DNA of 64,000 nucleotides from Thainema sp. (lineage in GTDB: Bacteria; Cyanobacteriota; Cyanobacteriia; Phormidesmidales; Phormidesmidaceae): positions 1-64,000 of the forward strand of contig JBQLZK010000004.1 in the NCBI GenBank assembly GCA_052168235.1. The letters run 5' to 3'. The position numbers were made by a program, and so were the translations under genes. Below the pieces are notes generated by a model, which was not told the origin of the DNA, searched no databases, and saw only the letters and a program-made list of their open reading frames with translations. The stretch's first letter is position 1. The number at the start of each line of letters is the position of its first letter. This document shows, one piece after another, positions 1 to 64,000 of the stretch.

Positions 1-84
1 AGGTGGAAGTCCATTGCAGCAACAGTCTACTGGTTGTCGCCTAGTATACGAAATTTACCTTAAACCCGGAAGAACCAGTTGGAA

Positions 85-621
85 CTAGATGTGCTCGTAA
101 TAATTGCGTTGCCAAACAGGTGATCCTTTTATCTGCCGTTGTCGATTAATTTGGCGGGCAGAAAACGATTTAAATCCGCGTATGATATTTGAAATTCCAG
201 CACGTTGTATCGTAACGGTTCCTGGTCTCGATTGATCATTTGTAGGGGCGGGTTTCGGTATTAGGTTATCGGATGAAACCGATACCGTATCGGCTAAACC
301 CGCCCCTACGGTATCAGATTGGTCACACTCATTTTCGTTAGATAAAATCAAAATTCCGTGAATGTGGTTCGGCATCACGATAAATTCATCTAGGCGTAAA
401 TGTGAATGATGATTCGATAACTTTAACCCATGTCCTTGGATGACTTGACCAAACGAATTCAATTGCATTTTGCCATCAACAATATTGCCGAATAAACATT
501 CGCGTTGATAGGTGCAAATGGTGATGAAATACGCGCCTGGTGATGAATAATCGTAACCTTTGAGGCGAATGGAACGACGATGGTGTTTATCAGGGTTATA
601 TCTCATACGGGATGGTTTCAA
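85..621 (-). pseudogene. REP-associated tyrosine transposase (RAYT/TnpA-REP, HUH Y1 family), C-terminally truncated
   Basis: RRSIRLKGYDYS N-terminus, YFITICT, HUH motif MPNHIHGI, IIRGFKS, WQRNYYEHI followed directly by TAG. The usual IR...YIxxNP segment with the catalytic Tyr is absent. Confidence 0.85.
242..309. repeat. GTAG-type REP doublet (68 bp) inside the RAYT ORF
   Basis: GTAGGGGCGGGTTT ... AAACCCGCCCCTAC inverted pair; translated in frame as VGAGLADTVSVSSDNLIPKPAPT. Confidence 0.85.
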
Positions 622-694
622 TGCACCTGTTACTCAGAATGCCCGTTGAAATATTTGAATTTACATTACATTGCTTGAAATGCCACAACGTTTT

Positions 695-762
695 GTAGGG
701 GCGGGTTTAGCCAATAAGTTTGCGGTTGTATCCGATCACCTACCATCGAAACCCGCCCCTGC
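695..762. repeat. GTAG-type REP doublet (68 bp) upstream of RAYT
   Basis: GTAGGGGCGGGTTT ... AAACCCGCCCCTGC; spacer is homologous to the 242-309 copy, in inverted orientation. Confidence 0.85.
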
Positions 763-821
763 GGGGTTGTTGTCAGAAAGCGATCAGTTTGCGATCGCAC
801 TCAGCCCAGTAGTAAAAACAC

Positions 822-846
822 GAAAGGCTAGCTCAGCTAGCCTTTC
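822..846 (-). terminator. Hairpin downstream of the histidine kinase gene
   Basis: GAAAGGCTAGC-TCA-GCTAGCCTTTC perfect 11-bp stem. Confidence 0.5.
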
Positions 847-866
847 AGAAAAACAATAGCCAACGC

Positions 867-2513
867 TTATGGTTGATGCTGTCTTAAATCGAGCGGTAAA
901 AAGATGGTCATCACTTCGCCCTGCTTCGGTCGCTGCTTGACGATCATCTTGCCGCCCAGCGCTTGGAATAGGTTTTTGGTGGCCGACAAATTCAGGCTCA
1001 GATTGCCCGTTTCCGGCTGCACCATCAGCAGTTGACCAATTGACTTGAACGCCGCATGGGGATTAAACGCCATGTTGGCAAAGGTGTATGCCTTGTCCGC
1101 CTGGAACCCATCTGAATTAGATTCACCAGCCGCATCATGGGGCAAACTCGACTTGAACTGGAGCTTGAGCTGATGTCCGGCAGGCGTTACGCCGAGCTGT
1201 AGATGACTGCCACCGGGTAAGCTGAGGGCAAACCGCTCAATTAAGTTTGTGAGTACCTGATTCAGCATCACCGGATCGCTGACCACCCAAGGCAGCGTAT
1301 GTGGCAGCGTCACATCGAGCTGAATATTACGCTGCTGCGCCTGCTGCTGCCACTTGGGAATGTTGTCTTCGAACACCTGATCAAGCGCGATCGCACTTAG
1401 CGATCCCATCGACTGGCTCGACTGCTGCGTTTCCAGTTCAACCGCCCGGAAAATCAGGCCAAATCGATCGATCTGCTGGGTACATTCCTGATCAATTTGC
1501 TTCAGTCGATAGAGTACCTTCTCACCCAGTTCAGTGCGACGCATCAGCGAACGGGTTAAGGTGCGAATAGTCGTCAGCGGTGTACGAATTTCGTGCGCCA
1601 TTGCCCGCAGCAGTTCAGCATCTAAGGAGAGCGACGAGGCAACGTCGCTCAGTGGATTAGAGGCGGTTGCAGCGTCGGTGGATGGAGCTGGAGATGTGCG
1701 ATCGCAGTCCTGACCCACCTGCTTGCCATGACCATTGGCCTGAGCCTGGGTTTGGGATACCTGCTGCCGTGCGATGTTTGCCTGCGCTGCTGTGCGAGCG
1801 GCTTCCACTGCCGAGAGGTTCGCCGCCACCACGGGCAGTTGCTTCAGCATCAGCCGCTGAAACTGCATGACAAGCTGGTAGTCCGGCTCCACGGGCGCAA
1901 ACTGCTGGATGTAGGTTTCCATCTGCTGCATCTGATGGGGACTGGTCAGCGACAGGCGAATGCGCAGCGTTTGCCAAGCCCGTTCGACAATGGCCGGATT
2001 GAATGAAAACTGAAATTCGACTGGCCCATCATTCGGCTGACCAAGGGTAAGCACCAAACAGAAGTCGGCGGTCAGCACCAGGCAAAACTGCTCGTTAATA
2101 ATCGGGTCGCTCTGGGAAATCGGCAGCGATACGACTCGCGCGGGTTCTTGAGCCTGTTCCTGAAGACTGGGCGGAAGCTGGAGCGATACCTGAGCAGGTT
2201 CTGAAGTCAACACCCAATCAGCAAAATGCTCGCTCAGGGCAGACGACTCCAGCATCGGCGCTGGCCCGGAAAGCACGACACCTTTGACGGGCATCGCTCC
2301 ATCACAAACGGCGACTGAATAGGTATCAACGTTTTGATTAAGTAGCTGATTCAGGGCCGCGATCGCAGCATACCATTCCTGTTCGGCTCGGTTCTGCTGC
2401 TCACGTGCGGTCACCGCTTGAGGCTCAGCCGCATAGCCACCTGGGATAGCGTCTAACTGATCCAGGGTCAACACCTGACTGAGTGTGGGTAGCCTCCTCG
2501 CTTGACCTGACAT
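867..2513 (-). CDS. Sensor histidine kinase with degenerate ATP-binding domain (Hik34-like)
   Basis: H-box AHEIRTPLTTIRTL; no DxGxG G1 box; ETGNLSLNL C-terminal motif. Start placed at ATG 2513; the ORF extends to 2627. Confidence 0.7.
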   Translation of the reverse strand: MSGQARRLPTLSQVLTLDQLDAIPGGYAAEPQAVTAREQQNRAEQEWYAAIAALNQLLNQNVDTYSVAVCDGAMPVKGVVLSGPAPMLESSALSEHFADWVLTSEPAQVSLQLPPSLQEQAQEPARVVSLPISQSDPIINEQFCLVLTADFCLVLTLGQPNDGPVEFQFSFNPAIVERAWQTLRIRLSLTSPHQMQQMETYIQQFAPVEPDYQLVMQFQRLMLKQLPVVAANLSAVEAARTAAQANIARQQVSQTQAQANGHGKQVGQDCDRTSPAPSTDAATASNPLSDVASSLSLDAELLRAMAHEIRTPLTTIRTLTRSLMRRTELGEKVLYRLKQIDQECTQQIDRFGLIFRAVELETQQSSQSMGSLSAIALDQVFEDNIPKWQQQAQQRNIQLDVTLPHTLPWVVSDPVMLNQVLTNLIERFALSLPGGSHLQLGVTPAGHQLKLQFKSSLPHDAAGESNSDGFQADKAYTFANMAFNPHAAFKSIGQLLMVQPETGNLSLNLSATKNLFQALGGKMIVKQRPKQGEVMTIFLPLDLRQHQP

Positions 2514-2899
2514 TCGTTTTGCCTTCAATCGCGACTTGTGGAAATCAACTGGTAAATCAACTCGTGAGTCAATGTTTAGGTGGGTATCATCGCAAGATGA
2601 ATTGCGATCGCGGATTGCTATAACCATTGATGCTTATGATGCTTATCATCGGTTGGAGCCGCAGTGATGGCTGAAATATCGTTAAAATTGAATTGTGATG
2701 CTTCAGCAACTGCACGCTTTCCCTGCTTGAAAACTGCATAAATTACTATGCTTCTACACTATCGGTATTTCAGCAGCAGGAGTAGCCGTAGAACCGAACC
2801 TCTCCAGCGCAATCTCCGCTGCGATCGCAAAATCTGGCTTTGATTGCCGGCAGATTCGGTTACCATGCTGTATGTTTGCCCTTTGCATGGAACTCAAGC

Positions 2900-4012
2900 A
2901 TGTCACCCGCCAAACGCATTTGCATTACGTTGGGAACGCGACCGGAAGCGATTAAGCTGGCTCCGGTGATTCAGCAATTTCAGCAGTCAGCCGACTTTGA
3001 AACCCACGTCGTCCTGACGGGGCAGCACCGCGAAATGGTCGATCAGGTGATGGAGCTGTTTGGGCTAGAAGCAACCCATGATTTGGATATCATGCAGCCT
3101 AAGCAAACGCTGACGGATATCACCCAGCGCAGTCTGCAAGGGTTGGAATCTCTCTTTCAAACCATTCAGCCGCAGGTGGTGCTGGTGCAGGGCGACACGA
3201 CCACTGCCTTTGCTGCCGCGCTGGCTGCGTTTTATCAAAAAATTCCGGTTGGTCACGTTGAGGCTGGCTTGCGTACCGACGATCTCTATAATCCCTATCC
3301 CGAAGAAGCCAATCGACGGTTGATTTCGCAGCTTAGTTTTCTGCACTTTGCGCCCACGGAAACCGCCGTGCAGCATCTGAAAAATTCTAGCGTCGTCGGC
3401 GAAATTCACCAGACGGGCAACACGGTGATTGACGCCTTGCTGACGGTGGCCGACAGATCGCCGGAGTGCGACGTGCCGGGACTCGATTGGAATCAGCACC
3501 GCGTCCTGCTAGCCACCGTCCATCGGCGGGAGAACTGGGGCGAACCGCTGCACAGTATTGCCCAGGGCTTTCTGGATACGCTGAACCAGTTTCCGGATAC
3601 TGCTCTGCTGCTGCCGCTGCACCGCAATCCCACCGTGCGCGAACCATTGACACAGATCTTGGGCGATCATCCCCGCGTCTTTTTGACGGAACCGCTGGAT
3701 TATGCGGCTTTGGTGGGTGCGATTCAGCGCTGTCACCTGCTGCTCACGGACTCCGGTGGGCTACAGGAAGAAGCGCCCAGTTTGGGAAAACCCGTACTGG
3801 TATTGCGCGAAACCACCGAACGTCCAGAAGCGATCGCAGCGGGCACCGCAAAGTTAATTGGCACCGATGCCGCCACCATTACCACTGAAGCCGCAAAATT
3901 ACTGGAATCCGAAACGGCCTATCAAGAGATGGCGAATGCGGTGAATCCTTTTGGCGACGGGCAGGCAGCTCGGCGCATTCTCAAGATTGTGGGCGACTAT
4001 CTCGGTGCTTAG
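2900..4012 (+). CDS. wecB: UDP-N-acetylglucosamine 2-epimerase (non-hydrolysing)
   Basis: GTRPEAIK, TGQHR, QGDT, HVEAGLR, HRREN, DSGGLQEEAP motifs. Confidence 0.95.
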   Translation: MSPAKRICITLGTRPEAIKLAPVIQQFQQSADFETHVVLTGQHREMVDQVMELFGLEATHDLDIMQPKQTLTDITQRSLQGLESLFQTIQPQVVLVQGDTTTAFAAALAAFYQKIPVGHVEAGLRTDDLYNPYPEEANRRLISQLSFLHFAPTETAVQHLKNSSVVGEIHQTGNTVIDALLTVADRSPECDVPGLDWNQHRVLLATVHRRENWGEPLHSIAQGFLDTLNQFPDTALLLPLHRNPTVREPLTQILGDHPRVFLTEPLDYAALVGAIQRCHLLLTDSGGLQEEAPSLGKPVLVLRETTERPEAIAAGTAKLIGTDAATITTEAAKLLESETAYQEMANAVNPFGDGQAARRILKIVGDYLGA

Positions 4013-4037
4013 CCGTCTGTCAACTTTGTTTTGATGG

Positions 4038-4088
4038 GTTTTGCTGGTTGATGGGCCGCGCTCCGCGCGGCCCATCAACCAGCAAAAC
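4038..4088. repeat. Long perfect palindrome (24-bp arms, TCC/GGA loop)
   Basis: GTTTTGCTGGTTGATGGGCCGCGC-TCC-GCGCGGCCCATCAACCAGCAAAAC. Confidence 0.9.
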
Positions 4089-4215
4089 TTAATTTACAGA
4101 ATACTTAGTTGCCGTATTTTTTGGTTAAGAAAAGGTTAAAGCCAATTTTCTTAACGGATTCAGCAATCGGCTGGAAGCACGGTATACTCCTTTGGGGTTA
4201 ATGGAGTATACAGGC

Positions 4216-5571
4216 ATGGTAGCGGTAGCAATTTTGGCGGCAGGTCGTGGCACACGCATGAAGTCAAACCTGCCCAAGGTCTTGCACGCATTAGGTTCGA
4301 AACCACTGGTTGAGCGGGTACTGGACAGCGCAGAAGCATTGCAGCCCAGCCGTCGCCTGGTGATTGTGGGCTATCGGAGCGATTTAATTCGCGAAGCACT
4401 GGGTCACAACGGCACGATTGAATTTGTCGAGCAAACCGAGCAGCTCGGTACGGGACACGCTATTCAGCAGGTGATTCCTTATCTAGAAGGGTTCCAGGAG
4501 GATCTGCTTGTACTTAACGGTGATGTCCCGCTCTTGCGATCTGAATCGCTTCAGAAGCTGCTCGAAACCCATCGCACCCACCAGAATGCCGCTACGATCT
4601 TGACGGCTCAACTGCCGAACCCCCAAGGCTATGGTCGTGTGTTCTGCAATGGCAACAACATCGTCACTCAAATTGTGGAAGACCGCGATTGCAGTCCTGC
4701 CCAGAAGCAAAATCACCGGATTAATGCTGGCGTGTACTGCTTCCGCTGGACGGCACTGGCAGAGGTATTGCCCCAGTTGACCTCCAATAACGATCAGCAA
4801 GAGTACTATCTGACCGATACAGTGCAGTATCTCAAGCCCGTGATGGCCGTTGATGTGGAAGACTATCAGGAAATCGTCGGCATCAACAACCGTAAGCAGT
4901 TGGCGGCGGCCTATGGCATTTTGCAGCAGCGCATCAAGGACAACTGGATGGCGGCAGGCGTGACGATGGTTGACCCCAACAGCATCACGATTGACGATAC
5001 GGTTGAGCTAGAGCCGGACGTGATCCTGGAGCCGCAAACCCATCTGCGTGGCCAAACCCGCATCGGCTCAGGTAGCCGGATTGGTCCCGGTACGCTGGTG
5101 GAGAACAGCCAGCTAGGTCAAAACGTGACGGCTCATTATTCCGTCATTTCCGATAGCGAAGTGGCCGATAACACCCGCGTTGGCCCCTATGCCCATTTGC
5201 GCGGTCATGCCCAAGTCGGAGAGCGCTGCCGGATTGGTAACTTTGTCGAACTCAAGAATGCCGAAATTGGCGATCGCACAAATGTCGCCCACCTGTCCTA
5301 TCTGGGTGATGCCACGCTGGGCCATCAAGTGAACGTCGGTGCTGGCACGATTACTGCCAATTACGACGGTTTCAAGAAGCACCGCACCACGATTGGCGAT
5401 CGCACTAAGACCGGATCAAACTCTGTTTTCGTTGCACCCGTCACCATCGGCACCGATGTCACTGTCGCGGCTGGGTCAGTGGTAACTGAAGATGTTCCCG
5501 ATGAAGCACTAGTGATTGCCCGTGCGCGGCAGGTAGTGAAGCGCGACTGGCAGCCGAAATCTGCCCAGTAG
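4216..5571 (+). CDS. glmU: Bifunctional UDP-GlcNAc pyrophosphorylase / glucosamine-1-P acetyltransferase
   Basis: [28 protein letters not shown], hexapeptide repeats, [12 protein letters not shown]. Confidence 0.97.
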
Positions 5572-5736
5572 TCTCGTTGCTAGTCCCGATAAGCGAGCCA
5601 AAACCTAACTTTTGAATTATGCGATCGCGTCTATCGCCGTTCTGGCGATGGACGTTCTTTTTGCTGCATTTTTCTAACCTGAAAGGTGATCACCCCCACA
5701 ATAGCGATCACCCACTCGGAGGCTCTAGCTACCCCT

Positions 5737-6246
5737 ATGAACTATCTCATTGCAGTCTTGTCCGACCGTCAACAGGTCGAGGCAGCCCAAACCGCTCTTC
5801 AAGCAGACGGCATCGCACCGGAACATATTAGTCTGGTCGGCGAAGGCTACCAAAGCGCCGATGAATTTGGCTTCATCGAACCCAATCAGCAAGCCCAAAA
5901 GAGTTCGCGGCGACTGTCTTACTGGGTGGTTCCCTTTGGTTTTATCGCCGGATATGCATTTAACTATCTGACCGGAATTGAAATCTTTTCTGCCCTTGGC
6001 CCCATCGGCAACCACATGCTAGGCGGCATTCTCGGTGCCTTGGCTGGCGTATTGGGTGCAGTTTTAGTCGGCGGTGCTGTCGGATGGACGGTCGGCAGCG
6101 GTGACGCTCTGCCCTATCGTAATCGCCTCAATGCAGGTAAGTACCTAATCGTGGTCACAGGTTCAGAAACGCTCACGCGTGAAGCAACGCGAATTCTGCG
6201 CCAGTTTGAACCTGAAAACTTGCAGGGGTATCGTCAACCCGCTTAG
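5737..6246 (+). CDS. Conserved small membrane protein (two hydrophobic Gly-rich segments)
   Basis: Clean ORF with MNYLIAVL start and YRNRLNAGKYLIVV C-terminal motif. Confidence 0.7.
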   Translation: MNYLIAVLSDRQQVEAAQTALQADGIAPEHISLVGEGYQSADEFGFIEPNQQAQKSSRRLSYWVVPFGFIAGYAFNYLTGIEIFSALGPIGNHMLGGILGALAGVLGAVLVGGAVGWTVGSGDALPYRNRLNAGKYLIVVTGSETLTREATRILRQFEPENLQGYRQPA

Positions 6247-6401
6247 GCATCCATCACGCTTTAATATGCAATCCGGCTGAAAACCCATTGTTTACTTTGG
6301 TGAAACATTTGCTTGGCAAGCATTTCATCAAAAATAAACAGGGTTCTTACACACGGATTTCACATAACTTTTCCATTTTTGACGAATTCTACTTTCGATC
6401 T

Positions 6402-7550
6402 ATGGCTTTACTGACAAAATCTGAATTGCAAACCCTAGCCGAAATGCAGGCAGAACCGTGCATTTCCATCTACATGCCGACCCACATCGCTGGGCCGGAA
6501 ATTCGGCAAGATCCGATTCGATTCAAAAATCGGCTGAATGAAGCCCGCGAGCGGTTAGAGCAAGCTGGCCTCAATTCAGATGATGTCAACCCTCTGTTGG
6601 ATCGCGCTCAGCAACTGACCGAGCAAATGGAGTTTTGGCGACATCAGAAAGAAGGGTTAGCTCTCTTTATTGCGCCTAATTTTTTCCGCCTGTATCGCTT
6701 ACCGCTGGAGTTTGAAGAGAAGACGATTGTTAGCGATCGCATTCACTTAAAGCCGCTCATGCCTATGCTGTCCGGCGATGGTTATTTCTACTTACTCTCG
6801 CTCAGCCAAAACCGGGTGCAGCTCTTCCAAGGCACTCACTACACCATTAGTGAGATTGATCCAGACGACATGCCCCGTAGCTTGGCAGAAGCACTACAGT
6901 ACGACGATCCAGAAAAGCAGCTTCAGTTTCATAATGTTAGTGGTGATGGTTCATCTCTTTACCACGGTCATGGAGTTGGCACTACTCAAGATAAGACCAA
7001 TATCTTACGGTTCTGTCAAAAACTAGACAGCTCATTGAGTTCATTCTTGAACAACGAAACTGCACCATTGATAATTGCTGGAGTTGAATATCTCCATCCT
7101 ATTTATCGCGAAGCTAACTCTTATCCCCATCTGCTTGAACAAGGCGTAATAGGTAATCCAGAACATCTTAAGCCTGAAGAACTCCATCAAAATGCATGGC
7201 AGGTTGTCCAGCCCTATTTCCATCAGGCCCAAGAGCACGCCTTTAGCACCTACCGCGACTTGCTTACGAAACCAGAGTCCTCCAGCGATGTGGCCGACGT
7301 GGTAAAAGCCGCCTACGATCGCCAAATCGATACGCTGTTTGTTCGCGCTGATCAGCACTGTTGGGGTCAGTTCAACCCACAGACCCATGCAGTTCAACTC
7401 CACAATCAGGAGCAGGCTGAAGACACCGACCTACTGGATTTTGCGGCTGTGCAAACTTTCCTCAACGGCGGCAAAGTATTCGCGGTTGATACCGACGAAG
7501 CCATGCCCGCTGATGAACCTGTAGCCGCAATTCTACGATTCGTAGCTTAA
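6402..7550 (+). CDS. Bacterial archaeo-eukaryotic release factor (baeRF3/7-type) family protein
   Basis: CISIYMPTH...QDPIRFKN, LKPL, PLIIAG, IGNP, DLLD.AA..T..NGG.V pattern. Confidence 0.75.
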   Translation: MALLTKSELQTLAEMQAEPCISIYMPTHIAGPEIRQDPIRFKNRLNEARERLEQAGLNSDDVNPLLDRAQQLTEQMEFWRHQKEGLALFIAPNFFRLYRLPLEFEEKTIVSDRIHLKPLMPMLSGDGYFYLLSLSQNRVQLFQGTHYTISEIDPDDMPRSLAEALQYDDPEKQLQFHNVSGDGSSLYHGHGVGTTQDKTNILRFCQKLDSSLSSFLNNETAPLIIAGVEYLHPIYREANSYPHLLEQGVIGNPEHLKPEELHQNAWQVVQPYFHQAQEHAFSTYRDLLTKPESSSDVADVVKAAYDRQIDTLFVRADQHCWGQFNPQTHAVQLHNQEQAEDTDLLDFAAVQTFLNGGKVFAVDTDEAMPADEPVAAILRFVA

Positions 7551-7591
7551 TATGCGACATTTAATGCGCGAATGTACAAATGTACAACAAA

Positions 7592-7662
<71 letters not shown>

Positions 7663-7922
7663 ATACCCTTCAGGTACACCAGTGTAGCAAACTTTTCGGT
7701 CAAATCAACAGGCTGATCTAAATTTTGCCAACAGATCGCTCTGGCATAGAGACTTTATGGAGAGCATAAGTCTTGGCGTGGCTACCGTGCCACAACGATT
7801 TATGCAGTAAAGTCTAAAAACAATTCGATATCGCGTCAGCAACCTGAAACTTGGAGACGCACTAGTCGCTGCTCGGTGATCAGTGCGTCTCTAGTTTTGT
7901 AGGCAGGCTTAGTGTTGTGTCA

Positions 7923-8019
7923 AATAGACTTTAATTGGAAGTAAAGTTCTTGGGGTTGGAAATTGTTTTGTAGCGCGGCGGAGCCGCGCTACAAAACAAT
8001 TTCCGACAAAGTCTAATAA
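7923..8019. repeat. ~97-bp palindromic dispersed element, copy 1
   Basis: 22-bp-arm hairpin at 7958-8004 (GGA loop) with flanks shared with 26324-26419. Confidence 0.85.
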
Positions 8020-8041
8020 GTGTTGCGGGTTGACAGACTAT

Positions 8042-8172
8042 TAGGGGCTGTCATCAAATTTTCGACGAAATTACCTTCGTATGAGGATTCCAGCCCCTAG
8101 CCTGTTTGCTGGGGACGGACGCGGTACGGCTGATTCCTTAAGGTTCCTAACTCTAATTGATGATGTGCCCTA
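8042..8172. repeat. ~130-bp element with imperfect 16-bp terminal inverted repeats (MITE-like)
   Basis: TAGGGGCTGTCATCAA ... TTGATGATGTGCCCTA; the right end overlaps the htrA-family stop codon. Confidence 0.5.
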
Positions 8173-9381
8173 GTCAGATGGCAGGGAGGTGGGGCGCACT
8201 TCTAGCTGCAGGGGTTTATCAGCGCGGATGATGTCAATCGTCACGGGTTCACCAATCTGACTGCCCTCAACTTCTTGCTGGACCTCAGACGCTTTTTGCA
8301 CCGGAACATTGTTGACTTTGACAATGATGTCGCCGTCCTGTAATCCTGCTGCCTCTGCTGGAGTACCTGGCATGACTCGCACTATTAGCACGCCTTCATC
8401 TTGATTGATTTTGAAGCCAATTTCCGGATCGCTATTGATGCGATCGCGCAATTCAGACGACAGGTCATACATCTGAATGCCTAGATATGGATGCTGAACT
8501 TCACCGGATTCAAAAAGCTGTTCTGAAATGCGCAGTGCCGTTTCAATTGGAATTGCAAAGCCCAATCCCTGTGCATCAGCGCGAATAGCCGTATTGATAC
8601 CAACGACTTCGCCTCGGTCGTTCAGCAGCGGGCCGCCGGAATTGCCTGGATTAATGGCTGCATCGGTCTGAATAAACTGCACCCGTTTGTCGGGAATGCC
8701 AATTTGCGAACTCGAACGGCCCAGAGCGCTAATGATGCCAGCCGTAACGGTATTGTCGAGGCCAAGGGGATTACCAATGGCGATCGCCCATTGCCCCGGC
8801 GTTAAATCTTCAGATCGACCGATGCTTACATTCGGCAAGTTGGTAGCTTCAATTTGAATCGCGGCTACGTCTGTCACGGAATCGGCCCCGATAACTCGTC
8901 CTTCAAATGTGCGACCGTCTTTGAGCGTCACTGTCACAGTTTCAGCGCCTTCAACCACATGGGCATTGGTGATAATCTGCCCGTTTTGGTTGAGAATGAA
9001 GCCCGAGCCCGTTCCCTGCTCCACCCGCTCTTGAGGAATATTCGGGATTTCATCACCAAAAAAGCGGCGAAAGATGGGATTTTCAAACGCATCTGGTATT
9101 TGTCGCGCGACCGTCCGCGAGGCATCAATCCGCACTACGGATGGGCCAACTTTTTCGACGGCGTCTGCGATAAAGTTTGGGTTCGTGGGTGCGATCGCAA
9201 CTGCTGTTTGTGCTGGTTCACGATTCGACTTAGGTTCTAGAGCTGCCGGAACGGTGGATGCAGGAGATTCGATGGCGCGCTCAGCGTTGCGATTGAAATA
9301 TTGATGGCTGGCCCAGCCTGCTCCACTGCCAATCGCTAAAAAGGCCGCATAGAGTCCAAGCTGTTTCACTGATAAGCCCAT
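8170..9381 (-). CDS. HtrA/DegP family serine protease (HhoA/HhoB type) with PDZ domain
   Basis: GTGSGFI, TNAHVV, TDAAINPGNSGGPL, C-terminal PDZ; N-terminal hydrophobic anchor. Confidence 0.93.
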   Translation of the reverse strand: MGLSVKQLGLYAAFLAIGSGAGWASHQYFNRNAERAIESPASTVPAALEPKSNREPAQTAVAIAPTNPNFIADAVEKVGPSVVRIDASRTVARQIPDAFENPIFRRFFGDEIPNIPQERVEQGTGSGFILNQNGQIITNAHVVEGAETVTVTLKDGRTFEGRVIGADSVTDVAAIQIEATNLPNVSIGRSEDLTPGQWAIAIGNPLGLDNTVTAGIISALGRSSSQIGIPDKRVQFIQTDAAINPGNSGGPLLNDRGEVVGINTAIRADAQGLGFAIPIETALRISEQLFESGEVQHPYLGIQMYDLSSELRDRINSDPEIGFKINQDEGVLIVRVMPGTPAEAAGLQDGDIIVKVNNVPVQKASEVQQEVEGSQIGEPVTIDIIRADKPLQLEVRPTSLPSD

Positions 9382-9637
9382 AATATTTGCCGCTGAGTTA
9401 CTGCCGATGCTGATAGGTTTTAGTCTAATGTAGCTAAAACTTGAATTAACTGGTTCATTTTTGGACTTTGATTGGACTTTGAATTGAGTTCTACCTGTCC
9501 TGATCGGTGATCCAGGAGATGAAGGTGGGATTAAGGGTCGCGCAATTTGGGACATCCTATATCTCTGGGACTTTCATTGCGATCGCACAATTCGGTACAG
9601 TTGGCAGACAGGAGTTAGGCATCAGGTAGGCATCGGT

Positions 9638-10579
9638 ATGAGTAAGCGTTCTTTAGATCAGGACATGGAAGGAACGTCGATTCATTCCACCCCAGACCGT
9701 CACCATACAGATTCACATGCAGAGTCATTGTGGGCTAAGGTGCAGGCGCAATCGGAGCATGGACTGCGCTGTGGGGCATTGCAGCCGTTAGAAACGCGCT
9801 ACGAAATCGTCGAGCAGGACAACATTCCCTTTGTGGTGTACGTGCTGAAAAACCTCCAGCGCAAGGCGAAAGAGACGGAAAAGCGGGATGAAAATTTTGA
9901 TCCATTCTTACCCCCTGATCCGGATTTATTGGTCACTCACTTATCTAACACTCATGCCTGTGTGCTGAATAAGTTCAACGTGGTCGATCATCATTTGCTA
10001 GTGGTAACCCGCGAGTTTGAGGAACAGCTCAATTTACTGAATGCCCAGGATTTTGCGGCGCTGTGGCAGTGTATGCGCCCCATTGATGGTTTGGCTTTTT
10101 ACAATGCGGGGCAGCAGGCGGGGGCCAGCCAGCGACATAAGCATCTGCAACTGATTCCGTTTCCACTGATGCCCAATGGTGAGAAGTTACCCGTTGCCAT
10201 CGTGATGCAGCAGGTAGAGTTCACTAACGGTATCGGTACGCTGCCTGTGTTCGATTTTCAGCATGCGATCGCATCTCTTCCTTCCTTTTCTGATCTTTGC
10301 CAACAATCCGACACTGAAGCAGGCGAAATTCTCGAAACCCATTACCATCAACTTCTTCACCATTTACGATTAACTGCAAACGCTGAACCCCCAATCTACA
10401 ATTTGCTGATCACCCGCGCGTGGATGATGGTGATTCCGCGATCGCAGGAAAAAGTAAATGGCATTTCACTCAATTCACTGGCCTATGCTGGCACGCTGCT
10501 GGTAAAGGATACAGCACAACTGGAGCAGCTCAAGCAGATGCGACCGATAACGCTGCTGAATCAAGCCGCTGTTCATTAG
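9638..10579 (+). CDS. ATP adenylyltransferase / Ap4A phosphorylase (APA2-like HIT)
   Basis: DPFLP, LNKFNVVDHHLL, FYNAG..AGASQRHKHLQ. Confidence 0.9.
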   Translation: MSKRSLDQDMEGTSIHSTPDRHHTDSHAESLWAKVQAQSEHGLRCGALQPLETRYEIVEQDNIPFVVYVLKNLQRKAKETEKRDENFDPFLPPDPDLLVTHLSNTHACVLNKFNVVDHHLLVVTREFEEQLNLLNAQDFAALWQCMRPIDGLAFYNAGQQAGASQRHKHLQLIPFPLMPNGEKLPVAIVMQQVEFTNGIGTLPVFDFQHAIASLPSFSDLCQQSDTEAGEILETHYHQLLHHLRLTANAEPPIYNLLITRAWMMVIPRSQEKVNGISLNSLAYAGTLLVKDTAQLEQLKQMRPITLLNQAAVH

Positions 10580-10591
10580 CCGCCCCGTAGC

Positions 10592-10678
10592 CTCGCAAGG
10601 TGGGCAGCGCTCACTATCTTCGTGGGATTATCGTGGGATTAATGAGTTAGGGCTGGTGGACAGTGCCCACCCTACGAG
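10592..10678. repeat. Degenerate REP doublet of GTAGGGTGGGCA type
   Basis: CTCGCAAGGTGGGCAGCGCTCAC ... GTGGACAGTGCCCACCCTACGAG; related single hairpin at 49816-49834. Confidence 0.55.
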
Positions 10679-10754
10679 AGATTGTGCTCAACTCCTTTGC
10701 TTCCTTTTCCCCTGCTGCTTATAAAATTAGGGTTATTGTCATCAGGTTAATTCC

Positions 10755-11696
10755 GTGACTCAGAGCCATTCCAATCCCAATGACTATCGCGCCGAAGTTC
10801 GCTGGGTATTGACGTGGACATTGGCACTGAATGTGCTGGTTGTTTTGCTCAAGTCCGTCGTGGGCTGGTGGACGGGTTCGCTCAGCTTACTGGCCGATGC
10901 CCTCCACAGCGTTACGGACAGCGCCAACAATGTCCTAGGCTTAATTACGAATCAAATCGCCTCGCCCGAACCGGATCGCGATCATCCCTATGGGCATCAA
11001 AAGTATGAAGCAGTCGGTGCGTTGGGTATTGCTGCATTTTTGGGCATTGCCTGCTTTGAAATTCTCAAGGGAGCAGTAGATCGGCTGATTCAGGGCGGTG
11101 GTGAGGTAGAAATGTCGGCTCCAGCCCTGTGGATCATGCTGCTGGTGCTGGGAATTAATATTTTCGTGGCGTTCTATGAGCGACGGATTGGCAATCGACT
11201 GGGCAGTAAGATTTTGATCGCTGATGCTTACCATACGATGAGCGACATCTGGATTACGATTACCGTGCTGGGTGGGCTGATTGGCGTTTGGGCGGGTTTT
11301 CAGTGGTTGGATATTGTGCTGGCGTTTCCGGTGGCAATTCTGGTCTTTCGCAGCGGTTGGGAAGTGCTGAAATCGAATTTGCCCTGGCTGGTGGATGAAA
11401 TGGCGATCGCACCTGAGGCCATTTACGAAACCGTGATGCAGGTGTCGGGAGTTATCAACTGTCACGACATTGCCTCTCGTGGCCTGCTGGGGCGGCAAAT
11501 TTTTATCGACATGCACCTGATCGTGGCCGCGCGGGATGTCGCTACAGCCCATGAAATTACAGAAGCAGTGGAAGAAAAGCTAGAAGCGAAGTACGGGCCA
11601 GTCCGCTGCACCATTCACGTGGAACCACCTGCTTACAAATCAGAACAGATTAGCTATGGCAATGCGGTATCAAATGATCCCCACAACGGCTTATAG
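10755..11696 (+). CDS. Cation diffusion facilitator (CDF) transporter
   Basis: SLLADALHSVTD, HPYGHQKYE, ADAYHTMSD, six TM segments, IHVEP. Confidence 0.93.
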   Translation: MTQSHSNPNDYRAEVRWVLTWTLALNVLVVLLKSVVGWWTGSLSLLADALHSVTDSANNVLGLITNQIASPEPDRDHPYGHQKYEAVGALGIAAFLGIACFEILKGAVDRLIQGGGEVEMSAPALWIMLLVLGINIFVAFYERRIGNRLGSKILIADAYHTMSDIWITITVLGGLIGVWAGFQWLDIVLAFPVAILVFRSGWEVLKSNLPWLVDEMAIAPEAIYETVMQVSGVINCHDIASRGLLGRQIFIDMHLIVAARDVATAHEITEAVEEKLEAKYGPVRCTIHVEPPAYKSEQISYGNAVSNDPHNGL

Positions 11697-11724
11697 TGGA
11701 GTTGCTGCGAATTCTTAAGCAATC

Positions 11725-12918
11725 GTGAAAGCAATTACGCTCCTTGGCTCAACCGGATCTATTGGTACACAAACGCTCGACATTGTTGAACACCATCCCG
11801 ACCAGTTTCGGCTAGTGGGTTTAGCGGCCCGCAGTAACGTCGAGCTACTGGCTCAGCAAGTCCGCCAGTTTCGCCCCGAAATCGTCGCCATTTGCGATCG
11901 CACCAAGTTTGACGAGTTGAAAACTGCGATCGCAGATCTCGATCCACAACCGATTTGCCTATCAGGAGAAGAAGGCGTCGTCGAAGTGGCGCGCTACGGT
12001 GACGCTGAATCGGTGGTGACCGGGATTGTCGGTTGCGCCGGATTATTGCCCACGATTGCCGCGATTGAGGCCGGCAAAGATATTGCCCTGGCCAATAAGG
12101 AAACGCTGATTGCGGGTGGCCCGGTTGTCTTGCCGCTAGTGGAGCAGCACAACGTCAAGCTGCTGCCTGCGGATTCAGAGCACTCGGCCATTTTCCAGTG
12201 TTTGCAGGGTGTGCCAGAAGGGGGACTGCGGCGGATTCTGCTGACCGCATCCGGCGGCGCATTTCGCGATTGGCCCGTGGAGAAGTTGAGCACCGTCAAG
12301 GTATCCGATGCACTGAAGCATCCCAATTGGTCAATGGGCCGCAAGATTACGGTAGACTCGGCCACGCTGATGAATAAAGGGCTAGAAGTGATCGAAGCCC
12401 ACTACCTGTTCGGCATGGATTACGACCACATCGACATCGTGATCCATCCCCAGAGCATTATTCACTCGCTGATTGAGCTACAGGATACGTCGGTATTAGC
12501 GCAGCTTGGCTGGCCGGATATGCGGTTGCCGCTGCTTTATGCGCTCTCCTGGCCGGAGCGGATTTATACCGATTGGGAACCGTTGGATCTGGTGAAAGCG
12601 GGCGATTTGACCTTCCGCGAACCGGATCACAACAAGTATCCCTGTATGAATTTGGCCTATGCAGCAGGTCGAGCGGGTGGCTCCATGCCTGCGGTGCTAA
12701 ATGCCGCTAATGAGAAAGCTGTAGAGCTGTTCCTGGACGAAAAAATTCAGTTCCTCGACATTCCCCGCCTGATTGAACAAGTTTGCGATCGCCACCAGTC
12801 CGACAACAAAGCGCAGCCAAGCTTAGATGATATCCTTGCGGCTGATCAGTGGGCACGGCAAACGGCTTTGGCAGTCAGTGAATCGCTAGACAGCAGTTCC
12901 TACGTCAGCCTCCGCTAA
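11725..12918 (+). CDS. dxr: 1-deoxy-D-xylulose 5-phosphate reductoisomerase
   Basis: [42 protein letters not shown]. Confidence 0.98.
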
Positions 12919-12960
12919 ACATGCTCTTACGCAAAACATCCGCGACCCAAACGTTGGTTG

Positions 12961-13017
12961 GTAATATCAAGACCGGGGGAGTGCCTCTCCGGGGAACTCC
13001 CTCGGTCTTGATGTTAC
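12961..13017. repeat. Imperfect long palindrome between dxr and cobH-like gene
   Basis: GTAATATCAAGACCGGGGGAGT ... ACTCCCTCGGTCTTGATGTTAC. Confidence 0.7.
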
Positions 13018-13058
13018 GAGTTGAACTACGTTTAGCTACTTATCGATAAACAATTGAC

Positions 13059-13685
13059 ATGGAATGGCACGTGACGGATGCTCAGAGCTTGCGAATTATT
13101 GATCGTGAAATTGGCGAACACACCTTTTCTCCATCGGAGTACGAAATTGTCCGACGAGTGATCTATGCAACGGCTGACTTTGAATACAAGTCGCTGGTGC
13201 GGTTCTCGGATCAGGCTCTACAGGCCGGAGCAGCGGCGCTAGCTGCCCGCAGTACGATTGTGGTGGATGTGCCGATGGTGCAGGTCGGCATTGCCCAGCG
13301 CATTCAAGACACGTTCGCCAATCCGATTTACTGTAGCCTGGATGCTCTCACCCGTCCCCAGCGCCGCAAAACCCGCGCCGCTTGGGGTACAGAGACTCTA
13401 GCTCGCCGCTATCCCGAAGGTGTTTTTGTCGTCGGAGAAGCTCAGACCGCGCTAGAGTCCCTGGCCAACTTGATTGAATCTGGTGAGATTCGTCCCGCGC
13501 TAGTAATTGCCACACCTGCTGGATTTATCAACACCGAGCAGGCTAAACAGCGGCTGCAAGACCATCTGATTCCGCATATTCGCATTGAAGGTCGCAAAGG
13601 TAGCTCTGTTGTTGCTGCCGCCATTGTCAATGGCCTAGTGGATCTGGCATGGCAAGCCTACGGGCATGAGCGGAAAAGTCCTTGA
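13059..13685 (+). CDS. cobH: Precorrin-8X methylmutase (CobH/CbiC) family protein
   Basis: RRVIYATADF, DVPMVQVGI, GRKGSSVVAAAIVN. Confidence 0.8.
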   Translation: MEWHVTDAQSLRIIDREIGEHTFSPSEYEIVRRVIYATADFEYKSLVRFSDQALQAGAAALAARSTIVVDVPMVQVGIAQRIQDTFANPIYCSLDALTRPQRRKTRAAWGTETLARRYPEGVFVVGEAQTALESLANLIESGEIRPALVIATPAGFINTEQAKQRLQDHLIPHIRIEGRKGSSVVAAAIVNGLVDLAWQAYGHERKSP

Positions 13686-13704
13686 ATCATAACTTCCAGA
13701 AAGA

Positions 13705-13736
13705 CGATCTGGCCGCCGCATGCGGCGGCCAGATCG
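13705..13736. terminator. Palindrome between convergent genes, probable bidirectional terminator
   Basis: CGATCTGGCCGCCGCATGCGGCGGCCAGATCG. Confidence 0.6.
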
Positions 13737-13763
13737 CCTTTTGAGGCTTTTACTTAGGCGAAA

Positions 13764-16700
13764 TTAGGCAAAACTCTGCACTTGGCTCAGCATTCGCTCT
13801 ACCCAGGCTGCGTCAAAAATGATGCTGTAAATGCGGTTGTGGGCGACTAAATAGCCCTCCTGCTGGATTACCAGCCCCGACAGCAACAGCTCCATTTGAC
13901 CGGGATAATCGGAAACATGAAGGCTTTCCTGCTGGAGAATGCGACGATAAAGTTCAAGCTGCTGGGCCGCTTGTGGACTGGACAAAATGCGATCGCGGAT
14001 TGTCCGCAAATGTTCAGGCTCATCATTCAGCTCCCAGTTTTTGATAATCTGCTCCTGCACTAGGTCGCTGATCCACTCCTGTTCATGATTGGCCGAGATT
14101 GTGATGTGGGAACCGCGAATTAGCTTACAAATTTTCTGCGTTAAAAACGGCTGACCGTTTGTCCAATACAGAATTTCCCGCAGCACCGCCTGTGGATTCG
14201 CCACCTTTTCCGCCAAACCATAAAGCAGCGGCTGGGCCTCGTGGATTTGGAAATCTTTAAGCTGAATCGCCTCACCAATGTTAAACGGGGTGCGGGCTTT
14301 ATCATGAATCAACTGCGACGGGGTTGCGACGCCAAACAGGGCAAAGGTCAACCGCTGATAATTGGCATCATCCGCCCGCTTGTTGTAGCAGGATCGCAGC
14401 AGGACAAAAAAGTCATCAATCTCAAAATCAAGATTAATCACGCTGTCAATTTCGTCAATGAAAATCACAATTTTTTGGCTAATTTGCCCCAGCAGCACCT
14501 GATGAATAAACTCACCCAGTCGCTGCACGGGCGACAGCAATTCGCGATCGCGCCACCACTGGCGAATATCCACTTGACCTAACAGGTCAAAATTGGTTGC
14601 CAGCGTATACAAAAATCCGGCATACCACTGCTCCGGAGAGAGCCGCCGATTACCAATCTCGGAAATATCAATCGCCGCACAGGCAAACCCTTCCGCCTCT
14701 AACCGCCGCATCATCTGCACCCGCAGGCTCGATTTACCCATCTGCCGCGCATTCAGCACATAGCAAAACTTACCCTGCTTTAGTCCTGCATATAAATAGC
14801 GATCGGCCTGTCGCACCACGTAGGTCGGCGCATCCAGCGGTAAACTGCCGCCCACCTGATAATCGAACTGTTCCGCCGCTTCATCACTCCGCAGCAGCGC
14901 ATTTTCAATCATCAGTTCCGCTTGGGTCGCCTTGAGGATTTGCAGCGTTTCTGACAACTTGCGAGTCCGTTCCTCTACCCGCTCTTCCAAAATTTCTTTC
15001 TGCCGCCGCTGATCGGTGATGTCGGCAATAATGCCCTCGTAGTAGAGCAGGTGGCCGTCTTCACTTTGTACAGCCCGCGTATTCTCTTCCACCCAAATAA
15101 TTGAACCATCTTTGCGATAGCTCTGATACACCAGATTTTTGACCTCGCCATATTGCGTCATCCGGCGCTGAAACTCTTCCTGATCTGCCGGATCAACATA
15201 AATTTGCTGCTCAATATTATCAACGCTATCGATCATCTCCTGCGGTGAAGCGTAACCATAAATGCGCGCCATCGCTGGATTGATCCGAATAAAACTACCG
15301 CTGGGCGTGGACTGAAAGATACCTTCCAGCGCATTCTCAAAAATGCCCCGATAGTTTTGTTCCGCAATCCGCAACGCCGCTTCCGCTCGCTTCTGTTCGG
15401 AGATGTTGCGGATAATCATCAGCACCTCATCTTCACCTGTCACTACCATCCGCACTTCTTCGTACTGGACGTGACCGTCAATATTGAGCTGCTGCTCATA
15501 GACCTGCATCGCCCCGGTTTCTAATGTGCGCTGAATGTAGTGCATCCGTCGCTGCGCCTCGACGGGCGGCAGAGAATCATAGACGCTGCTATTGACTTGG
15601 AAATCTGGGCTGTCATGAATCGAGAGGCGGTTACGTCCCTGAATTTCGCGATAGATGCCATCGTGACTGACGCGAATCAGTAAATCAGGCATAGCCATAA
15701 TCAATGCCCGCTGGTTTGCCTCACTCAGCCGCAAAGCATTCTCCGCTTTCAACCGCTCGGTAATGTCGATGCCTGCGCCAACTAGAAACGCCTTGCCATC
15801 AATCATCATGGAGCGACCCGTGACAAAGTAAGGAATAATGTCCCCAGCTTTCGTCAGCAGATGCGTTTCAGCGACCGCTCCCTCTTCCGTAAAGGCCTGT
15901 TGAAAACGGCGCGCAATCAGATCGCGTTCGAACTCGGCCACTGTATCCAGCACGTGTACAGGGTTTGTCGCCAGCTCAGTCTGGGAATAGCCTAGAACTT
16001 TCGTAAATAGCTTGTTCCAGCGAATTAAGTAGCCGTTTTCATCATAGAGATAGAAAATACCGGGCATGCTGTCGATGATGTTGTCAGATACCTGTTTTTC
16101 CCGGCGCACCTCGGCCTCGGCCTGTTTGCGATCGGTGATATCCCGCACAATTACCAACACTTCATCTTCATTCAGGGGAATTAAGCGAGCTTCGTCAAAC
16201 TGGTGCTGACCATCAACCTCAATCTCGTATTCATAGATTTGTAGCTCATTCGTTTCTAATGCCCGCTGCACATAGTGCATGCGCTCGTCGGCATTCGCTT
16301 TTGGCATCGTGTCGTAAATGCTGATGCCAACCTGCATGGAATCTTCATTCAGAGTTTTTGTCGTGCGGCCTGGATTGAAGCCGGAATAAGTTCCATCCCG
16401 CCGAATCCGCAGCAGTAAGTCAGGAATGGCACTCACGATGGCTTGGTTTGTTGCCTGAGCCTGCCGTAAATCTTCTTGAGCCTGTCGCTCTTCGGTAATG
16501 TTGATGCCGACAATCACAATCGCTTTGCCCTGCTGGTATTTCTGAGCCGCCAGCAGGTAGTAAAACACCTGGTCGCCAACAGGAATAGGAATTTTGTCAA
16601 TAGCAGAGTTTTCGTTGCTGTCTAAAAACCGCTGAATAAATTTGACATAGTTTGGACTATTCCCCACAATGCCCACTCGTTGTCCCACCATATCTTCTGG

Positions 16701-18155
16701 ATCGAGATTGAGGGTACGGGCCAAGTGGGAGTTAATACCCAAGTAAACCCCATCGGATGAGATCCAGGAAATTGGCCCCGGCACAGCATCTAAAACCGCT
16801 TCTAGCTGATCTTTTGCTTCCGCTAACTGGTTTTTGGTCGCTTCTAGATCGGCATTCCGCGCCTCTAGCGCCATAAATGAATCCTGTAGCTGGCTGGCCA
16901 TTTGGTTAAACGATTGGGCTAGGCCACTGAGTTCGTGGGTGCGCTGCACATCGACCGGCTCATTCCAGCGGCCCAGGGCAATTTTCTTGGCCGCCTCGTT
17001 TAAGCGCGAAATGGGGCGGGTAATCCATTGAGCCGTCAGTGCGCCAATTGTAATCGCCACCAGCATGGCGACAAAGTAGAGGATTGCCGTTTGCCGCGCG
17101 CCATCTTGAATGCGGCCCATGAAGTCGGCTTCGGGAATGACAACGACAATCAGCCAGTCAATGCCACGGTTGTCATCAAACGGCACGACCTGAACAAACT
17201 GCTGTTCGCCATCTAAATCGAATTCCAGTTGCTGAGGCTGATGAATATGGGTAAGTCCTAGAGCGCTGGCGTTGAGATAAGCTGCGGTGCCGCTGATCAA
17301 CGGGTCACTGCTGTCTATGGCTGCACGATATTCAAAATCGTTCTCATCACTGACTGCCACGATGTCTTCGTCAGTAGACGTGGCGACCAGATTGCCGGAG
17401 CGATCCATGATAAACGTTTGACCGGATTCGCCCACCTTTAGCGATCGCAAAAATTCGCTCATTTCCTTCGGCAGGACAAAATCGGTTGCACAGACCCCCA
17501 GCACTTGTTTGCTGCCCGGTTCGTACACGGGATAACTGGCGGTCAGAGTGGGTAACAGACTATCAAAGTCAAGATAAATTTCGCCCCAGGTCGCGCCCCC
17601 TTTGCTTTTTGCTGCTTTGTACCAAGGACGCTGGCGAGCATCATAGGGCTTTTCCCAAATGTCTTTCAAAAACGTGCGTTCCCCAGTGCTGCTGAGGGCG
17701 TAGTAGTACCCAAAATAGTTGGTTGATTGGTTGTAGATCTGGAGCTGGGGCATTTTGTCCCCTTCGCGTTGCCCTACGCCCAGCAGCGAACCGTCTTTTT
17801 CTAGGCCACAGTAAATTAAGTTGGTGTTGGGATAGATTTTGGCCTGCTCCCACAGTTGGTTAAACCCTTCACCATTGGCCACGTCTAAATCGCCATTGAG
17901 CAACGCACTGGCATTAATTCGGTTAATCGCGTGGGGCACTTCAACATAGGAAAAAAGCTGTTGCTGAATCCGAGCTGAAATTTCGGTGCGGAGCTGCGAG
18001 GACAAATCACGTACGGTGGCCTCACTATGCCGAAAAGAAATGTAGCCGACGAGACTAACCGTGACCGCCAACTGGGCGATAAACGGCACCACCAACACGG
18101 TTCGCATCGGAGCTTGCCGAATTGAAGTGAGCAGAGAAAACGTCAGGCGGCGCAT
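13764..18155 (-). CDS. Membrane sensor: TM-Cache-TM-HAMP-~5xPAS-coiled coil-AAA_35 (STAND-like) NTPase
   Basis: YDARQRPWY Cache motif, HAMP (PISRL...[12 protein letters not shown]), repeated DITE/DRK PAS ends, then [16 protein letters not shown] Walker A, FIDEID Walker [12 protein letters not shown]. Confidence 0.85.
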
Positions 18156-18259
18156 AGGTGAGACAGCCTCTCAGGCTAGGGGTGAGTACATCGTAAAGCC
18201 CTGCGATCGCAAATAGCCAACAACGACAGCCAATAAAGACAGTCAAAGGAAGCCAAACG

Positions 18260-19636
18260 CTACTGGGGCAGTGCGTTCAGGCGCTCACTAAAGTAGCGGC
18301 TATAGAGTTCGCAACTGGGAATTGCCTGATTACTTTGTAACCGAACCAAACCGAGACTCTGCAATTTAAAGGCTTGGGTTAAATCCAGGTTAACGGGCTG
18401 TTTCGCCGCAACGACCTGAGCAAAGGCCGCAGATAGATCGCTATTTTGCTGGAGACTCCAAAGCTGACGCTGGAGATGATCTTCATAAATGCCAGATGCG
18501 ATCGCACTTGAGTTGATCACTTGCTCAAACGTCACGTCCTGATGCCATAGGTGATAAAACGCCAGTTGTACCAGATATGGATAGCCCCCCGTAAACTGCA
18601 TCAGCTGCTCATTCTGTACCGCTGACCATGCCAGTTCATACTTTTGGGCCAAGTCACACACCTGCTCTGGACTCAGCGCGTCCAGTTCAACCGGCAAGCC
18701 CACATTAAACGGCGACTTATTCACATTCAGCGGGATATAAACCTCGGTCGAATGCGCCACCACCAAGCGCAACTGCTTCCAAATATCGCGATTTTTGGCT
18801 TCTTCATGCCAAGCCCGCAGTAATCCAAAGAACTCATCGGCTAAATCGGGATACTGGAACAATCGATCTACGTCGTCTAGTGCCAGTACCAGCGGCTGAT
18901 TTAGCTTGGTCAGAATATATTGCTCAAAGTAGATCTTGCAGCTAATCTTGCTGCCAAATAGGTCGTCCCAATACTCATTCAGCTGATTAGGCAGGTGAAC
19001 CCCCAAGCCCACATTGGCGCAAAACCAGCGCAGAAACAGATCAAGATCTTCAAAAATGTCTTTGTCCGCCAGCTGGAAACTGAGCGAAACGGTTTTACAT
19101 CCCTGCTGGGCTGCTCGATGCAGAATGCGGGACAGCAGCGACGTTTTGCCTACGCGACGAGGTGCTTTGATGCGTACCAGGCCACCCGGCTGCAGCACCG
19201 TTTTGTAGCACTCTGGCTCAATTCCCGCACGCTCAACGTAGAACGTCGAGCCAATAGGAACCTGGCCTCCAGGCGGATCGGGCTCTAGGTCACCGCTCAC
19301 CATTTCGTCAGCTAGATCGCTATCGGTAGCGCCCGCGCTGCCTTCAACCTCCACGTCATCTAAATCATCCGGATAAAAGAAATCGCCAGTGTCTAACGTC
19401 AGGTTAAAGGCGCGAAAACAGTACTTTAGCGTTTGCTTATCGACCTTGGATTCGCAGGCCAGCACTTTCATCAGAGTATCAACGGCGAGCCCAGTTCGTT
19501 CACTTAGCGCTTCCAGCGTGTAGCGATTACCGTGGTTATTTTCAAATTCGGCATCGGTTTTGGCTTGCTGTAACTTGTCAAAACCCTGCGGCGTCAGGAT
19601 GACGCCCCGCCGTCGCCGTCGCTTTGGTTGATTCAT
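18260..19636 (-). CDS. HTH-like N-terminal domain plus AAA_35 NTPase
   Basis: RRGVILTPQG, YTLEALSERTGL..TL.KV helix-turn-helix; PGGQVP..S.FYVER, KAPRRVGKTS, LDDVD, SPFNVG, GGYPYLV. Confidence 0.85.
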   Translation of the reverse strand: MNQPKRRRRRGVILTPQGFDKLQQAKTDAEFENNHGNRYTLEALSERTGLAVDTLMKVLACESKVDKQTLKYCFRAFNLTLDTGDFFYPDDLDDVEVEGSAGATDSDLADEMVSGDLEPDPPGGQVPIGSTFYVERAGIEPECYKTVLQPGGLVRIKAPRRVGKTSLLSRILHRAAQQGCKTVSLSFQLADKDIFEDLDLFLRWFCANVGLGVHLPNQLNEYWDDLFGSKISCKIYFEQYILTKLNQPLVLALDDVDRLFQYPDLADEFFGLLRAWHEEAKNRDIWKQLRLVVAHSTEVYIPLNVNKSPFNVGLPVELDALSPEQVCDLAQKYELAWSAVQNEQLMQFTGGYPYLVQLAFYHLWHQDVTFEQVINSSAIASGIYEDHLQRQLWSLQQNSDLSAAFAQVVAAKQPVNLDLTQAFKLQSLGLVRLQSNQAIPSCELYSRYFSERLNALPQ

Positions 19637-19741
19637 GCTGGTTCCCTATTCGATCTGACCCATTCACACGATGTTTCAAAGTCTAGTATTGAGGAATTCT
19701 GCATTCTGCTGAAGATTTTTTTCAAAATCAACATATTCAAG

Positions 19742-20560
19742 CTAGCGCCGAGAGAAAAATGTATACGCCGCAAATGCGATCGCAATCATCGAAAACGAAA
19801 ACAGGGTAGTCAATGTGCCCAACGCATAGAGAGCGGGCGAGGTGACATTGGTTGTCATGCCAAAAATTTCCAGCGGCAGCGTATTATCCTGACCCGAAAT
19901 CAGCGACGTGCGGGTGAACTCATCATAGGACAGCGTAAAGGTGAGTAGTCCCACCCCAATTAAACTCGGCCCAATCAGCGGAAACACAATTTCCCAGAAC
20001 GTGCGACTATCGCCCGCCCCCAAATCCTTGGCCGCTTCTTCGTAGGACGGGTTAAAGCGATTAAAAATGCCCAGCATAATCAAAAACGCGATCGGCAGCG
20101 TCCAGGTTAAATGCGCTCCCAGTCCAGACGAAAACCAGTTGGTAGTGACACCTAGAACCTGGAAAACGACGCCAATGCCCAGAGAAATCAGAATACTGGG
20201 CACAATTAGACTGGAAATCGCTAGATAGAACAGCGCCGTCGATCCCTTGAATCGACTACGAAAGGACATACTGGCCATCACCGAAAACGCTGCCGCGATC
20301 ACCATGACCACGATGCCTAAAATTAGCGATCGCTGAAACGGTTCAACAAAATTACCAACCCGCTGCTCTTGGAAAACCTGGCCCAACCAGTAAAACCCAA
20401 AACTTCGCACCGGAAAGGTCAGCGTTCCATCTGGCCCCTGAAGCGACAGGATGAAAATCGTGAACATGGGGCCATAGAGAAAAATCACAAACAGCCCAAA
20501 GAACGCGGCCAAAATGTAAAACGAGAGCGGCTTTTTCCTGAGTTCCATGAGTTTACTCAT
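19742..20560 (-). CDS. ABC transporter permease (PotC-like)
   Basis: EEAAKDLGA EAA loop, SYDEF, TLPL; start set at ATG 20560 because the longer ORF runs through a repeat. Confidence 0.88.
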   Translation of the reverse strand: MSKLMELRKKPLSFYILAAFFGLFVIFLYGPMFTIFILSLQGPDGTLTFPVRSFGFYWLGQVFQEQRVGNFVEPFQRSLILGIVVMVIAAAFSVMASMSFRSRFKGSTALFYLAISSLIVPSILISLGIGVVFQVLGVTTNWFSSGLGAHLTWTLPIAFLIMLGIFNRFNPSYEEAAKDLGAGDSRTFWEIVFPLIGPSLIGVGLLTFTLSYDEFTRTSLISGQDNTLPLEIFGMTTNVTSPALYALGTLTTLFSFSMIAIAFAAYTFFSRR

Positions 20561-20575
20561 CAGTAATATGTGTGA

Positions 20576-20706
20576 TAAGGATTGTGAATTCAATAAGTTC
20601 GATATTGCGTAGGGGCGGGTTTCGCCGTCAACTCTATGACATGGTGCAGATTGGTCTACTAAACCCGCCCCTACAATTTGCCAATTTATTAAATCCACGC
20701 TCCTAA
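20576..20706. mobile_element. MITE/REPIN-like element: ~21-bp imperfect TIRs around a GTAGGGGCGGGTTT REP doublet (20609-20674)
   Basis: TAAGGATTGTGAATTCAATAA ... TTATTAAATCCACGCTCCTAA; REP arms identical to those at the RAYT locus. Confidence 0.7.
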
Positions 20707-20741
20707 GCGACCTGTAGGTTCCATCTAGAAGCAGCAGCTTT

Positions 20742-21599
20742 CTACAGCTCTTTGCGAATATCCACAACCCGCAAAATTGAAATTACCAGCATCATCGTCA
20801 CAATCAGCAAAATGACGGCATTAGCCGCCGCTAGGGGATACTGCAAGCTGCCAATTTGGGTCTGAATCAGCTTGCCAACCGATGCCGCCTGTCCCCCACC
20901 CATCAGGCGCACCGTGACAAACTCACCCATCACTAGCGTCACGATAAAAATGGAGCCGATCGCAATACCGGGAGCCGACAGCGGCAGAACAACTTCTTGA
21001 AATACCTGCAATCCCGATGCCCCCATATCCTCAGCAGCGGTAACTAATGTGCGGTCGATTCGCATCAGGCTGTTGAAAATCGGCGCAATCATAAAAATGA
21101 TATAGAGATGCACCATCCCCAGCACCACAGCAAAATCAGAATACAGCAAGAACTCCAGCGGCTGATCAATGGCTCCCACACCCAGCAGCATCTGGTTAAC
21201 CAGTCCCTCTTTGCCCAGCAGTGGAATCCAGGAAATCATGCGAATGATATTGGATGTCCAAAAGGGAATGGTACAGAACAAAAAGAGAAAAATTTGCCAG
21301 CGCAGATTAGTTACATGAAAGGATAAAAAATAAGCCACTGGATAGCCAATCAGCAGCGTTGCTAACCACACCAATCCCACGAACTTGAAGGTATTCAAGT
21401 ATGTTCTCAGCGTCACATCGGAGCTGAAAATGCCTTTGTAGTTATCCAGCGTGAATGCTGGTGTCATGGAGTAGCCGTTGAACTGCCAAAAACTGACAAT
21501 CCCGATCATCAAGATCGGAAAAACCAGAAACAGCAGAAACACCAGCGTCTGCGGCGTAACCAGGAAATAGGGCTTAAGCGCTTTCCAAGTGTTAGACAT
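20742..21599 (-). CDS. ABC transporter permease (PotB-like)
   Basis: IPFWTS.IIR, AAEDMGA EAA loop, multiple TM segments. Confidence 0.9.
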   Translation of the reverse strand: MSNTWKALKPYFLVTPQTLVFLLFLVFPILMIGIVSFWQFNGYSMTPAFTLDNYKGIFSSDVTLRTYLNTFKFVGLVWLATLLIGYPVAYFLSFHVTNLRWQIFLFLFCTIPFWTSNIIRMISWIPLLGKEGLVNQMLLGVGAIDQPLEFLLYSDFAVVLGMVHLYIIFMIAPIFNSLMRIDRTLVTAAEDMGASGLQVFQEVVLPLSAPGIAIGSIFIVTLVMGEFVTVRLMGGGQAASVGKLIQTQIGSLQYPLAAANAVILLIVTMMLVISILRVVDIRKEL

Positions 21600-21612
21600 A
21601 GTTCAGATAGGA

Positions 21613-22920
21613 TTACGACGCGATAAATTCGTTCCACTTCTGTACGAGGTAGGTATTCTCGGCCATTGTTGAGTTCCAAACGACGATATTGCCGAAGCGT
21701 TCATCGAAGGTACCACCATCTCGCACAGCCCCTTCTTTTTCGAGTGTCTTATCGAATGGGTCAACCATTGGCTCAGAGGCTGGCTTGCCTTCATACCAGA
21801 AGGCCCATTCTGCCTCAGACATATACTGCTTGGCCGTTTCCGGTGCCGCGCTGTAGTAGCCCTGGCGACCAAGGAAAGCACCCACCCAGCCATTTAGCAT
21901 CCAGTTGATATACTCATAGGCCGCGTCTAGCGCAATACCTTCCAGGTTCTTCGACAAACCAATGCCGCCGCCCCAGCCGCGATAGCCTTCTTTCAGCGGA
22001 GCATAAACGCACTCAATACCTTGGGACTTAACTGCTGTCACCGCTGGCGACCACATGGATTGTAGGACGACTTCACCAGAAGACATCAGGTTGACCGACT
22101 CATCAAATGTCTTCCAGAAGGCTCGGAACTGGCCTGCCCGCTTCTGCTCTTTTAAGATTTCGGTCAGCTGGTCAATTTCGGCTCTGGTCATGTCGCCTTT
22201 GTCGCCGAAGGTCATTAAACCCAAGGCTTCCACCACCATTGCTGCATCCATGATGCCAATTTGAGGAATGTCGAGGATAGAGGTTTTGCCGCGAAACTCT
22301 TCGTCAAATAGGTCACCCCAGCTTTGGATTTCGCGACCCACTAAGTCGGGTCGATAGCCTAGCGTATCGGCGTTGTACTGGAAGGGGATTAGAGTAGCGT
22401 AGTCCGTTGGCCCATCAGCAAATTCAGCCGAATCGGGGCCTGTCAGATACATCACTTTGTAAGGTGTCGTGCCCTGGGACTGTTCAACCGGCATGCCGTT
22501 GAATTCACCCGTCCGGAAGAAGGAAACGATTTTGTCCCAGTTGGTGATGCGGCTAATTTCAATTGGCCGTAAATTACCAGAGGGCACTACCAGCGGCAAG
22601 CTGAAGTACTCACCGTCAAAGATGTCGTACTGTTTCGGCTGAGTGATGGCAATCTGGTTATTTTCTTCAGTACTCAGGGCCCGCATTTCCAGATTGAAGC
22701 CCAGGTCTTCTTTGGCTTTATCCCGAATTTCGTTGATCTGAGAAACGCCTGTGCCGATGAAGCGAAGGGTGACATCCTTAATTTGGTTGGTGTTGACCTC
22801 TGGGCCAGTAGCCGGATTGTTGGGCGTGCCCTTGGGCGCAGACGAGCAGCGAGTTGCTGTTAAGAAAGCACTAGCAGCAAGACCCGTTTGAATCATTCGG
22901 CGACGAGAAATTTTAGACAT
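21613..22920 (-). CDS. PotD/PotF-like substrate-binding protein with Tat signal
   Basis: SRRRMIQ twin-arginine signal with Cys; NADTLGYRPDL, SMWSPAV, KEGYRGW. Confidence 0.85.
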   Translation of the reverse strand: MSKISRRRMIQTGLAASAFLTATRCSSAPKGTPNNPATGPEVNTNQIKDVTLRFIGTGVSQINEIRDKAKEDLGFNLEMRALSTEENNQIAITQPKQYDIFDGEYFSLPLVVPSGNLRPIEISRITNWDKIVSFFRTGEFNGMPVEQSQGTTPYKVMYLTGPDSAEFADGPTDYATLIPFQYNADTLGYRPDLVGREIQSWGDLFDEEFRGKTSILDIPQIGIMDAAMVVEALGLMTFGDKGDMTRAEIDQLTEILKEQKRAGQFRAFWKTFDESVNLMSSGEVVLQSMWSPAVTAVKSQGIECVYAPLKEGYRGWGGGIGLSKNLEGIALDAAYEYINWMLNGWVGAFLGRQGYYSAAPETAKQYMSEAEWAFWYEGKPASEPMVDPFDKTLEKEGAVRDGGTFDERFGNIVVWNSTMAENTYLVQKWNEFIAS

Positions 22921-22987
22921 GGTTGATTTTGAGTAGTAAGTTGACGAAACGTGATCAAGAATTCAGGTGAGCCCGTGAGTGGGCCAG

Positions 22988-24163
22988 TTAATGGGGGAGA
23001 TAAATGCAGTATTCTGCGGGCCAGTCGAGGACGACAACTTGGCCTTCCTGCATGGGTTCTCGCATCCAATCGTGGGTTCTGACTTTGTAGAGCACCTCCT
23101 GTCCAGTTTTTTCAAGCGCAAGGGAGACGCGGGTGACATAGCCTGTAAATTCAATGGCTGTAATTCGAGCTGTCACTCGGTTTGTGGCCGATGTAATCGG
23201 CAGATTGCCTGCGATCGCAATTGGGTGAGGGACTAGATGATCGGCACGAACGCAGCAAGCGGCTTTCGTGCCCGCTTGGGCAAACTCACCTCGACAGCAC
23301 AGAATTCCAAGACCATCAACGGCTAGCTCAATCAGATAGCCCTGGCCGTCTTCGGTCGCTTTTTGCACCACGCCGGAGAAAATATTGTTGTCGCCCGTGA
23401 ACTGAGCGACAAACCGAGAGATGGGGCGTGAAAAGATTTCTTGGGGCGTACCAACTTGATCCAATCGGCCATGATCCATGACCACAATTTGATCGGAGAG
23501 CGAGTAGGCTTCGTCCTGATTGTGGGTGACTTGAATAAACGTCATGCCGAACTGGCGCTGGAGCTTGCGCAGTTCGCCGCGCGTTTTGACCCGCAGGTTT
23601 TCATCCAGGGCGCTGAGCGGTTCGTCCAGCAGCAGGACTTGGGGACGAGTAATCAACGCACGGGCCAGCGCCACCCGCTGCTGTTGTCCACCGCTGAGCA
23701 TATTGGGTTTGCGATCGCTAAATTTCTCTAGGCCCACAATTTCCAACATTTCCTGAACGCGCACTTTGCGCTCATCGGCGGGCACCTTACGCATTCGGAG
23801 GCCAAACTCGATGTTTTGCCACACGGTTTTGTGCGGAAACAGAGCGTAGTTCTGAAACATCATGGCGGTGTTGCGCTTGGCCGATGGCAAGTTGTTAATC
23901 TTGGTATCGCCAATGAAGATCTCCCCTTGCGTGATCTCTTCATGACCCGCAATCATCCGCATGGTGGTCGTTTTACCGCAGCCGCTCGGCCCCAGCAGAC
24001 AGCAGTACGATCCAGCCGGGATATCTAAGGTGATGTTTTCAACGGCGGTGAACGAACCGTATTTTTTGGTAACCGAACGGAGGGAAACCCCCTGTGCCGT
24101 AGTCTGAAACGGAATTGAGGCTGAGTGTTCAGCGCTAGAAGAAATAACTTGAGCGTCCTGCAT
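22988..24163 (-). CDS. ABC transporter ATP-binding protein (PotA-like)
   Basis: [34 protein letters not shown]-like C-terminus. Confidence 0.93.
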   Translation of the reverse strand: MQDAQVISSSAEHSASIPFQTTAQGVSLRSVTKKYGSFTAVENITLDIPAGSYCCLLGPSGCGKTTTMRMIAGHEEITQGEIFIGDTKINNLPSAKRNTAMMFQNYALFPHKTVWQNIEFGLRMRKVPADERKVRVQEMLEIVGLEKFSDRKPNMLSGGQQQRVALARALITRPQVLLLDEPLSALDENLRVKTRGELRKLQRQFGMTFIQVTHNQDEAYSLSDQIVVMDHGRLDQVGTPQEIFSRPISRFVAQFTGDNNIFSGVVQKATEDGQGYLIELAVDGLGILCCRGEFAQAGTKAACCVRADHLVPHPIAIAGNLPITSATNRVTARITAIEFTGYVTRVSLALEKTGQEVLYKVRTHDWMREPMQEGQVVVLDWPAEYCIYLPH

Positions 24164-24312
24164 GTTTATGCTCCCAGGGAATACGGCATCAGCCTAACGT
24201 CAGACAAAAGGATGAAAATACGTTTAAGCCGAAGAAACTGCTAGAGAAATGAATCTCTGCTGCACCACGTAACATCTAACGTCCTATTCAAAAAGCTTTA
24301 CCAGGAGAGCAC

Positions 24313-24328
24313 TGTATAATCATATACA
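24313..24328. promoter_or_regulatory. Candidate NtcA box upstream of the ABC operon
   Basis: TGTA-TAATCATA-TACA matches TGTA-N8-TACA, about 150 bp upstream of the potA-like start. Confidence 0.45.
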
Positions 24329-24416
24329 CTCTCGATTTGCAATCACTCTAGAGTCAGAATATGAGAGACGCAACCGTTTAGTTATATTTTTCAATGGTTC
24401 GATTAATAACAATCTG

Positions 24417-25688
24417 TCAATCAAGATCTTGCCGCCGGGCCAGCAGGGCTGTACCACAAGCCGCTTCGGTTTGAACTGAAGGAAAAACGGGGACGCCAAG
24501 GTAGCGCGATCGCAGTTTTGTCCATACCTGATTCTGGGCACCCCCTCCCGCTGTAAATACCTGCCGAAGCGGAGATGCGCCCAACTGCTGCAAGCGGGCA
24601 TAACCCTGAGCTTCAATCCGAGCCATTCCTTCTAGCAAACCCTGGAGAAACTGCACCGGATCGTCCGGTCGGGGAGTCATGCGAGGCGGCAAATTAGGAT
24701 CATTAATCGGAAATCGTTCACCCGATTTAGTGAGCGGGTAATAATCCAAGCCGCTGTCTTGCTCCGGATCAATTTGCAAACTCAACGCCTGTAGCTCAGC
24801 CGAGGAGAAGAACTGCTGTAGCACCGCGCCCCCCGTATTCGATGCGCCGCCGACCAGCCAGAGCGAGCCGAACCGATGGCTGTAGATGCCATATTCTGCC
24901 CGATCAACCCGCGTTTCGCTCAATAACTTAAGTACCAAGGTTGAACCGAGAGAAGTCACCGCTTCGCCCGGATGCTGGGCACCGCTAGCCAAAAACGCGG
25001 CAATGCTGTCAGTCGTGCCTGCACAAACCACGCAGTCTGAAGGCAACTTAAAACGCTGGCTAACCTCTGGTGTAACAGTCCCGATGACGGCACCCGGAGC
25101 CAGGACTTTGGGCAGGTGACTGCGTAGAGGCTGCGATCGCAACCAGTCGGGATAGGCAAGCTGCTGTACGTCATAGCCCAGCTTGAGCGCGTTGTGGTAG
25201 TCGCTGATGCCCAGTTGACCGTGCAGCAGAAAGCTAATCCAGTCGGCCTGATGCAGTAAATAAGATTCCTGAACCTGAGCAAAATCGGGCTGCGTCTCCC
25301 ACCACAGCAGTTTTGCCAAGCTAGAAGTGGCACTCAGCACCACATGGTCAGCGGGCGCAAACCGACGAATCTGATCCAGCACCGCTTTGCCGCAGTCATT
25401 GTTGTAGAGCAGCGGCGATCGCACTGGCACACCGTTACGGTCGCAGAGCAAGACAGTTGAAGAGGTGCCGTTAACTGCGATCGCACTTATCCGGCAGCGA
25501 ACTTCAAGCGGCAACTGGTCAAGTAAACTCCACAGCGCCGCTTGCCACTGATCCGGCTGCTGATCTGATTGCGAAAAAGCGCAACGGCTTTCGGACTGGA
25601 TCTGACCGTCTGGGTTAACTGCGATCGCTCTAGCTCCAGAGGTACCGAAGTCCACCCCTAGACAGAAATTGTGTAAATAAAGGTTCAT
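24417..25688 (-). CDS. FGGY-family carbohydrate kinase (D-ribulose/xylulose kinase-like)
   Basis: GVDFGTSGAR, GTTDSIAAF, SLGSTL, GGASNTGG, TAGGGA. Confidence 0.9.
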   Translation of the reverse strand: MNLYLHNFCLGVDFGTSGARAIAVNPDGQIQSESRCAFSQSDQQPDQWQAALWSLLDQLPLEVRCRISAIAVNGTSSTVLLCDRNGVPVRSPLLYNNDCGKAVLDQIRRFAPADHVVLSATSSLAKLLWWETQPDFAQVQESYLLHQADWISFLLHGQLGISDYHNALKLGYDVQQLAYPDWLRSQPLRSHLPKVLAPGAVIGTVTPEVSQRFKLPSDCVVCAGTTDSIAAFLASGAQHPGEAVTSLGSTLVLKLLSETRVDRAEYGIYSHRFGSLWLVGGASNTGGAVLQQFFSSAELQALSLQIDPEQDSGLDYYPLTKSGERFPINDPNLPPRMTPRPDDPVQFLQGLLEGMARIEAQGYARLQQLGASPLRQVFTAGGGAQNQVWTKLRSRYLGVPVFPSVQTEAACGTALLARRQDLD

Positions 25689-25975
25689 AGACTACAACTT
25701 AGCCCTAATCGAGTTGGTTATAATACCAATCAATTAATAAAAACCAACTTCTTTTACGGTCAGATTCATACTTGATATGGACTGCGCGGATTACGTCAAA
25801 TGTGCTTTTGGTCAACCATCTCAAAGAGTCTAGGCAATGAGGCGCAAGCAATGCTTGTGTCTTTTTTTATTGCAAGCTAGCGGCTTGAAATATTTCATTT
25901 TCTAGACATCAAACGGAATGGAATAGTTTAGCACTGTATCTGTAGCTAGTCCTGATTTCAGATTAGGAGATCACG

Positions 25976-26317
25976 ATGAATTACAGTTTTGATATTGTTG
26001 GTGTTTCGCCAATCTTAAACTTTTTCAACTATCAACAACAGGTGGAGCAAAGTCCCCAGCGTAGCCGCACCTATGTCGGCAGCTACAAATGCACCCTGGA
26101 CGGCTTCATTCAATCCACCGAAACCACCCTGCGAAAACCGGATTGGGACTGGGATCAAGTCATGGAAAGTATGGTGCAGTTTTGGCTGCACCACGAAGAC
26201 GACATTCAGCATTGGCAGGAAACGCTGAAATCGGTGCAATCGGAGAGTCTGGTTGTGGGCCGCATTGCTAACTTTAATGCGGTTAGGACTGAGCTGGAAT
26301 CGCTATTTGATGAGTAA
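25976..26317 (+). CDS. Conserved hypothetical protein
   Basis: AGGAG RBS; clean 113-aa ORF (MNYSFDIVGVSP). Confidence 0.75.
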   Translation: MNYSFDIVGVSPILNFFNYQQQVEQSPQRSRTYVGSYKCTLDGFIQSTETTLRKPDWDWDQVMESMVQFWLHHEDDIQHWQETLKSVQSESLVVGRIANFNAVRTELESLFDE

Positions 26318-26323
26318 TAAATA

Positions 26324-26419
26324 ATTAGGCTTTATTTCCAATAAAGTTTTTGGGGTTGAAAATTGTTTTGTAGCGCGGCTCCGCCACGCTACAAAACAAT
26401 TTTCGATAAGGTCTATTAA
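26324..26419. repeat. ~97-bp palindromic dispersed element, copy 2
   Basis: Hairpin at 26358-26404 and flanks near-identical to 7923-8019; lies between convergent genes. Confidence 0.85.
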
Positions 26420-26434
26420 TAATCGAGCGTTCGG

Positions 26435-26839
26435 CTAATGATCGTCTCCTGCATAAATCCACATAGATTCCGTTTGTCCAGCCTTTTTAAATCCACACTT
26501 TTCATAAAATGAAACGGCAGCTTGGTCAGCCACTAGGATCTGCATGTGAAATCCGTGATAGCGCTGCTTGAGAATGACCATAATGCGCTGACCAACGCCT
26601 TGCCGTTGATAATCAGGATGAACGAGCAGATGGGGATAATAAACGACTAAAAAACCGTCTGAAATGGCGTTTCCAATACCGACTAGCTGTGTGCTGTTCC
26701 AAGCCGAAACGAGCGAATGAGAATGCAGCAAGGCTTGCTGGAGCTGGTCAGGTTTCTGAGCGGCAGACCATTGATTCGCCTGGTAGAGTGAAAGGACTTG
26801 CTCAATTGGAATATCGCGTTGCTCAGAAAACGTGATCAT
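26435..26839 (-). CDS. GNAT family N-acetyltransferase
   Basis: VHPDYQRQGVG motif A; FYEKCGF. Confidence 0.9.
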   Translation of the reverse strand: MITFSEQRDIPIEQVLSLYQANQWSAAQKPDQLQQALLHSHSLVSAWNSTQLVGIGNAISDGFLVVYYPHLLVHPDYQRQGVGQRIMVILKQRYHGFHMQILVADQAAVSFYEKCGFKKAGQTESMWIYAGDDH

Positions 26840-26881
26840 GATCGGCTTGTAGGATTTGTTGGTTCAATTTGTTGGTCAAGC

Positions 26882-27097
26882 ATGATTATTAACCCAGACT
26901 ATCTCCACATTGTCTTGTCCTTTACCTATCGCGGCTTTGAAATCCAAGTTGACCGCAGCACGTTTCAAGGACAGGACATCTACGCGGCCTGGGCGAATTA
27001 TGCGCTGGGTTGCGCGGTGGCTGTGCCCTACGCACCGAGCCGAGCCGATACGATTCGAAAGGCAAAGCAATGGGTTGATCAGCGTTTGGCGTTATAG
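26882..27097 (+). CDS. Small hypothetical protein (paralog of 60395-60649)
   Basis: 71 aa; shares PD..V.SF.YRG, WAN.A.GCAVAVP.AP and AK..VD.RL with the second copy. Confidence 0.7.
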   Translation: MIINPDYLHIVLSFTYRGFEIQVDRSTFQGQDIYAAWANYALGCAVAVPYAPSRADTIRKAKQWVDQRLAL

Positions 27098-27183
27098 AAC
27101 TTTAACAAATAAATTAAACCGAGCTGTGTGCTTCTCATGGATGAGGGCAATAATAGAGGTACAGTCTCCTTTATATTTTCTTC

Positions 27184-28275
27184 ATGATCTATGCAAAAGC
27201 AAGGATAGATTTATCACGCTCCTATCATCAACCGTTAGGCCAACCATCAGACCGATTGAATCAATTCGGACAGCCACTATCAGTTGATTCTCCTTTCTAC
27301 ATTCAGCGCAACTTATGGGAAGAAACTGTAGGTGAAGAACTACAGAAACCTGGTAGCCTACTGCGAATTCGTGCTTGTCCCAAGATGGGTAAAAGTTCGC
27401 TGCTTTTACGCTTAATTAGCCAAGCTGCTGCTGCTGGTATAACAACTGTGCAGATTGACTTTAGGCAACTTTCCAACTCTCACTTCAGTGACCTGAATGA
27501 GTTACTGCGCTGGTTCTGCACGGAGATTACACGTCAGCTTGGTCTAGAGTCCAATTTGGAGGACTATTGGGATGATGAAATTGACAGTAAATTAAGCTGC
27601 ACGATTTACTTTGAGAATTACCTGCTGGAACAGATTGATAAACCACTGGTAATTACTCTGGATGAACTAGATTGGATTTTTGAGCAGCCTGCGATCGCAC
27701 ATCATTTCCTCGCCCTACTCCGGTTTTGGTACGAGCTAGCTCAGCGCGCTGGTGACTGGCAAAAGCTGCGGTGGATTCTGGCCTACTCTAGCGAAATATC
27801 AATACCGTTGCGGGTGGATCAATCACCATTCAACATTGGCTTACAGTTGAATCTGTTTCAGTTTACGCAGGAACAGGTGCATGAACTTGCTCAACGCTAC
27901 GGTTTCAACTGGCAGGAAACAGATGTGAACCAGCTCATAAATATGGTGGGGGGGCATCCTTATCTTGTACACGCAGCGATTGCTCATCTCGCTCATAATC
28001 CTGAATTAAAACTCAGCCATTTGCTGGAACAGGCCGCTACGCCAGCCGGAATCTATCAGTCTTATCTACAGCGCTGCTGGTCCATCGTTATTCAGCAGCA
28101 ACCGCTGGTTGCTGCGATACAAGCTCTTGTGCGAGCAAAAGGAACCTATCAAATTGCATCTCGCTTTGCCTATCACTTGGTTAGTTTGGGTATTATTCAA
28201 CCAGCAGGCAGCCTAGACTATCAGTTTAGCTGTCAATTGTATGCCGATTATTTCCGCCATAGATGCGAAATTTGA
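27184..28275 (+). CDS. Stand-alone AAA_35 NTPase
   Basis: DSPFYIQR, RACPKMGKSS Walker A, LDELD, SPFNIG, GGHPYLV; homologous to 18260-19636 but lacks its HTH. Confidence 0.85.
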   Translation: MIYAKARIDLSRSYHQPLGQPSDRLNQFGQPLSVDSPFYIQRNLWEETVGEELQKPGSLLRIRACPKMGKSSLLLRLISQAAAAGITTVQIDFRQLSNSHFSDLNELLRWFCTEITRQLGLESNLEDYWDDEIDSKLSCTIYFENYLLEQIDKPLVITLDELDWIFEQPAIAHHFLALLRFWYELAQRAGDWQKLRWILAYSSEISIPLRVDQSPFNIGLQLNLFQFTQEQVHELAQRYGFNWQETDVNQLINMVGGHPYLVHAAIAHLAHNPELKLSHLLEQAATPAGIYQSYLQRCWSIVIQQQPLVAAIQALVRAKGTYQIASRFAYHLVSLGIIQPAGSLDYQFSCQLYADYFRHRCEI

Positions 28276-28322
28276 GAGTCGCTCAATATTCCTGAGTAGA
28301 TCCTGATATCAAATCTGTGTAT

Positions 28323-28391
28323 GAAAATCCAATTCATTTTGTGTGAAATGCTCGCTTCGCGAGCATTTCACACAAAATGAATTGGATTTTC
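28323..28391. repeat. Perfect 69-bp palindrome (33-bp arms, GCGAAGC-type loop on the minus strand)
   Basis: GAAAATCCAATTCATTTTGTGTGAAATGCTCGC-TTC-reverse complement; weak outer IR at 28306-28317 / 28395-28406. Confidence 0.92.
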
Positions 28392-28492
28392 CACCGAATT
28401 TCATATGAGTAGATAATAAAGACATAAGGTTGTTGATGTGTGTATCACATCTGTAGCACACCTCCTGCCTTAGATTTCCTTAATCGCCATTC

Positions 28493-31400
28493 ATGATGGA
28501 ATCTGCGTTTTGCTATCAAGTTGGGGGTAGCCTTGCTCCCGAAGCCGCATCCTATGTGCAGCGGCAAGCAGATGAGGCGCTGTTTGAAGCCTTGCTAGCC
28601 GGACAGTTTAGCTACGTACTCGACTCGCGCCAGATGGGTAAGTCATCGCTGATGGTGCGCACCATTCATCGTTTAGCCCAAGCAGGAGTGCGCTGTGCTG
28701 CTGTTGATATTACCAGCCTGGGCAGTGATCAAACTACACCCAGCCAGTGGTATCGCGGTATGGTGGCTGACCTCTGGCGTAGCTTTAAGCTGTTTGGCCG
28801 CGTCAATTACAAAACGTGGTGGCACGAACAGGATGATTTGTCTCCTGTGCAAAAACTGCATTATTTTTTGCGCGATGTACTGCTGGAGCAGTTTCCGGCT
28901 GATCAGCTCTGTATATTTATCGACGAAACGGATAGTGTTCTCAGCCTTGGCTTCTCGCTCGATGACTTTTTTGCCCTCATTCGGTTCTGCTATAACCAGC
29001 GCAGTATTGACTCCACTTACGAGCGTTTGACCTTTGCCATTTTGGGTGTCGCCACGCCATCTGATCTGATTCAAGATAAAGTACGAACCCCATTTAATAT
29101 TGGTCAAGCGATCGAACTGCAAGGGTTGCAGCTTAATGAAGCTTACCCACTACTGCCGGGTCTGATGCCCGATCGCGAACAGGCTCAACGCGTGCTAAGA
29201 GAAGTGCTGATCTGGAGCGGTGGCCAACCGTTTCTCACTCAGAAATTGTGCAGTATTATCCGGCAGGTGAACCATGACCTAGCCAATAATGCAGCCTTTC
29301 TGCCAATTCAGGCTGAATCACTGTGGGTCGAAGCACTGGTGCGCGATCGCATTATTCATCAGTGGGAAGCCCAGGATGAACCGGAGCATCTCCGGACGAT
29401 CCGCGATCGCATCTTACGACCCGATAACCGGATTGGCCGCCGTTTGGGCATTTATCAGCATATTTTGCAACACCAGTCTGTCCCGCTTGATCAAAGCTCT
29501 GCCCAAACGAATCTACTGCTGTCCGGACTCGTCAAAAAACAAGCTGGACATCTAGTTATCAAAAATCCCATTTATCAAGCTGTGTTTAATTTGGACTGGG
29601 TGGATGAGCAACTGGAACAGCTGCGTCCCTATTCTCAAACCTTTAGCGCGTGGATTGCTGCAAAACGTCAAGATCAGTCGCGGCTGCTGCGGGGACAGGC
29701 GTTACAAGAAGCTCAACTTTGGGCCAGAGACAAAGTTCTGAGCGATGCTGACTATCAATTTCTGGCAGCCAGTGAAGCCTGCGATCGCAAAGAAGTGCAG
29801 CAGGCCTTAGAAGCCGAACGGTCAGTTGCGATCGCAGCTCAGCTCCAGCAGCAGCAGCGGCATAATCGGCTCCAGAAGAAGCTGTTAGGAATTATCGGTG
29901 CGGCCTGCTTGGTTTCTGCTGGTTTAGGGAGCATTGCCGTCAGCGAATCTTATCGCGCTCAAGCCAATGAACAGCGAGCGAAAGAAAGTGAAGTAGACGC
30001 GCTATTGGCTTCTGCCCAAGGCTGGTTCGATGCGGGTAGGCGGTTAGATTCTCTGATTCAAATACTCCACGCTGATCAGCAACTGAGGCAACTGCGCCAG
30101 CCTAATCCAGAGTTAATCGATCAGACCGATGCCATGCTGCGACGGATTATCTTTGGCATCAACGAGGTGAACCGATTTTCAGGCCATACTGGCGAAATTC
30201 AGCAAGTACTCTACAGTCCTGATGGTCGTCTGATTGTCTCTGCCAGTGAAGATGCAACAGTCAAACTCTGGCGACCTGACGGCAGACTATTGGCGACGCT
30301 GGCAACACACGATCAGCGAGTTTCCGCGATTCAATTTAGCCCTAACGGTCAAATGTTGGCTGCTAGCGGTGGCAGTGGCACAATCCAACTTTGGCAAACC
30401 ACAGGAGAACTGCTAAATACGATCAAGGCTCATCGTACCCCGGTGATTAGTTTGGGATTCAGCCCGGACGGAAATACGCTAGCCTCTGGCAGTATTGGTG
30501 GAACAATTCAACTCTGGCGACCGGATGGTACGTTGCTGCGCACCCTAGAAGGTCATCAGGCAATGGTGCGGGCCGTGGTTTTTAGTCCTGATGGTCAGAT
30601 GCTTGCGTCTGCTAGTGCCGATACCACGATTAAGCTGTGGCAACCGGATACGGGGCAGCTCATCACTACGCTGAATGGGCATACATCTACGGTGACGAAT
30701 TTGGTCTTCAGTCCCGATGGTCAGCGCATTGCTACTTCTAGCTCTGATAATACGGTGCGGATCTGGAGCCGCAGTGGTGAATTGCTCAAGACGCTAGTGG
30801 GTCACACCTCAGCAGTGACCAGTGTTTGCTTTAGTCCTGATGGCCAAATGCTGCTGTCAACCAGCGAAGATCACGAAGTCCGCTTTTGGCAACAGGATGG
30901 AACGCCGATTTTGGCTTTCCCAGGCATTACAAACGTCGGCAAGTCGATTGACTTTAGTCCTGATGGTCAATATCTAGTGTCATCGGGTCGGGGCGATGAG
31001 CAAGCAGTTCTACTCTGGAAATTTGATTCGCCTCTTTATTCCGTCTGGAGTGGACATACCGCTGCAGTTTTGGCGTTAGCCATGAGTCCCGACGGAAGCA
31101 TTCTAGCCTCCGCAGGTTCCGATCAGACAATTAAACTCTGGCAGAATGATGGCACGCTGCTATCCTCGGTCAAAGCCCACAATGCACCCATCGTGAAGCT
31201 TGCGTTCAGTCCCGGTGGACAAACCTTGGCGTCCACCAGTTTTGATCGCCAGTTGAAACTCTGGAAGCAAGATGGCGCTCCAGCAGCCATGAACCAGTTA
31301 CAGTTAACGGCCCAAAGCGGTTTAGTCTTCAGTCCTGATGGTCGAACGCTTGCAGTAAGCGATGTTGATCAGTCAATTAAGCTCTGGCATTGGGACAGCC

Positions 31401-32029
31401 AAACGGTTACAGATATTCCGCTGGATTTAGATACCTTAATCTATAACCTAGCCTGGCAGCCCAACGGTAACCAGATTGCTACGGCAAACCGCGATCGCAC
31501 TGTTCAACTCTGGCAATCCGACACAGGTAAAAAAATTGCAACTCTAACAGGACACACAGAAGCGGTTCGCAGTGTGGCCTATAGTCCCGACGGTGCGCTG
31601 CTGGCTTCGGCCAGTGCTGATAAAACCGTTAAACTCTGGAATCCAGCAAATGGTTCGCTGATTCGCACGATAACGGGACATACCGATGGACTTTGGGGGC
31701 TGGAGTTTTCCCCCATTGCCTCGGATGCCTCGGGGCTACCATCCATTTTGGCCTCAGCCGGAAACGACAAGACGATTAAACTCTGGAATCCGGCAGATGG
31801 TTCGCTGCTGACCACCTTGTCTCGCCATACGGCGATTGTGCAAAGCGTGGTGTTTAGCCCTGACGGACAGACGCTCTATTCGTCTAGTGGCGATAAAACT
31901 ATCATTCAGTGGGATCTTGACCCAATCCTGAATCTCGATCCAGTAGACTATGCCTGCAGTTGGCTAGCAGATTATTTAGCGAATAATCAAAATTTGAGTA
32001 ACCGCGATCGCGCTCTCTGCACCTACTAG
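28493..32029 (+). CDS. AAA_35 NTPase - TM helix - 14 WD40 repeats
   Basis: [61 protein letters not shown]; 14 GH...FSPDG...KLW-type units. Confidence 0.92.
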   Translation: MMESAFCYQVGGSLAPEAASYVQRQADEALFEALLAGQFSYVLDSRQMGKSSLMVRTIHRLAQAGVRCAAVDITSLGSDQTTPSQWYRGMVADLWRSFKLFGRVNYKTWWHEQDDLSPVQKLHYFLRDVLLEQFPADQLCIFIDETDSVLSLGFSLDDFFALIRFCYNQRSIDSTYERLTFAILGVATPSDLIQDKVRTPFNIGQAIELQGLQLNEAYPLLPGLMPDREQAQRVLREVLIWSGGQPFLTQKLCSIIRQVNHDLANNAAFLPIQAESLWVEALVRDRIIHQWEAQDEPEHLRTIRDRILRPDNRIGRRLGIYQHILQHQSVPLDQSSAQTNLLLSGLVKKQAGHLVIKNPIYQAVFNLDWVDEQLEQLRPYSQTFSAWIAAKRQDQSRLLRGQALQEAQLWARDKVLSDADYQFLAASEACDRKEVQQALEAERSVAIAAQLQQQQRHNRLQKKLLGIIGAACLVSAGLGSIAVSESYRAQANEQRAKESEVDALLASAQGWFDAGRRLDSLIQILHADQQLRQLRQPNPELIDQTDAMLRRIIFGINEVNRFSGHTGEIQQVLYSPDGRLIVSASEDATVKLWRPDGRLLATLATHDQRVSAIQFSPNGQMLAASGGSGTIQLWQTTGELLNTIKAHRTPVISLGFSPDGNTLASGSIGGTIQLWRPDGTLLRTLEGHQAMVRAVVFSPDGQMLASASADTTIKLWQPDTGQLITTLNGHTSTVTNLVFSPDGQRIATSSSDNTVRIWSRSGELLKTLVGHTSAVTSVCFSPDGQMLLSTSEDHEVRFWQQDGTPILAFPGITNVGKSIDFSPDGQYLVSSGRGDEQAVLLWKFDSPLYSVWSGHTAAVLALAMSPDGSILASAGSDQTIKLWQNDGTLLSSVKAHNAPIVKLAFSPGGQTLASTSFDRQLKLWKQDGAPAAMNQLQLTAQSGLVFSPDGRTLAVSDVDQSIKLWHWDSQTVTDIPLDLDTLIYNLAWQPNGNQIATANRDRTVQLWQSDTGKKIATLTGHTEAVRSVAYSPDGALLASASADKTVKLWNPANGSLIRTITGHTDGLWGLEFSPIASDASGLPSILASAGNDKTIKLWNPADGSLLTTLSRHTAIVQSVVFSPDGQTLYSSSGDKTIIQWDLDPILNLDPVDYACSWLADYLANNQNLSNRDRALCTY

Positions 32030-32264
32030 TAAAGCTGACGATGACGGGCGTATAGATGGAATGGCGCTACCTCAGCTATCGCCGTCGTTTACAGAAACAG
32101 CAGTCAGTAGGATTGAGAACTTGGATACAACATTGGGTACAACAACTCAGCCGTGTATGAGTCTGATGACTAGAGCGGTTTCACAATTTCTTTCTGGAAG
32201 TACTAGACCATCAGTGCTGTAATAAAAGCGATCGCATGATCAAACGTTTTAGGAGGTAAACAGG

Positions 32265-32741
32265 ATGCAGTCGATGCCAATTGATATTGGAATTAAGGAA
32301 CAGGATCGGCGCGAGATTGCCGAAGGGCTTTCCAAACTGCTCGCCGATACATATACCCTGTATCTCAAAACTCACAACTTCCACTGGAACGTGACTGGGC
32401 CGATGTTCCAGACGTTGCACCTCATGTTTGAGCAGCAGTATAACGAGCTGGCTTTAGCGGTGGATCTGATTGCTGAACGGATCAGGGCTCTGGGCTTTCC
32501 GGCTCCTGGAACGTATCAACAGTTTGCCCAGCTCTCATCCATCGACGAAGAGGAGGGTGTCCCAAACGCAGAGGACATGATCCGCAAGCTGGTGGAAGGT
32601 CAGGAAGCGGTCGTCCGCACGGCCCGTTCAATCTTTCCAGTGGTGGAGCGATCGAGCGATGAACCTACGGCGGATTTGCTCACCCAACGGATGCAAGTTC
32701 ACGAAAAAACAGCCTGGATGCTGAGAAGCTTACTGGGCTAG
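32265..32741 (+). CDS. dps: Dps DNA-protection / mini-ferritin
   Basis: [44 protein letters not shown]. Confidence 0.95.
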
Positions 32742-32760
32742 TGGCACACGATTACATGAT

Positions 32761-32820
32761 TGCGATCGCACTTTCTATTCCTATCTTCATACTTGAATAT
32801 TGGGAAAGTGCGATCGCACC
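32761..32820 (+). repeat. HIP1-bounded ~58-bp direct repeat, copy 1
   Basis: TGCGATCGCACTTTCTATTCC...TTGAATATTGGGAAAGTGCGATCGCACC. Confidence 0.8.
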
Positions 32821-32838
32821 ATACAAGCTCCACAATCA

Positions 32839-33462
32839 TCATTTACCAGCACTCAAAATTTGTTCAGCCGTTAGCTTCAATCCTGGAAAAGTTGACGAGT
32901 CGATAGTTTGATTGCCTCGCAGCTGCTGAATTTCGTACTCTCCATCGACCAGCGTACAGATAGAAAGAGTGGGCTGTTTGGGTTTACCAATGTATCGAGT
33001 TCCGCCCAATCCTGCGTAGTCTGCAATCCAATATTCGGGGATACCTAAAGCTGCATAGTCTTCAACTTTACGAGCATAGTCGTTTTGCCAGTTGCTGCTA
33101 ACAACTTCGGCGATAAATTTAATCGAACTGCCTAGAGTCAGGATCGATTGGTCAGGCCAGAGCGGTTCTTGGGGCAATTCACCTTGGTCAATAACTGCAA
33201 CATCAGGTCGAAATGCAGTCATACCGATGTTAGAAGGGCGCAACAATCCGCGTTGCAGCACAAACCAAGGTGAACCTGTGCTGTCGATTTGGACGCAAAG
33301 CTTGCGAGTGATGAAGGCGGCCACTTCCTCATGCTGACCCGTTGGTTCCAAGTCAAACACCTCTCCATCAATCAGCTCATAGCGCTTATCCCCACCATAA
33401 CGGTTGAGGAACTGATCAAAGTCGAGCGACTGTTGTATTGGCTGGTTGAACGCAATAGTCAT
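32839..33462 (-). CDS. Uma2 family (PD-(D/E)xK) putative endonuclease
   Basis: YELIDG, RPDVAV, AEVVS, DYARKVEDYAALGIPEYWI. Confidence 0.92.
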   Translation of the reverse strand: MTIAFNQPIQQSLDFDQFLNRYGGDKRYELIDGEVFDLEPTGQHEEVAAFITRKLCVQIDSTGSPWFVLQRGLLRPSNIGMTAFRPDVAVIDQGELPQEPLWPDQSILTLGSSIKFIAEVVSSNWQNDYARKVEDYAALGIPEYWIADYAGLGGTRYIGKPKQPTLSICTLVDGEYEIQQLRGNQTIDSSTFPGLKLTAEQILSAGK

Positions 33463-33516
33463 AGGCCAACTTTGTCCCATCGGTGCCTTCAGTCTACTCT
33501 AGAAAAATTTAGAATT

Positions 33517-33623
33517 TGCGATCGCACTTCTATTCCCACCTTCTATTTGAATCTTGGGAAAGTGCGATCGCACCTTACTACTCCTACCCACCTTCTATTT
33601 GAGCTTTGGAAAAGTGCGATCGG
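33517..33623 (+). repeat. HIP1-bounded repeat, copies 2 and 3 (tandem)
   Basis: TGCGATCGCACTTCTATTCCCACCTTCTATTTGAATCTTGGGAAAGTGCGATCGCACC then CCCACCTTCTATTTGAGCTTTGGAAAAGTGCGATCGG. Confidence 0.8.
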
Positions 33624-33708
33624 ACTAACGGTGAAGTTGTGCGGCGGCAGACAGGCTTGAACTCTCACCGATAACCTTTGTGCCGTCCGCACCAACGAAG
33701 TGTTAGGC
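33623..33708 (-). mobile_element. attC: Integron attC recombination site (86 bp)
   Basis: Minus strand: R'' GCCTAAC (contains the Rieske stop), 5-nt spacer, L'' GTTGGTGC (one extra base vs L'), GGACGGCA/TGCCGCC stem with a second unpaired base, L' GCACAAC, 6-nt spacer, R' GTTAGTC. Confidence 0.85.
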
Positions 33709-34674
33709 TGCTAATGAATGGTTCCAGTTTTTGTAAAGTTCTTCTGCGTAGAACATAATCTCTTCATTTGGCAGATGAAGCTTAGCTTTTTGCCTTGGGT
33801 ATAAACTTTCAAGGCAATCCGCATCTTGTTGAACCACAATCGAAGCTGCATTGAGTAGAGAATCCTGCATGATTGGTTTTAATTCAGGATTGCTAAATTT
33901 TGCATAGAGCAGGATGAAAGTCTTAGTCGTATCCTCTGTCTCTGGATAAAGAATATGTCCTTGATACGTTTTGACATCAGGAGAATTCAAGCAAAAGAAC
34001 TGAGTTGATGGAAAAACATATTCAAGGAAATTTTCCATCACTTCCGGAATTGCTCCTAGCATCGGATTGGCTTCAATCTCTTCTGCTGTGTAGTCATCTT
34101 TCTCAGCTACCTGAGAAACTTTAGCGTAAATACCATCTTTTTCAAGAAATGTAGATCGAGTGGATTTGACCTTGAAAAACTCTCTGTGAGTACCATTTTG
34201 ATGATCGTGATCATAATTGATCATCAGGCTACTCAAGAAGCTATTTTGAATACTTCTCAGAGCAGTCACTCCCAAAAATTCATATTCAGATGCAACTTTC
34301 CTATGTAACTCGGGAATAGGTAGCCGAGGATCAAACCCACCATAAGTCCAAATGAAGTCACCATCAACAATCAACTCTAATGGTTCGGCTAGCGGTACAC
34401 GGCTTAACCCACAATCTCGCAACAAATGCCCTGACCCATCGAATTCCACAGCATGAAACGGGCAGGTGATCGAATTACGCTCCTCACAAATCCATCCATT
34501 GGACAACGGAGCTTGCATATGTGGACAAATATTGTTAAGAGCAAAAACCTCTCCAGCGGCATTCTGCCAAAGGACGTAATCTTGACCATTCAGCGTGATT
34601 TTATATGGTTTGTTGACCTCCAGCATAGACTTATGGGCTATGAGCCAAGGCGCACCGGGAAGAATGGGAAGCAT
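33703..34674 (-). CDS. Rieske [2Fe-2S] non-heme iron oxygenase (VanA-like family)
   Basis: CPHMQAPL...CPFHAVEF Rieske motif; D.DHQNGTH Fe ligands; QDADC; AT-richer than neighbours with no HIP1 site. Confidence 0.88.
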   Translation of the reverse strand: MLPILPGAPWLIAHKSMLEVNKPYKITLNGQDYVLWQNAAGEVFALNNICPHMQAPLSNGWICEERNSITCPFHAVEFDGSGHLLRDCGLSRVPLAEPLELIVDGDFIWTYGGFDPRLPIPELHRKVASEYEFLGVTALRSIQNSFLSSLMINYDHDHQNGTHREFFKVKSTRSTFLEKDGIYAKVSQVAEKDDYTAEEIEANPMLGAIPEVMENFLEYVFPSTQFFCLNSPDVKTYQGHILYPETEDTTKTFILLYAKFSNPELKPIMQDSLLNAASIVVQQDADCLESLYPRQKAKLHLPNEEIMFYAEELYKNWNHSLAA

Positions 34675-34690
34675 AACGTATCGAACCTCT

Positions 34691-34730
34691 AATTAAACAC
34701 TTGTTTAGTTAATTAAACGGATGTTTAATT
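34691..34730. promoter_or_regulatory. Two tandem 20-bp palindromic operators (probable TetR sites)
   Basis: AATTAAACACTTGTTTAGTT followed by AATTAAACGGATGTTTAATT, in the divergent intergenic gap. Confidence 0.65.
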
Positions 34731-34807
34731 AATCTGTCAAGTATCTCTGATGGAAAACCAGGGGGTAGGCTGGATACAGTCGTCTGTTTGCTGGATCAAC
34801 CTAGGTC

Positions 34808-35449
34808 ATGCCCAAATTGTCTAACTCTGCTGCCAAAAAGGAAAAGCAAAGCCGTAATCCGGAAGTCACAAAGGCTAATATTCTGTCGGCTGCGATTGAA
34901 GAATTTGCACAGTACGGTTTGTCTGGCGCACGGACAGAGGCGATCGCATCTCGTAGCGGCGTCACAAAAGCAATGCTTTGTTACTACTTTAAAAACAAGG
35001 AAACCCTTTACCGATCGGTTTTACAGCAGCTTGTTGACGACATTAACAACGCCTTTCAAAACATTGATTGGGAAAAGCTGTCTGCCGATCAGGCGCTAGA
35101 GGCAGTTGTCCGAAACTATATCGGATTTGAGGTCAGCAATCGCTGGCATGGAATGCTATGGTTCCAGGAAGCTATTCAGAACCAAGGTCGCTATGGTGCA
35201 GAGACAGGATGGCAAGCGGGTTTTCAAACGATTGTAGAAATCTTGGAACGAGGAATCGCTGAGAAAAAATTCCGCCAGGTTGATCCGTTTCTAACAGCAA
35301 TTAATATTTTGGGTATCTGCTCGTTTTACTTCGATGCCCATGAAAACCTGAAATACCTTGACTCTAATAAAGACCTTCTAAGTTCTGACATGGTCAAGCA
35401 GCAAACAGAAACGGCTGTCGAGTTTATTCTTGCAGGTATAGCGGCTTAA
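34808..35449 (+). CDS. TetR/AcrR family transcriptional regulator
   Basis: ILSAAIEEFAQYGLSGARTEAIASRSGVTKAMLCYYFKNKETLY HTH. Confidence 0.93.
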   Translation: MPKLSNSAAKKEKQSRNPEVTKANILSAAIEEFAQYGLSGARTEAIASRSGVTKAMLCYYFKNKETLYRSVLQQLVDDINNAFQNIDWEKLSADQALEAVVRNYIGFEVSNRWHGMLWFQEAIQNQGRYGAETGWQAGFQTIVEILERGIAEKKFRQVDPFLTAINILGICSFYFDAHENLKYLDSNKDLLSSDMVKQQTETAVEFILAGIAA

Positions 35450-35611
35450 ACGCATACCTGCTTAAGCCGCCTAACTATTAATTAGACGGAAATAGTCTAC
35501 TTAAACCGCCAAATTGGGTGTTTAGGTAGAAATCTGTCAGCCTAAACATACCAATTGCGGTGTTTAGGTGGAAACGTTCAGTATAACCACCCTACGATTT
35601 GGAATTGTGGC

Positions 35612-35667
35612 ACGGATACAAGGATGACCACCAAACTGTTTTGGATTGTATAGGTCCTTTCGAGTAG
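35612..35667 (-). pseudogene. DUF433 (antitoxin-like) N-terminal remnant
   Basis: LLER, 8-nt gap (frameshift), then NPKQFGGHPCIR; matches the DUF433 NP...GG.PCIR signature from recall. Confidence 0.55.
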
Positions 35668-35692
35668 TTTTAACTTTTTATAAAGCATCAAA

Positions 35693-35731
35693 CATCACTT
35701 ACCAGCACTCAAAACTTGTTCAGCCGTTAGC
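35693..35731 (+). repeat. 39-bp duplicate of the Uma2 gene 3' end (32837-32875)
   Basis: 37/39 identical, direct orientation. Confidence 0.9.
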
Positions 35732-35804
35732 CGGACAGATTTATGACCGATTAGTGGCGCATTTTGGACATGATGCCATTTTTAAGGATGTGGATGACAT
35801 TCTA
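35730..35804 (+). pseudogene. TIR (TIR_2) domain fragment
   Basis: Translates AGQIYDRLVAHFGHDAIFKDVDDIL, resembling the bacterial TIR GRIYDRL..FG...F.DVD.I segment. Confidence 0.6.
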
Positions 35805-35826
35805 AATTGCACATCACGTCAGTAAG

Positions 35827-36408
35827 CTATCCTTGCAAAATCTGCTCAGCAATCAACTGCAAGGCTGAAAACATGGGTGGCTCGATCACCTCTGTGCCTG
35901 AATACTCTGCTGCCTCATACCACCCTTCCAACAGCATACACACCGTTACCCTCTCCTTCAGCGGGTCAACGATCCAATACTCTGGAATATCCAGCACGCT
36001 ATACTCTGCCCGCTTGGCCCGATAGTCCGTACTCTTCGTAGACTCGCTCACCACCTCCACCACCAGTAACGGTGGCGGCTCGTTCAGACGAATGACCGCT
36101 TCCCGGTTTTGCAATGTCTCCCATTGCGCCAACGTTAGCACCGTCACATCCGGAATCCGCACTGTATCCCAGGCTTCACCCCGAGGCGATTGCAGCCCAA
36201 CTGTTCCCGCCAGCGCAATCCACGGCTGCCGCAGACGCTCAATCTCATCATCCAAAATACGCTCCAAACGCTTGATGATGGCTCCGTGACGACCAGTCCC
36301 TAAACTCATCGGCAGCAGATCCCCATTCAGCAACTCATAGCGAACATCACTGCCATCGTCATAGGCCAGATATTCCTCTAGAGTTAAGCGCTGAGTGGCG
36401 ATCGACAT
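35827..36408 (-). CDS. Uma2 family putative endonuclease
   Basis: YELLNG, RIPDVTV, VEVVSES..TDYRAKRAEYSVLDIPEYWIVDP. Confidence 0.92.
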   Translation of the reverse strand: MSIATQRLTLEEYLAYDDGSDVRYELLNGDLLPMSLGTGRHGAIIKRLERILDDEIERLRQPWIALAGTVGLQSPRGEAWDTVRIPDVTVLTLAQWETLQNREAVIRLNEPPPLLVVEVVSESTKSTDYRAKRAEYSVLDIPEYWIVDPLKERVTVCMLLEGWYEAAEYSGTEVIEPPMFSALQLIAEQILQG

Positions 36409-36478
36409 AGCTAGGTCGTTGCAACAGTAAGGTCTTACCCAAATCGCAAAATGTAGTGGATAACGCCTGCTTAACGGG

Positions 36479-37024
36479 TTAAGCGGCGGAATCGTGGTGA
36501 TTAGGGGGTTGGTCGATGAGCAGCGCGTCTAGATCCGGTGGGGGAATGATTAGCGTGACGGCGGGTTGTTCGGTCGCGGGTTGATGATTTTCCTGAGAGG
36601 GTTCGACCACGACATCAAGAACCGTCGTTGATGAATCGGGTTGTTCTGTCATTGCTGCCGCCGCGTCTGAATCTGTCGGTTTTGCAGGTGCGGGTTCAGC
36701 CGATGCCGTTTCAACCGCCTCTACCGGACTCACAGGGCACTCTTCCACAGGCACGGCCTCAGTGGAACTCTCTTCTGCGACACTCACATCATCAGCCGCT
36801 TCAGCAGATTCAGCATCCTCATCGATCCAGGGCGAATCGAAATGGTGCCAAGGCAAAATTGGACTATTAGGTAACTCACTGGATAAAACCGTGATGTTCT
36901 CCTTATCGGGTTCAGGAATACAAAGACCATCCTGAGCCGAACATCCATTTTGGGACATTTCAGTAATCGGAGGATTCATAACGGAGACCAACGCGACAGG
37001 CGATGTGCAGGATTTGCCAACCAT
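36479..37024 (-). CDS. Acidic low-complexity hypothetical protein
   Basis: ORF abuts the upstream gene stop; SPILPWHHFDSPW motif followed by an Asp/Glu/Pro-rich tail. Confidence 0.55.
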   Translation of the reverse strand: MVGKSCTSPVALVSVMNPPITEMSQNGCSAQDGLCIPEPDKENITVLSSELPNSPILPWHHFDSPWIDEDAESAEAADDVSVAEESSTEAVPVEECPVSPVEAVETASAEPAPAKPTDSDAAAAMTEQPDSSTTVLDVVVEPSQENHQPATEQPAVTLIIPPPDLDALLIDQPPNHHDSAA

Positions 37025-37666
37025 TTAGACGAAATAGGTCGCCAAAATGTGCGTTAACAGAATACCTGCGATCGCAAGGGTATTGTAGGCAGCATACTTG
37101 AGTGTTTGAGAGACATCATCCACTCGCTGCTTGTTCGCATTATATATCTCAGTCAAATTGGCTAGCATCTGTAATTGATACTGATCCGGCGTCAGCACCA
37201 GATAGCGCTCCAAAAATTTGCGGTCTTCTAGGTTGGGACTCACCGCCACTTGACGAGGTAAATAAGCCCGCACCAACAGGACGAAACTCACCGCAAATCC
37301 AGTAATTTCGGCCAAGCTGAAGATACTCGGATGAAAGATCAGCTGCGAGATGGTCAAACTGGTCAGCAACGCACCATTGGTCACAAACAGAATGTTAAGT
37401 TTTGTCGTCAAAACCTGACTTTGCTCCCGCTGCTCCTCCAGCACCCGCCGCACATCCTGCGCCGCATAGTCGAGCGTCAGCGCAATCAGGGCTGGTTGGG
37501 CTGGCGGAGTCGGCTGAGGCGACAGTTCAGCTTGAGCCGTTGGAGGCGATGGCTCAGATGGTGCTTGAGGAGAAGATTTTGTCGATTGAGCCGATTGATT
37601 CGGTTGAGTGGAATAGGCAGATGAATCGAATTGAGCAGCTTGGGTCGAAAGTTCAGAGTCAGTCAC
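37025..37666 (-). CDS. Three-TM membrane protein
   Basis: TKLNILFVTNGALL, second TM ending AYLPR, C-terminal TM. Confidence 0.7.
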   Translation of the reverse strand: MTDSELSTQAAQFDSSAYSTQPNQSAQSTKSSPQAPSEPSPPTAQAELSPQPTPPAQPALIALTLDYAAQDVRRVLEEQREQSQVLTTKLNILFVTNGALLTSLTISQLIFHPSIFSLAEITGFAVSFVLLVRAYLPRQVAVSPNLEDRKFLERYLVLTPDQYQLQMLANLTEIYNANKQRVDDVSQTLKYAAYNTLAIAGILLTHILATYFV

Positions 37667-37726
37667 GTTTGCGATCGCAGATGGCAGGTGGCATTCAGGC
37701 AGCAGATTACAGTTTCTAAAACCATA

Positions 37727-38110
37727 CTAATCAGTTACATCGGCTTCTGCATGGGTTTCTTGCTGCGAATGCAACACAACTCCACGTTCCGACACAGACC
37801 ATTCCGGTCGCCACTGATACTCACTCAGTTTAATTTTATTTTTCTGGTTGAATTTGACCCCTTCTTGCTCCAATAACTCCTGCTGAAGATAGTCCGAACC
37901 TTCCCGAAACGGCGAGTGCGATACTTCTCCCTTCGCATTAATCACCCGATGCCAGGGAACCTCATCTTTTTCCACAACGCGATACAGCGCATAGCCCACC
38001 AGCCGCGCCTGCCCCGGCATGTTCGCCAACTCAGCAATTTGCCCATAGGTTGCCACCTGGCCCACCGGAATTTGCCGCACAATTTTGTAAATCTGCTCGT
38101 AAGCTGTCAT
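37727..38110 (-). CDS. Alkyltransferase-like (ATL/MGMT family) protein
   Basis: IPVGQVATYGQIA, ARLVG, PWHRVINA (Trp in place of the catalytic Cys). Confidence 0.9.
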   Translation of the reverse strand: MTAYEQIYKIVRQIPVGQVATYGQIAELANMPGQARLVGYALYRVVEKDEVPWHRVINAKGEVSHSPFREGSDYLQQELLEQEGVKFNQKNKIKLSEYQWRPEWSVSERGVVLHSQQETHAEADVTD

Positions 38111-38805
38111 GAGGCAGAGGGTTCAGCGGGCAGGTGAGTTGCGATCGCACTTCTACATTCCTCAACAGGCAACCGTTCCTGCATGGCCGTGACCAGCGCA
38201 TCATAGGCATCGCGATGTTTTTCCAGTAACGTTTTCGCTTGCAAAGCCGACCAGCGCTGACGAGCCTCGCATTCACTGAGCGGTCGCTGAAGCTGCGTCC
38301 AGAGGATGCGGAAGTTTTGCCGATCATCCTTGCCGCCCTGGGCGTTGTTGTAAACCAGCATTTCTGCGGCGATGCCCGCCATCCAGACCATGCTGTAACG
38401 GTTCAGCAACTGGGCGGAGAGTTGGCCCTGTTCAATTTCCTGCTCTAGCTCACCCGTGCTGAAAATGACGCCGCCTTGTCCCGGTAAGCCACGCCGAAAG
38501 GCTTCCCAGGCGCTGAGGCTGTAGTCCGTAACGGGAATCTCTAGCAGATGCGCCACCAGAAAATGTCCCGCCTCGTGATGCAGCACCCGTTCCCGTTCCT
38601 CCGCTGAACCCATTTTTAGCCAGTCCAGCAGCAGCGTGCCGCCGCGTCCCTGGAAGCTAAAGCTGTCTACCGTTGCCACGCCTAAAATACTAACCGTTGC
38701 GATCGCAGGTATGACAGGCGAAATATGCAGCATTGGCCCTAGCAGACTCGACATCGTCAGGCCAAAGATGGTGATGGCAATCAGGTTAATGCTGGTCTGA
38801 TTCAT
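38107..38805 (-). CDS. M41-like zinc protease domain membrane protein
   Basis: HHEAGHFLVA zincin motif, MAGIAAE, GG.DD; N-terminal TMs; no AAA domain. Confidence 0.85.
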   Translation of the reverse strand: MNQTSINLIAITIFGLTMSSLLGPMLHISPVIPAIATVSILGVATVDSFSFQGRGGTLLLDWLKMGSAEERERVLHHEAGHFLVAHLLEIPVTDYSLSAWEAFRRGLPGQGGVIFSTGELEQEIEQGQLSAQLLNRYSMVWMAGIAAEMLVYNNAQGGKDDRQNFRILWTQLQRPLSECEARQRWSALQAKTLLEKHRDAYDALVTAMQERLPVEECRSAIATHLPAEPSAS

Positions 38806-38873
38806 GGCAGGTCGGGATCACGCGAACAGTTCTATTTACCGTAACAAACGATCCCCATTCTTGCTGCACTGTT

Positions 38874-38919
38874 CAAGCGAATACCCAAAGCGGCATTAGC
38901 CGCTTTGGGTATTCGCTTG
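38874..38919. repeat. Perfect palindrome (21-bp arms)
   Basis: CAAGCGAATACCCAAAGCGGC-ATTA-GCCGCTTTGGGTATTCGCTTG. Confidence 0.9.
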
Positions 38920-38933
38920 GGTATTTGCATACG

Positions 38934-39104
38934 TTAATTCGATTCATTCAGCGTCCGATGAGCCGGATTTGTGGAAATAAACTGACCGTAGAAGCGGCTG
39001 AAGTGCCAGAACCGGATGAGTGCTTGCCGTGCAATATGGCGAGGTTCTTTGGCCTCAAAGTTTTCTGCTTCGACAAAATTGGTATGAACAGTGAGCCACA
39101 GCAT
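38934..39104 (-). CDS. Candidate 56-aa small protein (below the ORF track cut-off)
   Basis: AGAGGTG RBS then ATG; MLWLTVHTNFVEAENFEAKEPRHIARQALIRFWHFSRFYGQFISTNPAHRTLNESN. Confidence 0.45.
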   Translation of the reverse strand: MLWLTVHTNFVEAENFEAKEPRHIARQALIRFWHFSRFYGQFISTNPAHRTLNESN

Positions 39105-39371
39105 AATTCACCTCTTCTTTTCCTAATGGCAATACGGGTTGATGACTGTTTCTGATTACAGAAATTCTGATTACAGAAATAACTACAGATCAGGCACTCT
39201 GATTCCGCTCCAGTCCGATGAAGACTGGATAAATTTTGGCTTAATTTAAGTGTTCCCAAAGAGTGCTGAACTGGAGGACTAGCAGTAGGAATGAAGTGCG
39301 ATCGCGGCTTTCCTCGCTTGCTTGATTTCATCCTATGAAAATGCCTCAGCACAATCAAACGATGGCATCAA

Positions 39372-39665
39372 TTACATAGATGAAAGACATTCATATAGCT
39401 GAACCAGAGGCATAGGTTTAACCAGTGAGCGAATTTCAGCCCAAACTTTGCGCGTACCGTCTGATTCAGTTGAAATGACGGCGTAGTGTCCCTGATATTC
39501 AATTGCACAGGCCAATGCACAAGCTTTCACCCGCTCATCTGATGGGTACTGGGCAATCAGCTTGTAAATGCCGTTGTGAATGATGGCTCCTTTGTAAATT
39601 GCCCCATCGGCAAAGAACTTAAATTCAGAAATATCTGAGCCTGAAATAATCTGAAATCGGGTCAT
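39372..39665 (-). CDS. Hypothetical protein
   Basis: 97-aa ORF with ATG start filling an otherwise empty gap. Confidence 0.6.
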   Translation of the reverse strand: MTRFQIISGSDISEFKFFADGAIYKGAIIHNGIYKLIAQYPSDERVKACALACAIEYQGHYAVISTESDGTRKVWAEIRSLVKPMPLVQLYECLSSM

Positions 39666-39786
39666 GATGAGCTTCTTGGCATCCTAGCTAAGATGAACCG
39701 CGCAACACCATTGTATAAACGCTTTAGTAACGTCCGAATAAGAAACTTGTAAGAAGAGAAAAATCAGCACCGGCTGTATGGAGTGG

Positions 39787-40695
39787 CTAACTTTTATTCG
39801 AAGGATTCTGCGATCGCGGTAGATTGGTGCCGCAGCGCTTACAAAACAGCGCATCGTGGTCATGGAACGACAGGCCACAGGTGAGGCAGGTCAGCCGAAT
39901 TTGATCAACGGTTTTAATCACTCGCTTGATCAATTCGCCCAGTTGCCAGGGAATCAGCGCTACGCCAGTCAGGATCATCAGCACGGTCAGCCCTCGGCCT
40001 GCCGACGAAATGGGCGTCACATCGCCAAAGCCCACCGTGGTCATTGTTACAACTGAGAAGTAGAATGCATCAACGAAATTGGCAAATTGCTGGGGATTGA
40101 TGGGATGCTCTACCTGGTAGATCAGTCCTGAGTAGATGAAGGTGATGGAAAACAGCGTAAATACAATCCGAGCCAGAATAATGCCATCCTCAGTACGCAC
40201 CAATCCCAGCCAGGTTTGCTGATTGAGAAAGCGAACTAGCCGCAGCACCCGAAACCAGCGAAACAGCCGCAAAAAGCGGATGTCAACGAAGCCGAACAGA
40301 AACGGCACAATTGCCAGCAAATCCAAGATGGAATAGAGGCTAAACACGAATGCTCTTTTGTGCGGCGCGCACCAGAGCCGCAGACCATACTCCAGGATGA
40401 AAATGGCCAAGATGGCATCGTCTAGGAGGGCCAGCACAGTTTGCACCGTAGGCGGCAGGTCGTAGGTTTCCGCGACGAAAATGCTGGCCGATACCAGAAT
40501 TAAAACTGCGATCGCACCATTAAAGGCCGCTCCCGCTGGCGTTTGTACGTCGTCAAGATAGGCTGCAATTCGCTGACGCAGGGATTCATTTAAGCGAGGT
40601 TTGACGGCAGATGAACCAGAGGGTGGAGCAGAACGTTGCGATCCATCAGGATGATCGGGACTGTCTATAGAATCCATAGAAGTAAAATCTGCCAT
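39787..40695 (-). CDS. Voltage-gated potassium channel (6TM ion transporter)
   Basis: S4 RFLRLFRWFRVLRLVR, pore TMTTVGFGD, C-terminal CxxC...CxxC. Confidence 0.92.
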   Translation of the reverse strand: MADFTSMDSIDSPDHPDGSQRSAPPSGSSAVKPRLNESLRQRIAAYLDDVQTPAGAAFNGAIAVLILVSASIFVAETYDLPPTVQTVLALLDDAILAIFILEYGLRLWCAPHKRAFVFSLYSILDLLAIVPFLFGFVDIRFLRLFRWFRVLRLVRFLNQQTWLGLVRTEDGIILARIVFTLFSITFIYSGLIYQVEHPINPQQFANFVDAFYFSVVTMTTVGFGDVTPISSAGRGLTVLMILTGVALIPWQLGELIKRVIKTVDQIRLTCLTCGLSFHDHDALFCKRCGTNLPRSQNPSNKS

Positions 40696-41591
40696 TAATA
40701 ATCTGCCGAACGACGTAGTTTTAACAGCTACCGCTTGTAACGTTATAGCGAGTACAGCGTCCAGTTTAGCGAGTGCAATGATCGGTCTGAATAGAATCTC
40801 TCAAATTACGCTGCGCCATTAGCTCGTCTCTACGAATACTGCACTAATACTGCCAGGCAAGGCTTTCGTACAAGTCAGAATCAGTCCATTCTCAAAATCC
40901 GCAGAAAATAAAATGCTTAATGTTTTTTTAGCTATTTTTGTGTTTTTTAATACAATTGCTTGATTGAAATCTGTAGGGTCGATCCCCGGTGAGTAAGGAC
41001 ATTGATTTTTTGAGAGAGAACGTAATTTTAAGATGATTTTTGGGCCAAAGATGTATGAAATCTCGATGAGAAAAACCAAAGAAAATATATTTTTTCTCCG
41101 AACTTAAACGCCTATCTGAGCAGCCAAGCTGTAACGGATGCAGTATTGTGGGTGTTTCGGGGATCATTCCTTGGTGGGCGATCCCCAGTTTTATATCTGG
41201 GGTATTATTGCAATCTAGAGATGCCCTTGACATAATGAGGAGAGTTTCTAGTTACTCAAGTTTTATAAACTCAAACGAGTTCAATTCTTCTTAACTGTTG
41301 TTTACTTTATTGACTGACTCGACGATCGCAATTCAGCACATAAACAGTTTGGTTTTATGTAACAACTATTTAACAATTGCCCCATTGTTGCGATCGCTAC
41401 CAGTTAGATCTCAGTTGAATTGCTGCCAATTTGTGGTTTGAAGGAGTAGCCCGTAGAGTTGCTTTGAGGCAAATGCTGATTGAAACCAGTCCTATTTGAC
41501 GACAAAGCTTAATCTCTATTTCACGTTTAGGCGTTTAAGCAGCAATCTTAAAACTTCAGTGGCTTGCACGATTAAAAAAGGCTTTTAGGTT

Positions 41592-41792
41592 ATGAAAATG
41601 ATTCAGCAGACGGATTTAGTCCAGATCATTCACTGCCCCAACTGTGGTAGTCGTGCTGAGCGGGAGCATATCAGTGAGCGCAATGTTGTCCAGACTGAGT
41701 GCCCCTCTTGTGACTATTTCATGGTGATCCATGCTGAGACGGCTCAAGTTGTGGAAGCTTACGCACCCGGTCTTCCAGCCATGTTCCGCTAG
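41592..41792 (+). CDS. Small zinc-ribbon protein
   Basis: CPNCG...CPSCDY; EAYAPG. Confidence 0.75.
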   Translation: MKMIQQTDLVQIIHCPNCGSRAEREHISERNVVQTECPSCDYFMVIHAETAQVVEAYAPGLPAMFR

Positions 41793-41802
41793 TGTTGTTA
41801 CT

Positions 41803-41851
41803 CAAAACCTAGAGGGGGCTACCGCGTCGCGGTAGCCCCCTCTAGGTTTTG
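41803..41851. terminator. Perfect palindrome (23-bp arms) between convergent genes
   Basis: CAAAACCTAGAGGGGGCTACCGC-GTC-GCGGTAGCCCCCTCTAGGTTTTG. Confidence 0.7.
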
Positions 41852-41859
41852 TACGAAGC

Positions 41860-43554
41860 TTAAGCCTGCTGCTGTTTGACCAGCAGGGGAGCGGCCTGGA
41901 GCAGCACTTGGGTATAGGGATGCTGGGGCTGGGTGAAAAGCTGCTGGGTGGGGCCAATTTCGACGATTTTGCCCTGGTTCATCACCGCAATGCGATCGCA
42001 CAAGAAGCGAGCCACCCACAGGTCATGAGTAATAAATAAGTAGGTCAAATCCAGTTCCCGCTTCAGTTCCAGCATTAGCTCCAGCACCTGAGCCTGGACG
42101 CTGGCATCGAGCATACTGACGGGTTCATCGCAGATTAGCAGCTTGGGACGAGTGATCAGGGCGCGTGCGATCGCAACTCGCTGCTGCTGGCCGCCAGAGA
42201 GGTCGCTGGGGAAATAATCGTAGTACCGCTCTGCCGGAGTGAGGCCGACGCGCTCCAGCATATCCAGCACCTGCTGACGGGCTTTTGAGGAGTCGGCTAA
42301 ACCGTGAATCAGCAGCGGATCGGCAATGCTCTGGCCGACGGTCATGGTCGGATTGAGGCAGGCGTGGGGGTCTTGAAACACCATCTGCATGTGGCGGCGC
42401 TGTTTGCGTACCTGCGACTTGGGCAAATGGGTTAGATCTTCGCCCAGAAACTCGACGCTGCCTCCGGTCGGTTCAATCAGCCGTAAAATCGTGCGGGACA
42501 GGGTAGATTTGCCGCAGCCGGATTCGCCCACCAGTCCCAAAATTTCGCCAGCATACAGCTCCAGCGTCACGCCATCTACGGCTGGAATGGTTTGATTCGG
42601 CTGCTTAGAGAAAATGCGGGCCAGGACGTTGGGTTCAATTACATAATGCTTTTGCAAGTCGCTCAGCTTGAGCAGCGGTGCCTTATCTGGAACCGAATCC
42701 AGTGGCGTCTGGCGATTTTCGGCGGAGGTTTGCAGATGAAACGCTGCATTGAGCAGAGATTTCGTGTACTCATGCTGCGGATTGGCCAGAATGTCGGCTG
42801 TATTGTGCAGTTCCACCAGTTCGCCCTTGTACATGACCGCAATGCGATCGCAATATTCCCCCACCAGCGCCAGATCGTGGGAAATCAGCATCAGCGCCAT
42901 GCCCCGCTCTTCGCACAGGCGGGTCAGCTCTTGCAGAATTTGGGCGGAAACCGTGACATCCAAACTAGTCGTCGGCTCATCGGCCACGATCAGCTTGGGG
43001 TTGAGCAACAGCGCGAGTGCGATCGCAACTCGCTGCCGCATACCGCCACTGAATTCGTGGGGATACTGGTTCCAGCGATCTGCCGGAATATTGACCGCTG
43101 CCAGGGTGGAAATGGCGACTTCTTTGGCTTGCGATCGCGACAGTTTCGGCTGGTGAGCGCGCAGGGTTTCAATACAGTGCTCACCAATCGTCATCAGCGG
43201 ATCGAGCCGGGTCATCGGGTCTTGAAAGACCAGCGCCACGGCTTCACCACGAAAGTGGCGCAGTTCGGCCTCGTTTAAATCCAGGACTGACTTCCCCTCG
43301 AAGGTGACGCGACCTTCAACTTGGCTGGACGGCGGCAGCAGGCGCATGACGGCGCGACCCAGCGTGGACTTGCCGCAGCCGGATTCGCCCACTAAGCCCA
43401 GCTTCTCGCCCGGACGCAGCCTAAACGAGACATCGTCAACCGCCCATTCAATCGCTGCATCAGCCGCATCGCTGGTGCGACTGCCCGCACGGCTGGGGTA
43501 GGCGACCCGCAAATGCTCAATACAGAATAGGTCGTCGCTCATCGGCTTATCCAT
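41860..43554 (-). CDS. Fused DppD/DppF-type ABC ATP-binding protein
   Basis: Two GESGCGKST Walker A motifs, SGGMRQR/SGGQQQR signatures, HPYT/HEYT. Confidence 0.93.
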
Positions 43555-43583
43555 TGGTTTTCTGCTGATCTGCGCTAGTCAAA

Positions 43584-44153
43584 TTAGTCTGAGTCGAAGC
43601 GGCGCATGAGATAGGCCACGCCAAAATCCCCATTGGGATGCTTTTCCAGCAGTTCAGCCAGTTCAAATACCTTGGCGGCCAAGTCGTCACCCAGTTTATC
43701 AATCGTGGCCTGTCGTTCACGGTGGCTGTAGGTCAGCTCCTTGACCCGCTCTTGCCAAGTATTGGAAAACAGCTTTTCAATCGAGGTATGCAGTCCCAAG
43801 GCTTCCAGCACCTCCCACTCGCCGCGATCACACCAGATACCGCCGCAGGCCATACAGCGCTCGACATAGAACGGATTTTTTAAGCTTACTTTCGCCCGAG
43901 ACAGATAGCGGCTGCAGTCGGGACAGAGAGCTGCACGGGTATCTTGGGGCGGCTGTTTGAACTCAACTTCCAGAATTTTGGGCAGCAGGGCTTCAGCAGA
44001 CGTATCGATGGGTGCTTGCTTAGCCTGCCAGCTTTGATACTGTTCGGCAGGAATCCAGGTGCCTTTGCAGTCTGGACAACACATCACCGATAGGTCACCC
44101 GCGATCGTTTGGGATTCGAGGGTGACGTTTTTATCTTTGGGACACTGTACCAA
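43584..44153 (-). CDS. zf-TFIIB-type double zinc-finger protein
   Basis: CPK, CPDCKGTW, CPDC, CMACGGIWCDRGEW. Confidence 0.8.
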   Translation of the reverse strand: MVQCPKDKNVTLESQTIAGDLSVMCCPDCKGTWIPAEQYQSWQAKQAPIDTSAEALLPKILEVEFKQPPQDTRAALCPDCSRYLSRAKVSLKNPFYVERCMACGGIWCDRGEWEVLEALGLHTSIEKLFSNTWQERVKELTYSHRERQATIDKLGDDLAAKVFELAELLEKHPNGDFGVAYLMRRFDSD

Positions 44154-44434
44154 TCGTGCGTTCTCCCTTCATTTGCGCTCAATATGCTCAGACTGCCACC
44201 AGGTTGTCTGGATTCTTGTACTGGTTGACACCGATTTGATTGTTCTTGATCTGTTCTATTAAACCATTGGATAGCCGTATATTCGGTATCTGATCATGAC
44301 TGATGATCATGGATCGATTCAATGAACCTGGCGGCAACTGCGACATGGCCTAAGTGGGTCATGCCGTTGCGATCGCAGATCCAGTAGCCTGGGATTAATT
44401 TAAATTAATTCCCCCGTAATCCCCCCTGTGAATT

Positions 44435-45718
44435 ATGACGCAACTCGACACCTGGCGTAATTTGGCGGCTGGCACCCTCGATTCTCTGATTCGCCGCATT
44501 AATAGTTCAACCTTTACGGTCGAAGATGGCCTGGTTGATAACCTGCTGCGTATTCTAGCTGGGCAGCCGCCCCGTCCGTTGAATCGTGACCCATACGTGG
44601 GCCTGTTCGGCGCTGGGTCAGTGGCTAATCTCCGCAGCCGCGCCGCCAGTGGAGTGCGCGTTTATCTAGAGCAGCTCGATGCGCTAAATTTGGTCAAGGC
44701 TGATGAGGAAGCAGATCGGCTGATTCGGGAACTGAGGAATTTTCCCACTGAGCGTCCTACGGGCGTACTGCCCTATGAATCCCTGTTTGGCTATACCGAT
44801 ACCAACATCAGCGAGTCCCAAATTGAGCTGTGGCGACGCCAGGCCGCTAATCGCCTCCAGTCGCTGATTGCCGATATTGCCAGTTCGACTCCGGTGGAAA
44901 CCGATTTCTTGGCCGATTCGCTGCTGCGCGCCTTGAGTAGCCAACCCGCCCGGCCGGCTGATCGCGATCCGTATCGGGGACTAATTTTGCTGCCCGAAAG
45001 CACGCCGTTTCGGGAATATCGTCTACGAGCCGCAGATGCATTGAAAATCTACATCGATAGCATTGATGAACCTAAACTCGGTTCCAAGGATGCGGTAATT
45101 GACGATGTGATTCGCAAAGTAACGCCCAATCCACTGCCCAGTCGTCCGATTAACCGTCTCCCCTACGAAGGTTTATTTCCCACCGCGACAGGCATTACCG
45201 CTGCTCAACTGCGGCAGATTGCGCCCGAGGCACCCGCCGATGTCGAGAAGTTCATCTCGCCGATTAACGTCACAATTGCAGAGTTTGATATCAATACTCC
45301 CCTCCGTCAGGCGCATTTTTTAGCTCAGATTGCCCACGAATCCGGAGGTTTTCGCTTTGTGGAAGAACTGGCTAGCGGCGATCAGTATGAAGGACGGCTC
45401 GACTTGGGCAATACGCAACCGGGTGATGGTCGCCGCTTCAAAGGCCGGGGGCTAATCCAAATTACCGGACGCAGCAACTACACCGCCTGTAGCTTAGGGT
45501 TAGGCTTAAACAATGCGCTGATCAATCAGCCGGACTTGCTGGAGCGCAGTGATTTGGCGGCTCGCAGCGCAGGCTGGTACTGGAATTCTCGCGGTATCAA
45601 TCGCTTCGCCGATCGCGATGATCTCAATGCCGTTACCCGTGCCATCAATGGTGGGTTGACCAACATTGAGGATCGGGCGCTGCGATTGAGTCGGGCAAAG
45701 CGATTGCTCGGAATCTAG
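44435..45718 (+). CDS. Glycoside hydrolase family 19 (lysozyme/chitinase) with N-terminal repeats
   Basis: AHFLAQIAHESGG, YEGR.DLGNTQPGDG.RFKGRGLIQITGRSNY, TRAINGG. Confidence 0.9.
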   Translation: MTQLDTWRNLAAGTLDSLIRRINSSTFTVEDGLVDNLLRILAGQPPRPLNRDPYVGLFGAGSVANLRSRAASGVRVYLEQLDALNLVKADEEADRLIRELRNFPTERPTGVLPYESLFGYTDTNISESQIELWRRQAANRLQSLIADIASSTPVETDFLADSLLRALSSQPARPADRDPYRGLILLPESTPFREYRLRAADALKIYIDSIDEPKLGSKDAVIDDVIRKVTPNPLPSRPINRLPYEGLFPTATGITAAQLRQIAPEAPADVEKFISPINVTIAEFDINTPLRQAHFLAQIAHESGGFRFVEELASGDQYEGRLDLGNTQPGDGRRFKGRGLIQITGRSNYTACSLGLGLNNALINQPDLLERSDLAARSAGWYWNSRGINRFADRDDLNAVTRAINGGLTNIEDRALRLSRAKRLLGI

Positions 45719-45782
45719 GCGTCTATTTTTTGGACAGAATCGGGAATACTGCCAGAGTAAGGTATCGCTCACTCCCACCCCT

Positions 45783-47666
45783 ATGCCAAATTCTGAGTCT
45801 CAGTCCTCTAGGCAATCTGCGATCGCACAACAGTGGGTGCAATCGCCCCTTCAATTGGCAGTTTCTCTGGAGCAAAAAGGTAGCCTCCGCACCAAGATCA
45901 TGCGTGGCTACGTATTGGCATTGGGCATTGCAGTGTTCGGTACCACAACCGGATTAATCATCGGCAATCAGCTCCAGCAGCGAGCACTGGCGGCCCGGAA
46001 TGCCGCTGCTCGCGAGCGCCAACTGGTCAATCAGCTCCAGGTTGATATTCTCTATAACCGTCCGGCCAAGCAGCTTTCTCCTTACTTGCAGGAGCCACAG
46101 CGCTTTCGGCAAGAGAGCCGCGCCATGATCGAGCGAATTGATGGGATTCAGCAACTGCTGCGGCAGCAAAATCAGTCAGAGGAGCCGCTACAGCTTCCAG
46201 GTTTACAGTCGCTCCTCACCGAATACGAGCAGAGCGTTCAGGTCTTTTCCGGCAAACTGGAGACTGCGATCGCACAATTATTACCGATGACGGCTGATCC
46301 AGCCCAGCGAGTTCAGGCTGAGCAGACGCTGCTGAATTTGGTCAGAAGTCCAGAGTTTGTGGCCTTCATTGAGTTTCCCGACCAGCTCGTCGAGTACAAC
46401 AACCGCGCCACCACGCTAGAGCGAGCCGCCGAAACAAACCTGCTGCGAGCTGAAACGCTGCGCATGCAGATTATTATCCTGAGCTTAGTGATGTCGAGTG
46501 CGATCGCATTTGTACTGGCTTTGCGTACCAGTCGAATTATCACGCAGCCACTGCAGCAGGTGACGAGCGTGGCCCAACAGGCCGCCAAAGAGTCCAATTT
46601 TGATCTGCGGGCCGATGTTTACACCCAAGACGAAGTGGAAACCCTGGCGCAGTCTCTGAATCAGCTAATCGAGCGGGTCAAAGTCTTACTGGCCGAACAG
46701 AGGGCGGCAGAAGCGCAACTAGTACATAGCGAGAAAATGTCCAGCTTGGGGCAACTGGTGGGAGGCGTTGCCCATGAGGTGAATAATCCAGTCAACTTTA
46801 TTCACGGCAACCTCAACCATGCTGGAGCCTACGCTGCCGATTTGCTCGACATCATTGAGCTTTATCAACAGCATTACCCTCAACCCGCAGATGCGATCGC
46901 AGAAAAACTGGCCGATGTTGACTTTGAGTTCATCCGCAGTGATTTACCCAAGCTGTTCACCTCCATGCAGGTTGGCACCGATCGCATTCGTAAGATCATC
47001 GCGTCCCTTCGCACCTTTGCCCGTTTGGATGAAGCTGAACGGAAAACTGTCGATATTCACGAAGGGATTGACAGCACGCTGATGATTTTGCGTAATCGCC
47101 TGAAAGTCCATCAGCCACCGATTCAAGTCGAAAAACACTACGGTTCACTGCCGCTAGTCGAGTGCTTCCCCAGTCAGCTCAATCAGGTGTTTATGAATAT
47201 CTTGATGAATGCCGTTGATGCACTGGAAAGTTGCGATCGCACTCCCTTGACTGACTATTACGATCAGCAAGCGAATACCATCACAATTTCCACCTCTATT
47301 TGCAGTGCAAACGGTCGTTCCTCTGATGAGAAATTCGCGCCCAACCCTGAGGTCAGTCAGTTCGCTACTCTCCCGATCGAGCAAGCCTGGGTTGAAATTC
47401 AGATTTCGGATACTGGCTCTGGTATTCCAGCCAATATCCGAACCAAATTATTTGATCCGTTCTTTACGACGAAACCAGTCGGCAAAGGCACAGGACTCGG
47501 CCTCTCCATCAGCCACCAAATCATTGTTGATATGCATCGCGGCCAGCTCGACTGCGAGTCCACACCAGGTCGAGGTGCAGCATTTATCATCCGCATCCCC
47601 GTCCGCCAACCGAAGATGTCACCCAGTGCGATCTCCGCATCGGCCCCCCAACCCACAGCCGTTTAA
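45783..47666 (+). CDS. Membrane sensor histidine kinase with HAMP
   Basis: EKMSSLGQLVGGVAHEVNNP, QVFMNILMNA, DTGSGI, FDPFFTTK, GTGLGL. Confidence 0.95.
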   Translation: MPNSESQSSRQSAIAQQWVQSPLQLAVSLEQKGSLRTKIMRGYVLALGIAVFGTTTGLIIGNQLQQRALAARNAAARERQLVNQLQVDILYNRPAKQLSPYLQEPQRFRQESRAMIERIDGIQQLLRQQNQSEEPLQLPGLQSLLTEYEQSVQVFSGKLETAIAQLLPMTADPAQRVQAEQTLLNLVRSPEFVAFIEFPDQLVEYNNRATTLERAAETNLLRAETLRMQIIILSLVMSSAIAFVLALRTSRIITQPLQQVTSVAQQAAKESNFDLRADVYTQDEVETLAQSLNQLIERVKVLLAEQRAAEAQLVHSEKMSSLGQLVGGVAHEVNNPVNFIHGNLNHAGAYAADLLDIIELYQQHYPQPADAIAEKLADVDFEFIRSDLPKLFTSMQVGTDRIRKIIASLRTFARLDEAERKTVDIHEGIDSTLMILRNRLKVHQPPIQVEKHYGSLPLVECFPSQLNQVFMNILMNAVDALESCDRTPLTDYYDQQANTITISTSICSANGRSSDEKFAPNPEVSQFATLPIEQAWVEIQISDTGSGIPANIRTKLFDPFFTTKPVGKGTGLGLSISHQIIVDMHRGQLDCESTPGRGAAFIIRIPVRQPKMSPSAISASAPQPTAV

Positions 47667-47714
47667 TCCCTCACCTCACTGCTCCAGACCGCTACCGATT
47701 CCGAGTAGCTCGAA

Positions 47715-48080
47715 TTACGGATGCTGCTTACGGTAGCTCAACAACCAATTGGCCATCGTTGCCCGACGCGTCAAGCGAGGAATCAATTGATCAACTGAAT
47801 AGCCCTTAAAGCCCAACTCTTCTTTCAACAACTGCTTATTGGTCTTTGGAATTGAGCGGGTCAGTTGCACTGTCGCCGGACGGCTTTCGATAAAATTGGG
47901 CGGTTCAGGATACTTCTCGCGCCAGGTTTCCTCAACTTGAGTGATGTCCCACTGCTGGGTCGATTCGTCATAGCGATAGCCCAAATAGTGCCACACCAGT
48001 TGATTCACCGTGGCATCATCTAATTCTTCGTTGAGGATCGCCCAGATGGTTTCAGTCGTGAGTGGCGGTAGATCTGACAT
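47715..48080 (-). CDS. DUF1823 family protein
   Basis: LGYRYD, RPATVQLTRSIP..KQLLKE.LGF.GY, P..TRRAT.ANWLL. Confidence 0.8.
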   Translation of the reverse strand: MSDLPPLTTETIWAILNEELDDATVNQLVWHYLGYRYDESTQQWDITQVEETWREKYPEPPNFIESRPATVQLTRSIPKTNKQLLKEELGFKGYSVDQLIPRLTRRATMANWLLSYRKQHP

Positions 48081-48122
48081 ATCAATTAGCAATTAGAAAT
48101 TTCAGAAATTATCAATCAGCAA

Positions 48123-48755
48123 CTAATCCTGTGTTTTAACGAAACCAAATCGATCAAACGGCCAGAAGCGGAAGAAGGCGCGGCCAATGATGTTCTGGCG
48201 CGGCAAGAAGCCCCAAACGTGGGAGTCGTTGCTGTTATTGCGATTGTCGCCCATGACAAAGTATTGGTCATTGGGCACAAGTGCTGGCCCCCATTCATAG
48301 TTGGGTGGCTGAAGAATATAGGGTTCTCTCAGTTGTTGCCCATCTGCGTAAACCTGACCGTTATGCACCTCAATCTGCTGTCCCGGCTGACCAATCACCC
48401 GCTTGATAAAGGCTTGATCCGGTAAATAGCCCCGCTCCTGTAGCGCTTGCGGTGGCTCAAAAACAATGATATCGCCCGGTTCTGGCTGATGGAATCGATA
48501 AGATACCTTTTCAACCACTAACCGATCGCCAATTTTCAGCGTCGGCAGCATGGAATCAGACGGGATAAATCGCGGTTCTGCCACAAACAACCGAATCAGC
48601 AGCGCTAAGCCAAGTGCGATCGCAAGTAGCCGCACGTTTTCGCCCTGACTCTGCCACAGTTTTTGTAACCAGGACAATGATGGCTCAGCATCCTGGGTTG
48701 CCGGCGTTGGAGAGTTGGTTGAGGAAGTCGGCTGGTCTTTTTCGTCAACGGTCAT
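48123..48755 (-). CDS. lepB: Signal peptidase I
   Basis: IPSDSMLPTL, FIKRVIG, MGDNRNNSNDSH.WG. Confidence 0.95.
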   Translation of the reverse strand: MTVDEKDQPTSSTNSPTPATQDAEPSLSWLQKLWQSQGENVRLLAIALGLALLIRLFVAEPRFIPSDSMLPTLKIGDRLVVEKVSYRFHQPEPGDIIVFEPPQALQERGYLPDQAFIKRVIGQPGQQIEVHNGQVYADGQQLREPYILQPPNYEWGPALVPNDQYFVMGDNRNNSNDSHVWGFLPRQNIIGRAFFRFWPFDRFGFVKTQD

Positions 48756-49057
48756 TGGCGTTCTGCGCTGTTGTCAATAGTTATCAATATAAATATCGCG
48801 GTGGGGGTTTCAGCTCATGATTGTGGGGGTGCAGTCCGCATATTCGTGAGCGTTTGAAAACAACCATCATCGCTTATGGGATTGTAACGCGGCAGGGTTC
48901 GACCCGAAGAAATCGGCAATTGAACTTGATTGCACTCTATAAAACTCGATAAATTTAGGCCAGATTTTGGACTGGATTTGGCTAGGGCTTTGATCCGGAT
49001 CAACGTTTAACTGTACGATGCAATTCGTACCGTTGTATGACCCATTGAGAATTGTCT

Positions 49058-49783
49058 GTGCGTAAGATTGTCATTGCCGGAAACTGGAAAATGTTCAAAA
49101 CCCAAGTAGAAACCCAGGAGTTTCTGCAAGGGTTTATGCCGTTGCTCTCCGAAACCCCGGAAGAGCGGGAAGTCGTCCTCTGTGCGCCTTTTACCGATTT
49201 GGGTACGCTGTCGCGCAACCTCCACGGCAGCCGGATTAAAGTCGGAGCGCAAAACGTTCACTGGGAGGAGACCGGCGCATTTACGGGTGAAGTTTCGGCT
49301 CCCATGCTGACAGAAATAGGTGTGCGGTATGTCGTGATCGGCCACAGCGAACGTCGCCAATATTTTGGAGAAACAGACGAAACGGTCAATTTACGTCTCA
49401 AAGCAGCTCAAAGTCACGGTCTGACCCCAATTCTCTGCGTCGGCGAATCAAAAGCGCAGCGGGATGCAGGCGAGACAGAAAAAATTATTAGCCAGCAGCT
49501 CGAAAAAGATCTAGTGGATGTTGATCAGGCTAATTTGGTGATTGCCTATGAACCAATTTGGGCCATCGGTACAGGTGACACCTGCGAATCTGGTGAAGCG
49601 AACCGAGTAATTGGCCTCATTCGCAGCCAGTTAACCAATAAAGACGTCTCCATTCAGTACGGGGGGTCGGTAAAACCTGGCAATGTAGATGAAATCATGG
49701 CCCAGCCTGAAATTGACGGTGCCCTAGTCGGCGGTGCGAGTTTAGAGCCAGAAAGCTTTGCTCGAATTGTAAATCACCAATAG
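49058..49783 (+). CDS. tpiA: Triosephosphate isomerase
   Basis: [35 protein letters not shown]. Confidence 0.98.
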
Positions 49784-49859
49784 ATTGGGCTAAATCCACA
49801 ATGAGCAGTACTGTTGGGTGGGCAATGCCCACCCTGCTTTTAGGAATGTTTGAAATTCT

Positions 49860-50786
49860 TTAGCTTTGCCGCACAACTTCGGCCAGTGCGGGTTTAATCG
49901 TTGCGTACTGATAGTCAAAATCGGTTGCCAACGTCCGCTTGGGCAAAACCTGCTGCCCTTCCAAAACAACCTTTGCGCCATCTCCCAGCAGCAGTTCCAG
50001 CGCGATGCCAGGGACGGGTAGCCAGGATGGACGATTCATCACTTCGCCGAGGGCATGGCTGAGTTCACTCATCCGCACTGGATGAGGAGCAGTGGCGTTG
50101 TACGTACCCTGCATTGAGCTATCGAGCAGCGCTTTCAGGATCAGGTTAACGAGATCCTCACGGTGAATCCAGGAAAACCATTGCTTGCCCGAACCAATGG
50201 GGCCACCGGCAAACATGCGAAACGGCGTCAGCATTTTTGCGATCGCACCTCCGTTACCGAGCACAATCCCAAAGCGCAAGATCACCAGTCGCGTTCCGGT
50301 TGCTTTGACCTGCTGTGCTGCCGCTTCCCACTTTTGACAAACCGTGGCCAAAAAGTCATCACCGGAGGCACTGGTTTCGTCAAACGTGGCGGTTTCGCTG
50401 GTGCCGTAATAGCCAATGGCAGAGGCATTGACCAGCACCGCAGGCTTGGAATCGGCCTTGGCGATCGCATCCACCAAATTCTGGGTCACGTTTTCGCGAC
50501 TGGTGAGAATTTTCTGTTTGACTGGCTCTGTCCAGCGGGTTTCGGCAATGGGATAGCCTGCCAAGTTGACAACTCCATCGCAACCTGCGATCGCATTTTG
50601 CCACTCACCGGACTGGTTCGGCTGATATTCGACAATTTCCACGGCTGGAAATGCCTGTGAGGGAAACACCTTCTGACCATGACTATGGCTACGGGTCAGC
50701 ACCACGATCTGATGTCCCTCCGCCTGGAGCTTTTCGACTAAGCGACTGCCTACAAAACCTGTCGCACCCGCGATCGCAACTTTCAT
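49860..50786 (-). CDS. TIGR01777 family NAD-dependent epimerase (ThyD-like)
   Basis: GATGFVG, NLAG, ASAIGYYG, GGPIGSGKQWFSWIH; start at ATG 50786. Confidence 0.9.
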   Translation of the reverse strand: MKVAIAGATGFVGSRLVEKLQAEGHQIVVLTRSHSHGQKVFPSQAFPAVEIVEYQPNQSGEWQNAIAGCDGVVNLAGYPIAETRWTEPVKQKILTSRENVTQNLVDAIAKADSKPAVLVNASAIGYYGTSETATFDETSASGDDFLATVCQKWEAAAQQVKATGTRLVILRFGIVLGNGGAIAKMLTPFRMFAGGPIGSGKQWFSWIHREDLVNLILKALLDSSMQGTYNATAPHPVRMSELSHALGEVMNRPSWLPVPGIALELLLGDGAKVVLEGQQVLPKRTLATDFDYQYATIKPALAEVVRQS

Positions 50787-50836
50787 CGTTCTACCAATTT
50801 GCTTACTAACGTTTTTTTCGGCACTGCCTATCGGGC

Positions 50837-50876
50837 ATGAATTGGGATGTAGAAATACCCCCACATCCCAATTCAT
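50837..50876. repeat. Palindrome (14-bp arms) with weak outer inverted repeats
   Basis: ATGAATTGGGATGT ... ACATCCCAATTCAT. Confidence 0.65.
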
Positions 50877-51060
50877 ACTTGAAATCAGCAAGTCCGATTT
50901 TGCTTATGTCTAGCTGTCTACCTATATATCTACAAGGTTTACTCGCATCTTGCACTAAAACCCAAAGAAGATATTCCGCTGCAACACAGCAGCAAATATC
51001 TTTTCTGGGTTTCTCTCTGGGTTCCTCGTTACTATCGAAAACGCAATTAAAGCGCGAACT

Positions 51061-51525
51061 TTAGAGAACTTGATGCGTATAGGCATGCTGCTTGACGTTG
51101 TCTTCGGTTTTGACAACGTGATCGGCATTGAGGACGCGCTTTTTCTCGGTTGAGTAGTTGAAGTGGGTGTGGGTTGTGCCAAGCGGGATCAACGTCTGGG
51201 CTTCCGGACGAGTTTGATAGGTGCGGGCGGCTGCCAATGCTCGTTCTACAAAATCGGGGCAGAACTGGGCTTCTGAAGGAAAGCTATCGGGAATTTTCAT
51301 TGTAGTGGCGTCTACAACCGCACCCAGCGTAGTTGCGATCGCTTGGCTGTAGGAGGTCGGAATATTCTTGAATAGGGCTTCCAATGCGGCAGAGGGAATG
51401 GGTTCAACCATCTGGACTTCTTCAATTTCGCCATCTTCTTTCAGATAGCAGGTTGCCAAACCAATGACGATATAAGCATCAGTGGTTAGATCGGAAGCAT
51501 TGGGCAATTCGATGGCCGTGGTCAT
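51061..51525 (-). CDS. Conserved hypothetical protein
   Basis: Clean 154-aa ORF; EPIPSAALE, AAARTY, DNVKQHAYTH. Confidence 0.75.
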   Translation of the reverse strand: MTTAIELPNASDLTTDAYIVIGLATCYLKEDGEIEEVQMVEPIPSAALEALFKNIPTSYSQAIATTLGAVVDATTMKIPDSFPSEAQFCPDFVERALAAARTYQTRPEAQTLIPLGTTHTHFNYSTEKKRVLNADHVVKTEDNVKQHAYTHQVL

Positions 51526-51728
51526 AATTTAATCTCATCGTGGTTAGCGAGACGATGCCGCTAAGATTCCAAAGCATTGTATCGTGCTGCATTCTTCGAT
51601 CTTGCGAACTGTTTCGGAAACGCGGCTGAGATTTAGGAAACGATACAGTTTGTTATATAGGGGAAGAAAGGTGAATGGATATCAAGGGTAACTAGGTGTT
51701 AGGTACTGGGTTTTGGGTTTATTTTCGC

Positions 51729-52208
51729 TTAGGCAAACAGTTCAAAAAAGCTATCATCGAGTTCGTAACCCAGCATCTGCGTCATAAACTTGAGACGGGT
51801 TCGGTTCAAAATTCCGTTTTGTTTCATCCAGTCCAGGCTGATGAAGACTTTTGACATGACGAAGATTTCCAATGCTTCGGGATTGTAGCGGATGCCTTCG
51901 GTGGGGCTGAACTGATGCGGAATCAGCATAGCGGCATAGCGACCCAGTTCGCCCGCTTCCCAGTCCAGAACCAAAGGTAGCCAGGGATAGCGTGTGTCTA
52001 GCCGGACGAACCACAAACGCACTTCAGGAATTTCGGACAGTTCACGCGGATCGTTTGCATCACGGGAATACTGAATATCAAAATGCAAGTTGATATCTGA
52101 TAGGGCCGTGTCGGTTTCAATCTGCTTGAGGACGGCTTGAATCGTGGCTTCAGCCGCAGTCAGGTCGAGGGTTTGAATCTGAGTTTCAGTCAGAGTAATT
52201 GAAGTCAT
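51729..52208 (-). CDS. crr6: CRR6 (DUF1817) NDH-1 assembly factor
   Basis: DPRELSEIPEVRLWFVRLD..YPW, RYAAML.PHQF, NPEALEIF. Confidence 0.85.
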   Translation of the reverse strand: MTSITLTETQIQTLDLTAAEATIQAVLKQIETDTALSDINLHFDIQYSRDANDPRELSEIPEVRLWFVRLDTRYPWLPLVLDWEAGELGRYAAMLIPHQFSPTEGIRYNPEALEIFVMSKVFISLDWMKQNGILNRTRLKFMTQMLGYELDDSFFELFA

Positions 52209-52326
52209 GCAGGTAGCAGATGGGCTAAACGGCTGAGTGATACCAAATCGGCTGATGAAAACCAACTTGGCCAATTTTGATTGTTAGCGATAGGCCAACA
52301 AAAAGCAAAGTAATACAGCAATTTTA

Positions 52327-52377
52327 AGTTGATTATGAACAGGCCGCTCCAGCGGGGCGGCCTGTTCATAATCAACT
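52327..52377. repeat. Palindrome (21-bp perfect arms)
   Basis: AGTTGATTATGAACAGGCCGC ... GCGGCCTGTTCATAATCAACT. Confidence 0.88.
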
Positions 52378-52436
52378 CAGTTCACTAGCTATTTAGTAGA
52401 GCTATATTCCCTTGGTTAAAGATTAGTTCGAACAGT

Positions 52437-52541
52437 TTAGGACTATGGATTAAATAGCCTGTAAACCGTTCTATTTGTAGGGACACGGCAATGCCGTGTC
52501 CCTACCCCAAGAATTTCACCTTATTAAATCCGAGTTCCTTA
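52437..52541. mobile_element. MITE/REPIN-like element: same TIR family as 20576-20706, around a different REP (52477-52505)
   Basis: TTAGGACTATGGATTAAATA ... GTAGGGACACGGCAATGCCGTGTCCCTAC ... TTATTAAATCCGAGTTCCTTA. Confidence 0.7.
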
Positions 52542-52999
52542 GGGGCATGGGTTGGGATTAGACTATTCCTTGATTTCTAAGTTAAAGTGGAAATGACTAC
52601 GGTTGCAGATTGTGCCTATGTAACTCTTGCCCCCTTAAAGTCGGTAAGGCGATAGATTTTTCAGAGCTTATTTTCAGAGCTTATGTAGAATACAGGCAAA
52701 TCGATCCTGAGCAGCGGGTTACGTTTGTGTAGTGGGTACTGTGTAGTGAATAGATAGCACCGTAAATCCATCACAAGTCAAACACAAGTTGACTAGCTAA
52801 CCAATTCAAATCCGTAATGCGCAGTTTGCTGATCTGAGCGGCTCGCAGCGTTTTTGCCTATCCACGCTAAAATATTCGCGCTAAAACTGGAACCCCATCA
52901 GCCGCGATCTCAACCTCGCTAGAATAGAACCAGGTGGGTTGCAGGACAGTTTTGATTCTTACTCTATTCATTTGATTGATCAACGAGGGCTAAAGCAAG

Positions 53000-53446
53000 A
53001 TGACTAGCAGCAGCGATACGACAACAGTTGCGAAACCCATTCGTTCTTTAGACGACGCTATTGAACGGTGTCAGGAATTGGGGATGCGTCTGAGTCGCCA
53101 ACGTCGCTACATCTTGGAATTGCTGTGGAATGAACAAGAGCACCTGTCTGCCCGTGATATTTACGATCGTCTTAATCAGCAAGGCAAAGAGATCGGCCAT
53201 ACGTCGGTTTACCAAAACCTAGAAGCGCTTTCAGAGCAGGGCATTATTGAGTGCATGGAGCGTTCGGATGGTCGGCTGTACGGAAACATTAGCGACTCCC
53301 ACAGTCACGTCAACTGTGTGGACACCCAGCAAATCATTGATATTCACGTCGAGCTGCCTGACGAGGTGATCCAAGCGGTTGAAGCTCGCACTGGGGTTAA
53401 GATCCACGATTACCGCATTGACTTTTTCGCCAAGAAAAACGGCTAG
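53000..53446 (+). CDS. furC: Fur-family regulator, FurC/PerR type
   Basis: KPIRSL.DA.ERCQ.LGMR.SRQRR.ILELLW, HLSA, HTSVYQNL, HSHVNC. Confidence 0.8.
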   Translation: MTSSSDTTTVAKPIRSLDDAIERCQELGMRLSRQRRYILELLWNEQEHLSARDIYDRLNQQGKEIGHTSVYQNLEALSEQGIIECMERSDGRLYGNISDSHSHVNCVDTQQIIDIHVELPDEVIQAVEARTGVKIHDYRIDFFAKKNG

Positions 53447-53474
53447 GCTCCTTGGCAGCTTGAACATCGAGATC

Positions 53475-53515
53475 AAAAAGAGAGAGGCATTCTGGGTGAA
53501 TGCCTCTCTCTTTTT
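53475..53515 (+). terminator. Intrinsic terminator
   Basis: AAAAAGAGAGAGGCATTC-TGGGT-GAATGCCTCTCTCTTTTT. Confidence 0.8.
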
Positions 53516-53745
53516 TGATGGCTGATCTAAAGAATTTATGCAACTCGGTTCAGGTGCTTGCATTGTGATTAAAAACTTCTACAATTGTCAGCATCTTTGC
53601 CTAACTCGGGGAGATTGCGCTCCAAGCAGAGATCAGGCCGCAGTTAGATTAACTCTAAATCTACTTAACATAAGCTTTGAGTTTCGCTAGATATAGCGTT
53701 TTTAATTAAAATCGTTTGCCCATCAGGGTTTAATTTTTGGTTGAT

Positions 53746-55944
53746 ATGTCCCAATCATCTTCTCATTTGCACTATCAGTCCCAGCCCCCTGTTCCGTTCC
53801 TGCATGGCTTTGAAGCTGATGGCACAGCGCCTACTACTGCGGATGCCGTAGATGAGGAAGAACTCCTACGAGATTTAGGATTAGAGGACAATGCATCAGG
53901 CGCAGATGGTTTAGATACTGCTGATTCGACACCTTCACAGTTTTCTACGCTATCGGCCTCGCAGCAGGTGCCCCAAGCCGTTCGCAAATTTCTGCGATCG
54001 CACTCCAAGTTGCGGACATCATCAAAGTTGAATCCCGCATGGGTGCTGCAACAGGCTAAAGCCCTCATTCCCGATCCGCAGACGGCCCAGCAGGCGGCTC
54101 ACCAAACGGCCCAGCTGATCGTGCCCCGCTTAGCGCAGCGGCCTGCCCGGCCCGCTAAACGGGGATGGTTCGCTGCGGTTACCTTGCCGACGATCTGGAT
54201 GGGGGTGCTAAGTAGTTTAGCGATCGCAAGCTTGGGATCGCTGATTTGGTTGACTCGACTGCCGCCCGCCCCAGATTGTCAGAAGCTGTCAGCTTTTGCC
54301 GCCGATGTGGATCAGCTCTACTGTGCCGGACAAGCGGCGCAAACGGGTAAGGTCGATGATTTGGTGGCGGGCATTAATTTAGTGAAGGACTGGCAGACCG
54401 ATCACCTGCTCTATGCCGAGGCGCAAACGCTGCTGAGCCAGTGGTCAGGTTCGCTGCTGTTACTGGCTCAGGATCAACTGGCCCAGGGCAATTTCGGTAA
54501 AGCCGTCGAGATGGCGGGGCTAATTCCTCAGCAGAGTCCCGTTTATGCCGACGCGCAGGTCAAGATTAAAGATTGGCAAGCGGAGTGGCAGCAGGGCAAG
54601 CAGTTGAAATCAGAAATCGAAACTGCCGTTGAACAGCAGAAGTGGCCTACCGCGCAGGAAAAACTGAAGAAGCTGCTTCAGCTCGATGAGGACTATTGGG
54701 TGCGGCAGCAGGGCGGTGAACTGCGGCAGTTGATTAAGCGGGAAGAGTCAGCCTTTGCTACGCTGACGGCGGCAACAGAGCTAGCGGATTCCGATGATCC
54801 CGATGAGCTGGCAGAGGCGATCGCACTGGCCCAGTCGATTCCGGTTCAGGCACGGGCCTGGGATGAGGCGAAACCAAAGCTGGATGGCTGGAGCCGCAAG
54901 CTTCTCCGCATTGGCTTTAAGCGTTGGGAAGAAGGTGATTTAGATGGTGCGATCGCAGCCGTGCAGAAAGTGCCTGCCGACCCGACGCTGACCCGTGAAG
55001 CCAGAGACCTGATCCAGATTAGCTACGCCGAAAAGGCCGCAAGCGACGAGGTACAGACCTGGATACCGTCGTTTTACCAGATCTACGCACTGCAAGAAGC
55101 GATCGCAGCCGTCCGCACCATGTCGCCGCTCAGCCCCTTTTACGAAGAGGCGCAAACGCATTTGCAGGAGTGGCAGGCTGAACAGGACGATTTAATTCAA
55201 CTCCAGTATGCCAATCTGCTGGCTGGATTCCAGCAGAAGTTTACCTATCAGATCGCCATTCATCAGGCGCAAACGATCCAGACTGAGCGACCCCGGCGCA
55301 CTCAGGCCCAAACGCTGATTGCCCACTGGCGGCAGGAAATTGAGCGGATCGAAGATCAGCCCTATCTGGATCGAGCGACTGCCTTGGCTAGCGTTCGCGC
55401 TGTGCCGAATTTGAAAGCTGCGATCGCAGAAGCATCCAAGATTGAACTGGGTCGGGCGCTGCGGGTTGAAGCTCAAACCTACATTGCTGATTGGCAAGTT
55501 GAAATCGAAATCATCGAAGACCAGCCGATTCTGGACGAAGCCGTAGAGCTAGCCAATCAGAACAAGCTGACGGAAGCGATTGAAGTGGCCCGCAAGATTG
55601 AATCGGGTCGTGCGCTATATGACGATGCCCGCGAGCAAATCGGCAACTGGACGGCTCAGATTCAGATTAAGGAAGACCGACCGATCCTGACGCGGGCAGA
55701 AAATTTAGCCGCGAAGGGTAGCCTCTCGGCAGCGATTGAAACGGCCTCTCAAATTGGCGCTGGGCGGGCACTATATCGTGAAGCGCAAAGCTCGATTGCC
55801 ATCTGGAAGAAAGAGCGGGCGGCGATTTGGGAAACCTGGGCTACCGAAGATACTCAGAGCAATGGCTATGCTGAAGACAGCTATGACAGTGGGTACGATG
55901 ACGGCTACAGTGATGACTATTACGATGATGGCTATGCTGAGTAA
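53746..55944 (+). CDS. Membrane-anchored alpha-helical repeat protein
   Basis: Single TM, LPP.PDC...LYCA, repeated AI..A..I....LY.EAQ..I..W units. Confidence 0.75.
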   Translation: MSQSSSHLHYQSQPPVPFLHGFEADGTAPTTADAVDEEELLRDLGLEDNASGADGLDTADSTPSQFSTLSASQQVPQAVRKFLRSHSKLRTSSKLNPAWVLQQAKALIPDPQTAQQAAHQTAQLIVPRLAQRPARPAKRGWFAAVTLPTIWMGVLSSLAIASLGSLIWLTRLPPAPDCQKLSAFAADVDQLYCAGQAAQTGKVDDLVAGINLVKDWQTDHLLYAEAQTLLSQWSGSLLLLAQDQLAQGNFGKAVEMAGLIPQQSPVYADAQVKIKDWQAEWQQGKQLKSEIETAVEQQKWPTAQEKLKKLLQLDEDYWVRQQGGELRQLIKREESAFATLTAATELADSDDPDELAEAIALAQSIPVQARAWDEAKPKLDGWSRKLLRIGFKRWEEGDLDGAIAAVQKVPADPTLTREARDLIQISYAEKAASDEVQTWIPSFYQIYALQEAIAAVRTMSPLSPFYEEAQTHLQEWQAEQDDLIQLQYANLLAGFQQKFTYQIAIHQAQTIQTERPRRTQAQTLIAHWRQEIERIEDQPYLDRATALASVRAVPNLKAAIAEASKIELGRALRVEAQTYIADWQVEIEIIEDQPILDEAVELANQNKLTEAIEVARKIESGRALYDDAREQIGNWTAQIQIKEDRPILTRAENLAAKGSLSAAIETASQIGAGRALYREAQSSIAIWKKERAAIWETWATEDTQSNGYAEDSYDSGYDDGYSDDYYDDGYAE

Positions 55945-56008
55945 AGCCCGTTTTACCACTCGTTTGTCGCTAAAATAAGTCCGTCAGAGCCTTGCCTGAG
56001 ACATCACT

Positions 56009-58042
56009 ATGAGCAATCGCCCAGCTAATATTGTTTTGCTTGATCATGATCCCGTTTTTCGATTGGGATTACGCATTTGGCTGGAGCAGTATGCCGACCT
56101 GCGGATGGTGGCGGAGTGCCAAACGGGGAGCGAGGTGCTGCAGTTGCTGGCGGAAGTACAGGCTGAGGGGGCTAGAGGGGCTGACGGGGCTAGGGCGTCT
56201 GCTTCAGAGCCAATAGTTGATGCTCTGGAAGAGATATCGGGACGTACAGCCGATAGCTCTGAGTCGGATCGATTGACGGCTGATGCGGCTGGAATTGATT
56301 TGGTGATCACGGATCTGGTGGCGAACGAGAGCGATCCGCGTGAGGTGCCGGGGCTGGTGCTGTGCCAGCGGATTAAGCAATTGTTTCCGAACATCAAAGT
56401 GTTGATCCTCAGCGATCGCAATGAGCCAGTGATTGAAGCAGCGGCGCGACGTGTGCAGGCTGATGGCTACTGCTGGCGACAGCAGCCTGTCAGTGAATTA
56501 GCCTCCATCATTCGCCAAGTGGCTCAGGGGGCAGCGGTCTGGCCGCAGGTGTTACCGGATGCTGAACTGGAGCAATCTCCCACTGTAACCGCTCAATCTG
56601 GAGCAGCCGGTCGGACAGGTAGGGTTCCAGTCCGACGATCTTGGTGGCAGCAGGTGCGCCAGTCGGCTCGGCAGTCGGGACTGCGAGAAATCGATGCGGA
56701 AATCAATCGGCTCCAGGCTCAGCTTCAGCGGGCGCTGCTGCTAGATATTGATCCCGATCGACTCGCAGTTTTGGTCATCGAAGGCCGCCTACGCGAGTTG
56801 CGCACAGCCCGCTGGATCGTTACTCGCTTATTAGCCACCCCTAGAGCCTCCACCGTATTGCTGGAGGAGCCCAGTGCCACACCCACACAGCGCTTAGACC
56901 GACCGAATCGATTCACCCGCCGCCAAATTGCCGATCGCTCATCCCCAAACCCATCAACCATCAACTCTGCCAATAATCCAGCCAATAATCTACCCAATAC
57001 CTCCGACTCTGCGGCAGCGGAACCAGATGCAGCACTAATCTCGCAACCTGCCACCAGCTTACGCACAATTCCCTCATTCACTGTTGATGCCGCCTTTAAT
57101 CGGCTGCAGGGCAGCCTGCGGAACTTAACTCGGTCACCGCTGGAAATTGATATTCTCAGGCGCGATCGCAAACGAGAGTTGCTCTATATCATCTTGCGCA
57201 GCTTGATTCAGGTATTGGACGATTTGCAGCAGGCGCAGATTACGACCGGACAACTGGCCGAAAACCAATTAGCCTATCTGAAAGAAGTGTGGGCAAAAGC
57301 GGTTAATGAATTTTATGGTCGCTACTACATGGTGCAGGTCAGCACGGTGGAGCAGGCGCTGGTGCAGGTGATTCTGCAAGATGAAGCCGTCGTGCAGCGG
57401 GATATTCTGGAGCAAATTCCCCTGGTGGGAGAACTGCTGTCATATTTATTATTTCAGACGCCGCTGATGGTAGACGGTGTGCCCAGTGGCAGCGCCTCAC
57501 CACAGGCTCAACAGCAGGCGCAGTTACTGTTGGACAACTTGCTTTTGCAGATGGCGAATGCCGTAGTGCAGCCGCTGTTAAATCGCTTTGCCGATGTGGA
57601 AGCCGTGAAGCGCGATTTTTATGACGTGCGACTGCTTTCGACCCGTGAAATTGAGCGCTTTCGTAATGACCTCTCGTGGCGGTATCGGCAGCAGCGCTAT
57701 ATTAAAGAGCCGACCGCTATCTTTGAAAGTCGCTATCGGCTGCTGTCCCTAGCACCGGAAGGCATTCGTCCGGCATCGATGTATGCGCCACGTCGGGCCG
57801 AACTGGAGCAGCTCGAAGGAATTCCATACGTCGTAACGCTATCGCTGGAATTCCGGGATGCGGTTGCGCCCCGATTGCGATCGCTCATATCGTTTGTCGG
57901 CAGTGGCTTGATCTATGTGCTGACCGATGTGATTGGTCGCAGCATTGGCCTCGTTATTCGGGGGGTTCTGCAAGGCATTGGTAGCGCTTGGCAAGATGTT
58001 CGCTTTGGCCGCAATGATAAACGCCAGCGTCAGGATGGCTGA
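56009..58042 (+). CDS. Receiver-like domain plus DUF3685 (Ycf55-like) protein
   Basis: N-terminal LLDHDPVFRLGL; LSTREIERFRNDLSW, IFESRY, LEFRDAVAPRL, IGRSIGLVIRG. Confidence 0.8.
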   Translation: MSNRPANIVLLDHDPVFRLGLRIWLEQYADLRMVAECQTGSEVLQLLAEVQAEGARGADGARASASEPIVDALEEISGRTADSSESDRLTADAAGIDLVITDLVANESDPREVPGLVLCQRIKQLFPNIKVLILSDRNEPVIEAAARRVQADGYCWRQQPVSELASIIRQVAQGAAVWPQVLPDAELEQSPTVTAQSGAAGRTGRVPVRRSWWQQVRQSARQSGLREIDAEINRLQAQLQRALLLDIDPDRLAVLVIEGRLRELRTARWIVTRLLATPRASTVLLEEPSATPTQRLDRPNRFTRRQIADRSSPNPSTINSANNPANNLPNTSDSAAAEPDAALISQPATSLRTIPSFTVDAAFNRLQGSLRNLTRSPLEIDILRRDRKRELLYIILRSLIQVLDDLQQAQITTGQLAENQLAYLKEVWAKAVNEFYGRYYMVQVSTVEQALVQVILQDEAVVQRDILEQIPLVGELLSYLLFQTPLMVDGVPSGSASPQAQQQAQLLLDNLLLQMANAVVQPLLNRFADVEAVKRDFYDVRLLSTREIERFRNDLSWRYRQQRYIKEPTAIFESRYRLLSLAPEGIRPASMYAPRRAELEQLEGIPYVVTLSLEFRDAVAPRLRSLISFVGSGLIYVLTDVIGRSIGLVIRGVLQGIGSAWQDVRFGRNDKRQRQDG

Positions 58043-58045
58043 GGT

Positions 58046-58900
58046 ATGAAGCGGATCGGAAGACTGCCAGGATGGAGTCGAACCGCTCGGCAGTTCGTCA
58101 TGCGAGTTTTGCTCGTGCTGCTGTGTCTAGTGAGTCTATCGGCGGGAATGAGTGGCTGTGAACAGCTTACCGATCGGCTAGGGCTAAATCAACCAGCGGA
58201 CACCGCTGATGATGATGTGGACGTTGATCCAGATGTGGCAACGGATACTGAGCCAGAGTTGGATATTGAAGATGACAATGTGGTGGAGCCGATTGGACGG
58301 TCGCGCCCGTTTGACCAAACCGATAACGATTCGCTGAATCAGCCCGATGCCCCCGCTCAGAATGAGCCCTTTACTGCACCGCGTACCCCACCCCCGTCTG
58401 AAACGCCTGCCACGAACCCTAATTTAGCCCAGCCCAATGACCAGCTCATCCTGCGGAACATCATCGTGAGTGAGGACAACCGGAGCCAAATTGCGGTTCC
58501 AAATGATTGGCAGCAAGAGTACACGCTACATCCAACTGCTGAGCTACAGGCCGCTGCGCCACTGGATCAGCTTTATTTTGCCGCTCTGTCGGATACCAGC
58601 TTTAATTCGGCTGTTACGACGCTAGACAGCCGTGCTGCTCGCTATTTGCAGCAGTTTATTGATAGTCTGTCGCGCACTGAAACGGCACGGCGAACCAATG
58701 TGCAACAAATTGCTGGCTATCAGGCCGTTCAGTACCAACTGGAGGCAGAACTAGACGGTGTGCCGATCACGTTTTTACACACAACGGTGGCGACGCCTTT
58801 TGCCTACTATCAGTTATTGAGCTGGACATTGCGATCGCAGTTTCCGGCATATCGTGAAGAACTGCAGTTGGTCACGCAGAGTTTTGAAATCCGCAATTGA
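58046..58900 (+). CDS. Hypothetical exported lipoprotein
   Basis: Hydrophobic signal ending MSGC; acidic linker; C-terminal globular domain. Confidence 0.65.
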   Translation: MKRIGRLPGWSRTARQFVMRVLLVLLCLVSLSAGMSGCEQLTDRLGLNQPADTADDDVDVDPDVATDTEPELDIEDDNVVEPIGRSRPFDQTDNDSLNQPDAPAQNEPFTAPRTPPPSETPATNPNLAQPNDQLILRNIIVSEDNRSQIAVPNDWQQEYTLHPTAELQAAAPLDQLYFAALSDTSFNSAVTTLDSRAARYLQQFIDSLSRTETARRTNVQQIAGYQAVQYQLEAELDGVPITFLHTTVATPFAYYQLLSWTLRSQFPAYREELQLVTQSFEIRN

Positions 58901-59002
58901 TAACCAACAAATCACCTATGAGGGTAAGAAATTGGGCTGATTTTGATGGGGAATCACTCTATTCCTATCTGTAGATCATCACAACAGTCACGTCCATGTA
59001 AG

Positions 59003-59097
59003 CCAAATCCGGCTGACAAACCCCAAACAATGATTTGAGAAAAAACACATGAAGTGCGTTTTCTCAACAACAAAGCGAGTTTTACAAGCGGATTTGG
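59003..59097. repeat. Short element with CCAAATCCG/CGGATTTGG terminal IR and an internal hairpin
   Basis: Perfect 9-bp TIR; inner TTGAGAAAA...TTTTCTCAA. Confidence 0.55.
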
Positions 59098-59117
59098 TCA
59101 AACCTTAGCCCCCAAGG

Positions 59118-60194
59118 ATGATCATGAAAAAGCGTTTAATTGTCTGCTGCGATGGCACCTGGCAAGACCTCGGTAACTCCACCCTCACCAACGTCGCTAA
59201 ATTTGCTCAAGCGATCGCATCGATTGGCCAAGATGGTACTCCTCAAATTGTCTTCTACGACGAAGGTATTGGCACAGAACTGACCAGCAATATTCTGAGC
59301 GGTGGTGCCTTTGGTCGCGGCATTGACTATCACATTCAAGAAGCCTATGGCTTTCTGGCCCTGAACTACAATCCGGGCGATGAAATTTATCTGCTGGGAT
59401 TTAGCCGGGGTGCCTATACCGTGCGGAGCTTAGCCGGATTCATCTACAATTCTGGGCTTTTGAAGCGAGAACGGATTAATCAAATCACCGAGGCGTACGA
59501 AAATTATCGCGATCGCACTTTACATCCCGATCAATCCCCTGAGCTAGTCAAGTTCCGCCGCGATAACGGTGAACGAGTACCCGTTAAGTTCCTCGGCTGC
59601 TGGGATACTGTTGGTTCACTCGGTCTGCCTAATCTAATGCCGTTTTTGCCAATTCGTGAGTCATTCAATCAGCGCTATGCGTTTCATGACCATAAGCTGA
59701 GCGATATTATTGAACATGCCCGACATGCGATCGCAATTGATGAACCGCGTCAGTCGCTCAGCGTCACACCGATGGAGCAGGGCGAAGCGGTAAAGCAGAC
59801 GCAAACGCTGAAGCAGGTCTGGTTCCCTGGCGATCACGGCTGCGTCGGTGGCGGGACGCCCGAATATCGGGGATTTTCCGATGCGGCTTTAGAGTGGATG
59901 ATGCAGCAGGCCAGTGAACTGGGTTTGGCTCTCAAACCGGAATACATCGCCGATGGTATTCAGCCCGATCATGCGATCGCGTTTACGCCCCACTCACCCT
60001 TGCCCTGGATGCTGCTGGGCGGATATAAGCCTCGGCAGCTCAACCCAGAGCGTGGCGATCACCTGCACCCGATTACGATTCAACGCTGGCAAGAACTAAA
60101 TAATTATCGTCCGCATAATCTGCTGCACGCTTTTGGAACGTTATTAAACAACCAGTTCTGTTCTCCGTCCTGTTCAACGGTAGTACAAGCTTAG
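59118..60194 (+). CDS. DUF2235 alpha/beta hydrolase (Tle1-like)
   Basis: CCDGTW, TNV, Y.EGIGT, GFSRGAY, WDTVG, HAIAIDE, WFPGDHGCVGGG. Confidence 0.9.
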   Translation: MIMKKRLIVCCDGTWQDLGNSTLTNVAKFAQAIASIGQDGTPQIVFYDEGIGTELTSNILSGGAFGRGIDYHIQEAYGFLALNYNPGDEIYLLGFSRGAYTVRSLAGFIYNSGLLKRERINQITEAYENYRDRTLHPDQSPELVKFRRDNGERVPVKFLGCWDTVGSLGLPNLMPFLPIRESFNQRYAFHDHKLSDIIEHARHAIAIDEPRQSLSVTPMEQGEAVKQTQTLKQVWFPGDHGCVGGGTPEYRGFSDAALEWMMQQASELGLALKPEYIADGIQPDHAIAFTPHSPLPWMLLGGYKPRQLNPERGDHLHPITIQRWQELNNYRPHNLLHAFGTLLNNQFCSPSCSTVVQA

Positions 60195-60208
60195 AAATCG
60201 GCGTTTTT

Positions 60209-60311
60209 GTATCAAGTCCGTATATGAGAGAACCCAACTTACTTTTGTGAGAGCTTGGCTAGGCCAAGCTCTCACAAAAGTAAATTATCGGGTTTTAACT
60301 GGACTTCGTAC
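60209..60311. repeat. Element with GTATCAAGTCC/GGACTTCGTAC TIR and a 21-bp-arm palindrome (60239-60283)
   Basis: TTACTTTTGTGAGAGCTTGGC-TAG-GCCAAGCTCTCACAAAAGTAA. Confidence 0.75.
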
Positions 60312-60323
60312 TGCTAATCACGA

Positions 60324-60378
60324 ACTCAAAGAGGTAATTGTACTGCCGCAATGCGGCAGTACAATTACCTCTTTGAGT
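60324..60378. repeat. Perfect palindrome (26-bp arms)
   Basis: ACTCAAAGAGGTAATTGTACTGCCGC-AAT-GCGGCAGTACAATTACCTCTTTGAGT. Confidence 0.9.
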
Positions 60379-60394
60379 CTGGATGGAAGAGAGG

Positions 60395-60649
60395 TTAATG
60401 CTCCGATTTTGGATCGGTGGTTTTCATCGCCTCGTGGTGAAGCCGATTATCAACATAGTGTTTGGCCTGTTGAATCGCTGCTTTTTGCGTGGGTGCAGCA
60501 GGCACAGCAACCGCACAGCCAGTTGCATGATTTGCCCATACCGAATACACCGTGTAACCATCAAGCTCGGTTTGATCAATTTCAAGCTGCCATCCCCGAT
60601 AGCCAAATGACCAAACAACACGGGGAAAATCAGGATCAGCAAAAACCAT
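60395..60649 (-). CDS. Small hypothetical protein (paralog of 26882-27097)
   Basis: MVFADPDFPRVVWSFGYRG...WANHATGCAVAVPAAP...AKHYVDNRL. Confidence 0.7.
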   Translation of the reverse strand: MVFADPDFPRVVWSFGYRGWQLEIDQTELDGYTVYSVWANHATGCAVAVPAAPTQKAAIQQAKHYVDNRLHHEAMKTTDPKSEH

Positions 60650-60710
60650 ACGGTGAACCACACAATGAAGGACTGCTCTGCCTCAATCGACAGAGCCAGA
60701 GAAGCAAAAC

Positions 60711-61310
60711 TCAAGCGGCTGCCAGATTCTTCTCAGCAAAATCCCAGTTCACCACGCTGTTCAAAAATGAGCTGATGTAGTCTGGGCGCTTATTCTGATA
60801 ATCCAGATAATAAGCATGTTCCCAGACATCCATTGTCAGCAACGGAACTTGGTTACTCGTCAGGGGGTTATCGGCATTGAGAGTTTTTGTCACCTTGAGC
60901 GTATCGCCATCCAGCACCAACCAGGCCCAACCGCTGCCAAACTGAGTTGCACCTGCGGTCTTAAATGCGTCTGCAAATTTCTCGTAGCTGCCAAAATCAG
61001 CATCGATCTTTTTGGCCAGTTCTCCCGTTGGCATGCCGCCACCACCCGGCTTCATGCTGTTCCAGTAAAAAGTATGATTCCACGCTTGCGCCGCGTTGTT
61101 GAAGATGCCGCTTTTCTCCGGATCGCCAGCGACCGTTTTGATCACAGCCTCGATGGGTTGCTTATCTAAGTCTGTCCCCTCAACCGCACTGTTGAACTTG
61201 CTGACATAGGCGGCATGGTGCTTATCGTGGTGGAACTCTAGCGTACTTTTTGAGATATGAGGTTCGAGCGCTGTGTAGTCATACGGCAAAGCAGGAAGTT
61301 CGTATGCCAT
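60711..61310 (-). CDS. sodB: Iron superoxide dismutase
   Basis: LPALPY..ALEP, HHDKHH, FNNAAQAWNHTFYW, FGSGWAWL, DVWEHAYY; AGGAG RBS before ATG 61310. Confidence 0.95.
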   Translation of the reverse strand: MAYELPALPYDYTALEPHISKSTLEFHHDKHHAAYVSKFNSAVEGTDLDKQPIEAVIKTVAGDPEKSGIFNNAAQAWNHTFYWNSMKPGGGGMPTGELAKKIDADFGSYEKFADAFKTAGATQFGSGWAWLVLDGDTLKVTKTLNADNPLTSNQVPLLTMDVWEHAYYLDYQNKRPDYISSFLNSVVNWDFAEKNLAAA

Positions 61311-61857
61311 CTTGATTTGTGTCTCCTTTTTAGGATTTCTCAGTAGATCGGTTAGACGAAGACTGCGATCGCAAGTTTTACTCAGCCTCAAATAGGCATC
61401 AGAAACTGTCTGCGGATAAATTGCTCTTGCCGCAGGTCTGATATGAAGTCGTAAGTATTGCAGTACCTTTCTCCGCCTGTAGTTGGGAGAATATCGTAGG
61501 TATTCTAATAATGCTATGCACCTGGGGGGCATGAAAGATGCTCCCTGGGGGCATTTGATGCTTAGTCGCGATGCTGACTGGGTAGTCTCAGCAACGAATT
61601 GAGCGTTTGGATCGCGGCAACTTACCCAACCAATTGGGTTTTATCTCGACAAACTGTGAACTTCCTCCACAAAACCTGTCCATTCTGCTGAAGAGTCGAT
61701 ATATTGAATACGTTTTATGGCGCTACGGACTTCAATGGAAGCCATTTTGGGCGTGAACGCAGTGTAAAACGGCGCTTTCACCCAGAACTTGTTCTAACCT
61801 ACGCACGTCGTGCCATAATGACCGCACCATTCGCCCTGATTGACCTTCAGTAGCACC

Positions 61858-62580
61858 GTGCAGATTCCCCAATTTCCTGAATGCCAGCATCCCATTGTTA
61901 AGTCGCTGTTCCACTCCAGCGATTACGAACTGCTGCAAAAATTCCAGCAACATCCCGACAGCGGCAAGTATTTTGTGGCAATTTTTTGTCGCTACAGCCC
62001 GATGGTGTACACCCTAATTCACCATTCGGCGCGTTCACCCGTGCAGGCCGACTATTTGTTTGCCCTCACCTGGCGACATATTCAGCGGGAGCTGGGCGGT
62101 CTCGACCTGTTTGAAGGGGCTCCTCCCGGCGCGACGGAACCCGTGATTACGCTGCAAAACTGGCTAATTAACGTCACAGCCGCCTGCATCAATCAAGTGA
62201 CGCTGCCGGAAGTGGAGTCGATTCACTACTCCATCGAGCAGGCTTCGCCGCCCCTGTGGTGCTATGTGGAGCAAGCTCTGGATCGGCTGGAACCCATGCA
62301 GCGCCTAATCGTGGTGATGGCGCAGACCTTTCACTGGAGCGAAACGCGGATCGCGGCCTATCTGCAAGCTGAAGGGGAACGGATTTCCCCTGCCGAAGTG
62401 CGATCGCACCTGCAAATTGGCTATCAAGAACTCGAACGTGTGTTACCGGACGATATTCGGGAAATCTATTTACAGAATCTACAGTCTAATCTGTCGGGTA
62501 CGGTTGAATCGGAACCGTCGGAATCTGATCTAGCCGATTCGCTAATGGCAATGGTGGATTCGAGTCTGGACGGACTTTAG
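61858..62580 (+). CDS. ECF sigma-70-like protein
   Basis: AIFCRY, QADYLFALTW, LQNWL, region-4-like ALDRL.P..R.IV...W.ETRIAA. Confidence 0.7.
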   Translation: MQIPQFPECQHPIVKSLFHSSDYELLQKFQQHPDSGKYFVAIFCRYSPMVYTLIHHSARSPVQADYLFALTWRHIQRELGGLDLFEGAPPGATEPVITLQNWLINVTAACINQVTLPEVESIHYSIEQASPPLWCYVEQALDRLEPMQRLIVVMAQTFHWSETRIAAYLQAEGERISPAEVRSHLQIGYQELERVLPDDIREIYLQNLQSNLSGTVESEPSESDLADSLMAMVDSSLDGL

Positions 62581-62694
62581 ATTTTGGATTTTGGATTCGG
62601 GATTTTGGATTAGACCGTACTTGATTGATTGCGAACTCAGCCATAAGTCAAAAACTACATGCAATCGTAAATCCAAAATCTAAAATCCAAAATC
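62580..62694. repeat. Heptameric short tandem repeats (STRR-like) in inverted arrangement
   Basis: (GATTTTG)n at 62580-62611 facing (AATCCAA)n at about 62663-62694. Confidence 0.75.
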
Positions 62695-62721
62695 GCAACG
62701 CGTTACTGGGGGAGGTGTGAG

Positions 62722-63852
62722 ATGAATCGGTTATTAGGCGCTCGGGCAGAATATGGCAGTTTGGGTCGCGGTATTCGTAAAGGTTGGCGTGGATCTGCGA
62801 TCGCATCCTTTATTCCTTTAGGATTGTCCCTGGGCATATTGGGATTTGGAGTTGCTTCGGTATTACCTAACCCAGCCCAGGCTGAGCAACTGGAGCAGCA
62901 GCTTGATATTCAGCCCTTCAACGGCACGGCCCGCGAGGGTATCCGACAGTATCGGGATGCTGCCGATCAGTTGGTTTGGCTAGGAGAGCAGCAGGCCGAA
63001 CAGGGAAACTATCAGCAGGCGATTGGCTTTTGGAATCAAGCGCTGGAGCTTTATCGGGCAATTGATGATATAGCGGCAATGGGCAAGACCTATGACCATT
63101 TGGGTCGAGCCTACGGTCGTCTAGGGCAGTATCGTGTGGCTGAAGAACTGTTGCGCAGACGACTTGCGATCGCACGTGACAACCACGACTCCACCGGACA
63201 AATCTACGGTTTGAACAACGTCGGCGGTGTCCTGCTCCAGAAAAATGATCTGCGGGGTGCCCAAGCCTCGTTTGAGCAGGCACTTGCGATCGCGCGGAAT
63301 GTTCGCGATCCAGACGGGATTGGCTTGTCACTGAGCAATTTGGGCTTAGTGGCAGCCGCACAGAGCAACTATGATCAGGCAATTCGTCTTTACGAGCAGG
63401 CCGTTGACCTGCGGCATCGGGGCCGCGACTGGGTTGGCGCAGCCAATACCCATAACAATCTCGGAGATGCAGCCTACGCGACGACGAACTATTTCCGGGC
63501 CGCGACTGCCTATCGAGCCGCTTGGAACCTGGGTCAGCAATATCGCGATCGCAATGTGCAAATTCGGGCCTTGGACGGTCTGATCGCTACTTACCAAGCA
63601 TATCAACCCCAGGCTGTCCCCCAATTCCTGGCTGCACGGGCAGAACTGACGCAGGACGGCGTTGACTTAGCCCAAACGCTGGAAACTTTGCGGCTCGTCG
63701 GTGAGTTCTACGAGTATCAGGGTGATTTGAGTACCGCTCAAGTTCTCTATCGGCGCGGACTTGCGATCGCAGAACAGCTCGGCAATCGGCAGATGATGGC
63801 TGAGTTACAGTATCGAATTCTCAGCTTGGCATCGGGCAATCCTACCCGCTAA
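62722..63852 (+). CDS. Exported tetratricopeptide repeat protein
   Basis: Signal/TM segment then repeated LG..Y...G.Y..A......AL TPR units. Confidence 0.85.
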   Translation: MNRLLGARAEYGSLGRGIRKGWRGSAIASFIPLGLSLGILGFGVASVLPNPAQAEQLEQQLDIQPFNGTAREGIRQYRDAADQLVWLGEQQAEQGNYQQAIGFWNQALELYRAIDDIAAMGKTYDHLGRAYGRLGQYRVAEELLRRRLAIARDNHDSTGQIYGLNNVGGVLLQKNDLRGAQASFEQALAIARNVRDPDGIGLSLSNLGLVAAAQSNYDQAIRLYEQAVDLRHRGRDWVGAANTHNNLGDAAYATTNYFRAATAYRAAWNLGQQYRDRNVQIRALDGLIATYQAYQPQAVPQFLAARAELTQDGVDLAQTLETLRLVGEFYEYQGDLSTAQVLYRRGLAIAEQLGNRQMMAELQYRILSLASGNPTR

Positions 63853-64000
63853 TAAGAGTCACTTACGCTTACACTAAAAATTGCTTCAAGGGATGACAGC
63901 CGCCGCTCGTGTAGCGTTGATCAGGGGCTGCAGTATCCTATGGTTTGATCAAGTGACGTGAGAACTTTACTATTCAAGCTTTTCAAAAACCGACAATAAT

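Follow-up and report, generated by a model that had tools for sequence, protein, structure and literature searches.

A Cache-HAMP-PAS receptor ending in an AAA_35 NTPase, and the adjacent HTH-like AAA_35 gene, as a candidate split sensor/effector switch in Thainema sp.

What does a membrane receptor control when it has the input side of a histidine kinase and ends in an NTPase? The question is raised by gene P0001 in the window, the whole 64,000-nucleotide stretch of Thainema sp. DNA that was analysed (GCA_052168235.1 JBQLZK010000004.1:1-64000). An earlier note, made from the sequence alone, had read P0001 as a chemosensor in which extracellular ligand and PAS input directly control an NTPase switch, with the HTH-AAA_35 protein encoded just upstream as its likely partner in a phosphorylation-free system of two proteins. 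The answer we favour, and to which we give somewhat better than an even chance, is that P0001 and its neighbour P0002 constitute one split, STAND-like sensor/effector switch with transcriptional output.

Pfam matches, hydropathy and translation give for P0001 the order TM-dCache-TM-HAMP-five PAS-S-helix-AAA_35, in which the AAA_35 domain, of the divergent kind here called B-type, forms the C-terminal end (Table 1). This is the layout that the earlier note had described, with about five PAS domains and a coiled coil, and the helix that it quoted is present in the translation. Within the extracytoplasmic region, dCache_1 matches residues 158-339 with 57 bits against a cut-off of 45, and MCP-like_PDC_1 matches residues 144-226. 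Several PAS families score above the Pfam cut-off; units 2 and 4 are 42.5% identical in self-comparison, while alignment showed unit 3 (about residues 679-803) to be missing from the 1339-aa orthologue P0034. AAA_35 (PF14516) was matched at residues 1103-1446 with 104.3 bits (cut-off 27), the match running over positions 4-328 of the 331-position profile, and the alignment and motif table place Walker A at G1140-K1141-S, Walker B at D1234-E1235 (IDEID) and GQP at 1334-1336; a C-terminal winged-helix-like part is predicted in a model with pLDDT 74.8. At E<=0.01 there was no Pfam match in P0001 to HisKA, HATPase_c, GGDEF or WD40, and the reading of an AAA_35 domain with intact Walker A and B that ends the protein in place of HisKA, GGDEF or WD40 is upheld by Pfam and the motif table.

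Table 1. Positions of the P0001 and P0002 genes and their parts, counted from the first letter of the window.
Feature	Position	Strand	Basis
P0001 gene (sensor partner), 1463 aa	13764..18155	-	ORF call, translation, Pfam
P0001 TM 1, residues 17-41	18033..18107	-	hydropathy window, maximum 2.09
P0001 extracytoplasmic region with double Cache, residues 42-354	17094..18032	-	Pfam; between both hydrophobic stretches
P0001 TM 2, residues 355-379	17019..17093	-	hydropathy window, maximum 2.31
P0001 HAMP, residues 374-425	16881..17036	-	Pfam, 50.6 bits against cut-off 25
P0001 five PAS units, residues 440-1052	15000..16838	-	Pfam and NCBIfam PAS matches, self-comparison, alignment
P0001 signalling helix, residues 1053-1090, ERT 1061-1063	14886..14999	-	translation, alignments, ERT as in PMC1592074
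P0001 B-type AAA_35 module, residues 1095-1463	13767..14873	-	Pfam, alignment, motif table, model, fold matches, tree
P0002 gene (effector partner), 458 aa, upstream of P0001	18260..19636	-	ORF call, translation, Pfam, orthologues
P0002 N-terminal four-helix domain, residues 9-90, behind RRRRR arm	19367..19612	-	model, family HTH_3 matches, PDB 3pxp
P0002 A-type AAA_35 module, residues 117-458: G163-K164-T, D254-D255, GGxP 350-353	18263..19288	-	
Intergenic spacer P0002/P0001, 104 nt, holds GCGATCGC octamer	18156..18259	-	without terminator-like call

In the survey that describes it (PMC1592074) the signalling helix, or S-helix, is a coiled coil roughly 40 residues long, with ERT at its centre, located between a sensor and an output domain, and in P0001 the ERT was found in just such a position between PAS5 and AAA_35. 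The kinase encoded at 45783-47666 reads ...AQLVHSEKMSSLGQLVGGVAHE in translation, and its EKM motif is common to 37 kinases in the genome. When residues 1055-1084 of P0001 were set, ungapped, against the 30 residues preceding EKM in these kinases, the mean BLOSUM62 score was 33.1, with 8.6 of 30 identities on average (maximum 14) in register; a shift of 1 to 7 residues either way gave scores of only -25.6 to +2.0. By this comparison the P0001 helix is homologous, in register, to the kinase pre-H-box helices as far as residue 1084, and it leaves the kinase consensus at residue 1085. The claim that a helix which in kinases runs into EKM runs here into AAA_35 agrees with both the 45783-47666 translation and the 37-kinase alignment. 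That the kinase output has been replaced is borne out by the in-register helix and by the Pkinase-AAA_16-GAF(-PAS) giants, in which one chassis carries either HATPase_c or AAA_35 at its output. The description of the system as phosphorylation-free holds for P0001, which has no kinase domains, but not for sister forms, which place REC or HisKA-HATPase-REC before the same cassette.

Upstream of P0001 on the same strand, as had been claimed, lies a second AAA_35 gene, P0002, whose product matches the family far more strongly (486.5 bits, residues 122-451, profile positions 2-331), with GKT as Walker A and LDDVD as Walker B; its orthologues are 60-93% identical across 97-100% of their length. Its N-terminal domain is predicted with pLDDT 85-95 as helices 16-33, 41-48, 52-59 and 67-75. 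Residues 1-105 of P0002 itself gave no Pfam family match, HTH models included, at E<=0.01, but 6 of the 39 members of the domain family match HTH_3 (best 2.5e-7), 5 match HTH_26 and 4 match HTH_31, and the profile of the domain finds the PDB entry 3pxp, 'HTH domain protein', at a weak E of 0.06. Domains of the XRE/Cro-C1 type are bundles of 4-5 helices that include an HTH pair; these weak signals suggest a divergent helix-turn-helix of that type, which would bind DNA. A promoter and terminator scan of 13400-20000 gave no excess over shuffles (9 against 6.5±2.8 and 3 against 7.2±2.7), and a comparison of the DNA ahead of 16 A genes turned up no conserved word resembling an operator; the only words recurring there were the cyanobacterial GCGATCGC and A/T-rich words, each in at most 5 of the 16.

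As reportedly set out by Leipe, Koonin and Aravind in 2004, STAND proteins are P-loop NTPases with Walker A of the form GK[ST] and Walker B of the form hhhhD[DE], a three-part module (nucleotide-binding, helical and winged helix) like that of Apaf-1, CED-4 and the NLRs, a GxP in the helical subdomain, and NTP-dependent oligomerisation. GKS and IDEID in P0001, like GKT and LDDVD in P0002, conform to the Walker patterns, and alignments revealed a GxP in A and B modules alike: G275-Q-P277 is invariant across 20 B modules, and among 40 A proteins G351 never varies and P353 hardly does. Both modules are modelled as nucleotide-binding, helical and winged-helix parts, their nearest structures being PAB2304, SSO1545, ORC/Cdc6, CED-4, Apaf-1 and plant NLRs, with the MalT structure 8bob, NRC and RPP1 also among the fold matches; the label 'STAND-like' given in the earlier note agrees with these matches. 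Walker A is intact in all 60 aligned AAA_35 domains. Walker B varies among A-type domains (D[DE] in 22 of 26) and is strictly DE in B-type domains (34 of 34), so that the two halves probably differ in hydrolysis.

The relationship of P0001 to P0002 is one instance of a rule. The genome's 18 AAA_35 matches fall in 8 loci, all of them pairs in which a high-scoring gene lies directly upstream of a low-scoring one. The former, A-type, is a canonical AAA_35 with an N-terminal effector, its head being caspase+TIR, TIR, CHAT+TIR or HTH; the latter, B-type, is a divergent AAA_35 with a sensor, namely WD40, 3xGAF, 7TMR-HDED-HD or a Cache-HAMP-PAS array. The B class thus comprises sensors without a recognisable effector and the A class effectors without a sensor. 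In 21 related genomes a B match lies within 12 kb for 51 of the 73 listed A matches, directly downstream in 38, and an A match lies within 12 kb for 53 of the 66 B-type matches. In the sensor-fused clade an A gene is present at 19 of 21 assessable loci, as had been anticipated for the HTH-AAA_35 gene, and in 16 it is directly upstream on the same strand; at locus L026 it is convergent, and at the Pkinase-type loci L030 and L033 no A gene was found in the surrounding DNA examined. In the tree, 16 HTH-A rows form a clade (support 100) that has its mirror image in a sensor-B clade of 22 rows (support 97). Between the distance matrices of A and B the correlation across genomes is strong (r 0.96) but confounded by species descent; within the genome it is only modest, with r 0.41 (p 0.14) for one choice of C61 B gene and r 0.56 (p 0.018) for the other. 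Beyond A and B themselves, gene neighbours are shared only within the genus. The upstream ABC sugar-transporter genes (19742-24163) were considered as a functional clue and rejected, being kept only in the same-genus locus L007 and absent from L008-L034.

The pair also belongs to a larger A/B family with TIR, caspase and CHAT heads and WD40, GAF and 7TM sensors. Six other A/B pairs in the genome have death-type heads (caspase+TIR, TIR, CHAT+TIR) or WD40 sensors, and the HTH-like head of P0002 type recurs as the effector end of NB-ARC/NACHT(-WD40) proteins and on one FGE-sulfatase protein, architectures typical of the conflict systems that PMC7159879 and PMC8195603 describe. It might be suggested from this that P0001 and P0002 are themselves a conflict module, whether anti-phage, abortive-infection or kin-discrimination, with the HTH head acting as an adaptor or as the switch of a defence programme instead of relaying an ordinary environmental signal. 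We consider this unlikely. Fast-varying defence genes would not be expected to resemble the HTH-A and sensor-B genes, which keep 60-93% identity and a stable architecture over many cyanobacterial genera; the inputs are classical signalling modules (Cache, HAMP, PAS, GAF, REC and an ammonium transporter); and PADLOC-DB 2.0 gave no family for either P0001 or P0002 and no system-level match; where sister A proteins match it, the caspase, CHAT and TIR parts alone are responsible.

A second alternative, to which we attach the same low probability, is that the AAA_35 of P0001 is an autonomous, homo-oligomeric output controlled by the S-helix, for example an ATP-dependent scaffold or a winged-helix DNA binder, and that the A gene encodes a co-regulated paralogue that makes no contact with it. 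The S-helix implies a parallel dimer (PMC1592074) and would already join two B modules. Among 239 relatives (two protein-length windows searched) there are ten A-A, eleven B-B and two B-B-B tandem fusions and no A-B fusion, so like may bind like; and no A gene neighbours two of the giant proteins of B-type. This alternative does not readily explain, however, why A and B genes have remained adjacent in most genomes searched since an old duplication (SH-aLRT support for the split, 100), why the stop and start codons of paired genes overlap, by 4 nt, at three loci (L008, L009 and L013), or why sensors and effectors are divided so cleanly between the two classes.

The direction of signalling is fixed by nothing in the sequence, and the looser Walker B of A-type modules would be compatible with a reversed or inhibitory flow, in which A regulates the receptor in a nucleotide-dependent manner, perhaps as an anti-activator, or is simply the transcription factor of the operon, and the AAA_35 of P0001 is an input for nucleotide or energy state. 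We judge this more improbable still. AAA_35 lies downstream of the S-helix, in the slot that catalytic or output domains occupy in the S-helix survey (PMC1592074), and in sister proteins REC and kinase-REC stand upstream of the cassette. The S-helix segment is kept in 19 of 20 aligned S-helix+AAA_35 cassettes, and the cassette is also C-terminal in REC-PAS, PAS-GAF, Amt-HisKA-HATPase-REC and Pkinase-AAA_16-GAF(-PAS) proteins; S-helix and B-type AAA_35 stay together while the input modules ahead of them are unrelated, as output domains do. Pkinase giants account for 52 of the best 120 matches, Cache-HAMP-PAS receptors for 30 and ammonium-transporter fusions for 9.

HAMP, PAS and AAA_35 occur together in 29 of the 119 other protein clusters listed, and named assemblies of Leptolyngbya, Elainellales and Coleofasciculaceae contain loci orthologous to that of P0001. 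Misassembly, or a fusion that arose recently and is dead, can therefore be dismissed as next to impossible, given also 1463 codons of open frame, the several sources of the 29 clusters, every motif intact, and the partner gene at all eight assessable dCache-type loci. Each comparative test named beforehand came out in favour of the earlier note: the fusion is not unique to this assembly, and the A gene co-occurs with it.

What the analysis shows is how the proteins are built and conserved, that A and B genes pair, that the helix is homologous to those of kinases and, from models and fold matches, how the modules fold; on this basis the split-switch reading can be put as a mechanism. P0001 would be the sensor half, a dimeric membrane receptor in which ligand binding by the outer double Cache and sensing by the PAS units are relayed through HAMP and S-helix; the coiled-coil 'plug' of histidine kinases would end here in the B-type AAA_35, which takes the place of the DHp/CA core. 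P0002 would be the effector half, a paralogous A-type AAA_35 whose head is an XRE-like helix-turn-helix; the recurrence of that head at the effector end of NB-ARC/NACHT(-WD40) proteins fits this role. A stimulus may shift the nucleotide state or conformation of the B modules, which would then recruit or release A modules through NTPase-NTPase contacts, in the way that helper NLRs are activated by sensor NLRs or that MalT assembles with itself, and the A-B contacts would set how the HTH heads oligomerise and hence transcription. We infer A-B binding, NTP dependence, DNA binding, the ligand, the direction of the signal and the target genes. The interpretation first proposed is supported in part: the spread of the fusion, the co-occurrence of the partner, the replacement of the kinase and the STAND-like fold have all stood, and the absence of phosphorylation is now limited to P0001. 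More tentatively, and at somewhat less than an even chance, AAA_35 A/B pairs may give bacterial signal transduction a third general currency, besides second messengers and phosphotransfer. Sensor B would activate effector A by assembly of nucleotide-binding modules, a sensor/helper-NLR logic in prokaryotes, B being pluggable behind any S-helix and A carrying anything from HTH to TIR, caspase or cyclase. A single chassis would then serve both environmental sensing, for which P0001 and P0002 would stand, and cell-death or immune decisions, for which their sister pairs in the genome would stand.

A literature search found no published description of a sensor-fused AAA_35 or of the A/B pair, no paper containing PF14516 as a whole word, and none combining AAA_35 with the topics STAND, TIR, cyanobacteria and NTPase; among the matches listed for 'AAA-like domain(-containing protein)' nothing concerned AAA_35 function. 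The term 'AAA_35' is absent from the main texts of PMC7159879, PMC8195603 and PMC13581612, and of the 13 files that supplement PMC8195603 the 12 searched do not contain it. Censuses of signal transduction count kinases, cyclases, GGDEF/EAL proteins and chemoreceptors, not AAA_35 outputs, which leaves these receptors with no annotation more specific than 'PAS domain S-box protein' or 'AAA-like domain-containing protein'. All this suggests a widespread, unstudied two-protein signalling route. If it is real, cyanobacteria possess a large overlooked family of receptors, an S-helix can drive a STAND/ORC-type nucleotide switch, and sensor/helper pairing of the NLR kind is older and broader than immunity. 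The occurrence of either kinase or AAA_35 on one input chassis would also give an experimental handle on the control of a NOD module by a coiled coil.

MalT, AfsR and GutR are STAND transcription activators of the LAL type. As in MalT, a nucleotide-binding oligomerisation module with helical and winged-helix parts would gate a DNA-binding domain upon ligand sensing, but MalT combines its soluble repeat sensor and its C-terminal LuxR-type HTH in a single chain, whereas here sensor and HTH are carried by two paralogous AAA_35 NTPases, and an S-helix links the NTPase to a sensor that is a transmembrane Cache-HAMP-PAS array. In eukaryotes, paired sensor/helper NLRs and NAIP-NLRC4 are paralogous NOD proteins with the sensor on one and the executing head on the other, their genes often adjacent. 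They differ from P0001 and P0002 in being cytosolic immune receptors, with LRR sensors and death or channel outputs, where the present pair has an extracytoplasmic chemoreceptor-type input, an HTH head and a presumed A-B contact. The nearest folds, the archaeal Walker-type ATPases PAB2304 (2qen) and SSO1545 (2fna) together with Orc1/Cdc6, have 10-16% sequence identity to the AAA_35 modules; Orc1/Cdc6 proteins bind origins, and to our knowledge none of the three has sensor fusions or paired paralogue genes.

The nSTAND2 system of Kaur, Iyer, Burroughs and Aravind (2021, PMC8195603) is a mobile operon of two genes for STAND-type NTPases, which those authors propose to assemble into a hetero-multimer, and one partner bears the fused effectors; the partner with eroded NTP-binding motifs carries GT4 or HEPN, and examples from Pseudomonas and E. 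coli contain TPR. Adjacency of two NTPase genes is shared, but by that description P0001 and P0002 are set apart in keeping Walker A and B in both partners and in having no GT4 or HEPN, as well as in AAA_35 family, cyanobacterial hosts and signal-transduction inputs. Enhancer-binding AAA+ proteins of NtrC type, listed among outputs downstream of S-helices in PMC1592074, likewise place a sensor and S-helix before an oligomerising P-loop ATPase that controls transcription, but their ATPase is of a different clade and shares one chain with its HTH. With two-component kinases, among them the Pkinase-AAA_16-GAF-kinase giants of the genome, P0001 shares the input chassis, the helix register and a separately encoded, putative DNA-binding partner. 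The difference is that P0001 has no HisKA/H-box or HATPase_c and P0002 no receiver, and coupling between them would be by NTPase-NTPase assembly rather than by phosphotransfer.

The minus-strand gene for the sensor protein P0001 runs for 1463 codons without interruption, and its product ends in an AAA_35 domain (Pfam PF14516); at E<=0.01 Pfam gave no match to HisKA, HATPase_c, GGDEF or WD40 in it. Wherever it could be checked, the description of both genes in an earlier note was accurate. The PAS array of the P0001 lineage has undergone recent remodelling: unit 3 is missing from the 1339-aa orthologue P0034, and units 2 and 4 share 42.5% identity (E 4e-37).

Features of the sensor protein P0001, its upstream neighbour P0002 and related genes in the window (A-type, canonical AAA_35 with N-terminal effector; B-type, divergent AAA_35 with sensor)
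Feature	Position	Remarks
P0001 gene	13764-18155 (-)	1463 aa
Hydrophobic stretches	P0001 residues 17-41 and 355-379	flank the Cache region on both sides
dCache_1	P0001 residues 158-339	Pfam
HAMP	P0001 residues 374-425	Pfam
Five PAS-sized units	P0001 residues 440-1052	
Several PAS families	P0001 residues ~575 to 1048	Pfam
PAS unit 3	P0001 residues 679-803 (window 15747-16121)	insertion relative to P0034
Helix with ERT signature	P0001 residues 1055-1084	
AAA_35	P0001 residues 1103-1446	Pfam, 104.3 bits (cut-off 27), covering positions 4-328 of the 331 in the profile
P0002 gene	18260-19636 (-)	458 aa; directly upstream of the P0001 gene, same strand, 104 nt off
Head	P0002 residues 9-90	four confident helices in a structure model, RRRRR arm in front
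AAA_35, canonical	P0002 residues 122-451	Pfam, 486.5 bits
Second pair, upstream partner	27184-28275 (+)	A-type, 363 aa, without N-terminal head
Second pair, downstream partner	28493-32029 (+)	1178 aa; B-type AAA_35 (residues ~12-263), then WD40 repeats; 217 nt from its partner
Histidine kinase	45783-47666	one of 37 with the EKM motif

The ERT signature defines, in the S-helix survey (PMC1592074), the signalling helix between sensors and outputs that include kinases, cyclases, PP2C, NtrC-type AAA+, GGDEF, HD-GYP and EAL. The motif ...TQxQLIQxEKMSSLGQLVAGVAHEINNP occurs in 37 histidine kinases of the same genome, to all of which the H-box type EKMSSLGQLVAGVAHEINNP is common. When P0001 residue 1085 was set opposite the E of the kinase EKM in an ungapped alignment and the preceding 30 residues were scored, the mean BLOSUM62 score against the 37 kinases was 33.1, with 8.6 identities (maximum 14/30), against -25.6 to +2.0 when the register was shifted by 1-7 residues in either direction. 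In register, the P0001 helix is thus a homologue of the kinase helix as far as the start of the would-be H-box part, beyond which the chain runs on into AAA_35. The closest non-orthologous relatives of PAS5 plus helix end in HisKA or HisKA_3 with HATPase_c, class III cyclase, GGDEF/EAL, HD-GYP or SpoIIE, and in several of them the RVEERT helix joins two PAS domains, so that this helix is a general plug, not restricted to kinases.

The exchange of kinase for AAA_35 is found also on a Pkinase-AAA_16-GAF chassis. Five proteins of this genome (1811-1965 aa; L035-L039), counted among the 37 EKM-type kinases, are Pkinase-AAA_16-GAF(-PAS)-HATPase_c giants, and those of loci L026, L030 and L033 are Pkinase-AAA_16-GAF(-PAS)-AAA_35; an alignment of one giant of each kind, starting at the N-terminus, shows 37% identity across 1748 columns, the AAA_35 of L030 beginning at residue 1722. 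The proposal that a kinase output has been replaced in P0001 is borne out by the in-register helix and by this second chassis, which bears either output.

A search of proteins of 804-2561 aa with P0001 residues 1060-1463 gave 7898 of 8000 scored candidates at E<=0.001. Among the matches listed, HAMP, PAS and AAA_35 occur together in 29 of 119 other clusters (73-92% identity; sources include Leptolyngbya ohadii, Leptolyngbya sp. FACHB-671, PL-A3 and AN02str), 26 of them also with dCache_1, which disposes of an assembly artefact as the origin of the fusion; 52 of the 119 have a protein kinase domain, and nine combine HisKA, HATPase_c and a receiver with an ammonium transporter. When 20 C-terminal modules were aligned, taken from loci that differ in architecture, helix, 18-residue linker and NTPase proved to be conserved jointly (mean column identity 72%) behind inputs that vary (dCache-HAMP-PAS, REC-PAS, PAS-GAF, Amt-HisKA-HATPase-REC, Pkinase-AAA_16-GAF), as is typical of an output domain. 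The label 'phosphorylation-free' suits P0001 itself, which lacks HisKA and HATPase_c, but not the cassette at large, since the REC or HisKA-HATPase-REC inputs of sister proteins show that phosphorylation can feed into it. All loci with the cassette are cyanobacterial except L033, from a MAG labelled Acidobacteriota, whose Pkinase-AAA_16-GAF-AAA_35 giant shows 47% identity; transfer or mis-binning could account for this exception.

The 18 AAA_35 matches in the genome of the window (7.54 Mb in 205 contigs) group into eight loci, in each of which an A-type domain (355-514 bits, at the protein C-terminus) is encoded directly upstream of a B-type domain (83-131 bits) on the same strand. The A proteins carry caspase+TIR, TIR, CHAT+TIR, a weak HTH or heads without family assignment, and the B proteins WD40 (three), 3xGAF, 7TMR-HDED-7TM-HD or short tails, P0001 alone among them having an N-terminal sensor array. 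The division into sensor on B and effector on A holds across the AAA_35 family. Besides the two pairs in the window there are six more (L001-L006, on contigs C61, C23, C33, C105, C77 and C13), among them a caspase+TIR-A protein with two B genes, one encoding AAA_35-7TMR-HDED-7TM-HD, a TIR-A with AAA_35-3xGAF, a CHAT+TIR-A with AAA_35-WD40, and pairs of HTH-like or family-less heads with short B proteins; these six resemble cell-death or conflict modules of the NLR type. In the A-type protein of L006 (6196-7671, minus strand; C13) the Pfam match is split in two by a Pro/Ser/Gly-rich insert, ~37 residues long, towards the C-terminal end of AAA_35.

In a tree built from 60 domains, the split between the 26 A and the 34 B domains has an SH-aLRT of 100. 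The P0001 B module lies in a 22-row clade of sensor-fused modules (support 97) and the P0002 A module in a 16-row clade of ~450-aa proteins (support 100), and the subclades of the two mirror one another; inside this genome A/B co-variation is modest. All 60 domains have an intact Walker A, Walker B reads DE in 34/34 B and D[DE] in 22/26 A domains (LDDVD in all HTH-bearing A proteins of P0002's clade), and both types keep the GxP motif in the helical part.

The family is present in 17 of 21 related genomes where, among the matches listed, a B-type lies directly downstream of 38 of 73 A-type domains, 1-6 kb downstream of five, within 12 kb in another arrangement for eight and only farther off for two, the other 20 being on contigs without a B-type, many of them small; 53 of 66 B-type domains have an A within 12 kb. 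The co-occurrence of HTH-AAA_35 with sensor-AAA_35 that the earlier note anticipated is seen in the 28 loci retrieved with the P0001 C-terminal module: the A gene is directly upstream in 16 and elsewhere nearby in three (3.1 kb upstream with three genes intervening in two, convergent in one), and is absent from two, L030 and L033, both Pkinase giants; in seven the DNA stops too near the gene to judge. In L008, L009 and L013 the A and B genes overlap by 4 nt. The genes that otherwise flank the P0001/P0002 pair (CbiC, ABC sugar transporter) are retained only in a same-genus relative. In L019 (5638-8685; Nostoc sp. ATCC 43529), and at the corresponding position in L020, a partner-switching cassette of three genes is inserted into the A/B pair, between the HTH-A and PAS-GAF-AAA_35 genes. 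It encodes a CHASE4-HAMP-SpoIIE phosphatase, a protein of 201 aa that has no Pfam match, and a STAS/SiaC-like protein of 116 aa.

The ~115 residues ahead of AAA_35 in P0002 matched no Pfam family. This head is strongly conserved in ~450-aa cyanobacterial orthologues (60-93% identity over the full protein), and a scan of 1.84 billion representatives found it in 488 proteins at E<=0.001; P0364, P0367, P0373 and P0397 are among the proteins sharing it. A domain scan of 35 of the 488 gave eight AAA_35 proteins (one, P0469, with a cyclase), 12 with NB-ARC/NACHT, 11 WD40 giants of about 1200 aa (NTPase visible in one), one FGE-sulfatase protein (P0421), one with an HTH_3 match only and two uninformative. 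The head is common to several cyanobacterial NTPase families, and its presence on AAA_35, NB-ARC/NACHT and WD40 proteins places it at the effector position of STAND proteins. In the head family of 39, HTH_3 was matched by six members, HTH_26 by five and HTH_31 by four; P0002's own head matched no Pfam HTH model at E<=0.01, and the head profile gave E 0.06 with PDB 3pxp. The HTH nature of the head has weak support from sequence.

It is tempting to suggest that P0001 dimerises via HAMP, PAS and S-helix, like its kinase cousins, that both B modules would take their state from the S-helix, and that these modules would engage A modules in an assembly placing the HTH heads toward, or away from, DNA. 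Analogy with STAND assembly and sensor/helper NLR pairs is the ground for proposing the A-B contact, as well as the direction of that contact and its dependence on nucleotide. Among 239 relatives there are A-A (10 clusters), B-B (11) and B-B-B (2) tandem proteins and no A-B fusion, which counts against a simple A-B ring; the unit may consist of a B dimer that meets A in dimeric or oligomeric form. Of these tandem proteins (P0003-P0021, P0123-P0132), the HTH-A-A ones have ~750 aa, and some B-B or B-B-B ones carry CHASE2, TPR or PAS. The earlier interpretation is supported up to the limit of sequence comparison, with physical coupling of A and B putative.

Among working analogues, STAND activators of the MalT type and paired NLRs come nearest to the A/B pair. 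No paper was found to give PF14516 by name or to describe paired AAA_35 genes or the fusion of AAA_35 to an S-helix, though subscription papers and further supplements could hold such a description. The nearest published genomic concept is the nSTAND2 two-gene operon (Kaur et al. 2021, PMC8195603), which is of another family, has other hosts and effectors, and includes one partner with eroded motifs. The contribution of the window is a B module that takes the place of a histidine kinase: it is C-terminal, coupled through an S-helix, and lies behind a transmembrane input of the chemoreceptor type.

Follow-up and report, generated by a model that had tools for sequence, protein, structure and literature searches.

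The window, that is the whole 64,000-nt stretch of the Thainema sp. contig analysed here, carries on its minus strand a single integron-type attC site beside a pair of divergent genes, and raises the question of how a gene cassette came to stand alone at this place. The initial annotation described it as a lone cassette inserted in trans at an ordinary chromosomal site. We consider it likely that the locus is instead the integrase-less remnant of a cyanobacterial chromosomal integron, in which an attI-type site is followed by a single cassette ending in a functional-looking attC; as such, it belongs to the known CALIN/SALIN-type integron remnants.

The attC site covers 86 nt (33623..33708, minus strand), from the R'' box GCCTAAC at its 5' start (33708..33702) to the R' box GTTAG at its 3' end (33629..33625), with the crossover point G|TT at 33629|33628. 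Its ends, GCCTAAC and GTTAGTC, conform to the inverted cores RYYYAAC/GTTRRRY, the sixth base of R' being a T and not a purine, as expected of a chimeric junction. The stop codon (TAA) of the Rieske reading frame (33703..34674) lies inside R''. Between the two cores, a 5' arm with two extra bases (GTTG-G-TGCGG-A-CGGC) faces the 3' arm GCCG-CCGCA-CAAC in an imperfect stem, the extra G and A being bulged out of the 5' arm, and the loop contains a direct repeat, GAGGTTATC, and no palindrome. All the attC hallmarks initially reported on the minus strand were recovered, with the additional support of covariation within the family. Folding of the plus (bottom) strand yielded -19.1 kcal/mol (z -2.49; 2 of 200 shuffles folded equally well) and that of the minus strand a z of -1.52; folding energy by itself is only suggestive of an attC.

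It is the relatives of the site that place it beyond chance. Near-full-length copies with 87-89% identity occur on two other contigs of the same genome and copies with 85-93% identity in many other cyanobacterial genomes, and their flanks turn unrelated exactly outside ..CTAAC and GTTAG... In a MAFFT alignment of 41 sites of this family, which was not fitted to the structure, 80.9% of the cells were paired (none of 500 shuffles reached this value, and slid controls gave 27-44%), both sides were altered in 17 of 23 pairs, TAAC and GTTA were conserved in at least 90%, and the unpaired columns 20 and 28 were kept. A covariance model built from this family, named R1, returned a single match in the window with filters off, at 97.8 bits on the minus strand versus 11.6 bits on the plus strand, a score that is partly circular because R1 includes the window's own site; the second-best match in the window reached 13.5 bits (E 0.31). 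On the 198-kb contig (C4), the site is likewise the only R1 match, so that the description of the cassette as solitary was justified for its attC; the whole genome has 18 R1 matches, and other cyanobacteria have many. Taken together, covariation, the relatives' copies and the R1 score indicate, at the level of sequence, that 33623-33708 is a real attC.

Several of these features could also be expected of a generic cyanobacterial dispersed repeat, a terminator or a structured RNA, with no role as a recombination site. Conservation of the sequence, loop included, is unusually high (85-93%) among different families, a direct repeat takes the place of a palindrome in the loop, and an Rfam scan of the whole window at gathering thresholds returned no attC family for the element, although it returned nothing more than one tRNA, at 7592-7662. 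We regard this explanation as highly improbable, since it accounts neither for the RYYYAAC/GTTRRRY-type ends, the conserved bulges and the compensatory changes of the diverged members, nor for the occurrence of the element in same-strand arrays divergent from intact intI genes, nor for the identical cassette starts after attI and attC in genome G245. The site resembles chromosomal integron attC sites in its R''/R' inverted cores, its imperfect hairpin, the extra bases of its R''-L'' arm and the gene stop inside R''. It departs from them in two respects. Classical attC sites expose T and G as extrahelical bottom-strand bases, whereas this family, with G and A bulged on the top strand, would expose C and T; in addition, attC families are expected to be less uniform in sequence than this one is across families. 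Ghaly et al. 2021 (PMC8352920) count Cyanobacteria among 11 taxa for which a dedicated attC covariance model exists.

The integrase was searched for at several scales. Profile and tblastn searches were negative for the window and for contig C4, in line with the initial remark that no integrase lies nearby, and tblastn over window positions 35401-37000 returned only noise for an intI remnant (best E about 0.1). The proposed search for intI elsewhere in the genome was also run. Over the assembly, TIGR02249 gave a single match, restricted to positions 1-62, on contig C41 (69.6 bits versus a cut-off of 265), PF00589 gave five matches, none of them on C4, and tblastn with five intact cyanobacterial IntI proteins recovered only stumps on C41 and C71. 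A complete intI is found nowhere in the assembly, which holds two N-terminal stumps only. Within the class, 127 of 401 genomes exceeded the curated cut-off of TIGR02249, and at four of the eight intI loci whose available upstream sequence extends for 400 nt or more (L023, L025, L029 and L031) the R1 matches were divergent from an intact intI. In G245, an array of three attC sites stands ~630 nt from intI, with a fourth site ~2.4 kb further; G049, intI#1 of G005 and L031 have one R1 attC site each beside intI, and the attC arrays of the Thainema genome's own contigs C41 and C80 are beside an intI stump. The same-strand arrays divergent from intI, as known from chromosomal integrons, are thus a property of the attC family and of related genomes, from which the window locus differs by its single attC and its lack of an integrase.

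What then lies upstream of the cassette? At 35470..35600 on the minus strand, the sequence opens with GGGTGGTTATACTGAA, continues with two tandem hairpin units of 42 nt each (35574..35533 and 35532..35491) and ends in the core CGTCTAATTAATAG|TTAGG (35488..35470), which is the upstream cassette junction and abuts the cassette at 35475. By BLAST, this element matches C41:2334-2503 and C71:30856-30936 of the same genome, where each copy adjoins an intI N-terminal stump read divergently, as well as further copies on C80 and C1 that precede attC arrays. All the copies with more than 1 kb of downstream sequence (four of eight) lead into one to three same-strand R1 attC sites; the remaining four are at most 320 nt from a contig end. 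A conserved TATACT box, which might belong to a Pc promoter reading into the cassettes, opens every copy, and similarity to other integron platforms stops ~10-15 nt upstream of this box.

Core motifs of this kind were present at all eight intI loci for which 400 nt or more could be read. In the intact integrons of G245 and G049, the interval from intI to the first cassette contains like tandem units, which end in ..TAAGAG|TTAGC and ..AAGTAG|TTAGC, respectively. In G245, the sequence that follows the attI core (TTAGCTAGCTCCGCCGCC) is the same as that following the first attC, and these identical starts place the crossover at G|TT. TRF detected the hairpin array in only two of the eight intI-proximal regions, as the units are too diverged, and the arrays at intI loci were identified by direct reading of the regions thereafter. 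Across 25 units, RNAalifold recovered nothing beyond the outer CTAA/TTAG pairs and a single compensatory pair, and folding of single units gave a z below -2 in 13 of the 25. From its position and conservation, we infer that 35470-35600 is an attI-type site at the integrase-proximal end of an integron; of the parts of a complete integron, the locus would hence have retained the attI and lacks the adjacent intI.

In mobile integrons, attI1 combines core L/R boxes with accessory direct repeats that bind the integrase. The cyanobacterial element is alike in its place between intI and the first cassette of related integrons, in the imperfect inverted repeat around G|TTAGG (CTAA-7 nt-TTAG) and in being preceded by repeated motifs that resemble the core. 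It differs by its 2-6 tandem units of 41-42 nt, each with the shape of a miniature attC hairpin (GCCTAA[T]C...GTTAGGC). Our literature searches found no description of a hairpin-array attI, and cyanobacterial attI regions apparently built from tandem miniature attC-like hairpins are an unexplored point.

The nature of this upstream junction bears directly on the initial proposal, according to which a free cassette was inserted in trans by IntI at an ordinary chromosomal GTT, as in SALINs formed by attC x attG recombination. Such a route has been documented experimentally (bioRxiv 10.1101/2022.09.11.507474), and it would agree with the single attC on a 198-kb contig and with the lack of a complete intI in the assembly; the closest attC-less relative, L067, seems to hold an insertion of this kind between its tetR and Rieske genes. 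At the window locus, by contrast, the upstream junction is not an anonymous GTT but the terminal core of the element found between intI and the first cassette, the same element adjoins the intI stumps of this very genome, and its copies with enough downstream sequence all lead into attC sites. An attG insertion should show a single attC, no intI, no other att site nearby and an ordinary genomic GWT as its upstream junction; the first two are observed, and the absence of another att site is contradicted by the attI-type core that forms the junction. Because CGTCTAATTAATAG|, which makes up the left part of the initially predicted empty site, recurs as an attI core beside intI, the junction reads as the canonical product of attI x attC recombination on a platform that is now without integrase, and we judge insertion in trans at an ordinary site to be unlikely.

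The G|TT boundaries delimit a cassette of 1,846 bp (33629..35474, minus strand), from TTAGGCGGC... to ...CACCG. As initially observed, the motif GTTAGGCGGC (35475..35466, minus strand), located 1,846 nt upstream, is complementary to the extended R'' (GCAGCCTAAC) at 9 of 10 positions, a better fit than that of the present R' (GTTAGTC). The first 10 nt of the cassette thus complement R'' at 9 of 10 positions, and the cassettes of G245 follow the same rule. Further evidence for the cassette as a unit comes from the complete genome of another genus (G005), in which a block with TetR, Rieske and attC aligns with window positions 33626-35462 at 88.2% over 1,837 nt in a different context. The homology reaches the GTTA of R' at one edge and breaks off 13 nt short of the predicted 5' end at the opposite edge; the G005 block lies within a longer interval that follows another attC and a 95-bp repeat, and no attI was found within the 16 kb searched near this copy. 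Because the G005 copy lacks the first 13 nt and has a different upstream interval, the 5' boundary has no second independent junction. The shared block and the attI core abutting the cassette at 35475 nonetheless support, as far as sequence comparison reaches, the claim that these boundaries enclose a two-gene cassette with its own regulatory region.

These data also have to be weighed against the possibility that only an attC, or a tiny empty cassette, was added beside a resident TetR-Rieske pair, the upstream GTTAGG being coincidental and the genes immobile. Divergent TetR-Rieske pairs are indeed common in cyanobacteria without attC: in 49 of 81 loci, a divergent TetR homologue adjoins the Rieske homologue, and an R1 match accompanies only 5 of the 80 loci from genomes and 2 of the 36 from metagenomes. 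Two attC-less relatives, L074 and L067 (92% and 77% nucleotide identity), part from the cassette sequence ~17 nt ahead of R'', and the 5' junction is not shared by G005. However, the pair is situated exactly between the attI core and the attC, with no more than 25 nt left after the end of tetR, and the opening 10 nt complement R'' as they do in the G245 cassettes. The block, moreover, has an unrelated location in G005 and no counterpart in G001, a genome of the same genus, and we regard this alternative as very unlikely. As a separate candidate, an empty mini-cassette scar (TTAGCA before R'') was considered and rejected: the preceding base is an A, not a G, and L074 homology ends 8 nt earlier.

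Within the cassette, the Rieske [2Fe-2S] non-haem oxygenase gene (33703..34674, minus strand) encodes 323 aa (Pfam Rieske, 1.3e-18) with a weak Pfam VanA_C match. The best solved relative of its product is the dicamba O-demethylase DdmC (E 7e-9), a resemblance confined to the N-terminal domain, and no NCBIfam model exceeded its cut-off. The cargo is a small-molecule oxygenase. The TetR-family regulator gene (34808..35449, plus strand; 213 aa; Pfam TetR_N 5.8e-13 and TetR_C_29) is read away from the Rieske gene, in antisense to the orientation of the cassette, and all NCBIfam matches of its product fell below their cut-offs. Between the two genes, the 133-nt intergenic region contains two adjacent palindromes (34690..34732), TAATTAAACA-CT-TGTTTAGTTA and TTAATTAAAC-GGAT-GTTTAATTAA, which are candidate TetR operators. 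The module therefore has the composition of a TetR-regulated divergent pair, with a TetR_N regulator, a divergent gene and predicted operators between them. After the tetR stop, a stem-loop (35441..35470, plus strand; GCGGCTTAA-12 nt-TTAAGCCGC) overlaps the first bases of the cassette with its 3' arm; it was not scored as a terminator, and scanning 33500-35750 for promoters and terminators returned no more than shuffled sequences did (4 promoters found, 4.1 expected). The host being an environmental cyanobacterium, the locus has no medical bearing.

Toxin-antitoxin cassettes and some resistance cassettes are examples of cassettes with their own promoters. The window cassette is similar to them in its internal control region and its predicted independence of Pc, and differs in that it pairs a divergent repressor with its presumed target, one gene being antisense to the cassette direction. 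Cassettes with their own promoters are described by Cury 2016 (PMC4889954), so that two genes with their own promoter region, initially noted as unusual, are uncommon indeed but not new. With 1,846 bp, the cassette is near the upper end of the sizes quoted in the same paper, about 2 kb.

Under the integron-remnant explanation, the cassette would have entered when the tyrosine recombinase IntI paired the folded bottom strand of attC (the plus strand of the window) with attI. Strand exchange at G|TT would then have generated two chimeric junctions, ...TAATAG|TTAGGCGGC between attI and cassette and ...CACCG|TTAGTCC between attC and the old right side of attI, and it is presumably IntI that made them. 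The cassette would be self-contained, with a TetR-family repressor gene divergent from the Rieske oxygenase gene across the shared 133-nt control region, and owing to this control region its expression may be independent of the integron promoter Pc. The integrase gene expected beyond attI would be gone, probably lost rather than never present, and with only two stumps elsewhere the cassette would be frozen unless IntI were supplied in trans.

The origin of cassettes is stated as unknown in Cury 2016 (PMC4889954), and the wide distribution of the TetR-Rieske pair without attC suggests that this one may be of recent birth. In the Rieske tree, a quick reconstruction with SH-aLRT support only and midpoint rooting for drawing, the attC-bearing copies of the window and G005 branch within a set of TetR-linked relatives that lack an attC, and a separate clade of single-gene Rieske cassettes has its attC independently. 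The closest attC-less genes differ in this way from the cassette copy only at its two edges, in the final ~17 nt ahead of R'' and immediately past the end of tetR. We tentatively propose, as a possibility that we hold with some doubt, that the cassette is a recent and traceable birth from an ordinary chromosomal module. One possible route would be the insertion of an attC at a genomic site, followed by excision through a second GTT past the neighbouring genes. If so, the states with and without attC would represent natural before and after sequences for how cassettes arise, and a cassette that combines a regulator and its target, with close attC-less relatives, offers a usable test case for cassette genesis.

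Among described integron remnants, the locus is similar to the CALINs (attC clusters devoid of an integron-integrase) and SALINs (their single-attC counterparts) of Cury 2016 (PMC4889954) and Neron 2022 (PMC9024848) in having a single attC and a gene with no intI nearby, and according to these papers IntegronFinder reports a single-attC locus only with --calin-threshold 1. It differs from the SALINs of Loot et al. (bioRxiv 10.1101/2022.09.11.507474), which are insertions at non-att attG sites, by abutting an attI-type site, and the older explanation of integrase loss fits it for this reason. Cury 2016 (PMC4889954) describes attI as unknown for most integrons and not searchable, and decayed integrons are consequently not routinely told apart from attG insertions. 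Recognition of the attI would sort orphan cassettes into decayed integrons and true secondary-site insertions, which current pipelines cannot do.

Finally, the locus was compared with G001, the only other genome of the genus among those searched. The empty site predicted by the initial annotation was not recovered: no match to it was found, nor any empty attI with the predicted right-hand flank, and G001 differs by a replacement in which a larger block of 2.9 kb (window 32820-35724), containing the attI, the cassette and a Uma2 gene, is absent. Some other route may have brought or moved this block, and the 43-bp direct repeats at 32833-32875 and 35689-35731 were considered as marks of its insertion as a whole, either site-specific or homologous. 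Both searched genomes of the genus are without an intact intI, yet several attI-cassette units are kept, which would extend the loss of the integrase to the genus.

The window, a 64-kb stretch at the start of contig C4 in a 7.54-Mb cyanobacterial assembly of 205 contigs, contains a genuine integron cassette that is at present immobile and sits at an orphan attI. Its attC site (33708..33623, minus strand) reads GCCTAAC-ACTTC-GTTG-G-TGCGG-A-CGGC...GCCG-CCGCA-CAAC-TTCACC-GTTAG, and the stop codon of the 323-aa Rieske oxygenase ORF (33703..34674, minus) is the TAA inside GCCTAAC. A divergent TetR-family gene of 213 aa (34808..35449, plus) lies across a 133-nt spacer holding two adjoining palindromes (34690-34732). 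Counted from the GTT of the attC, GTTAGGCGGC (35475..35466, minus) lies 1,846 nt upstream and is complementary to the extended R'' at 9/10 positions. These sequence features (attC boxes, stop overlap and distant upstream match) had all been described in the initial annotation and proved correct on inspection; its interpretation, a lone Rieske/TetR cassette placed in trans, stood only in part.

By itself, the folding energy of the site was only suggestive of attC status (z of -2.49 on the plus and -1.52 on the minus strand). BLAST against its own genome recovered two near-full-length copies on other contigs (89% and 87% identity) and one diverged copy (72%), and a profile search added further sites, including three same-strand sites on contig C80 and one adjoining an integrase stump on C41. 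Across 60 further genomes from the class, the 86-nt element recurred at 85-93% identity, and a flanked alignment revealed conservation from ..CCTAAC to GTTAG(C/G), with unrelated sequence beyond both ends. For 41 sites aligned by MAFFT, of which 26 are close and 15 diverged, 80.9% of cells showed the attC-type pairing against 73.0 ± 0.7 in shuffles, and two-sided changes affected 17 of the 23 pairs against 10.2 ± 1.4, neither observed value being attained in any of 500 shuffles. Sliding the partner by 1-3 columns lowered pairing to 27-44%, and both unpaired columns of the 5' arm were retained throughout. A covariance model built from this alignment (R1) detected 18 sites at E ≤ 1 spread over 11 contigs of the genome and, with filters off, only one in the window, scoring 97.8 bits on the minus vs 11.6 on the plus strand (next best match 13.5). 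Because the model includes the window's own site, this score is partly circular, a limitation that does not touch the BLAST and alignment results. For attC sites, which are regarded as conserved in structure and not in sequence, the 85-93% uniformity of this subtype across many cyanobacterial families, loop included (alignment A1; loci L037-L056), is unusual; the loop carries a direct repeat GAGGTTATC..GAGGTTATC and no palindrome. A Cyanobacteria-specific attC model has already been made (Ghaly et al. 2021, PMC8352920).

This family behaves as the attC sites of cyanobacterial integrons, since R1 sites were found divergent from intI, the integron-integrase gene. In the class, 127 of the 401 genomes sampled had matches to the NCBIfam integron-integrase model TIGR02249 above its curated cut-off, often several per genome (up to 5); at the same E-value, none of 14 control genomes was matched. 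Upstream sequence of 400 nt or more was available for eight intI loci; four of these carried a divergent R1 site, and the remaining four gave no R1 match in their 430-1,500 nt of upstream sequence. In genome G245, three opposite-strand R1 sites spaced at 308 nt lie ~630 nt from an intact intI; G049, L025 (a locus of G005) and L031 each harbour one R1 site divergent from intI inside short flanks.

The absence of an integrase nearby, reported by the initial annotation together with a call to look for intI elsewhere in the genome, was borne out. In this assembly (marker-gene completeness 99.99%), nothing exceeded the TIGR02249 cut-off, none of the five PF00589 matches was on C4, and tblastn with five intact cyanobacterial IntI queries returned only two N-terminal stumps, on C41 and C71. 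The sole congeneric genome, G001, gave no TIGR02249 match at E ≤ 1e-30.

Directly outside the proposed cassette start lies an attI-type repeat (35470-35600, minus) composed of GGGTGGTTATACTGAA, two 42-nt units (TTTCCACCTAAAC..loop..GTTTAGGCTGAC) and the core CGTCTAATTAATAG|TTAGG. BLAST located this repeat at eight places in the genome, and two copies adjoin, in divergent direction, the only two intI remnants (C41:2334-2503 beside a 70-residue stump at 2280..2065; C71:30856-30936 beside a 35-residue stump). Same-strand R1 sites follow the copies on C41 (2), C80 (3), C1 (2) and C4 (1), and the other four copies lie <320 nt from a contig end. Two copies were found in G001, each with an R1 site 1.0-1.7 kb downstream; both Thainema genomes are without a TIGR02249-level integrase, yet both have kept several attI-cassette units. 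The intact integrons of G245 and G049 display the same architecture between intI and the first cassette, with six and about four tandem units and cores ending in GTCTAAATAAGAG|TTAGC and GTCTATAAAGTAG|TTAGC, respectively. In 8/8 intI loci with enough sequence, the distance from the intI start to a core ..(T/G)AG|TT(A/G).. was 260-460 nt (four recognised by pattern, four by eye), and in G245 the identical bases TTAGCTAGCTCCGCCGCC follow both the attI core and the first attC, which argues for a crossover at G|TT. From the position of the repeat beside intI and in intact integrons, the window junction TAATAG|TTAGGCGGC is predicted to be a normal attI x attC product, and the left half of the empty site proposed by the initial annotation is the attI core. 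An upstream junction of the type seen beside intI stumps and in intact integrons argues against insertion in trans at an ordinary site. Platform similarity to the other copies stops ~10-15 nt upstream of TATACT, and tblastn with IntI proteins found no intI remnant beyond the window element.

The literature already recognises CALIN, clusters of orphan attC sites, and SALIN, single orphan sites (Cury 2016, PMC4889954; Neron 2022, PMC9024848); IntI-driven cassette insertion at non-att genomic sites is likewise established (Loot et al., bioRxiv 10.1101/2022.09.11.507474). The window locus is a member of the known CALIN/SALIN kind, but its attI is recognisable, and for this reason it can be assigned to the route of an integron that lost its integrase. 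In the full-text literature covered, to which subscription journals do not belong, cyanobacterial integrons and their attI were the central subject of no paper; the features that merit further attention are the attI hairpin array and a possible birth of a cassette.

In cyanobacterial attI regions, 2-6 hairpin units of 41-42 nt stand in tandem, each with the shape of a miniature attC (e.g. GCCTAA[T]CACCC-loop-GGGTGTTAGGC), with a conserved TATACT box before the array and the crossover core after it. Arrays were located at window 35470-35600, L060 2334-2503, L059 6254-6377, L036 8209-8374, L065 ~9285-9545 and L066 ~2046-2210. Thirteen of 25 units fold at z below -2, and RNAalifold on the units did not resolve inner-stem covariation. 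C80:24055-24524 and C41:2230-2682 hold near-identical copies of intI start, attI, first cassette and attC that diverge right past the attC GTTAGAC, and therefore represent either one first cassette shared by two platforms or a repeat that the assembly has split over two contigs.

The cassette recurs as a unit in G005, a complete genome from another genus of the same family, where window 33626-35462 is found as one 1,837-nt block (88.2% identity) between different flanks. At the attC end, homology runs through GTTA and stops, which confirms that boundary exactly; at the other end it stops 13 nt before reaching the predicted start of the cassette, so that this boundary is confirmed only approximately. 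Beyond the 5' side of the G005 cassette lie a GFA-family gene, a 95-bp repeat and two more R1 sites, and no attI was found in the 16 kb searched. This direct repeat (L035, 8610-8707 and 10085-10180), which contains a terminator-like hairpin, is directly upstream of the shared cassette and brackets a glyoxalase/VOC-like ORF, a weak attC (30.1 bits) and the GFA-family ORF, both ORFs being named from translations read by eye.

The sample of Rieske homologues covered 80 species genomes plus 36 contigs from metagenomes. At 49 of 81 Rieske loci, the gene next to and divergent from Rieske encodes a TetR homologue, and R1 sites were present at 5/80 genome and 2/36 metagenome loci. A quick tree was built from 99 distinct proteins (six duplicate rows dropped; SH-aLRT support only). 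In it, the window grouped with G005 (97) within a clade (100) holding the attC-less L067, L147, L073 and L148; the sister of that clade comprises 49 attC-less Nostocales rows, most of them TetR-linked. Single-gene Rieske cassettes (L099, L083/L085, L150/L151) formed a separate clade (97). The attC label requires at least two changes on this tree, and attC may have been lost in the attC-less relatives. L074 (92% nucleotide identity over 550 nt; a 5'-truncated gene) and L067 (77%), both without attC, begin to diverge from the window ~17 nt before R'', and tetR relatives diverge directly at the stop; these results favour the gain of an attC by a resident TetR-Rieske module. In L067, the closest attC-less relative of the pair, an ~800-bp segment (2623-3418) with an inverted R1 site (3132-3222, minus) lies between tetR and Rieske, with ~35 nt of control region on both sides. 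It looks like a candidate secondary-site (attG-type) cassette insertion, the kind that the initial annotation had in mind.

G001 has 180 bp in place of window 32820-35724; attI, cassette, Uma2 gene and three HIP1-bounded 57-nt units are therefore absent together. The block absent from G001 is bracketed by 43-bp direct repeats (93%; 32833-32875 and 35689-35731), the left copy being the 3' end of the Uma2 gene. Units of ~57 nt bounded by GTGCGATCGCAC (HIP1) palindromes occur three times in the window (32760-32831, 33516-33584, 33563-33622) and once in G001. A Uma2-family gene lies 107-142 nt past the last attC in both the window (32839-33480, minus) and G003 (L061 3474-4128; attC 4235-4324), with 81% nucleotide identity between the two and no detectable attC after either, a similarity that could be fortuitous, given how abundant Uma2 genes are, or could mark the platform's conserved right flank. 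In G001 (L034), an ORF starting MPKIFISYRRVDSEDVAGRIYDRLVA, TIR-like by eye, begins just before homology with the window resumes; by manual translation, window ~35690-35800 (plus) has a different 5' end, so that the rearrangement may have altered the start of that gene.
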